DNA from: Nemertoderma westbladi
Taxonomy: Eukaryota; Animalia; Xenacoelomorpha
Assembly: GCA_032718475.1 (NCBI GenBank)
Contig: JAUCBJ010003661.1
Location: 1-47,726 of the forward strand
Length of the DNA: 47,726 nucleotides
Direction of reading: 5' to 3'
Shown here: positions 1 through 47,726 of the stretch, in pieces
Layout of the letters: each line of letters opens with the position of its first letter
Position numbering within the stretch: position 1 is the stretch's first letter
Position numbers and translations under genes: made by a program
The notes under the pieces: generated by a model
Told to the model about the DNA's origin: nothing
Databases searched by the model: none
What the model saw: the letters and a program-made list of their open reading frames with translations, nothing else

Positions 1-52
1 TAACAGTAGCGTATAACGCAAAATAAATCTGTTAAACCCTTTGACCATCTGT

Positions 53-336
53 AATTCTAGTCGATTAAGATATCGTGGCACCCACCGATATACTTGAAAG
101 ACAAATTATAGAATCAGTGGTTAACGTCCCCAGACAAGTTCTGGAATAAATCGGTGCCCATCTCAAATATTAATTATTTAATATTTGTAAATCTAATACG
201 TCAAAATCTGTAAAATTTAGATCCTTTAACAATTCTAGTCGATTAAGATATCGTAGCATTTACCGATATTCTTAAAAAAGACAATTGTCATAGAATTAAG
301 GATCTTGTGTCCCTAGACATGTTCTAGAATCAAAAT
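53..336. repeat. Diverged two-copy direct repeat, period about 178 bp
   Basis: AATTCTAGTCGATTAAGATATCGT...ACCGATAT...AAAGACAA...AGAC..GTTCT.GAAT starts at 53 and again at 231. Confidence 0.75.
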
Positions 337-2314
337 ATGTCCATTTAATTATCAAATAATAAAATTTCAGGGAATAAATTTAAATTCATGCCTTTTAATG
401 AATTTAATAAATTGCCATTTTTACGCAATTTATAAAGTTCCCAAAATTCCATTAATTAATAGATCAAGGGAGCGGAGATTTATCTTATCATGCGTATGAG
501 TGTGTGAAAGTCTCCCAAACATAGTCAATAGCCGATAAAATTCATAAAGTCATGTATAACACAGAACATTGACTATTAAAGAATTACTATTAAATAACAT
601 CCCAGATCTGTATGCATTGGAATCACCCTAATTCTACCGCTAGCTTTGCATAATGTCACCATAGCAACAACCACGCTAGAATTAGAATTGAGTTAAAAGA
701 ACAATAGAAAGCTTGTCCCATTGAATAGCATAGGGAATAAATAGTGCACTGATAGTATCCAAGGATACATAATAATACAGTGACATTCTGGAAGGCATTG
801 ACTAACAGACAAGTGACCCGAGTGTGTGTAATTTGTGACAAGTTGTGTGTGGTACTTGTGAGCTTATAGGCGAATGTTACTACTAAGGTGTGTTTACAGT
901 AGCCAGTCGCAATCGTAAAGTAACCTAACTCTCCAAGGAAAACCTGAAGTACATCTAAGCCTTTGGGACGGACAGTTGAGTGACTTGTGCCGGTTGTCGT
1001 TGTCGTTGTGCGGCTACGTCGTTGGCGAAAGTACAGCGGCGACGACACATCGGCGCTGAGGATCTCGTACTGTCCGGGGGTTGATTGGGGTAGGCAGCGA
1101 CGCCCGCTCGCCTAAATATAAACTCATTATAATGTGGATAAACTCATATATAGCAGATATGACGGAGTTGATAGAAGATGGTCTTGTCATCCTATCGATT
1201 TACACAATACGGACTATGTCGACTATATATCCTGCCCAGCGGAGTCGGAACCATAAACGGAAATTCGAATGCGAAAATTCTATTCGAAATCGACTCGAAA
1301 GAAAAGACACTTAAGAAACAAATGGACGCGGTAACTCCAACGTATATTTGGAATTCTTGATAGAAGCATTGTAACAACAAATAAATATCACCCGCGTTTA
1401 CCCTACCAGACGTGCGTCTTTGGTATTATTACGATAAATGCCCTAGACCCAACTAATAAACGGAAAGACATAAACATCCACGTAAACCGAAACTTGTTGA
1501 CGTATCACCTATGCTCACTCGGCTCGAACGATCCTGGAGTAAACCTACGATCAGAGTCCCGGAATACTCGGTCAAACCTCCTCATTCCTTAGTTGGACCT
1601 CAGACCTGCGATCTTGGTGGTGTCGCGGATCCTCGCGGACTGTATTCACTGTTCAAAGATCTAGTGCTACCCTAACAATTAATCGGTAACACTCCGACAG
1701 TGATTTCTAGCTAGCCGCCCATCTTACCTAGCCGGATTGTGACGCGGACACCTAATATCACTATCCAACCGTATGGTCGTCCACGTTTAACGCGATACAA
1801 CCCCTCATCAAGGGGAAGGAGAGCGTTGTACGAAACGAGTTAAACGCTATTTTATAAAGATCAAAAAGGAAACCTGCGTTTGTTCAGATAAACGTAAGTT
1901 ATAACGGTGAGTCCAATCGATAAACGAATTGGCCTTATCTCAATTCGATTGGGAAATCCAGAATCTCTAAGAAGTTATCGAACTTGGACGATCCTATTCT
2001 CTGCGAGAGTTTTTGGATGAACGTATCCAGCTACGAGCGGAGGAAAATCAGCTCGAGGAGAAGCATATCGAAACGGCAGATACCTCGACCACAATCCTAC
2101 ACCTTCTGATGCAATCATATTGCACCCTTCACCCAGGAGTTATGGCCCTCCTAGTAAAGTGGCTCCCCCCAAAGAGAAAAAGACTCTTGCTAGCCTCAAA
2201 AAACTGCGTAAACGCCGTCTGCGTAAGAAAGACTAACTGTTTAGAGTATCTTTATGTTTTAGAAACTGTGATTTTTATATTTTATAGACTGAAAATCCCA
2301 TTTTCTGGGAGCGG

Positions 2315-3562
2315 TGTAAAAGCCTTTGCTGAATTGCCCCGTTATTTTTATTATCTTTTACATTAAAATACTCTGTAGTTGATTTAATAAGTGTAAGAGA
2401 CCGTATTATTGCTGTATCGGTGTTTTTAGAGGATCTAAGACCTATTTCCTCCGTATGTGTACTGTGAAAGGCATATTTTATGATTCTATGGCAATTCGTG
2501 ACGCAAAGGGGTGATAGCTACTCTTGAACAGTAGTTACTATGACTACGGTTAACAGCTGACATTCATACGTGTTGATTTCCTTTGTTCTACGGCGTCTCT
2601 CAGTTCAGTCAGCCAATTAGAGCGTTTTTGTGGCTCCTTGTACAGAAAATTTCCGAGAAATGACGCAATGCCTATGTGCAGTGTTTACATTCAGTCCTGA
2701 GCCAAAGAAAGAACGGCTTGGAAGTATTTTGTGCTTTACTGTTTTTTAGTCTTACACTAGTAGGTTTAATTATAAAGGGCATATATCCTTTAACCTAACG
2801 ACTACCTGACTCATGGAATCACCTGCTAACTGATCATACATACTGACTGCTGAAACATTGCAAACTCATAACAATCAGTGTTCAGTTGTTGTTTTATACT
2901 GCTATTTACTGTCAGTTCTTCATAATATGGTTGATGAATTATTATATTTGGAATAACGATAAATAACCCCGAAACCCAATATTCTTGATATACCGAAGGT
3001 AAGAGAGAAGGGTTACAGATAAACGATTGTGACTTATGTTAAAGTGGTTTGAAGTGAATCTAATGTTATTTGATAGACCCTACATGAGTCAGTCTGTGTT
3101 CCTTTTATATGTGACTAAAATCAGTGAAGATTGGCAGATTAGTGTGCAGTATTGTGCAGCATTGTGTATGAGTGAGTCTGTTAAAGAAGCAATTCCTAAA
3201 GAATGCGCCATATATGTGAATTATAATTAAGCCATATCGTTGTGAGTAGTTTAAGTCATAACTCTGTTTATATAGATAAAGCGCCACGTCCTAAAGGAAC
3301 TGTTAATATTCCCGAAGGTGAATAATATTGTCAGAGATTATATAATACTGTCAGTCGAATAATACATTAGGCTTACATAGCAATAAAATTAAACCGTCGA
3401 ACCCAATCTCCCGGGAATATCCAGCGGGTGAATGGTCGCGCACGGATTGGTTTCGACTAGTGTAGTGAATCAAATACTTGTCATAGACTAAAAACTGATT
3501 TAATATCTAGAAGACATCTTAATTTGGTGGGTTAAACTGCCAAAGGTCTGAAAGCGCGAACA
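2315..3562 (+). repeat. LTR, 1248 bp (3' LTR of the plus-strand element)
   Basis: Termini TGTAAAAG...CGCGAACA. Colinear end to end with the reverse complement of 11342-12510 (roughly 75-80% by eye), and homology stops at the TGT/ACA ends. PPT-like tract upstream. CCAAT near 2613, TATAAA at 2771. Confidence 0.8.
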
Positions 3563-4101
3563 GGTTTAACAGATTTATTTTGCGTTGTACGCTACTGTTA
3601 AAGGGACATCACGCTACTATATGTATTATTTAATATACGGTATGAGAGCAATATCGCACGAAGCAATGTCAGTGAGAAGAGGCAAGTCGTTTCCAAGGTC
3701 TACCCAGAGCTTGGTTTAGCCGAGACACGAGGATCTGAATTTTGCATTCCTAATACTCTACTTACCAATAATACTTGAATATAGTAGGAGCTTTATTGTA
3801 CTTTAATAAGTACGGATATTTCATCTTACTGTAGTCACGTATTTATAATGTAATACGGACAGTAAGGAAAGAGAAAAAGAATTATTTCTCGCCGTCGCAC
3901 TAAATATATAATATATAAGTAATTAAGTAATAAACACTAATATATATTGCACTAATCTACTAAATAATCGCTAAAATAACATTCTACTAAATAAAATTAA
4001 AGAAAACGATTATAATAAAATTACATAATAATACATACATAAATATAAAATAATAAAAACAAATATAAAATAATATAGTCACACACCCACTCCAGACGCT
4101 G

Positions 4102-7100
4102 TTACGTTGGGGAGTCCCTAGATGTTTGTTGGATTAGGGAGGTGGTCGTGGGAAGAGTATCTTGCCTTCCATAGTTTCCGGACAGTTCTCGGTCTCGTTC
4201 CAGTAAACATAAACGACCAACTGGGCGATTGAGCTGCTGTGTCTCGAAGACAATTCCAGGTTTCCTCTTCGTCCTGGAATAGTGACGATAGAAACATCGC
4301 TTCAAATACACGACGGCCTTACAAAGCCGATTCCAGGATCTATAGTGGTCCATCGCTCCCGGCAGGAGAGGTGAGAGTCCCGGCGAGACGTCTGGTGTTC
4401 CAGATCTCCAGTCTCTCTCTCTGATCTCCACAACAGATCGGTTCGCGGTGGGGGAGTTTAGATCCACAGCGTCGTCCCTGGCAATGTGTAATACAGACAG
4501 ATCTATCACGGGTTTAAATAACCTTGATTTACTCGTCCGGGTTTTAGGTTTGACTTTCTCCGCTCCCTTGGCTTGTCTAATCTCAGCCGTGGTAAGATGG
4601 GGAGGCCATTCATCTTCTTTACTTAGGAAGTCGGGTCCACCTAACCAGTCTGGAGTATCTGTCAGTTCTTGAGGAGTTGCTCCTCTGGAAGCGATGTCGG
4701 CTAGATTAATCGTCTCGGGGCAATATCTCCATTGATCTACATTGGAGTTAATATCGTCATTATCTGAGGAGTATGGTGTTCCCTCAGTTGGGTCGTCAAC
4801 TTCACTGCTCTCCACTTCCCATTCACTTAATTGATATACCTGTTCTTTTGGTAATCTTTCCATGAGAGTTCTACGGGAAGGGCCAGTAAAGTACCAACCT
4901 ACTCTAGTTCTTCCCGCATAGACTTGTAATGGTTGCGGTTGAGCAGGCCGTTTCTCCAATGTCTCAAGCGCTTCATGCGCATTTTGGCCGATGAGTATTT
5001 GCACTCCAGGGTAATCTGTGTTGAATCTAGGTATATTAAGCTGCTGGGTGGAATCGTCCTCATCCCAGTTATAAGGTTCTACTTGGCTGGTAGCGAAGTT
5101 CTTTATCGCCACCATTTTTACTGACCTTATACTATGTTCTCCTAGTTCATCCTGGGGGGTGGACAACGCACCTACATAATAATCCGCTATTACTGTAGAT
5201 TTCCAAACCTGCATAATTCCTGACATGTTTAACTTAGTTCGGAACTTGGGTTGTCCAGCAAAGATGTCTTCGGCTAGTTCTTTGTCGATGAATGTTCCTG
5301 TGCTACCGGAGTCAAGGAGGGCGTTCACTATATAACTCCTTTTAGGTCCGTGGACCCTTAACTGCACTACGGGAAATTCTCGGATTCCTACATTGGAAGT
5401 TGGTGCTTTCCAAGATGGTTGTCGGTCAGAAGTAGTTAGGGGGAGCTCGCTGTCGGTGTCCTTTTCATGCGTAAGTGCTCGATACACTGCGGTATTTATC
5501 AGGTAACAGGATTCGTTTTCGTCGGAGAATTCGTCCGTATAGAATCCTTCCATCTCAGAACTTTGGTCAGTGTCGTTCACATCACTGAATTGGACATGTA
5601 GTTCGGACTCACTTACCTGACTCGGGCTGTTTCGTTCGAATTCAGTGTGCAACAAGATATGATGTTTTGCGCCGCACTTTGCACACCTTGCGTCGGAGTA
5701 ACAGGTTCGCCGTTGGTGTCCTTGTCTGAGGCAATTATAACACAACCGCTTATCCCACATGACTTCACGTCTATCCTTTAATGATTTCTTTAGGAATTCA
5801 TCACACACATTCAAACGGTGGGGCCCGTCACACAGCGCACATTTCGGTTTGATGTTACTTACCTTATTTTGAGTAACGTTGTGCACACTCGTTCTTTCTT
5901 CGGGCTTTCTTACCTGAATTCTCTTAGGAGACGTAGGAGGAGTTTTTCTTACCTGTTCTCTCCTGTCATTGGTTCGAGACTTGAATTTACTTACGTCTTT
6001 AGGCGTTTTGTTGACATAATAAGATCTTTCAGTGTCTTTCCCGCTGTCTTCTTCTTGAGAAGCCTGGCTTTCGCCGTCGTCGGTATAACACACTGGTGTT
6101 ACCTTTCTCCTAGAAACGGGTTTCTCACTTACCTTGTTTTCCGGTGTCTTCTCTCTGGACTGCTTTAGGAGCTGTAATTTCACTTCTCCATCTAAGAATG
6201 ACATGAGATCAGCCATGGTAGGGTCTCGTCGTTGTTGTTCCATCATATATAACACTTTCTTATCCCAGCGTGTGCCTACTCCACCCTTAGGTAAAGTTGA
6301 GGCCACGGCTCCAATAACCATAGAACTCTGATATTCATGAGACTTACCTAGCCAATCTAATTGTCTACAGATCTCTTGAATCTCATCGGAAAACTCTATA
6401 ATCCCGCTGCTAATGAACTTTCGGGGGGCTACCAATTTTGCATACAAATACCTAGCTATGTTATTCCTATTACCATACCTGATGTTTAGTGTATCCCAAA
6501 CTTGTCTTAATCCATCTGGATGTCCAATAAACTTTAACGCCATTAACTTGGGAGATCCTTCCAAGCACTCGATGAGGAATCTAAGTTTCTCTCCGTTAGA
6601 TAGCACAGAGTTCTGTATGTTATCTTTGTAATATTCATTAAAAGGTAACCATTTCATCTCATCTCCATTGAACTTGACGATCTCTCCCACCTTTACCGCT
6701 TGACGGGCTTCGGTTCTAGCCATTTGACGCGTAAAACTTTCTTGGGCCATCGTGTTATTTAATATCGAGTTATCGGTATATAAATTTCTCGGATTATTAT
6801 CAAGTCTATATGGAATATCATTGTCAACAGGTTTATAATTACCCTTAATAGGGTTTACTATAGGAGTTTCCACTTCACTAGCAGTATAGATGCGTGTAGG
6901 CTCCACACCTTGCGCATGAAATACTTCAGACCTAACAGGTTGACACATTGTTACAGGGGGTGGTGGTATACCCTTTTGTGTATTTACTAATTTATCGCGT
7001 TCTAATGCGATACTCTGCTGCACTTCTTGCAACTCTAACCTACTTTCCCTTACTGTTCCTTTAAACTGATGAACAGTCTCCTGCATCTGCCCGAGCAGGA

Positions 7101-7716
7101 GATTCATCCCCCGCCGCCCCTCATCCACCCACTCGACCGCCGAAGCGGGAGCCGCCAACGTAGTAGCGGGTAGACGAGAGACAACGGGCGACAAATCATT
7201 GATATTTCGCTCGGAGTCCAGGACAGGAACTGTCTCAGGGGTTGTTTTGTGGGGCACAGGTAGTTTAGTACTGTGCAAAGGGAATTTAGAGGTAGGTTCT
7301 GGGAGCACAGGTGTCTCTATCACCGAAGGGGTGATTTCAAGAACAGGCCTAATTATTTCAGGCTCATCTACTATAGTAGGGAGTCTTTCTATTTTAATTA
7401 TTTGGTCTGTGGGTTCTGTACTACCTAAGCCTGTGTTAGTTAGTTGCCTTCTAACAGCTGGGGGCAAATCAGGCAATTTCTGACGGTGGGACATTCTTCT
7501 ACGTCTGCTTAGACGAGATCTATTTCCTCCGCCTTCAGGATCGGTGGTATCGCCTTCATCAGATGATGTATATCCCTGTCTTTTGGGAGTAGATCGATTC
7601 ATCATCTGCATATTACTAGCTGTTAACTGTTTATTTATGCAGTCTTGATTCTCTTGAATATTTTCCAACTCTAGTTGGGTGGTCTCTTCAGATGCTCTTC
7701 GTTCTGCTTCTGCCAC
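4102..7716 (-). CDS. gag-pro: BEL/Pao Gag-aspartic protease polyprotein with pol mostly deleted (1204-aa open frame)
   Basis: DUF1759-like capsid region (KFNGDEMKWLPF...LSNGEKLRFLIECLEG); three Cys/His knuckles CALCDGPHRLNVC, CYNCLRQGHQRRTC, CAKCGAKHHILLH; protease ALLDSGS...ILIG; RTRVGW; RNase H tail QWRYCPETINLADIASRG...WLGGPDFL; terminal LNRPVGRLCLLE. No YVDD RT motif and no integrase core. Confidence 0.9.
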   Translation of the reverse strand: MAEAERRASEETTQLELENIQENQDCINKQLTASNMQMMNRSTPKRQGYTSSDEGDTTDPEGGGNRSRLSRRRRMSHRQKLPDLPPAVRRQLTNTGLGSTEPTDQIIKIERLPTIVDEPEIIRPVLEITPSVIETPVLPEPTSKFPLHSTKLPVPHKTTPETVPVLDSERNINDLSPVVSRLPATTLAAPASAVEWVDEGRRGMNLLLGQMQETVHQFKGTVRESRLELQEVQQSIALERDKLVNTQKGIPPPPVTMCQPVRSEVFHAQGVEPTRIYTASEVETPIVNPIKGNYKPVDNDIPYRLDNNPRNLYTDNSILNNTMAQESFTRQMARTEARQAVKVGEIVKFNGDEMKWLPFNEYYKDNIQNSVLSNGEKLRFLIECLEGSPKLMALKFIGHPDGLRQVWDTLNIRYGNRNNIARYLYAKLVAPRKFISSGIIEFSDEIQEICRQLDWLGKSHEYQSSMVIGAVASTLPKGGVGTRWDKKVLYMMEQQRRDPTMADLMSFLDGEVKLQLLKQSREKTPENKVSEKPVSRRKVTPVCYTDDGESQASQEEDSGKDTERSYYVNKTPKDVSKFKSRTNDRREQVRKTPPTSPKRIQVRKPEERTSVHNVTQNKVSNIKPKCALCDGPHRLNVCDEFLKKSLKDRREVMWDKRLCYNCLRQGHQRRTCYSDARCAKCGAKHHILLHTEFERNSPSQVSESELHVQFSDVNDTDQSSEMEGFYTDEFSDENESCYLINTAVYRALTHEKDTDSELPLTTSDRQPSWKAPTSNVGIREFPVVQLRVHGPKRSYIVNALLDSGSTGTFIDKELAEDIFAGQPKFRTKLNMSGIMQVWKSTVIADYYVGALSTPQDELGEHSIRSVKMVAIKNFATSQVEPYNWDEDDSTQQLNIPRFNTDYPGVQILIGQNAHEALETLEKRPAQPQPLQVYAGRTRVGWYFTGPSRRTLMERLPKEQVYQLSEWEVESSEVDDPTEGTPYSSDNDDINSNVDQWRYCPETINLADIASRGATPQELTDTPDWLGGPDFLSKEDEWPPHLTTAEIRQAKGAEKVKPKTRTSKSRLFKPVIDLSVLHIARDDAVDLNSPTANRSVVEIRERDWRSGTPDVSPGLSPLLPGAMDHYRSWNRLCKAVVYLKRCFYRHYSRTKRKPGIVFETQQLNRPVGRLCLLERDRELSGNYGRQDTLPTTTSLIQQTSRDSPT

Positions 7717-9149
7717 TGCCTTTCTTTCTGTCTGCGCTTTTCTTCCGCTTCTGCCGCTGCCACTGCCGCTTTTCTTTCCACTTCGGCTGCTTTTCTTTCC
7801 GCTTCTGCCTCTGCCGCTGCCGCTTTGCTCGCTGCCGCTCTTCTGCCGCTGCCGCTGCCGCTGCCGCTGCCGCTGCCGCTGCCGCTGCCGCTGCAGCTGC
7901 CGCTTGTGCCTCTGCCGCTGCCTCTGCCGCCTTTCTTTCCGCTTCTGCCGCTGCCACTGCCGCTGCTGCTGTCTTTCTGTCTTCTATACGTTTTTTCTTT
8001 ACTTGTTCTTCTTGGACCTCTAGCGATGCGGAGCCTTTCATCAAATTTAGCTTGGTTCGCAGCTATCATATCCGCATCGATTGCGTCCAACACAAGCTTG
8101 GCTCCTTCACTATTAGGGCTAAGTCCAGACAGCCGTCTCCTCAACTCTTCATCACCTACAAATCGTTGATAGTCCGACAGATAGATGTCAATAGCATCCC
8201 TCTTATGCGGTTTCTCTGCCGTCGCTTCACTTTCCACTTGGGAAAATGTAGCGTCTGTTGATTCTCCATGGGTTGAGCGCTCAGCCAGCTGAGATTTCCA
8301 CTGGGCAGTTCCTTGAACTTGGAGACTCACCCGCTGAAACCAAGTCTTTACGGCAACTTGCAACGACGTGTCTTGTCTTCTTTTCGAAGCCTCCTCAAAG
8401 GCCGATAAGATTAGTCTGATTCGTAGAATTCTTTCTCTAACTTGATAAAGCAGCTCTCCCTGCTCTTGAGGTCCTTGGGGTTGTCGAAACAGTTGTTCCT
8501 TTAATCGCTCCATAGAGCTGAAGAATCCCTGTACGTATCCTGCTGCTGACCTCTTCCACACAGCTGGATCGCTGGTTTCTTTTGTCACTCCCATCCTGTG
8601 TATGTCTTCCCAGGCAGCTTCCGATAAGTCAAACGGGAGTCCGGGTCCGGGGAAGTTCCATTGCGACTCGACAATAGACTTCAGTTCTTCCCTTGTGTAT
8701 CCCGCATAACTATCCTTGGTCGATCGCTTACTTCTCGCCCAATCAATCTGGTGTTCCTCCACCGCAATCAATACCCTAGTGAGTACGGCTGCAGGAAGGA
8801 TGAGAAGGGGATCCGAATAAACCGCATCTGCCATCTTAGCTCCGCGCTCGGGTGTCAGCTCTACAGTATCCGCACTACTGGAGCTGTCGGGCCGCTGAGA
8901 AATAAGTTCTCGGCTCGAGTGTTGCTGCTGTTCCGCTGCTTCTTGGTCCCGCTTGACTTGAGCTCGAGTGCCTATGATAGACCTACGGTGTTGGACTAGC
9001 CTAGGGTCTGATATTACTACTGGAGGGATGATCTTTCTTACAGTAGGAGGTGAATTGAACTTCGGTCTCACACGTTCCACACTCCTGTCTGGGTCACAGA
9101 TGGTTGTATCTAGGAGACTGTCTGACAGGTTTTGCTTTGTGTCAGACAT
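7671..9149 (-). CDS. N-terminal part of the same Gag polyprotein (492-aa ORF), separated from the downstream ORF by a -1 frameshift
   Basis: ATG-initiated and overlaps the next ORF, which has only a GTG start. The ERKAA/AEAE coiled-coil repeats continue across the junction (EEKRRQ / ERKAVAEAERR). Confidence 0.7.
   Translation of the reverse strand: MSDTKQNLSDSLLDTTICDPDRSVERVRPKFNSPPTVRKIIPPVVISDPRLVQHRRSIIGTRAQVKRDQEAAEQQQHSSRELISQRPDSSSSADTVELTPERGAKMADAVYSDPLLILPAAVLTRVLIAVEEHQIDWARSKRSTKDSYAGYTREELKSIVESQWNFPGPGLPFDLSEAAWEDIHRMGVTKETSDPAVWKRSAAGYVQGFFSSMERLKEQLFRQPQGPQEQGELLYQVRERILRIRLILSAFEEASKRRQDTSLQVAVKTWFQRVSLQVQGTAQWKSQLAERSTHGESTDATFSQVESEATAEKPHKRDAIDIYLSDYQRFVGDEELRRRLSGLSPNSEGAKLVLDAIDADMIAANQAKFDERLRIARGPRRTSKEKTYRRQKDSSSGSGSGRSGKKGGRGSGRGTSGSCSGSGSGSGSGSGSGSGRRAAASKAAAAEAEAERKAAEVERKAAVAAAEAEEKRRQKERQWQKQNEEHLKRPPN
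7843..7893. repeat. (CTGCCG)n microsatellite inside gag
   Basis: About 8 perfect hexamer units within a longer degenerate tract at 7700-7970. Confidence 0.9.
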
Positions 9150-9282
9150 GTTTGTTTGTACAGTTGAATGCCTACTGCTATATTACAGTTAAAGCAAGTC
9201 TAGTAATTCAGTATCACCGTTAGCCTAGTAATTAATTACCGATATCGTTACTCTATGTAACGTGATATATATACAATATATT

Positions 9283-9533
9283 AGAATACCGGTATGCTTA
9301 TAGTATATATATAAGTATTATTACAGACTAGATTTGTCACAGAATACCGGTATATAATTTCAGCACAAATATATATAAATATATAATAGGCCTATCGTGA
9401 ATACCGGTATACAGCTTACACTTATAGTATATATAAGTATAATTATGGACTAGAATTAATTACAGAATACCGGTATAATTTCAGCCTAAATTTATAGAAA
9501 TAAATATAATAAGCCTATTGTAAATACCGGTAT
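9283..9533. repeat. Array of five ATACCGGTAT palindromes at about 60-bp spacing (about 120-bp dimer unit)
   Basis: Motif near 9286, 9344, 9401, 9467 and 9524. Spacers 1 and 3, and 2 and 4, are homologous. Confidence 0.85.
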
Positions 9534-10481
9534 GTCAATTATTTTAGAATAATTGAATTTCTGAATTTTAGGGGTTACTTGGTTACTTTACTTTACTTGA
9601 TTACCGTTATTTAAGCAGTAGTCCAACTGACATTAAGACCTAATTGTTGTATGACAGGCCTACTATTTTATAAATCGGTTTGAGTTGATTTATAATATTT
9701 GTGTACCCGTTTAATGGGTTTTGTCAATATTTGAAATAAATGTTATTATTTCTGGGAAGGAGTCACTACACAGAAGCTGTGCGCTCTCAGTGAAGTGCTA
9801 CTTGTTGGACACTAAAACAAATAATTCTAATTTACCTAAGTTACTTAATACTACAAATTACGTACAATTCGGGGTGAGATTACAATCTCTAAATAAACAC
9901 AAAAAATTACACGTACGAATTTTTAGGGTAATTTTACAAGAAGTCTACAAACCAGCCTAACAAAGGGTTAGAATATCTGGTTATTACAACGGACAGGGTA
10001 CTACGGTATTTGAAAATAACAAAGCAGTAGTAAATATACTGCGTTGTCCAGATAGGAAAAATACCACCGTCTGACGACTTATAGCCGTATCGCTATAAGT
10101 ACTACGTTATGTATCACGGAGTGTTCCTACCTAGAAGTTAATTACCGCGGTCTACCAGAACCAACGTGCCTATTAACCACTTTACAACACAAATATACTG
10201 CCTACACACTAATTACCTTCGGAAAGCACTGTACACTAAACCCTAAATTAGGTACAAGTACTTATACAACAAATAATCAGCAGTTAGAAATACTTGTACA
10301 GCTAAAAGAACCACGGTATCTGCTGGAGTGACCGGGGCACAAAATCACCAGTCTTTACCTACGCCAAGCAGCCCTGATGTAGTACCGGGGTTAATTTAAC
10401 TATAACGGTATGTACAACAAGCACAATTACTGTAGGAATAAACTTGGGGATATGAATGTTGCGAATAATCGCATAAACTCT

Positions 10482-11061
10482 GAATAATAAATATTACGCT
10501 ACGCGTACAGACTACTCAAACAAAATACAGACCAAACGCTGACAGACTACTATCAAGCCTAAACAAACTACGGTATATGCAGACTCCGAAATGGTTAGTT
10601 AGTATGCGTTCTAACCGAGTAGTACGACTTATTCTTTCGAGGGGGTTTACCTCACAGCACTGGAAGCCCCTACGTTCCTAACTAGTACTTTATCGGACAT
10701 ACACTCTACACACACCGCAATCTCTTCAGACCTAACAACAGCCAGACAACAATCCAGCCTACAAATTATCTAAATAAGAAATATTACACTACCCGTACAG
10801 ACTACACATACAAAATACAGACCAAACGCTGGCAGACTACTATCAAGCCTAAACAAACTACAGTATATGCAGACTCCGAAATGGTTAGTTAGTATGCGTT
10901 CTAACCGAGTAGTACGACTTATTCTTTCGAGGGGATTTACCTCACAGCACTGGAAGCCCCTACTTTCCTAACTAGTACTTTATCGGACATACACTCTACA
11001 CACACCGCAATCTCTTCAGACTTAACAACAGTCAGACAACAGTCCAGCCTACAAATTATCT
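10482..11061. repeat. Tandem duplication, 2 x 290 bp, in the retrotransposon leader
   Basis: ATATTAC.CTAC.CGTACAGAC...CCTACAAATTATCT recurs at offset 290 (10491 and 10781) with few substitutions. Confidence 0.92.
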
Positions 11062-11330
11062 GTACAATCTGAGCAGGCTTACACGCCTTCTGCTCAATAT
11101 TGGCCTACAAATAAATAAAACTGACAGAAATAAGTAAAATCCCAATAAAGAACCAGGGCGGGCCCTCCCTGATTCAATTATTAAGGCCTACCGGTATATA
11201 ATTATCAAATCGAATAATACTGCTGTACCTGTACTGCTGTAAGTACCGGTCCGGGTGGTTAGGTAGTCAGGCCTACTGGGTACCGGTTGACCGGTACTTC
11301 AGCTTTATTGCCTACTGCAATACAGAAGCA

Positions 11331-11341
11331 ATAACCGTTAT
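11331..11341 (-). other. Non-tRNA primer-binding site candidate ATAACGGTTAT, complementary to the element's own LTR
   Basis: Directly follows the LTR's terminal CA on the minus strand. Exact reverse complement at 12062-12072. No TGG nearby. Confidence 0.55.
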
Positions 11342-12510
11342 TGTTCGCGCTTTCAGACCTTTAGCAGTTTAACCTGCCAAATTTAGATGTCTTCTAGATT
11401 ATAAATCGACTTTAGCCTATGACGAGTATTTGATACACTACATTAGCCGAAGCCAGTCTATGCGCGACCATTCACCCGCTGGATATACCCGGGAGACTGG
11501 ATTCGGAAGCCTTGACCTTATTGCGGTGTAGGCCTACTGTATTATTCGACTGATTGTTAATATATAATCTCTGACCAATATTATTCACTTTCGGGAAATA
11601 TTAACAGTTCCTTTAGGACGTGGCGCTCTAAATATGTAAACAGAGTTATGACTTACACTAGACACAACGGGATGGCTATGGATTCACGTATAAAGCGCAT
11701 TCTTTAGGAGATGCTTCGTTATCAGTCACAATCATGCACACTACCGCACAATGCTGCACACCGATCTGCCGACCTTCACTAATTTTAGTCACATATAAAG
11801 AGAACAACCACTGACTCATGTAGTGCCTATGAAATAGCATTAGATTCACTCCAAAACCAATATAATGTAAGTCGCAATTGTTATATGTAACCAGTCTCTC
11901 TAACCTTCAGTATATCAAGAAGATTGGGGTTTCTGATTATTGATCGATATTATCCCAATATAATAATATTCCATCAACTGATATAATTAATAACCGACAG
12001 TAAATAGCAGTAAAAATGCGGTGTTTTGATTGTTTTGTTTGATTAGGTATGAATTGTTTGGATAACGGTTATACGTTCTATGATCAAGCCTACTAATGTT
12101 TTGCTAAAGCCTGAAAACACAGAGATTCCAAAGCCGGTCTTCTGGCTGTGGACAAAATACACAAACTGACTCAATTGCATGAGTTTCTGTATACAATCTC
12201 CAACACAGAGTCAAAAAACGCTCTGATTGGTCGACCGAACAAAGAAAGAACAGAGAACAAAGGAAAAGCTCCACGTGTACAGATCAGCTGTTAGCCGTCG
12301 TCATAGTAACTACACTGTGTCAAGAGGATTTTAGCGTATTGCGACATAAAATTGCTAGTTATGTCCGCTAAAGTACACATACAGAAGAAATGGCTTTTTA
12401 TGTCCACTAAAACACCGGTACAGTAAGGAAACGGCTTTTTATGTCCGTTAAACCAAATACAGAGTACTTTGCGGGGAAAATAACCAGCTAATTCCGCAAA
12501 AGCTTTTACA
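11342..12510 (-). repeat. LTR, 1169 bp (5' LTR of the minus-strand element)
   Basis: Minus strand reads TGTAAAAG...CGCGAACA; homologous to 2315-3562; lies upstream of gag. Confidence 0.8.
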
Positions 12511-15500
12511 CTGTAGCATGGTAGTGTTTACTTGATTAATTTACACTATTATAGTTATGTTATGTTATTATCATGATGTCATTATTTAATACTAAATATG
12601 ATACGCAAATGAAATTTAATTATTCTTATTATGCAATACGAAAGTAAATACTGTATTTTTTTTAAAAATAAATTAAAGTAACTCAGGATGACTATCAGCA
12701 ACCTTATAATTAGTACCAATCGATTCAGCGTTAGTGAAATATCTTAAAAAGTTGTTTTTACTTGCCATGAGATAAAATTGAAGCTTTTCTGCAGTTAAAA
12801 TGAATGGCCCCGCTAGAGGTCCCTGAAGATCTGCTATGCCAGTCCTTATTATTTAAGTTTAAGTATGAAGCGAGTTTGAAAGATGTCGTTCGCGGCGAAT
12901 ACATATTAAAATCGAGTTATATTGGTGTTGTAAGGGTCTCTAAGCCACGATTCTAGGTAAAACAAATTCCTTTTATCATATGGCCATTTCGTGTATCAAC
13001 ACACGTTTTCAGTGATATAAATATACTGTATAATAAAATGTTTACGTAATTTACATATTAAAATAAGTATGTACGCGGTTAAGTTTAATTGAATAATATA
13101 CTGTAAAAGATACTAATTATATGAGGCTATCGTACAGTATATGCCTGGTTACGAGGATGATGTTAAATAATTAAAATAAATAAAATTATGAGCAGTGGTA
13201 AAAAGAGAGATTAGGCTGACAGCATGGAGGATAAATTAAATTAAAATAGGTAAGTAAAATAAAGTTAAAAATATAATAATGTGATACTTTTCGGATGAAA
13301 AATCGATAAAATGCGAAGCGTGACTAAGGCTAGGTAGATACAATACAATTAATTAAGTTAAAATAAGTAAAAATAAATATAAAGATATACGGCGATTTAG
13401 GTATGGATGGCTAGGAAGATACAATTAAATAAAATGAAATAAAGTGAAATGAAATGGAATAAAATTAAATTATTTAAAACATGAGCAGATAATCGATAAA
13501 ATTCATAAAATGAGATAAAGTTGATAGATTACACCGCAACTCGCAATATTTGCAGAATGACTGATACACGGACCAAGATGTTTCAAAACTCTTCGCTCCA
13601 AGTGCTATTAGATATCTAATAAACAATGAGATACCGATTTTCATGCTATGATATTTAATTTATGTATAGTTTTATCTACAATTCTTAAATATTGGCACGT
13701 TATTTTTAATTTAATTTAATTTTATTTATCTAGTTTGTAGGCTTATCGTTGAATTGTTTACTTTTCTTTTTTTTCGTTAATTTTCTCATACGTATTTTCA
13801 ATTTTTATTTATTTATTATTTTTATTAGCCTGATGTTAATTTTTATTAAGTTGCTAGTCTCTCATCGTATCTTTTAATAATTTTGAGCTTTTTTTTTAAG
13901 TAGAAGTTAAGTAGAAGTAACCATTTTTGTGATACATATAATGGAATATATAGTACTATATGATGATATATTAATATATATCATTAATTGATATAATGAT
14001 ATATATATAGTTTCCTCCTGATATAGCTGCTATATGGCGACATCTAAGTGTCACCTTGTTTTAAATGTTTTCTCCCATAGTACGTGTGGAATTATTCCTA
14101 TAGTTTTCGGTCTGTTATAACTATTTACATACTTGTGTGTGAAGTAGCACTTTACAACAAATGTGTGTACCGTTGTACTGTACAGTATATGCCCAGAGCG
14201 AGATGTAGAGCTAATACACTTAAAATTTCACTACTTCTGGTGGTTAATTGTCCTTAGCGAATGTGGGGCGGAATTGCTTGTTAGTACAGTATATTCAACT
14301 CTTTTTTAAATCCAGCATGTTTATCAAATTGAGCATTTGTTTGACAAGTCCGGACGATGTTATTCAATTCCAAGACAGCTTTTAGGGTAGATTGATACTG
14401 ATTGCTGGAAATTGTGCTTGTTTAATAATATACTAGTTTAATAATAATATGCTTGTTTTGATAGGAATTGCTTCATAGGTCGGAAATAGGGGGGTGAAGG
14501 TGTAATATTTATATAAGATATAGCTATATAAATTGGATGTGACTAAAAAAATAATAATCTTAGTCGTTAATACAGATTCTTGGCACGAACAATTCCAAGA
14601 GATTAACTATATATACTTAATATCATAATATCGCGATCATGTATTGTGTATTTTGTTTAGAGTTTACATAAAGACTGCTATGCTTAACTAAATAGTAATT
14701 ATTCATGTATCAAAAAATAATAACCTCACTAAAATAATGAATGAATGAATGGTATGGACATATTATTAGGTCAAGTTGCCAGGAATTAGTGGCTACTATA
14801 ATAATTAAGAATCTCATTACATAAACATTATCTCAGGATAACCAATTGTTATAATTTTGGTTGGGTCGATAAACCATTGTAGCTCAATGATTTATTACTA
14901 CTCTATGGGGTTCTTTACTTGTACTATAAACTCTAATTGCTTGTTTATGTTTGAAACCCCCTGCCATCTGAAATTTCAGCTTGAGTGATTTTGAATGAAC
15001 TCGGTTCAATTGCAGTAGATGTATAGATAGATATATATATACGTTATGGTGAAATGTTATGTGCTGGACACCCTTGATGTATTGTAGTATACCAAGGCCA
15101 AGCCTGGGGGCTTCCTACAGGGCTATCGCTAGGTAGGCATTGAATGCTGTGACACTGACGTGACCTCATTCATTGTGTGTTGCAGTTTAATCTCAACCTC
15201 TGAATAACATAATATACGTTTTGCTTTCATATCAATAATGTAATACAAATTCATATTCCTGTGCTATGTGGCATATATTCAATTTTATCAAGATACAATG
15301 AAACTAATATCTTAACTCTTTCTTATCTTAACCTGTTTCAGAATATATTTATCATGAGAAAAGTTGAAAATTATTTTTCGATGATTTACCATCCTACATG
15401 GTATTTTTGTAATTTAAACACGTGCATCGGTTCATGGGGGCCTTATAGCACAGCACAAAGTATAGATGATTTCTTGCGTATCAGTACAATAGTGGACCAG

Positions 15501-16229
15501 ATCACCCCTTTCAATTTTCAGATTAATCTGATTGTTTATTCTATAATTATGGCTACTTCTATGTATCTTACTATTCGCCCCCTATCAGCAGACTGAGGCA
15601 CTATAGAAATCTGCCTCTGTGGATAATTTCTATCAATTGACAGACTACAGGTGTAGAAAGTTTTAATACGTAAACATAAGTTGTTCATATTTACGCTAAT
15701 TCATTTTTACTTTTCTCAGTATTATAGTGGGATGGCTTCAGTTCAGACGCTCTGGTGGGATCTCAAGTCCTCTAAGAATGACAAAATTCACAATTAAAAA
15801 ATAAATACAATATTTAGATTTATTAGAGAAAGGAACTGGTTACATTGACAGGCCATTCTAACCAAACAATTGAACGTAATCAAAACTACATATACTTTTG
15901 TTTTTCAGAGTAAACCGTAGATGTTTTGGAGGGTTTAATTATGTCAGAGTAACCACCCAGCCACCCGCCCCCCCTCCCCCACCCCCCCCCCCCCCCCCCC
16001 CATCCCTGACTCCTATTTGCGTTTCATGGATTGTTTGCGAGCCAATTTCTTATTATTCCTGAGAGACAACGACAGTTTTATGGGAGAGTTGATTTGTAAA
16101 AACCCGCCGTTTAAAGTGAAATCTAAGTGGAAAGGAAATTCGACTAAAAACTTTAAAAGAATCTTTAGAAAAGCGTTCCCACTCAACTAACTTACTTCCT
16201 AATTACTTGTAAACCCAATGATAATCTAA

Positions 16230-16443
16230 ATAGTCACGTTTTTAATCCTGTTCGATTTGGAAATGTAATAATGTTAGTTGTATCTTGTAGGTCTTCTTTA
16301 ATGCTACCGTATTATTAATCTATTACCTATAATAGGTGTTGCTTTCATTCACAACGACTTACATTTATTCATTAAATTTAGTTAATTGCGCTGTGAAAAT
16401 TAACATACGGCACGACCCAAACACTAATGAAAATTCCACTTAG
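16230..16443 (+). repeat. Dispersed ~200-bp repeat, copy 1 (possible non-autonomous Helitron 3' end)
   Basis: Homologous to 37060-37252 (+) and 43423-43638 (-). All end in ...ACACTAATGAAAATTCCACTTA(G). Confidence 0.75.
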
Positions 16444-16653
16444 CATTCTTGTCAGGTTTCCGAAATCGTATCGAACACTTTGATAGACACTGTAACATGT
16501 TTAAAATGCATTTATACCTAACGCTAATTCATAACCTGATAAATGCGCGTAATTTTGGACTTTATTGACATTGGTTCTAGTTGCAGCACCATTGATATTT
16601 ACTGTAGCGAAACAAAATTCACGACATAATTATTTTGAAGATATAAACTACAT

Positions 16654-16875
16654 TCAGTTGGTTGAGCGCTGGGCCTGCAATCTATTGGTTGTAGGTTCAG
16701 CCCCGACAGGGTCCACTCAGCCTTTCATCCACTGGGGTTGATAAAATGAGTACCAGTTAAATTACTGGGAGCAAATCTGGGATAGGAGTAGCGCCCACCC
16801 CTACCCTCGGGTAGCAGCTATCGAAAGAGGAGCCTTCGGGTCGCCTCCGGCTTCGGCCGACTGTTTGCTTGCTTG
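16654..16875 (+). mobile_element. tRNA-derived SINE with Deu/Nin-like central domain and TTGC-repeat tail
   Basis: A box TCAGTTGGTTGAG, anticodon-arm-like GGCCTGCAATC, B box GGTTCAGCCC; core ACTCAGCCTTTCATCC...GATAAAATGAGTACCA; hairpin-rich 3' part; TTGCTTGCTTG tail. Confidence 0.75.
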
Positions 16876-17647
16876 AAATCACATGCAGTGAGAAGCATAT
16901 GTTCCCATAGACAGTCTTTCAATGTATTTATAAGTTTAAGGCGGGCTCAAGGGGCCTCACACTGGGCGATGGCTCAACAAATAGAGTAGCCGCGCACCCA
17001 TGACCCCATTCCGAAACGACAGGGTGTCAAGTAGTCTTTTTGTTGGGGCCCGTACATTGCATCAAGTCATTTACAGACAATGGCACAGGAATAAATGTTT
17101 TAATACGACTAGCGGGGTGTCACCGTAGGCCTATGGCTATGCAGCGTTCATAGCTAAGCTTTCTGGGAGCAGAAGTAGCTACTCGAAAACGTTGACGTCA
17201 ATATCGAACGAGTCGGTAATTAACCTACCTGATAGAATTGAATGGGTGTGCTGGAAATTGTGTGGTCAATGTTGGTAAATGCATTGCGTGTTAACCTATT
17301 ATTTAGGAGGTATTTTTCTTGTATAAATTTATGCGCATATAGAATGAATGGTATACTTGATTTGGAAAAAATGTGTAAATTACCGCATAAATTACAGACT
17401 TTTATTGGTATACAGTTTAGGCCTACTGTACAGTATGCCAAATTATGGTCAAAGCATTATTATGGTTAACAATTACTGTATTTGTCTTTGTCAGAGGAGG
17501 TAAATTGGGCTACAATATTAGGATGCAGTGAAAACATGCATCATCTAAATAAATAGTAGTTAATTATCGTTAATTCTTGCTTATTCTGAATTGTTTTGAT
17601 ACAAAGGGGAATTGTTATTACAAAAATTTCACCTAAATACCTGTAAT

Positions 17648-17692
17648 CCTATGGTTTACCACCTATGGTTTACCACCCATGGTTTACCTATG
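17648..17692. repeat. 14-bp tandem repeat, about 3 copies (CCTATGGTTTACCA)
   Basis: Directly visible. Confidence 0.85.
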
Positions 17693-18924
17693 TTGTCATG
17701 TTTTACCTGTCATCCTAAATTGATAATTTTTTAACATTGAGGTGGGATAATAATGGGATTTACATATAGCCCCCCCCCCCCCCCTTCCCCCTGTATCTAA
17801 GCACCCCAACATCATCTCAGAGTTTAGTTTATTAATGCATGATGAGCGATATTATTGAGTCAGAATCAAAAATCTGATAAAAACAACCCTCTATCCTAAC
17901 GCGTGCGGTTTTATAAAACGCACTTTATAATTATTATTATTATCACAAATATATTGCAATAATTCGTCGAGCTCAAGCGAATATGGCCGTATTGTGGTGC
18001 GGTTAGGCAGAATTTATTTACTCAAAAAGTTAATTCTATGAAAAAGAGGCAATTCATCCTAGACCACGCCAGTTAAAAGTATTGAAAACTCTATATTATT
18101 TTGGTATGTTATACCATCTACCCAATTCAATAATCAGATAGTGTGACCCACACTAAAGCGCAAAATTCCTCTACAAATTTTCGAAATTTGCCGAATTTGC
18201 TTTCAGGATCGAGAGATGATGGAACCGTGTAGTCAGTCGTGTCATTAGCAGTGTAGTCGTCATGGTGACACAATTAGACACGCGTCAGCATCATTGGTGG
18301 TACACAGACAGACAGAGATAGAGAGACCAGAGACAGGATTCCGTATCACACAGATTTAAACTAACATGCTTTGAGACTCCCCTTGGCTGTTCCTACAGTT
18401 AGTTTATTTGTTTTGAACACCGAGACTAGCTGCGTATTAAGTTTATATAAAATAATGCTGTTTTTATATTCACTACCAGCACCAGGGCTGAATTCCGTGG
18501 ACGAGTGATTGAAAGGTTGGTAGACAATGTAGAGATTCAGAATAAATATTTCTGTTTTTGTAAAATAAAATAAAAAACAAACATTGTTGTGTAATTGCAG
18601 ACCACCTTTATAATAGACCACCCTGAGGTGATTTACATAGGTAATTTTGTCGAGCCGCCAATAGATACAAGTATTGTGTACAGCAGCAGGGAATGGGACC
18701 CAGGTTGTAATGAATGACAGATCCAGGTTTTGTACTACTGGCAGTCAAAGATAGAAAATTATCGAAAAATTTCAGCTTTCAACTATAACAATTAATATTC
18801 ATAAACACACGGCACACATACACGTTCGTGGACCTTCTCTCAAGATTTCCGACTCTGTTTACACTATATGTTTACATGCAACAAGTTTGTATTACATTAC
18901 TAACATTTTTTGTCGAAACACATA

Positions 18925-19022
18925 TGTACAGACAGATAAACACACAGACCGACTGACCGGCAGACAATGGTTGAAATAGCGGTAACCCGCATGTTAATTT
19001 CCCTTAATTCGTCGCTCGCCCC
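18925..19022 (-). repeat. Fragment of a DINE-1/HINE-like repeat
   Basis: Reverse complement of 36540-36650 (GGGCGAG..ACGAA.TAAG...CTATT...CAACC.TTGTCTG.CGGTC) with a (CAGA)n tract. Confidence 0.55.
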
Positions 19023-19667
19023 AAACTAGACCTGAGCCTTCATGCACGCATGAGGTGTGAGAATATTATACGTAATACAGTATTCGAAGTAGTGTAACTC
19101 AAACTATATAATAAACTTAAACTTGCATTTTAAAATATATCAACCAAATGTTAGTAGGCATGGATGTTACCAAATAACCAGATGGCTAATGGGGTAGGTA
19201 GGCCTACACAAGTAGGACAAATTTTACTTTAACAACACGGCATGAGAACCGGAATAATAAATTAAACATTTGCTTGAGTTGTTGAAGGATTTAATAAAAG
19301 AATGAACAGTTTTTTTTCGTCTTTTAAATTTAATAATCAATGTGGTTGCTGCCATCAAATAATTGAACACTCAAAGTTAATATCACAAATATTGTTTTCA
19401 CATCAACTAAACTCTACGAAATGACTAACTTAATGAATTGTCCCTTCCTGTCCGGTTTACTATCTGTGTGACTTTGAATCGGTACACACTTTAGCGCCCA
19501 CATGCCAAAGATATGTTCGGGCCTCATCATGACAATTAAGGTCGTTTAATATTCCCTAACAAATAATAAACGATGATACAAAGAATTGTACCCTATATGC
19601 GGCTGCCATGGTCACTTATAGGCCCGGAGGCCCCTCCCTCAGGTCTCACTCATTCATCCAGAACCCT

Positions 19668-19775
19668 TTTGGAGCCCCCTCCTATGGCCTTGCCATGTGC
19701 CTCGTATTGTATCAAGTTTGTATCAATATTTCCTGTTCAACCAAGCTTGAAATCGTTTAGAAGAAGATTAGCGAT
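19668..19775 (+). repeat. Dispersed repeat fragment, second copy at about 42490-42584
   Basis: Both share GGAGCCCCC...TCAATATTT...GTTCAA.CAAGCTTGAAATC...GATTAG.GAT. Confidence 0.6.
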
Positions 19776-20270
19776 TTACCCCAAGACTATAATGAGACTT
19801 ATGGGTTCGTTAGTTCTACAGGTGATCCCAATGATACTGAACGTACCAGCTCTGTATGTCAAAGGAACTTTTGGCTTATCGAGATTTTAGATTTTGCCTC
19901 AAGGCAAAAGTATAGCCAAATTTTAAGTATATCTTAAACTTATTTTACTATATTTGAGTGCGAACTGTATCCCTGAAGCCTGAATCCTATTCACTATTCG
20001 CTTTTATATTTTTAAGAAAATTTCTACGATCTACGAAAATAAATCCTCTGCAATTCTAAATTTTCAGAACGCGCGCCTAGATTTATTATAACTTTTTGTC
20101 TTCATTAAGTGGTATAATATTCACAGTATTGCACAGAGCGCAAGTGAAAATCCAGCGGCCAGATCAAATTAGTTGAATATGAAATAAAGTTTGGTTTATT
20201 GTTTTGATTAGAGAACATGGGCACCGTAACCTGCTCCTTTCCGTTAATGTTTTAAGTTAAATAAAATTAT

Positions 20271-20821
20271 TGTGACGGGATCCGAGAGGATCCCGGTTTA
20301 TCCGGTGTTGTTTGTGTACGCGTCAGCCGCACCGTGTGATGGAAAAGGTGATAGTTCGTTGTTCCGACGTTCTTAATAATATAGGCTAGATAAATATGTG
20401 ATAGCATATAGATTGTGTAAACTGAACTGAGATAACCGGTAATATAGGTGACGGCGATGACGGTCTTAACTGTCACCGTACTGCCTGACTGTACTGGGAT
20501 AACTGGACAAATGACATAAAGACTGGTAATATATATTGCACGGTTGGCCGCATAACACTACTCAGCCGATGCCTTCCCCCCATTGGCTAATAACCCTGTT
20601 GTCGCCCTTCTACTTCCCCTGGGTGTGCTTCCCCCCCGCTGCTATCTCTCTCTCTCTCCCAGAGGTATAACCTCTGACCCCCGGTGTGTGTGTTCCCTTG
20701 GGGCCTATTGTCCCCGCTTATTGGGGTGATACAAGGTTGATTGGTAATCAACATTGTAGTTCCAATATTGCTTAAACCTCACTTTATGGGGCTTGATGTG
20801 GCGGAATTGAATACGCTCACA
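20271..20821 (-). repeat. 3' LTR (551 bp)
   Basis: Direct repeat of 26584-27134 with about 6 substitutions; preceded on the minus strand by the PPT. Confidence 0.97.
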
Positions 20822-20832
20822 CTCCCCCCCCC
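20822..20832 (-). other. Polypurine tract GGGGGGGGGAG
   Basis: Abuts the TGT of the 3' LTR on the minus strand. Confidence 0.9.
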
Positions 20833-20979
20833 ATGCTATCTTCCCAGTGAGAAGATAGCATCAACCTCAAAGTGCGCTTCAATTCCGCTGGAACTCGATC
20901 TATTATCGGGTGTGGGGTGGAGTTATTTTCTTGGAGTCGGCTTTCCAGGCCGCTCCCTATGGGTATGATGTCACTACCC

Positions 20980-21165
20980 TCTGGCGTCTCGTGTCGGGCC
21001 GATCGTGCGCTTCTCTCACACAATTTTTGTTTCCCCAACACTCTCGCCACTCTAACTAACTCCGCTCTAACTCCCCTCTTACTCTCTCCCCACTCTTACA
21101 CTCTCCCCACACCTAAATCGCACTCTAACTTCTCTCCATACTCCTCTCTACTCTCTACCACTCCC
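20980..21165 (-). pseudogene. Relic of the BEL/Pao pol C-terminus (DUF5641-like)
   Basis: Minus-strand translation ...LGVGRV*EWGESKRGVRAELVRVARVLGKQKLCERSAR resembles the LGRV...DG.VR.A.V...RP pattern at its expected place before the PPT; in-frame stop. Confidence 0.45.
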
Positions 21166-21169
21166 TAAG

Positions 21170-22530
21170 GCCCTAATCTCTAATGCTACCCCTGTGCTAT
21201 CATACTATCTACCTACTACTTACTTGCTAACTATCTAACTCTCTACTAACTCTCCGACTCTAACTAGCTCGACTAAGTCTAACTAACTCCTACTAACTCT
21301 CTACTAACTCTCTCTAACTCTTACCAACTCTTCTAACTACGTGGCGCTTAGGGTGCCCACGACCCCTCTACTACTAACTCTAACTAAAACCCTCTAAGTC
21401 TACCAACTCTCTAGCCCTTTAACTAGAACTCTCTAACTCTACCCACTCTTCTAACTACGTGGCGCTTGCGGTGCCCACAACCACTCTGCTATCTGGCACC
21501 CTATGTGCCCGTCTCTACTACTCTACTACCTGGCACCCTATGTGCCCTCTCTACTACTCTACTACCTGGCACCCTATGTGCCCTCTCTACTACTCTACTA
21601 CCTCTCTAACTCTACTACCTGGCACCCTATGTGCCCGTCTCTACTATTCTACTAGATGGCACCCTATGTGCCCTCTCTACTACTCTACTACCTCTCTAAC
21701 TCTACTACCTGGCACCCTATGTGCCCGTCTCTACTATTCTACTACCTCTCTAACTCTACTACCTGGCACCCTATGTGCCCGTCTCTACTATTCTACTACC
21801 TGGCACCCTATGTGCCCTCTCTACTACTCCTCGCCTGCACGTGACGCTCTGAGTGCCGGCAGAGTGGGTACGTTAATTATGTGAACTACTACTAACTCTT
21901 ACTAACTCTACTAACTCTCTACTAACTCAACTAACTCTACTACTAACTCAACTAACTCTACTACTAACTCTTACTAACTCTACTACTAACTTCTTGTGCC
22001 CGGCACCCACCCTAATTAACATACCCTGCTCTTACATCAAACACGTCATCACGCCCATGCCCCACTTAGTTCAACGCATCCCCTACTAACTCTAACTACG
22101 TGGCGCTTGCGGTGCCCACAACCACTCTGCTTACTACTTCCTACGTGGCGCTTACGGTGCCCACAACCTCTACTGCTACTACTTTCTACGTGGCGCTTAC
22201 GGTGCCCACAACCCTCTACTGCTCTACTAACTTTCTAACTAATGGTACTACTCTCTTACTACCTAACTTCTACCTACTAACGGTACTACGTACCCTCTCA
22301 CTAACTTCTCTAACTCTCTCTACTAACGGTACTATGTACCCTCTTACCAACTTCTCTAAATCTCTCTACTAACTAACGGTACTACGTACCCTCTTACTAA
22401 CTAACTAACCTCTCTAACTAACTAGCGGTACTACGTACCGTCTTACTAACTAACTAACCTCTCTAACTAACGGTATTACGTACCCTCTAACTCTTCTAAC
22501 TTAACTAGCTATCTACTTACTTTCTGACTT
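21170..22530. repeat. CTAACT/CTACT low-complexity tract with nested minisatellites
   Basis: About 8 copies of TGGCACCCTATGTGCCC at 21490-21830; 5 copies of CTACGTGGCGCTT..GGTGCCCAC (21337, 21455, 22096, 22141, 22186); several GGTACTACGTACC mini-hairpins at 22280-22485. Confidence 0.9.
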
Positions 22531-22586
22531 TCTACTTATTTATTATTTAATTATTTTTATTATTTATTTTATTTTTAATTAAATAA

Positions 22587-23609
22587 TTATTTTGCGTGGG
22601 AAGGGCGTCTCGCCCTCATTCCCACCCCCCTCAGTCCAAAACCTTTCTTCCAGTAGGCACTCTCCCACTGCCCTCCTATACGTCCTCTTACTCTTCGCCA
22701 CACTTTCTTAGACACTACCTCTGCTGGCCTCCCCCTTAGTATGTGCGCTGGCATTAAAGGCCTCGACGACCCCCGTCCGTCCTTCGGTATACACGACGTC
22801 TGCCCATGTAATGCCCCCTCGCACTCTGTCAGTCCCGCGTGCGTATGCAACACGCCTCCTGCTTTCCTGAGTCCTTTGTTATGTCCACCCACGGACCTCT
22901 CTGCCCCTGGTCTAATCCTCTCACATCCTCTCCCTTTCCATCTTGTCTTCTTACTCGACCTCCCCCTTGTCGGTATGCCTCTCAACCGGACCGGCGTCTC
23001 TTCCGGACACTCCTCTGGACTATTGTCCTCCTGACACTCCACCGGACACTCCTCCGGTTTGTCCTCCGGACATTTCGCCGTCCGCTCCTCTCTATCTCCA
23101 TACCGATACTTGCTGGGATACCCATTCTCCTCCGCCCATTCTCTGACTGTTACTTCCTCGGGTAGTACTTTTCTCTTCTTTCTTGCCACTGTCGTGCTTG
23201 TAGCTGCTGTTTCTCTACACTCTCCGGGTCTGTGTCCTTCTACCACACATCGATGACATAGTCCGTTTGCGTCTGCGTAGGCTATACGATCTTGTTTGGG
23301 CAACGCTTGCCAGTGCTTACAACTCATGGTCTTATGGGTTCCGTCCCGATGTAATTGACATTCGAATCCTGTATTATAGCGTTTCCTGTATAGTCCCTCA
23401 CGTATCGCGCCTAGGTTCATATGTACCGATTTAGTGTTTTGGTTGCCTAGACTCGGCCTACTGGGTATATTGGGATTGTGTTTATTTGTGATGTTATTTT
23501 CTTTCTGTCCCTGCCACGGTGTGGCCCTACTACCAGCTAGCTGTGGGCTTGTAGTCCCCTGTATGGCCGCGTGTGGTAGCGACTGTCCGCACGACCTGTT
23601 CACGTCCAA
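22587..23609 (-). pseudogene. gag fragment with BEL/Pao-type zinc knuckles
   Basis: CQLHRDGTHKTMSC...WQAL...DR...NGLCHRCVVEGHRPGEC parallels knuckles 1 and 2 of the gag at 4102-7716; third knuckle and protease absent. Confidence 0.7.
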
Positions 23610-23787
23610 GGGGTTCGATGTTCTTGCTCCTATTGGGGTATATTGTTGATATTGTGATGGGGGAATGTCACCCTGCCCCCCCCCCCCCCCCCGCCGGTAT
23701 GTTTGGTACTGGGGTTGATGTTAATATATTGGGGCCCATACATCTATCTGCAATAACTCTCCCCTCCCCTGGATATATGTTATGTCC

Positions 23788-26531
23788 CTATGTATTATAG
23801 TCATGCTGCTGTACCGATATATGCCTACCCACTTCTTGCCTACCTACCAGTATGTACTCCGCGGCTTCCGGGTTTAATCCCGTCGTTCGCGCTATCCTAT
23901 CGCCTACTCTACATCTCCCAGCATGGCCTATAATAGTATGTGCAGTAAGGCCTACAGTATGTCCTGCAGTCTGCATGTGCCCTTTCGAACCGAAGTTTAA
24001 TCTTCGCGAATCTCGAATCTCCCCGCGACTACTGCACTCTCGATCGGCAGCTATATCCCATCGGGAAGCTTCTCTTCGATCCCCTCTCCTGGTCTCGACT
24101 TTGTATCGGTACGTCCTGTACCCCTCTCTTGGCGTGCGGTGCGTTTCTCCGGGGCGACGGCAATCTCCCGAAGTTCGACCCCACTGACTCCGTAACTCCA
24201 TCTCTACTATCGATGGTCCGCTATCTGTCCTCGCACTCCTATCGTTCGTGGTGACACTTCTTCTACTATCTTCTCTTCTTCTCTTTTCAGTGCAGTATTC
24301 CCGCTCGTGAGATCTCTCGTCGACCTCCCGGTTAAACTCCACTGTTCTTCTTCCCTCTTCTGATCGGGCTCGACGCTTCGTCTGCCCTCTCGCGACGTCA
24401 ACCTGCCTCTCTCTGTTCGATCGCACGCCGCTGGGGATACTCGCAATCCCCCTATTACTCTCCGTTGCCGGGTGTTGCGGTTTACCTAGCTCGGCCCGCG
24501 CATTATCCGCTGACGCCTGTGGGACACTCTCTGCCCCCCCCCCCCTCTCGCTACTAATCTCTCGCGGTGGGGTGTCCGTAGCCCCCCCCCCCCACCCGCC
24601 GCTTCTAACTTCACTACCTCTTACTACACTTCTACACCCCTCTTGTGGGACATTCTCTGCCCCCCCTCTCTCGCCACTAATCTTCTGTGGTGGGGCGCCC
24701 GTAGCCCCCCCCCCCCCCCACTCGCCACATCTTACTTCACTATCTCTTACTTCGTCTCTACACCCATCTCTAGTCGACGCACTGTCTCTACTACGGCTGG
24801 GTCTATTCACCCCCGCCTCTCTCTCTACTACTGCGTGGCCCACCAGGCCCACCTCGGGTTGGCTCAACCCCGCTACCTCCTGCCTACCAACTACGTGGCC
24901 TACCAGGCCACCGTCGGGTTGGCTTAACCCCGCCACCTCCTGCCTACTAACTACGTGGCCTACCAGGCCCCCGTCTGCCGGGTTATGTACGTCCGACACG
25001 CTCATATTAATAGCACCATTCCCAATATTATTTGTTAAATCAATTAAATTATTAGAATTTGAAACGGGATTATTATTTAAATTATTTAAATTAGAATTGT
25101 TATTATTTTCAAAATTTAAATTATTATTCGAATTATTTGAATTATTCTGAATATTTGAATTAATATTATTATTTGAATTTGAACTACCGGGTAAAATATT
25201 TCCTGTAATAAAGGGATTAGGGTTATCTACTACGGTACTATTAATACCAACATTTCCTAACTTACTACTACAACCCCCCCCCCCCCCGCCCGTACGGCTA
25301 CACCAGTTCTGGTTCTCTCGCCCGGTGTCTGTAAGTGGGGTCTCACTCTCTGATAGTTCCAACCGCGCCAGTTCTAGTCGGCGCCGCTCCAGTTTGACTT
25401 GATATTGCGTAAGCCACTCCAGTCGGGCACGCAAATCATCCCGCTCACGCTCTGCCTCTATCTCTCTCTCTGCACTCTCGTAAACTTCGCTCGGCCAACT
25501 CTGTGTCTCTCGCAACCATCTCAAACCGCCTCGCCGACTCGCTCTCTACTCCCATCTCCCGCTCTCTACACTCCTCGGCTCTCTCTCTACACTCCTCGAC
25601 TCTCTCTCTATCCTCCCTTGCCCACTCTCTTTCTCTCTCCAACCATGCGGTTTCCTCACTCACCTGCCTCTCTAATTCTTTCTGCTCTGTCGCCACCATT
25701 GCTAATTTATACGTCAGATTTATCTCCAGCACCCTTCTTTCTTTTGCGGAGGATGTAGCAGACTTATTGGTTGCAACGGACTCCCGTCGCCCCTCCGTCC
25801 CACCAACTTTCCCCCGCCTCCCTGAACTTCCTCCGACCGATGAGACCGAATCCTCGGGGTTAACCTCGGATTCGCCCTCCTGCGGTCTCCTCCAACCCAC
25901 TAATTTTACTCCCCGGGCATCGACTGAGTATGGCCCTATGTACACTACACTAGGCACCATGCCCCTACATTCCCATAGTTCGAGCAGTTCACTGGCCACC
26001 CCTCTCGCTCTCTCGCTGGCTAGTTCTTCCTGCCCAAAACGCTTTAAAATAGTCAAAGTGTTCGTTCGACTCACCTACTCTTTTCTTCAAGTTTACCTCG
26101 TTTATCTGGGCCCCCTCTTTGGCCTCCTTAAGTAGTTTCCGGGTCGCGTTGTAGGCCCGTCGAAGTCGATCGCTGACCCCGACGTCCTCGTCGCCGACAT
26201 CTCCTCCATCTCTCCGGGTCCAGCGTCGTACCGTCGGCTCCACCGTCGCCGTTCTGGTGGACCGTTCGTCGCCCTCGGCCTGTGGCTGGCCGGCGACATC
26301 GGTACGTCGACCCTCGCTCCGCGTCGACTCGTCTTTCTCTTCTCCCGTCTCGTCTCCTCCTTCTCTCGACTCGCTCTCCAGTTGTAGACGGCCCCCCTTC
26401 TCTTGGATTGCCGGATCGCGGGTGGTCGGCGTATCCGGCGTCGTGGGTCGGTACCGTCTCGTCGCGGCGTCGCGGATCGTTAGATCGTCGTCCGGGGTCC
26501 GCGGCGGTGTCGTCTCTCCTGTCCGACTCAT
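23788..26531 (-). pseudogene. Frameshifted gag N-terminal region (ORFs 25989-26531, 25445-26074, 23788-25524)
   Basis: First ATG is 52 nt after the LTR. Three overlapping frames; VNPEDSVSSV motif followed by a Ser-rich stretch and Glu/Arg coiled coil as in BEL/Pao Gag; Asn-rich tract; internal repeats. Confidence 0.65.
24518..24972. repeat. Tandem repeats in gag: 2 x ~126 bp and about 2.5 x 60 bp
   Basis: TGTGGGACA...TACACCC at 24518 and 24644; ACTACGTGGCCTACCAGGCC units at 60-bp spacing (GGLVGHVV..QEVAGLSQP). Confidence 0.85.
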
Positions 26532-26574
26532 CTTGGTCTTTCAGTGGCTATCAGTCACAGTTCGGCAGGCCTAG

Positions 26575-26583
26575 AGTTAAGAC
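26575..26583 (-). other. Non-tRNA primer-binding site candidate GTCTTAACT, complementary to the element's own LTR
   Basis: Directly follows the 5' LTR; exact reverse complement at 26776-26784; no TGG. Confidence 0.6.
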
Positions 26584-27134
26584 TGTGACGGGATCCGAGA
26601 GGATCCCGGTTTATCCGGTGTTGTTTATGTACGCGTCAGCCGCACCGTGTGATGGAAAAGGTGATAGTTCGTTGTTCCGACGTTCTTAATATTATAGGCT
26701 AGATAAATATGTGATAGCATATAGATTGTGTAAACTGAACTGAGATAACCGGTAATATAGGTGACGGCGATGACGGTCTTAACTGTCACCGTACTGCCTG
26801 ACTGTACTGGGATAACTGGACAAATGACATAAAGACTGGTAATATATATTGCACGGTTGGCCGCATAACACTACTCAGCCGATGCCTTCCCCCCATTGGC
26901 TAATAACCCTGTTGTCGCCCTTCTACTTCCCCTGGGTGTGCTTCCCCCCCGCTGCTATCTCTCTCTCTCTCCCGGAGGTATAACCTCTGACCCCCGCTGT
27001 GTGTGTTCCCTTGGGGCCTATTGTCCCCGCTTATTGGGGTGATACAAGGTTGATTGGTAATCAACCTTGTAGTTCCAATATTGCTTAAACCTCACTTTAT
27101 GGGGCTTGATGTGGCGGAATTGAATACACTCACA
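26584..27134 (-). repeat. 5' LTR (551 bp)
   Basis: Direct repeat of 20271-20821; perfect 8-bp hairpin CGGGATCC-4 nt-GGATCCCG at 26589-26608. Confidence 0.97.
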
Positions 27135-28776
27135 ATTATTTTTTAAACACAGTTAATGTTTGTGGATATTTTGCGCCATTAACTCTTTATTTAACCACGG
27201 CCAACCCTGCAGGACATATTTAGAAAAATAGCTCGCGGTAATAAAGTGCAAGCTGATTGTCTTTTAGTATAATACAAAAAATTCATAAAAATAATGTCAC
27301 TCAAAATGCCAGCTATAGATGTCAGTTAACATATGTGGTTTACCATACTAAAGCTGCGCGTATATCACAAGTAGGCCTAACTGTAGAAAATAACGTTAGT
27401 TATGCCAAACTTATCACAGTAGGAGGCAAGGTGACAAAATTGCTTCCCTATATATTTATAGTAATGGGCCTAAACTGTTTACCATTATGAAGTGCGTCCA
27501 AAGTGTGCGCGACATATTATACACATGTGATATATAATTGAATATCTTATCTTTGTAAGAAATCAACAAGAATACTTACTTATTGTGTTATAAAATGGTT
27601 AGTTAGACACCAAATGTTTGAATGTTTCTACTTTGACTCTCCAGATGAATACAATAAGTTAATGTGTTATTCGTAATTTAATTCTTGGAGAAGTGGGTGT
27701 GGTCTTGCAGATGTTTCCCTTGCTGCAGAGGGGGGAGTTGTCACGCTATAATTAACTTAACATTTCGAACTGACAAGCGGTCAAATAATCGAGTATATAC
27801 CATTATTATGAAGTAGACGATTAGGTAACTACAGTATATAGCGAAATAATTTTGTGACTTGATTAATTTTCTGACCAGGATTAATTATTAGCTTTAGGAT
27901 TTATTTGAATTTTGCGGTATTTTGACCGATTATAATGAAACAAGAGATATTATGTTGAAAAACATGGTAACCTTAACATGTCAGTTATTGTCACCATGTT
28001 TTTTTCCCATTCGGACATTTTGTCATGTATTCGGATCTTTAACTATTAGCCAATCATTAGCCTTAATTTTCTGAGCTCCGTCCGACTTCTACACCACCAA
28101 TACCCAATCCCCTCTGTCCCGACCTGACCTCCATCTCAGTGGAACTTAGATATAAAATAAAACTAAATTGTCAGAAATAAGACCCAATGAACTATAAACA
28201 AGGCGATTTGTATAAAGACTACTCAAATCTGAGAGCACCTGTAAATTCACATTGAGACATCCCGACCCTGACTAACACTAAATATTTATTGGTAAAACAT
28301 AGTGTAAAACATTGAACCCAATATACTTTATGATGCAACGGGAAAATCCGCTCGGGGAAGAAAATTAATAAATAAAGAAACCGCAAGGTGGTATCATGAA
28401 AATGAAGTCTCATTTCACTGCTTACTGAATACAGATAAAGTCAATCAACAAAGCAGTTAAACAATCTATTCGGCCTCTAGACAGCCGATAACTTCGGATG
28501 AATTCATTAATTTAACCCACAACCACCCCATTCTTCCTCCAAAAAAATATAATGTTTAGCGGAAAAAAAATATACCTTATAATGTTTAACAGTTATATGA
28601 TTTTTGATTTCTAAAAGATATTGATGATAAGTGCGGATTATAAAATTATTTGCTTTTTGATTTCTATGCATGCTATTCATGTGCAGTGCATGATATATAT
28701 ACAATTACTATGCATTACTGTAGTAGTTACCTATTATTGAGTGTATATTGTAGGGTCCATATATACCCTCGCCAAT

Positions 28777-29782
28777 GGTGACACAGAACCATTTGAAGTG
28801 TTATGGGGCGTCCTCCAGGGAGACACACTTGCACCATTCTTGTTCATAATTGTTGTGGACTATGTTCTACGCATGTCCTTAGATCATCATAATGATGATG
28901 GGATGATGATAACTCCACCTACTGACTCCAGAAGTTGAGGAAATCCTGCCAAGTACCTAACTGATCTAGACTTTGCTGATGACTTAGGAGTACTCTCAGA
29001 ATCACTGAGGGAGCCCAACGGCTCCTCAGCTCATTAGAACATGCTGCTTCTAGTGTTGGTCTTTTTATTAACTCCAGAAAGACCAAAATTCTGACAGTTA
29101 ACTTTGAAAGTCCTCAGCAAGTCTCTGATCGGATGAGCATAAGCTCAAAGGATGGTATGCTTGAGCATGTGGACGACTTCTGTTACCTGGGATCATGGAT
29201 CCGGAAGTCAGGTGAGGACCTTCGAATACGTAAGGGAAAGGCATGGGCAGCCTTGAATGGGCTTTCCAGGATTTGGAAGTCACCGAGAATTAATCGGAAA
29301 CTTAAGGTCCGATTATTTAGAGCAGCAGTAGTTCCAGTACTCCTCTACGGGAGTCCATGCTGGGCTCTAACTGCTGAGGACACCAAATCTCTGGATGGCA
29401 CATTCTCAAGAATGCTACGCCGGGTTCATTGTGTGAAGTACAATGCACACATCTCCAACCAGACAATATATAACATTGGATTTGTCTCATTGGTTCCCCC
29501 AAGCTTGACACTAGAACGAAATCGCCTCCGCTTTGCAGGACATTGCTTTCGCCGTGAGGACCAGCCAGTGCATAATCTTGTACTTTGGCAGACTCATGGA
29601 GGGAATAAGCATGGTGGACAGCTTTCTTGAGACGCATTTTAAAGGACAAAGGGCCTTGAAGATGCGGATGATCTAGTAAATGTCATGGGTGATAGGGAGT
29701 TGTGGCGGTGCAATTTTGTCGATAAGCCGGCACGGCATTCTTAAAAGTGCACCTGCAATGCAGCATGCCGATCCTAGTAGTA
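28777..29782 (+). mobile_element. 5'-truncated RTE-type LINE (RT C-terminal half and 3' end), copy 1
   Basis: GVLQGDTLAPFLF, LDFADDL, DFCYLGSW, VLLYGS..W, RLRFAGH; stops and frameshifts; (TAG)n tail at about 29775. Confidence 0.92.
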
Positions 29783-31323
29783 ACCCTCGCCCTTTTCAAA
29801 TATATGCCTTCCTTAAGGCACTTTCACCCGTTAAACGCAGTTGTTTTATATTTTGCAAAGCGGTGCTGCGCAAAAACAGAAGGATAACATGAATGTATCA
29901 TAAATAACTAATCTCAAACTTACTGTTGCTAGTTAATTCTGGTGGACAAAGCTCAGATCAAAGTTTAGATCCGCTCCTATAGAGACATTCCGTGTTAATG
30001 TGCCGGAGGGTGATAGGTGCATTACGAAGCGGAGCTGTAGATAAAGGTTTAGGGTTCCGTGTGATATGAACACTCAACGACACAGCGGGGTTCCAGATAA
30101 TCGCAATGCAAACTCACCCGTCACTGCAGGAGTAACTGCTTATCTTATTCCTGGTGTGAAAACCTTTTATGTTTCTAGAGTGCGGAGTTGCGGCCTATAT
30201 ATAACAAACGGCCTGGTAACTAACTACAATCTTATTATATAGAATCGCTTGTGATATAAGATACCTTACACATCCCCAGTACCAGTAGTAATTCACTTGA
30301 ATCCGCAGAATATCACACGCAGTTTCTCGTATCGTGTCATGAAAATGCGAATGCGACATTTTTTGAAAACGCTTTCTTCTTCAATTCCTTTAAATTTTTC
30401 TTTAAATAAAACAAATATAAGAAATACTGTATGTATAATTAGAAAAACAAATACAAGTTTTTTTACGACTTAACAAATAACTAACAACAAATAAACAAAA
30501 TGGCACCACCATTTGGAGTCGCGGGAAACAAGATCTAGGGCAGGGATGATGTCTTTGTCACAGCAAATGTGTATGAAATTGAATGATTGGGGGACGTTAG
30601 TGCCCGCGAGCGGCGGTTCAGGTTCATGATAGAGTCAAGAGTGCAAGACCCAAAGTTGAACATAAAAGTAACATACTAAGACAGAACTGCTATAGGATAG
30701 GCCTACCTCGCCCCTAACAGTACATAGCAAAAAGGTATAATCGAAACATTTTGAGTTTATGAAAGACAACATGTTGCAGAGACAACGAAATTAATCATCC
30801 ACACAAACAAATGCGTAAAATAAAACAACGAGTTAGCGACAGTGGTTTGTAAAGTGCAAATACGCATCGATTGAGCCCAGCAGGCGAGAGTGAAATCTGA
30901 ATGTATCGATGTTGATGTTGTTACATACTTACTGTGCAGATTTACATAGATTGGATATAAAATGTTGAGCTTGGATCTCAATAACGCACGGACGTATGTT
31001 GATCTCAATAAGGAATATATTTTTAGTTAATAATAACGCTAAAATACTGTACAAGAAACATTTACGAATAATTATTATCTTTTACCTCACACAAAAATAT
31101 ACCAATGTTTAGATAGCTGCCATCTGGTAAGTATATAGTGCCGTTTTTTGAAATCATTATATTTGCAATCATTATCTAATCTTGAAAACATACAATATCC
31201 GAAAATTAGGTGGTTGGAAAATGCCTGTTACAAAACTGTATATTTTCCCAATAGAGATGAAGGTACCACCTCTACTCTGCAGAAGAGCACAATTTAGCTT
31301 CAGTAAAGTTACCTAGATGCTTT

Positions 31324-31382
31324 CTGATTGGAGAGATTATTGTGGCTTAGATGTAATTTACTGTGATGATTGGCTTATAAAA
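31324..31382 (+). promoter_or_regulatory. Candidate FoxD core promoter (two reverse CCAAT boxes and TATAAAA)
   Basis: GATTGG at about 31325 and 31368, TATAAAA at 31376-31382, 160-320 bp upstream of the candidate ATGs. Confidence 0.45.
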
Positions 31383-31692
31383 TATTGCTGCCTACCTCAG
31401 AGTAAGCCTAATTACTGCAGTTTTTACTTTTATTCTAGCAAAGGCAAAACTTTAGTTTTAAGAACTGATTATTTATTTATGATATAATTTAATTAATTGG
31501 TAAAAACTCGTACAAATTCCACCCACTACACGAATCGCTATGATTCAAAGTCAATTGGCCACTTCCTCCCAGAAAAAATTATATAGGGAGGAAAGTCACC
31601 CCAATAATACTAAAAAAGGAACTGCGACTATTCTGAATTCAGAGAACAAAAGTTTTTATAAATCACAAAGAAATCTGCAATCGAATGCCACC

Positions 31693-32075
31693 ATGTGTAG
31701 ACAAAGTCCGCCGAAATCGATATGGAATCCCTGGCGGGATATTGAATGCGAAGTTGAAAGCAAAAAACAGGAATTCCAGCCAGCAAAGCAAACAGACCGA
31801 GAAAACGGTGATCAGCCTATAGACGGAAGTAAACATGACGTCATAGATATTGAAAGTTTAGATAATTTCTATGAAGAAAGTGGCCCAGAGGATGGGTTCG
31901 ATTCCCGTGGGTTTAGTGAAGTCAGCGCAGGTGACCATAGTAACAAGAAGAAAGCAGTTAAACCTCCGTACAGCTACATAGCTCTAATCACCATGTCTAT
32001 ACTGGCCTCCCCTCATAGGAAACTCACACTCAGCGGGATATGCGAGTTTATTATGGCGCGGTTCCCGTATTTCAG
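31693..32075 (+). CDS. FoxD: Forkhead box D transcription factor, exon 1 (in-frame upstream ATG at 31540 also possible)
   Basis: Kozak GCCACCATG; acidic DVIDIES motif; [40 protein letters not shown]; donor AG|GTGAG at 32076. Confidence 0.92.
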
Positions 32076-32453
32076 GTGAGTTTAGTTCAATTTTAATTAA
32101 TCAATTAATTAATGGGTCCGGTACTACTACTATGACTATCTAATAAGAGTTTACGGTGTCTGCATTCTAATATTGTGTATTGTGTGACTGTGTTAATATA
32201 TGAAAAAGTTTTCCTTAAACGCATTTTAAGTATATTAAAAATACGATACTTGTATCTTCTCAACAACAATTCAATATAAATAAAATATTTATTAAATAAA
32301 AAAAACATAAAATAAAATAGATTATAAAATTACCTAATAAATTAATGTAGGTATAATTTTGCAGCTTAATTAAGTACTTATTTTTTTATAATTAAGTTGC
32401 CAGCATAGTTGCTTAAGCTAAATTAAGCGCAATTTAATATTCGCGTTTTTTAA

Positions 32454-32555
<102 letters not shown>

Positions 32556-32895
32556 TGATATTATATGTTATTATTATTGCTTTAAAATAATATAAAATCA
32601 TAGCAGTTAGATAACTACGCAATAATATTTATGTCTGTTAAATTATATTTAGTACCGCACTGCATAGTAATAGAATTAATGAATTTCCTGGACAGACAAG
32701 ATGGAAAAGCACCAAAGTGAACTCTGAAAGGGATGAGGTGAACAATTTCAGTAACTATCAAACTCAATGAAGCTGTTCCATAAACACCCGCGAATATAAG
32801 TTATCCACATGTTTAATAGTGTATTGGATAAGTGGAGAATAAAATTTAAAATGATTAATATATACACCTATATATATATAATATTTGTTACCTAG

Positions 32896-33401
32896 GCAAC
32901 CCTGGTAAAGGTAACTACTGGACCCTGGATCCCGCTGCCGAGGATATGTTCGATAACGGTTCGTTTCTCCGACGTCGGAAACGTTTCAAACGACCCCACG
33001 CTATGGACTTCCTGCTACCAGGGAACAACTCCTTGTTCCTACGCAACCCCTACAGCTTCACACCCTACCCAATGCCGCAACGCTATCAGCCAATCAGCAC
33101 GCAGCTCCCACCCGTTACTATGCCGCCGTCCCTGCCAGTAGCCCACATACCTTTAGTTCCAACACTCCCTAGCGGCAACTTCCCGTATCCCTTCCCGCCG
33201 TTCCAATTAAATCTCCCGCTTCAATCGCTAAACAAATCGAACTCTTTCATTATTGACAACCTGATTGGTCTAAATAAAAGGCAACTTCCTGAAAGTGAAA
33301 GTAGTTTCTTGTCCGCATCTAACAACGGACGTGGTCCAAAACGCGCAGGACCATCTGATCTCATTTCTGGACTCTCACATAAGGATAGAGTATTGCGATA
33401 A
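32896..33401 (+). CDS. FoxD: FoxD exon 3 (spliced protein is 323 aa from ATG 31693)
   Basis: Acceptor CCTAG|GC; [32 protein letters not shown]; Pro-rich region; eh1 Groucho-binding motif FIIDNLIG; TAA. Exon lengths 383+83+506=972 keep frame. Confidence 0.95.
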
Positions 33402-33647
33402 ATTGATGTTTGAGTTATAGACCATTCATAGTTTCGGTGATTGATTTGTGGACATTCAGTGTTTAATTGATGTGTGCTGTAGTTGCGTTGATATATAGTT
33501 ATTATTATAGGCCTACATACTATATATTCATATTATTAAGTACAGTATAAAGCAAAGGGTATTACCGGTTCTAATTTATACATATTTTAATGTATTACAT
33601 TATTATTTAATACGGTATTAACCAAAGTAGGCCTATATATATATATT

Positions 33648-33653
33648 AATAAA
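33648..33653 (+). terminator. Candidate FoxD polyadenylation signal AATAAA
   Basis: AATAAA about 250 bp after the stop, followed by GT- and T-rich sequence. Confidence 0.5.
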
Positions 33654-33777
33654 ATGTGTGTTAAGTAAAGTAATTAAAGGATTAGTTATTTTTTTTACAC
33701 TGTCACCTGATCTAAACACATCTTCTCTTTTTGTGAGTATAACATATCAACACCCCATGAGCATGACCGGACCAAAC

Positions 33778-35256
33778 ACTACTACTACTACTAGGATCGG
33801 CATGCTGCATTGCAGCTGCATTTTTAAGAATGCTGTGCCGGCTTGTCGACAAAATTGCGCCACCACAACTCCCTATCACCCATGACATTTGCTAGATCAT
33901 CCGCATCTTCAAGGCCAGTGTCCTTTAAGATGCGTCTCAAGAAAGTCATGGGCTGTCCACCATATGCTTATTCACTCCATGAGGCTGCCAAAGTACAAGA
34001 TTATGCACTGGCTGGTCCTCACGGCGAAAGCAATGTCCTGCAAAGCGGAGGCGATTTTGTTCTAGTCTAGTGTCAAGCTTGGGGGAACCAATGAGACACC
34101 TAAAATGTTATATAGTGTCTGGTTGGAGATGTGTGCATTGTACTTGACACAATGAACCCGGCGTAGCATTCTCGTGAATGTGCCATCCAGAGATTTGGTG
34201 TCCTCAGCAGTTAGAGCCCAGCATGGACTCCCATAGAGGAGTACTGGAACTACTGCTGCTCTAAATAACCGGACCTTAGGTTTCCGATTAATTCTCGGTG
34301 ACTTCCAAATCCTGGAAAGCCTATTCAAGGCTGCCCATGCCTTTCCCTTACGTATTCGAAGGTCCTCACCTGACTTCCGGATCCATGATCCCAGGTAACA
34401 GAAGTCGTCCACATACTCAAGCATACCATCCTTTGAGCTTATGCTCATCCGATCGGAGACTTGCTGAGGACTTTCAAAGTTAACTGTCAAAATTTAGGTC
34501 TTTCTGGAGTTAATAAAAAGACTAACACTAGAAGCTGCATGTTCTAATGAGCTGAAGAGCCAGCCGTTGGGCTCCCTCTAGTGATTCTGAGAGTACTCCT
34601 AAGTCATCAGCAAAGTCTAACCCCATCATCATTATGATGATCTAAGGACATGTGTAGAACATAGTCAACCACAATTATGAACAAGAATGGTGCAAGTGTG
34701 TCTCCCTGGAGGACGCCCCATAACACTTCAAATGGTTATGTGTCACCGTCATAACAGTAGACACAAATGTTGTCGAACCATCGTATACTGATCCGATTGC
34801 TGGAATAATTTCATCAGGAATCCCATATAATGAAAGTATGCTGAACATACGTGAGCGAGAGACTGAATCAAAGGCCTTGAAGAAGTCAACAAAGATAACA
34901 GCCAGATGCCTGTCTTTCTTTTTTGATAAGTCTTCAATAATCCTTCTAAGTGCCAAAATGGGCTCCATGGTCCCACGACCTTTACGGAACCCATTCTGAT
35001 TTCCACGGAGCAGTCTCTCAATGGGATCCCTGATGCGATTTAATAGAATTCTATTGTATAGCTTTGCAGCAATCGAGATCAATGAGATTCCCCGAAAAGA
35101 ACCATAGAGTGTTAGGTTGCCCTTCTTGGGAACTGGCACCAACTTATTTGTTTTCATTTCTTGTGAGACTCTTGTTGTTCGGTACATGTCTACTATGATG
35201 GGATAGATGAGCTTTATACACTCGGGTATTTTAAAGACCTCAGGGGGAACACCATC
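33778..35256 (-). mobile_element. 5'-truncated RTE-type LINE, copy 2 (longest)
   Basis: DGVPPEVFK, PVPKKGNL...FRGISL, QNGFRKGR, FVDFFKAFDSV; near-identical to copy 1; (TAG)n tail at 33778-33793; internal deletion near 34620. Confidence 0.93.
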
Positions 35257-36539
35257 TAAGAGACACGACGAGTATATCTTTACCAAAATATATATATTGC
35301 GGCCGTTCTGTTTTTAGTTCGGGGTGTTCTGATTCGTTTCTTCATTGAAATTGAATCTAGATTTAAAATTTGGTTGCGCTGTTAATTTTGGTTGAGAAGA
35401 GAAATGCTTCATACAATTAATTTATGTAGGTCCTAATAGTCGATTAATTAGTATATCAACTGTAACAAAACCGTCTCCATATAATTTTACAGATAATTCT
35501 GGCCAATTTTAGTGAGGCCATCTACAATTATATATCATATTACTTAACGTAAATCGAAAAACTCAAATCCAGAGAACTTTTTTCATTTATATAAGATAAT
35601 TAAATATAATATTTGGAATCCAATCTGCACGTCAAATAAAACGAAATAAAGGTAAACACATATTATCAAACATTTAAAAGCTGTTACAGTAAAAAATATT
35701 CGCTATAAATTTTATCATTAAAGCTTCGTGTTTGCTTATGAGTGAGTGTCACATTATTTGTCATAGAGGGGTAGGGGGTTTCACATACAGCTGTCATCTT
35801 CCTATAATTACACGCTTCTTCACTTACAGTTAAACTTGTTGTTAGAAGTCCTTCACGATTTTATCGTAAAGCTGCGGATACAGTAGTAACTATAAAACCA
35901 TATTGATTGAAAGTCAACGGTGGATTAAACTATATACTGAAATTGTGTAGGAAGAAACACAAAGCCGAAACATCCACAATTGATACAGGCCCAACCGGAT
36001 GATAGCTGATGGTTTGTAAGCCAAAGAAATGTTTGACTGACTGCCCAGCACGAAGCCACAACATACCTTCAAACATTCTGGGCTCAATTAATGGAATCGA
36101 TGATGAAGACAACATGCCTGTATCGACCAACTCGATAAACTGGTTACATTTCTATTAAGTGTTTCGATTGCGCAACGTGTGCGGTGCGTGCATTATGTAT
36201 AGAATATAGGAATGTAAAAGAGGTAAATTAACGTATTTCCGACTAGTCAACCCCCCATCATCCCTTTTATTACATTTTGTGTCACCTCACCTTCACCGGA
36301 ATTAAAATGCGAGACATTCTCCCGACGGTGACCTTTGTCTACATGGGCTCGTCTCCTATCATTGCGGCTTATATATTTCTAACTTCCTTGAATCATTCAT
36401 ATGGGGATGAGGTTTTGTATTTAGTTGCATTATAGTTGTATATAATTAGGCTTAGCCTGACTCTCGTCGGCTCTCCAAAAGAAATTGAATTGAATGTAAT
36501 TGGGAGTGAGATATATATTTGGTTCGAACTCTACAGTTT

Positions 36540-36785
36540 GCGGGCGAGAAACGAAGTAAGCGAACTTGGTATACGTGTACCACTATTCCATCCAACCGTT
36601 GTCTGTCGGTCTGTCAGTCGCTATGTCTGTCTGTCTGTCTGTCTGTCTTTCTGACTGCTAATAATCAAGTCAATCTTTGATTACAATAAACCAAACTAAC
36701 TTTGAACATATATATTGTACTCTATGTTCTATGTCAATGCCCCTCAGCAGTGGTCCCGTGTGCTCAGCTTGCTTACTTCGACCAG
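36540..36785 (+). mobile_element. DINE-1/HINE-like non-autonomous element
   Basis: Short inverted repeat CGAAGTAAGCGAACT (36551) / AGCTTGCTTACTTCG (36766) enclosing (CTGT)n; partial second copy at 18925-19022. Confidence 0.45.
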
Positions 36786-37059
36786 CGGAAGGCAACTCGA
36801 AAGTGTTGTGCTGTATACCGTTGATCGCACCGTATATATACTGACCTCATCTCCCAAGTAGGCTTAGGTGCTCTCGTGCTTAAATCCTGCGTCGAAAATA
36901 TAAATGTTGGAATTTACGAATACGAAAACACTTTTCAGCGTTTAAACTAAACGCTAAAAAGAAAAGGCGACAAAACCAAAAGTAATTTTACAGCTCATCA
37001 CTTTGATGAAGCCGGATTTGTCAATGCATTCTTAATTTTGTCTTCGCTCGAGATACTGA

Positions 37060-37252
37060 ATAGTCACGTACATCCAGTTCGATTCGGAAATGTAATAATG
37101 TTAGTGGTACCCTGTAGGTCTTCTAGCGTATTATTAATCTATTACCTATGCGTTGTTTTCACGACGACTTTCATTTATTCATTAAATTTAGTTAATTGCG
37201 CTGTGAAAATCAACATTCGACACGATCCAAACACTAATGAAAATTCCACTTA
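37060..37252 (+). repeat. Dispersed ~200-bp repeat, copy 2
   Basis: Homologous to 16230-16443 with small deletions. Confidence 0.75.
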
Positions 37253-37402
37253 ATTATAACATTTAGGTTTCTCTATTTTTTGCAAGGAACGATATTAGAA
37301 TCTCAATTAAAATAAACTTTGCCAACCAACAAGCTCAAAGGTCGCACAATGCTCCAACGAAACCTACCAACATACTGCACTATAATAATGACAATCGCGG
37401 AA

Positions 37403-37467
37403 GTCATGGGTGATAGGGTGTTGTGGTGATGCAAAGTTTGCCGGCATCATAAGCCGGCATCATTATA
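37403..37467 (+). mobile_element. Old fragment of the RTE-type LINE 3' end
   Basis: GTCATGGGTGATAGGG.GTTGTGG.G.TGCAA...ATAAGCCGGCA...TGCAATGCA.CAT matches 29682-29767. Confidence 0.6.
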
Positions 37468-38799
37468 AAATAGTTGCAATGCAACATTATATATAGATAG
37501 CTATATGATATGATATGATTCAGATTAAAATAGGCCTAAATGACGCAACAGCACAAAAGAAGTAAGACCTACTCCTATAATACAATCCTATAATATGTAG
37601 AGAAAAGATAATAATAAGAATGATTAATATTTATAAATAAACACATCAAATATCACCAGGGACAGTTACCACATACTACCGGTATGCGTCCTGGGGAGCG
37701 ATCAATTTTAATTGCGTCAAAGACCCCCTCCTCTGGGATGATGTAATACATCATTATAAAAACTAAAATATTTCATACTATAAATTAAAACGATTAAGTT
37801 ATTAATATTTTATCCACGATTATGTAAATACATTCGCAGTTTATAATCTTTACTTGGTATTGACTATTGTTACAATAGACCAAGGGAATATAGCCTATAT
37901 TATTGATAGTCTACCAGAACCTTAGCTAAGCTGAGTATAGCCTTAACATTCTATGAGGCGAAAAATATGGCTAAATTCACCCGACAAATTATGCTTAAAA
38001 ACGCACCACGTGGGTGCTAACTAACTAATCGCAAACAATCATTGAACTAACAATAGCTATTTCACTCTGAGCAAACAATTCAACCACATCATGGTGTTGA
38101 ATGCACCCACAGGAGGCTGTAGCCGGAGTTTAATGGAACCCCGTTGGCCACCCGGCCCAGGGAGTCAAGTACTTTTCGCTTGGAGCGCCACTGAGTGCTT
38201 AAAAGCTGAGAAAAACTGTTGAAACATGACCATGGGCATGTAATCATTCTTTATACTGTTTTGGTTAAACACAATAAAATCGTCTTTGGAGACTTTCTAT
38301 AGCTAGCTAATCGGACACTCAAAGATTTCTAAAGCAATGTCCACCTCTGTCTAATTAGTGGGGCAGCTGGTAGCTAATTGTGTGTTGTAGAAGCCAGCGG
38401 GGCCTCAATTACTCCAATAATGTGCGCGTTGTAGAGGCTACTTGTACCTATGGTAACAATAAAACGGCCGAAACGTTCTTCATTTCAATTTTCATTGTCA
38501 CGTTGCGACATGGTTGGAAATGTAGCCCTAACGGTGGCAAGGTAAGCGGTGCCAAGTAATTGTTCTCAAAATTGTTAACCATAATATTATTGATAATTGA
38601 AAACAAACCGTCGATGTTATGCAGAATATAGTTGAAGTTTTACTATAATTTTTTTTCGGAATTTTTAACTTTAAATAAAAGTTAGACTGACTACCTATCT
38701 TGTGTAAATTTACGATCTTTGTCTTGAATATTTCATCATTTAATTGAAAAGTTGCATCGCATGGATTATAAATTTGTAGTTATATCCGAACAGATATTG

Positions 38800-39371
38800 A
38801 CATTCGATATGACAAGACACTACCTATAGAAACAGGGGACTTCACACCTACCAAACTCCAAAGAAGCATTAAAACCATGTCCAATAATAAAGCGAGGGGA
38901 TTAGATGAAATCCCAGCGGAGGTATGGAAAACAGGAGTGCTAAACAGACCATTACTGAATGTTTGCAACCGGATGTTAAAAGGGGAAAAGCAACCACCAA
39001 TTTGGACTAAAGGTCAACTAAAGCCTCTTCCCAAGAAAAGATACCTCGGTATACCAACAGACTATCGTGGGATCTGTCTGCTTGTGGTAGCTGCCAAAAT
39101 ATAGAATAAAATGATTCTATATAGGATTAGGCCTCACATAGAGAAACTACTGCGTAAGAGCCAAAACGGATTTCGACCAAATAGATCAACAATAGCTCAG
39201 ATATTTGCACTACGGAGACTGATTGAAGGAATTAAGTCAAAGAATCTTCCCGCAGTCATGACTTTTGTGGACTTCAATAAGGCATTCGACTCCATCCATA
39301 GACGTAAAATGCTTGAAATCCAAAGAGCTTATGGAATACCAGAAGTAATTGTTGCTGGCATTGGATTGTAA
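38800..39371 (+). mobile_element. RT N-terminal fragment of a second RTE-type LINE family (pseudogene)
   Basis: NNKARGLDEIPAEVWK, PLPKK...DYRGI.L, AAKI*NK (nonsense codon), QNGFRPNRST, FVDFNKAFDSIHR. Confidence 0.88.
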
Positions 39372-39632
39372 AAGCCATGTCAACACTTCGAAAGGAATTT
39401 AGTGCCCATGGCAACACTTCGAAATAATTAAATAATAATAATAAAATAAATGAAAACTAAGTTTCTTATATGCTATTGTTACCATTTAATTATATTGTAA
39501 TTAGGATAAAATTAAAGCCAGTGAGATATTATGTTTCATGATACACTGACTATGCCTGGATATCATTTACTGGGATTCCCAATGTTTTGACGTTGATTTA
39601 AATCAGCAATAACTTATTACGGCTGCTCTGTC

Positions 39633-41210
39633 CAGGGGACCACCGAGGCCAGATACATTGGGGGGTGTCAACTTGCTTACTGGGCGGAATAGCCAACCAA
39701 CCACCAAGGTTAAGGCTGAATCACCAGCTGATCGCCTCAATGGTTGGAACTACTAGGATCGGCATGCTGCATTGCAGCTGCATTTTTAAGAATGCTGTGC
39801 CGGCTTGTCGACAAAATTGCACCGCCACAACTCCCTATCACCCATGACATTTGCTAGATCATCCGCATCTTCAAGGCCGATGTCCTTTAAGATGCGTCAC
39901 AAGAAAGTCATGGGCTGTCCACCATGCTTATTCACTCCATGAGACTGCCAAAGTACAAGATTATGCACTGGCTGGTCCTCACGGCGAAAGCAATGCCCTG
40001 CAAAGCGGAGGCGATTTTGTTCTAGTGTCAAGCTTGGGGGAACCAATGAGACACCTCCAATGTTATATAGTGTCTGGTTGGAGATGTGTGCATTGTACTT
40101 GACACAATGAACCCGGCGTAGCATTCTTGTGAATGTGCCATCCAGAGATTTGGTGTCCTCAGCAGTTAGAGACCAGCATGGACTCCCATAGAGGAGTACT
40201 GGAACTACTGCTGCTCTAAATAATCGGACCTTAAGTTTCCGATTAATTCTCGGTGACTTCCAAATCCTGGAAAGCCTATTCAGGGCTGCCCATGCCTTTC
40301 CCTTACGTATTCGAAGGTCCTCACCTGACTTTCGGATCCATGAACCCAGGTAACAGAAGTCGTCGACATGCTCAAGCATACCATCCTTTGAGCTTATACT
40401 CAGCCGGTCAGAGACTTGCTGATGATTTTCAAAGTTAACTGTCAAAATTTTGGTCTTTCTGGAGTTAATAAAAAGACCAACACTAGAAGCAGCATGTTAT
40501 AATGAGCTGAGGAGCCGTTGGGCTCCCTCTAGTGATTCTGAGAGTACTCCTAAGTCATAGCAAAGTCTAGATCAGTTAGGTACTTTGCAGGATTTCCTCA
40601 TTATCACGATTCTCATTGAATCGCCTGGGACCTAATCTACGCTTGTGGTGTCTGGAAAACTGTGCATATGAATCAATCTCATATGAATCAATCTTGCAAA
40701 TTGCTAGAACAGCGTCTATTTCTTTGTTTACATTGTCGTCTCTTCTGAACTGAAAGTCACAAGGGTATTCACTATGCTTTTTATAAAATCCAGACCATCC
40801 AATATGTTTGAATCTGTACTTTGTAAGCTAAGAGTTGACACATTCAGCAATCCCACTGCCTGATCATTCGTTTTCCTGTCACATACAATGACCCTGCAAC
40901 TAATGTCATTCAGTATAGCAATGTTCGCATCTAAACTAATCCAGACTGCAACAACAGTATGCAAAAACACGGCAACAGTACATGTAGCAAGAACTCTTAA
41001 CTGTACAGGCTCTAGGTGACCTGTGAGCCATGAATATGCAGTACTGACTGACGAAAACAATGCTAGAGCAAATTCCTTCATGTTTTTTTTTGAATTAATC
41101 ACATTCTCCAAAATTCTTCTGAATTTGTCAAATTTCTTCCTAATTTATCAGAACTTTGGGGGGCTGTCACCTGTCACACACCCCCACACACCCCTATAAA
41201 TGGGCCACTG
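39633..41210 (-). mobile_element. Deleted hAT DNA transposon interrupted by LINE copy 3
   Basis: Termini CAGGGGACCA / CAGTGGCCCA; 8-bp TSD GCTCTGTC (39625-39632) vs GCGCTGTC (41211-41218); 40728-41111 translates to a transposase-like stretch (DQAVGLL...LSLQSTDSNILDGLDFIKS). Confidence 0.55.
39749..40600 (-). mobile_element. 5'-truncated RTE-type LINE, copy 3
   Basis: Near-identical to copies 1 and 2; 182-aa RT C-terminal frame; short (TAG)n tail. Confidence 0.93.
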
Positions 41211-41492
41211 GCGCTGTCTCCGGTCTTAGGTAGATTTTTTAATTTCAGAGAATTCCTAGCTTTACAATATGGATAATCTCAAAGCGTGATCCAATGTCAT
41301 GATGACATGTCTCTCTATATCCGCTAATAGCAATGCGTCCTGATATTCAGGTAAGGTGGGGACAGTTTGGTAACTGTTGACCACGCACAACCAATGTGTC
41401 TGAAGGGTTCCACAACGGACTACACTACACAGTCGCATTACTCATTGCCACCCGAGTCTTGGAGAACTGATTTGACTGCAGACTTTATTATC

Positions 41493-41697
41493 TATCACGG
41501 AAATTCCTGACGACCAGCAGTGGTAACCAACAAATAATTATAAATAAGCGAATATTGCGTCCACAGGCCATTATTCAACGTTAAACTTGGTAAAAAATGC
41601 ACGCGAACGCGACAGGTACCGGTATAAACTTGCAATATTCGCTTATTTATAATTATTTTGTGGTTACCACAACTGGTCTTCAGGAATTCCCGTGATA
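41493..41697. mobile_element. MITE-like foldback with ~66-bp inverted repeats, TA at both outer ends
   Basis: TATCACGGAAATTCCTGACGACCAG...AATAAGCGAATATTGC and its reverse complement at 41632-41697. Confidence 0.75.
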
Positions 41698-43422
41698 ACA
41701 ATGATACTAACGGTAACCAGGGCCAACCAATTAAGTAAAAGACAACCTGCTGGAGACAGAAGGATCACAGCAAAATGTAGACAGACACCTTACTTACACC
41801 AATTTCAACCATTCGCCCACAGCAATATTCACCCGATAAATAATTATAACTTAAGTTATTGTGTTGCTGGTTATTATGAAACTGTAGAACTCACCTGTGC
41901 TATTGACTACGGTTTATTGTTTAGGTTAGAATTACATGCCTCTGTTCTGTAACCTGCTCTTTTCCCTTTATTGATTGGGCGAAGATTGCCTGCTGAGAAT
42001 GGTTTCTCTCGGGCGAAAGTTGCCCTTTATGAGGGCGAAGGTTGCTCTGGAAGAAGATTAGACGGATATGAATTAAGCTTTCTGAGTACCGTTAGTTCAG
42101 CAGTACAGCCATGTGTCATGGGATTACAGGTGGAGTTCGTAGGAGCAATCTACTGAATCTTGGCCTCACGGCTCACGCAGTACGAGTGCGAATGTTCCTC
42201 GTGCTGCGCGAAGGCCTCACCTACTCGTTTTACGAAGTTGCACATGGACAGTTTAAATCAATATATTTGCTATTTACAGTTTGCAATACAACCTAAAGGT
42301 TTCTGTCAATAGACGGTCGCGCACATAGCCCTAGCCTGCAACCGGCCCTTAATAATCCAGACATACGTATAAAGGGATTTATAATTTACGATAGAGACCG
42401 CGTATATAGTGCAATAGGCCTGCCGCCCGCCCAACAACTCACTAAAAGGGTTCACTAATCTTCTTTAACAAACAATGCTCACCCATACTGGGAGCCCCCA
42501 TTCCATCTGTGCTGTGTTTAACCCCAGTTGTCTCAATATTTATGGTTCAATCAAGCTTGAAATCCTAAATAGGCGATTAGAGATCAGGTAATGGTTTCGG
42601 TTGTTTGTGGGTTTACCGAGCCTTCCACTACCGGTACCGGTAGTGTAAGGCTAGCTATGCTATAACTACAGTATATACTATAGCTGCACGCCACTGCGGT
42701 GAATGGGCCCCTTTCTGAGTCATTTAAAAGGATTGAAATTTCGTTTGTCAATAATAGTAATATGAATATATAGACACTTACATTTATCTTGTGTAGATAG
42801 TGTTTAAATATGGGGTGAGCCACGTATTAAACTTGAGCATGTGTGAGCCAGAATTTTTATTTTTGGTTTCATTCTTTAGCTACAAGCGCTAAAAATAGTG
42901 TCTCCTGCGATATTGCACCAGTTACACCGCAGTTATTCTTCATACATGCAACATTCGAATGGCCATTTCTCAGCTATTTCCCAACCAAATTCAAATATTT
43001 TTACATTGCAGATAGATCGGATTTGAAACCGTCACCAGTTCATGGCGAACGGAAATTATACCGAAAAGTACCATAAAGATAAGAATCAGATTCATTAGCG
43101 ACGGAGTTTCTAACCAAAACAAGAAACTATCGTCCTTCAAGAATGGTACGTACCAATAAATTTTAAAATTAAACAAAATAAATAAACGACAAAGAACATT
43201 AATCTAATATTTTATAGTACAATCTACTTTAATTCTACTCTACTTTACTATAATATCTATTTTATTTACTCTTAAATCTGATTTTCCTTGATCCGTGAAC
43301 GATAAGTAAACGGCAATAAATAATGATGCCGCAATTAAATCCCAACTTTACAGACACATATTCCGTCGCTATAAGATGTATTTCGCGGTCTTTTTCAAGT
43401 TTGCGTAATCTAAAAGTTATAA

Positions 43423-43638
43423 CTAAGTGGAATTTTCATTAGTGTTTGGGTCGCGCCGTTTGTTGATTTTCACAGCGCAATTAACTAAATTTAATGAATA
43501 AATGTAAGTCGTTGTGAATGTAAGCAACACCTAATATAGGTAATAGATTAATAATACGGTAGCATTAAAGAAGACCTACAGGGTACCACTAACATTATTA
43601 CATTTCCGAATCGAATTTCCGAATCGTACGTGACTATT
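43423..43638 (-). repeat. Dispersed ~200-bp repeat, copy 3
   Basis: Reverse complement of 16230-16443. Confidence 0.78.
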
Positions 43639-45010
43639 TCAAATGTCAGCGATCTGCCAAATTATAGGACAAGCAAGAGGAACAAGGGGACGGGACATCT
43701 TTTTGGTTTCTATATGTAAAAGTGTACATTTGTTCGTATTTTTAATATTAGTTTCAATAAAATTAAAAAACCAAAGTGAGTTTGGGATACATGCTTAATC
43801 TGTATGAAGGTATACAGTTACTGCACAATCATATCATCTTATATACGGAAATTGAATTACACCCATGGTCAAATTGACTGCTGTAATAGGAGCTAAACCA
43901 CAGTTCATCATAATAAATTTACCGACATTTAAAGGACACCTCTCCTATTCCTACGAAGTCAATCGTTATACAGAGAACAACATATAACGCAATCAACAGG
44001 AACAATTGTGTTTACTACCCGACGAAAAGAGAAACGATTCACGAAACGAAATCGAGTTTAAAAAATCATTTCAACCACGGTTGTAATCAGAATAATTCAG
44101 TTAATTATATTTTCTGTGAATATGGGACCATAGCATTGGCCCTATGGCCGTGATCTAATCATGGTTTCCTTACTAAAAAGGTGGGATTGTTTGTTGAGCT
44201 GGGTGTTAATAAATTCTCGGCAGCTCTCAACAATTCTCTGACGCCGCATGTGTGTCTGAAAATATTAGTTGACCCAGTTGGATGTTTGAGCTGTTATTTT
44301 CGAGAACAATGCTTTCAAAGGGTTAGGCGTACCTCCCAACATGGACTTAGTTCTATATTGAAGCGTTAGTGAGTGGTTAATACGAGTGGCCGCAATAGGG
44401 TGAACTGATTTTACACTTCAATGAGCATGGATGGATTGATCAAATTTAAGAGTGAAAAGCAAAGATAATTCTATTGTATCAGGTTTATTAGTTTCAATTA
44501 TATTTGCGTTTTATTACGATTGGATATTGAACATCACACGGGTGTTCTGTGAATTAGTTAACGGATTTGATATCTTTTTAATTATAATTTAAACCTAATA
44601 TTTCGCTAAGTCGTATTCACATGAAGGAGAACTAATAACACATAAATTCTGAATGGCAACGCTAAATTAATAATCTAAAAAGTTGGAAATTATATTATAG
44701 ATTCGTTATATTTTATTTCACGGAGTATTTTATTGCAATTTCCTAGTTACTCGACCAAATATCCGTGCTATGCCACAGGCTACGCGAGGGACTAGATAGT
44801 GGTCTGAGATCTGACACGGGTCTTACCAATATCCCCAAAACTGATCACATTTATTGTCGTGTAAACCTAACCAGGTCATTGGACAGTCATCATTAATTTT
44901 TGATACAAAATACGGAAATTAATATTTGACATTATCTCAGATACGACATAGAATTCGATACGAAAAATACCAAAATTGAACTCCTTATCGTATCGACATA
45001 CAGACAGATA

Positions 45011-45237
45011 CGCCCATGTGATGAATACCAGGATTTCACTTTTCGGTCGACCTTTTATTGGAATTTTTTATATGAAGATTTTTTATTTTTGTTTAATTTA
45101 TCTTAATTAAGTGTTTTATAGCGCTTATTTCTGTCTTGTAACCTGTACATATATACTAATTAGTTTATTGTTTTGGTTATATTCAGCCCTTCTGTAACCT
45201 GTTTTTTGGTGAAAACCTGGTATTCTTCACATGGGCC
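45011..45237. mobile_element. MITE, 227 bp, ~24-bp TIR, 8-bp TSD (Merlin-like)
   Basis: CGCCCATGTGATGAATACCAGG / CCTGGTATTCTTCACATGGGCC; GACAGATA at 45003-45010 and 45238-45245. Confidence 0.8.
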
Positions 45238-45929
45238 GACAGATATACACACAGACATACAGCTATTCACACATACACAAATAACAACCAAATAATGATA
45301 TTAAATAGAACTGCAACCGGTATTGACTCTTGTTTATTGCTTTGGTTAGAATTGCCAGCCAAATTAACCTATTCTATTTTAGAGGCTCTACTGCGCTGTT
45401 TCCCCCACCTAAACATAAATATATTTGTCGATACTCTCTAGGAACAACAGATGGCGTTACAAACAGACAATCTTGAATAGGTACTTTCTCATTAATTTGC
45501 ATCACTGCAGGGAAGTACAGTACGACAATAATAATTTAAAAATACATAACTTTCAATCAAATTAATCATAAATACAAAATACAATATAATATTAAAATCA
45601 ATTTTCATTTCCCACCACCAGAAGAGTATTTAATATGTTGCTTAGCAATGGATGTACCGGTACTAAAAAACGGAGGGAAATTTAAAAACAAAAATAATAC
45701 AGTTGTTGGTAGGCCTAACCGACAGGTCGGGGAGACTTGTTTGCCGCTTCAATTACTGCACCCAGCCACCCGACAATAATAATTGCTTCCCGGACAAAAA
45801 TTAATTAAAAATATAATAAAAATAATAATTACCCCAGAGGAGAATTACAAAATAATTATGGTCGTTCCTAATTACCTATCAAATTCCTAGATTGTCACAA
45901 AAACGTATATATTTATTTGTCCATCCTAC

Positions 45930-46048
45930 CATGGCCTACTATATATACGGTGTAACAGGTTGTCGATTTGGCCTTAAAAAAACTGGCCTCTTTTTTTAAG
46001 GCCAAATCAACAACCTGTTAGGCCGTATATACTGTATAGTAGGCTATG
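45930..46048. mobile_element. Hairpin MITE, 119 bp, 7-bp TSD (P-element-like CAT termini)
   Basis: Almost entirely palindromic (CATGGCCTACTATA...TATAGTAGGCTATG); ATCCTAC at 45923-45929 and 46049-46055. Confidence 0.8.
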
Positions 46049-47726
46049 ATCCTACTGTAAAGTAAAAAAACAAGAAAAACTATTACAACACATATCCAAT
46101 GTTCATTAATCATTATTGTTTCTGCAGGGTGATGCTGGGCTTGTTATAACATTAGATTTGCATTTTCTCATTAATAATACAGAATCCATATGTTTTTGTT
46201 AACACTGTCATTCACTACTAATAAACAATGTGGCGCAGGCTTTAATCCTTCATAACTTCCCCAACTCACGAATTTACAATTTAAAATAGTCCAGGACCAC
46301 TAAATCGACTATTGTGCGTCGAATGAGCCTAACATCACCTTTCCAATGTGAGTACGTACTTTTCTCAATTCCAGACATCGGTCAAAAAATTACTAATAGA
46401 CGCAGTATTAATATTTGCAAGTTCCCGAGTGTTTTACGGTCTCGGTTATCTTATACTGTAGCTTAGTGAAATGAACAATTTCGCCTAAAATTTATCCTCA
46501 AAATCCACTTTTTTTTTCTCTCAATTAATGTTTTATTACGTTTTATATTTACGCATGAATCTAAAAATATCTAGCAAATGGAGCAAAATATCCTATCTAA
46601 CCTATCCCGTAGGTAGGCATTTCGCAAAATGTCTTACACATATTATTTCAACGGCAAAGTGGCTTATTAGTGACTTTACCAAAACAGACTATTCTAAAGG
46701 CATACCGTAATTAATATAGAACTTAAACGGTTTTCTAAATAAAAAAAACCCTTTCATTATTTAGAGCATGCAAATTCATTTTTAAAACTTTTAAGATTTA
46801 ACTTCTAAGGTAGACCGTTTTCATTCACCCAGCGTTGAATACCTACCCGATAGGAGTACCACCCGTAGCACTTGGTACCTTTCTACTACGACGATAAGAC
46901 CCTCAGCATCAGCTAACAACTGTAGGCCTACCTAATCAACAACGACCATTATTTTTCATGTTTCCTTTAAAGGTAATATTAAAAGACTATAAATGTCAAT
47001 CTACGTAGAAACAAATACCACAAATGAGTACATTTGATATTATGGGAGTTGGTACAAAATGAAAACAAAAATTTAATATGGCTAATTATCGAACCCCCCC
47101 CCCCCCCCCCCCCTAGTGCGTGACATACAGTACTTTATGAACTATAGTAACATTTAAGATTTTAAATTTGTTATTTTAAATTTTTAGTTATAGAAATATT
47201 ACTAAACAAGTTTAAAAAATTTATAAATCGCTATTTTCATTTATGAATTTCACTAACATATTTAGAAAAAAACATATATTTAGAAAAACTTAAGCAACAA
47301 TATAGAAATACTCTGATACTGCAATGCAATAGGTGGCTAGGGAGCGATGAGTGGTTGAGTGCCGGTCAGGCAATCCACCGAGTTTACAATAATTGTGAAT
47401 AACATTTTATCAATCTTCCCCTTTATGAATTTAATTAATTTTAGTGTCAAAAGACGCGCAGGACTCTCCGCTTTCAATTGATATAAGCCACGTGTGAAAT
47501 GATTGAGATTTAAAGTGTATTTGAAATGTGAATCGATCGAAAATCTCTCTCCATATAGAAACCAAGATAAAAATTATCAGAGCACTGCTTAATGACGTCA
47601 AATATGTAGCAGCCAATCATAGCCGATTTTCAAAATTGGCTTCCCGCCCTTACTTAAACCCGCCATTTAAACAGATTCCTCGTGTTTTTACAAAAAACAC
47701 TTCCCACCACTCGATTCAGGGCACCT

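Follow-up and report, generated by a model that had tools for sequence, protein, structure and literature searches.

A self-complementary, non-tRNA primer binding site and a candidate RNA self-primer in a probable BEL/Pao-derived retrotransposon of Nemertoderma westbladi

In a 47,726-nucleotide contig of Nemertoderma westbladi (JAUCBJ010003661.1; the whole of this stretch is called the window), we identified a young, non-autonomous LTR retrotransposon. Its primer binding site (PBS) is real, conserved and non-tRNA, with a self-pairing fold. Our data suggest that the element probably self-primes in some form. To a more specific model, built on predicted folds and on analogy with Tf1, we give roughly even chances: an element of BEL/Pao origin would prime itself with a ~42-nt fragment from the 5′ end of its own RNA, which would start at 26817 and be cut after 26776.

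Element structure and affiliation

The element lies on the minus strand, spans 27134-20271 (6.9 kb) and is complete, without pol. The hallmarks of an LTR retrotransposon are all present, namely two direct TG...CA LTRs, a target site duplication (TSD) and a polypurine tract (Table 1), and the LTRs are 98.9% identical, with six substitutions between the 5′ and 3′ copies. The Gag-like pieces comprise an acidic N-terminus, a coiled-coil-like part, an Asn-rich part with repeats, and a knuckle part. Pfam searches of all 16 sense-strand open stretches of at least 45 aa detected no capsid, protease, RT, RNase H or integrase, and the best relevant match in the element was a zinc knuckle (E 0.077). Because it has no pol, the element depends on a partner's enzymes.

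Table 1 Features of the element and its predicted priming region (window coordinates).
Feature	Position	Strand	Details
CCAAT box	26895..26899	-	-82 from 26817; motif match, putative function
TATA box TATATATT	26841..26848	-	-31 from 26817, -64 from 26784; motif match
Initiator-type motif; predicted start 26817	26813..26819	-	motif, and edge of conserved island in 3/3 runs
5′ LTR	26584..27134	-	551 nt, TGTGAG...GTCACA
3′ LTR	20271..20821	-	551 nt
Target site duplication ATAAT, upstream copy	27135..27139	-	5 bp; read from flank
Target site duplication ATAAT, downstream copy	20266..20270	-	read from flank
Polypurine tract	20822..20832	-	nine G then AG; abuts 3′ LTR
Gag-like coding region	22590..26531	-	four pieces in different frames
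Two zinc knuckles, BEL/Pao-type spacing	23217..23360	-	first has His for second Cys; third knuckle absent
Purine-rich tandem repeats, non-coding	21223..22492	-	~1.3 kb
Non-tRNA primer binding site GTCTTAACT	26575..26583	-	zero bases after LTR end
AGTTAAGAC, exact PBS complement; predicted primer 3′ end	26776..26784	-	putative cut between 26776 and 26775
8-bp U5 hairpin adjoining PBS	26589..26608	-	pair probability 0.89-1.0; indel variants in or beside loop
5′ part of predicted self-primer, pairs with leader behind PBS	26788..26816	-	fold
Leader segment complementary to predicted RNA 5′ end	26547..26570	-	fold
R-U5 stem, 5′ strand	26760..26775	-	fold; directly behind predicted cut
R-U5 stem, 3′ strand	26634..26646	-	fold; altered yet complementary version in loose ends

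A preliminary description of this DNA had called the family BEL/Pao. The knuckle motifs of its Gag make this label plausible; the element has neither an RT nor a DUF1759 match. BEL-type Gags carry three zinc knuckles with characteristic spacing; the focal Gag retains two of the three, the first degenerate, and this degenerate knuckle is the one source of the assignment. A HMMER search with the knuckle region gave four matches (E 1.8e-4 to 9.7e-4), all with the triple-knuckle pattern and two also carrying DUF1759 (E 3e-10 and 0.006). The focal spacing (C-x7-H-x4-C, DR, C-x2-C-x4-H-x4-C) aligns with that of DUF1759-linked Gags, and six knuckle regions share eight invariant Cys, His and Arg columns. 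A neighbouring DUF1759 element aligns to the focal knuckle region at E 0.002. The DUF1759 capsid itself had no match at E up to 10 in any of the 16 sense-strand open stretches (at least 45 aa), a loss that is expected in a deletion derivative; the window's DUF1759 ORF (4102-7983) belongs to another element. These comparisons suggest that the element is likely of BEL/Pao descent. In the Atlas, knuckle-type clusters scored below 0.9 and a further search gave no usable match. DNA pattern scans of contigs from viruses and metagenomes returned no matches. Protein searches for relatives or a partner either gave no hits or yielded pattern matches (15 and 601) among which no locus was confirmed.

An alternative is that self-priming is real and the autonomous partner belongs to Ty3/gypsy (Tf1/sushi-like or Gmr1-like), so that the family would join a type of self-priming element already known. 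The focal element lacks an RT, its predicted three-duplex layout is as in Tf1/sushi in the accounts available in part, and its LTR 3′ end, CGTCACA, fits the Sushi (CNTNACA) and rGmr1 (CGTNACA) motifs in the available part of PMC3601003. The motif table there covers no BEL/Pao LTRs, which leaves the match without discriminating power, and the LTR 5′ end, TGTGAGT, fails the Sushi motif at two of seven positions. Since the knuckle spacing also aligns with DUF1759-linked Gags and with the adjacent BEL Gag, we consider a Ty3/gypsy partner unlikely, while giving it some weight.

The window holds several further repeats. A second BEL/Pao deletion derivative lies at 4084-11300 on the minus strand (ORFs 9182-7671 and 7983-4102; no RT), with DUF1759 (E 4.5e-11), three knuckles, a protease-like motif, and short motifs that we take to be RNase H-like and integrase-end. 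It has a polypurine tract followed by TGTGAC near 4084 and a 290-bp tandem duplication at 10479-11061. No second LTR of this element was found within the window, so its PBS is of no use as a control. The same 15 bases surround the TATA motif at 26840-26854 and stand at 3938-3952, in the neighbour's presumed 3′ LTR (E 0.069, which may be chance). Inverted repeats of 38 nt (37/38) at 1-38 and 3563-3600 bound a 3.6-kb stretch, possibly a DNA transposon in the neighbour's LTR, and two diverged copies (67-83%) of one repeat flank the neighbour in opposite orientation (2314-3562 and 11342-12511). Three 5′-truncated LINE-type copies (RVT_1, DUF6451; 94-95% identical) occupy 28777-29782, 33786-35313 and 39749-40600; the two of them on the minus strand end in short TAG-type repeats. 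We also found a plus-strand forkhead-domain ORF (31504-32079, E 9.7e-13) that covers ~40 residues of the domain before stopping at an intron or break, three copies of a ~200-bp dispersed repeat (16226-16443, 37056-37269 and 43407-43638), and two fold-back (MITE-like) elements (41493-41697 and 45930-46048).

Primer binding site and predicted transcription start

The preliminary description had read the 5′ LTR as ending in GTCACA and running directly into GTCTTAACT, with no TGG. This statement about the sequence holds, with GTCTTAACT at zero offset (26583-26575), and we confirmed the exact complement AGTTAAGAC that it had placed inside the LTR at 26784-26776, 201 nt from the LTR end. The match is 9 bp long, with the tenth base unmatched, and the 9-mer occurs three times in the whole window, both strands counted: in the two LTRs and in the PBS itself. 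Such a match had been estimated to arise by chance a few times per thousand. We found the 9-mer in 53 of 20,000 dinucleotide-shuffled LTRs (0.27%); 178 of 20,000 contained it when the PBS was allowed to start 0-3 nt after the LTR. The perfect 8-bp U5 hairpin reported beside the PBS was likewise found, at 26608-26601/26596-26589. The proposal of a tRNA-independent, self-complementary PBS thus gained support beyond the original claim, with the 9-mer lying within a conserved island and a larger predicted three-helix fold. The 201 nt downstream of the 5′ LTR contain no TGG, which rules out priming at the PBS by the 3′ end of a mature tRNA. A decayed tRNA PBS 10 nt downstream was rejected on the same lack of TGG and on a variant leader that differs there. 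The window contains no tRNA genes, and a search of 26400-27200 against Rfam returned nothing below E 1.9, its three matches (E 1.9-9.8) being at chance level.

Six PBS bases could presumably face the anticodon loop of tRNA-Leu(UAA), a point we count for an alternative in which the primer is a host tRNA half or fragment and the LTR match is secondary. Half-tRNA priming is documented for Copia lineages (PMC6317226; FunCo1 in PMC5445492; both available in part). A tRNA fragment would leave to chance the 0.27% LTR match, the flanking helices and the retention of these helices in variants, and the leader past PBS base 8 differs between subfamilies, unlike a site held by a tRNA. We find this explanation quite improbable. 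Still harder to credit is that the 9-mer match is itself chance, in a decayed element that has lost its PBS: an event of 0.3-0.9% can appear in a scan of many elements, but the 98.9% LTR identity, the perfect TSD, the PBS bases kept in other subfamilies and the independent helices all argue against it.

The preliminary description had also placed the transcription start at 26784, in an initiator-like context, so that the first 9 nt of the RNA would serve as a 5′-terminal primer exactly as in Tf1, whose primer is ~11 nt long. The context at 26784 does not fit YCAKTY; that at 26817 does, and lies 31 nt behind the TATA box. TATATATT, read from 26848, is the only TATA-type motif found in the LTR, and we take 26895-26899 to match the CCAAT consensus. 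A TATA box at -31 and a CCAAT box at -82, their positions relative to 26817, have the usual spacing of an animal promoter, whereas relative to 26784 they would stand at -64 and -115. This spacing, the edge of the conserved island and the folding analysis favour 26817 and lend no support to a start at 26784 with a Tf1-like primer. The earlier site is thus probably wrong, and the sequence and folding models point to 26817 as the predicted start. In favour of 26784, described self-primers sit at the RNA 5′ end in the accounts available in part, and 26785/26784 is a C-A step. However, beyond the promoter spacing, base 26784 is T in 10-39% of depth in public DNA contigs, and RNA from this site folds no better than shuffled sequence (z -1.15; 27 of 200 shuffles as good), with a PBS duplex probability of 0.07-0.09. 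A Tf1-type start at 26784 is therefore very unlikely.

A primer made by splicing was also considered and rejected: the best GT-AG junction (26984 to 26783) gives an 11-nt match, and 587 of 3,000 shuffles that keep the 9-mer reach at least 11. Its acceptor is 47% pyrimidine with four AGs upstream, and it loses its own AG in the 26784 variant.

Predicted RNA fold and variation across the family

RNA starting at 26817 folds better than its shuffles (z -3.46; 0 of 200 as good), and among 13 start sites tested with 60 shuffles each the best z was at 26820. In the fold from 26817, about the first 24 nt of the RNA (nt 2-23, 26816-26795) are paired to leader positions 26547-26567, collinear with the PBS duplex. 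The helices at 26816-26795 have pair probabilities of 0.43-1.0, with 15 of 18 pairs above 0.8; three pairs at 26790-26788 reach only 0.03-0.05. A 13-bp R-U5 stem (nt 43-58 with 26634-26646; probabilities 0.85-1.0) begins at the base right behind the 9-mer. The 9-bp PBS duplex has a probability of 0.10-0.13 in the uncut fold and carries a penalty of 2.3 kcal/mol there when it is forced. Once the RNA is cut at 26776/26775, the optimal cofold includes it, and cofolding then gains -17.1 kcal/mol for the 42-mer versus -3.1 for the 9-mer. Of 510 LTR windows of 42 nt scored against the PBS and leader, the one from 26816 comes first and the one from 26817 second, with a rival U3 window scoring -31.5 against -32.8. 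The leader helix alone is weak: scored by energy, it was equalled by 574 and 748 of 5,000 shuffles; keeping the 9-mer fixed gave 413 of 5,000, and Watson-Crick scoring gave 360 of 10,000. The R-U5 stem was equalled in stability by 15 of 3,000 shuffles of the partner region and by 281 of 3,000 when the R strand was shuffled. Taken singly, each added helix is modest evidence from modelling.

In the mechanism that we propose, RNA would start at 26817, nt 2-23 would pair with the leader and nt 43-58 with U5 at 26634-26646, and the U5 hairpin would form. The outer helices would hold nt 34-42 opposite the PBS, and the RT/RNase H of an autonomous partner, acting in trans, may by analogy with Tf1 cut at the point where the R-U5 stem adjoins the PBS duplex, between 26776 and 26775. 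The new 3′-OH would be extended into TGTGAC, copying U5 and R to 26775, and strand transfer would follow via the 3′ copy of R. The outer helices would keep the primer bound, which would hardly be possible for a free 9-mer, and the long 5′ arm would explain why a 9-bp PBS suffices. The RNA 5′ end (26813-26801) resembles the LTR end and first PBS bases (26593-26582), and one leader segment can pair with either. Leader positions 26561-26554 are also complementary to the LTR end plus two PBS bases (26589-26582; 8 bp). Because the leader may also pair with the LTR end, these models make a two-state switch between leader pairings possible.

The same pairing could instead be a real RNA structure for packaging, dimerisation, translation control or 5′-3′ circularisation, with another molecule as the primer. 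The outer helices far exceed the PBS duplex in stability, the whole island is conserved beyond the 9-mer, and R also stands at the RNA 3′ end, as circularisation would need. GalEa and biv-TRIM elements without a tRNA PBS bear hairpins of unknown use, according to the available parts of PMC5445492 and PMC6934838. A non-priming role would, however, leave unexplained a perfect duplex that ends exactly at the LTR boundary, the site required for a primer 3′ end, and it names no alternative primer; we consider it unlikely.

Family variation was examined by eye in contigs only, from four public DNA runs (X1, X2, X3 and X5), and depth was not read as copy number. The comparison covered 40 of 202 rows of differences and, of the loose ends, 24 of 502 in one set and 18 of 90 in another; consensus rows of loose ends that precede 26582-26583 are mixed (agreement 0.52-0.65) and were left out. 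Changes close to where aligned pieces end seem to be missing from the difference table: it does not account for the 6 and 4 deviating letters in X5 records 19 and 20, so a missing row does not mean identity. The contigs show a multi-copy family with diverged subfamilies. An island at ~26755-26818 is kept where the flanking sequence on both sides fails to align, with joints that skip 98, 122 and 144 nt; the U5 end is kept too, while the sequence between island and U5 end is replaced.

Subfamily alignments stop at 26817-26818 in three of three runs, with initiator-like letters just upstream of this edge. Two loose ends have a TATA-like stretch at the same distance with different intervening letters (X1 at 26818; X2 at 26817), four other loose-end rows at the edge have no TATA (agreement 0.65-0.72), and one row is too short to tell. 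The sequence upstream of 26817 is 67% pyrimidine, as would suit a splice acceptor at 26817-26816, and pyrimidine content there is even higher in some low-agreement loose ends; the CCAAT and TATA spacing favours a start over an acceptor.

Both flanking helices appear to be kept in subfamily variants despite changed letters. A variant leader found in X1, X2 and X3 (three of four runs) keeps PBS bases 1-8 and retains 16 bases complementary to 26809-26795, with two single bulges. It closes most of the internal loop of the window copy and is unrelated opposite 26793-26785. The other side of its joint lies at 26592, for which we have no interpretation and which we counted against our reading. A variant U5 strand, seen in X1, X2 and X3 (6, 7 and 4 contigs; three of four runs), has another sequence and register, yet 10 of the 12 R bases remain matched, along with one G-U.

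The preliminary description had named co-variation of the PBS and its LTR site as a check, and here the outcome was mixed. A T at 26784 is common (X5, 92.6 of 239; X3, 1022 of 10101; X2, 727 of 4313; three of three runs), and the ninth PBS base of the variant leader (26575) is its complement. This pair fits compensation, but no single contig links the two changes, and a single change would fit by chance one time in three. Conversely, a variant at 26781 (X5, 37.6; X3, 689; X2, 184; 4-16% of depth; three of three runs) has no partner change at 26578 among the rows listed, nor does a PBS variant at 26579 (X3 and X2; two of three runs) have a partner at 26780 among those rows. Two X5 contigs skip from the start of gag to U5 across the PBS region, with the letters between unseen, so some subfamilies may have another PBS. 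Separately, a multi-copy variant (26584 to 26580 in X1; 26576 and 26579 in the other set) has two changes in the nine post-LTR bases and an unrelated-looking continuation. It marks a subfamily whose PBS is its own, or else flanking sequence that is repeated.

Relation to known elements

Self-priming is described for Tj1 and Tf2 in the available parts of PMC4600332 and PMC5341516. As far as these and PMC10085805 are available, the Tf1/Tf2 elements of S. pombe, Tj1, Tosmo1-3 and Tf1/sushi (Ty3/gypsy chromoviruses) share with the focal element a PBS right after the LTR CA that is complementary to the element's own R, with no tRNA site. In the same accounts of Tf1/sushi, a central duplex is flanked by two more (the 'pretzel'), which the three predicted helices of the focal element partly resemble. 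The Tf1-type duplex, though, sits at the RNA 5′ end, whereas the perfect focal duplex is 9 bp and is predicted at +34 to +42. Both flanking duplexes of the pretzel come from LTR sequence downstream of the self-primer, in contrast to the focal element, where one comes from upstream of the 9-mer. The focal Gag is also BEL/Pao-like, and we found no RT or chromodomain in the element. Available parts of PMC6317226 predict self-priming for Tcn1 and for the Ty1/copia TAR lineage (Houba, Osr-1) from PBS-LTR complementarity, so that the trait has been proposed in more than one superfamily; these are plant elements predicted with a 10-bp rule, from which the focal 9-bp match is one base short.

Belpaoviridae, as defined by the ICTV (PMC8742986), are primed by a host tRNA, their 18-nt PBS being complementary to the 3′ end of tRNA-Arg or tRNA-Gly; their replication is described there as poorly understood. 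The focal element is similar in its animal host, an LTR within 0.2-1.2 kb, a polypurine tract of ~10 nt, and Gag knuckle spacing like that of DUF1759-linked Gags, and differs in lacking the 18-nt tRNA PBS, the capsid and pol. Fungal GalEa elements with their 'conserved hairpin site' and bivalve biv-TRIM likewise have no tRNA PBS and a short inverted repeat just after the LTR in the available parts of PMC5445492 and PMC6934838, as the focal element does (8 bp, 26589-26582 with 26561-26554). For GalEa, the authors report in that part of PMC5445492 no LTR complement to the hairpin site, unlike the focal element, which has one.

The available parts of PMC3601003, PMC8220671 and PMC5443660 hold nothing on BEL priming, and PMC3118150 contains no occurrence of PBS, primer or tRNA. 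In agreement with the preliminary description, which knew of no self-priming BEL/Pao element, we found no report of one in the literature searched, part of it available as excerpts and all of it outside subscription journals, Repbase, GyDB and supplements; prior mention is possible. Our broadest reading, which we offer tentatively and with some doubt, is that an animal BEL/Pao lineage swapped tRNA priming for self-priming independently of Tf1/sushi and TAR. It would use a two-part primer cut 42 nt inside the RNA, the 5′ part clamping the leader and the last nine bases on the PBS, with a competing U5-leader fold as a switch.

The model predicts a capped start at ~26817, a cut at 26776/26775 and a 42-nt RNA on strong-stop DNA. 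Such families would escape annotation pipelines that insist on a tRNA PBS or on a self match of 10 bp. If the model is true, a tRNA-free element would, we infer, escape control by tRNA 3′ fragments, and self-priming would have arisen in a third LTR superfamily, against the ICTV definition of Belpaoviridae by host-tRNA priming.
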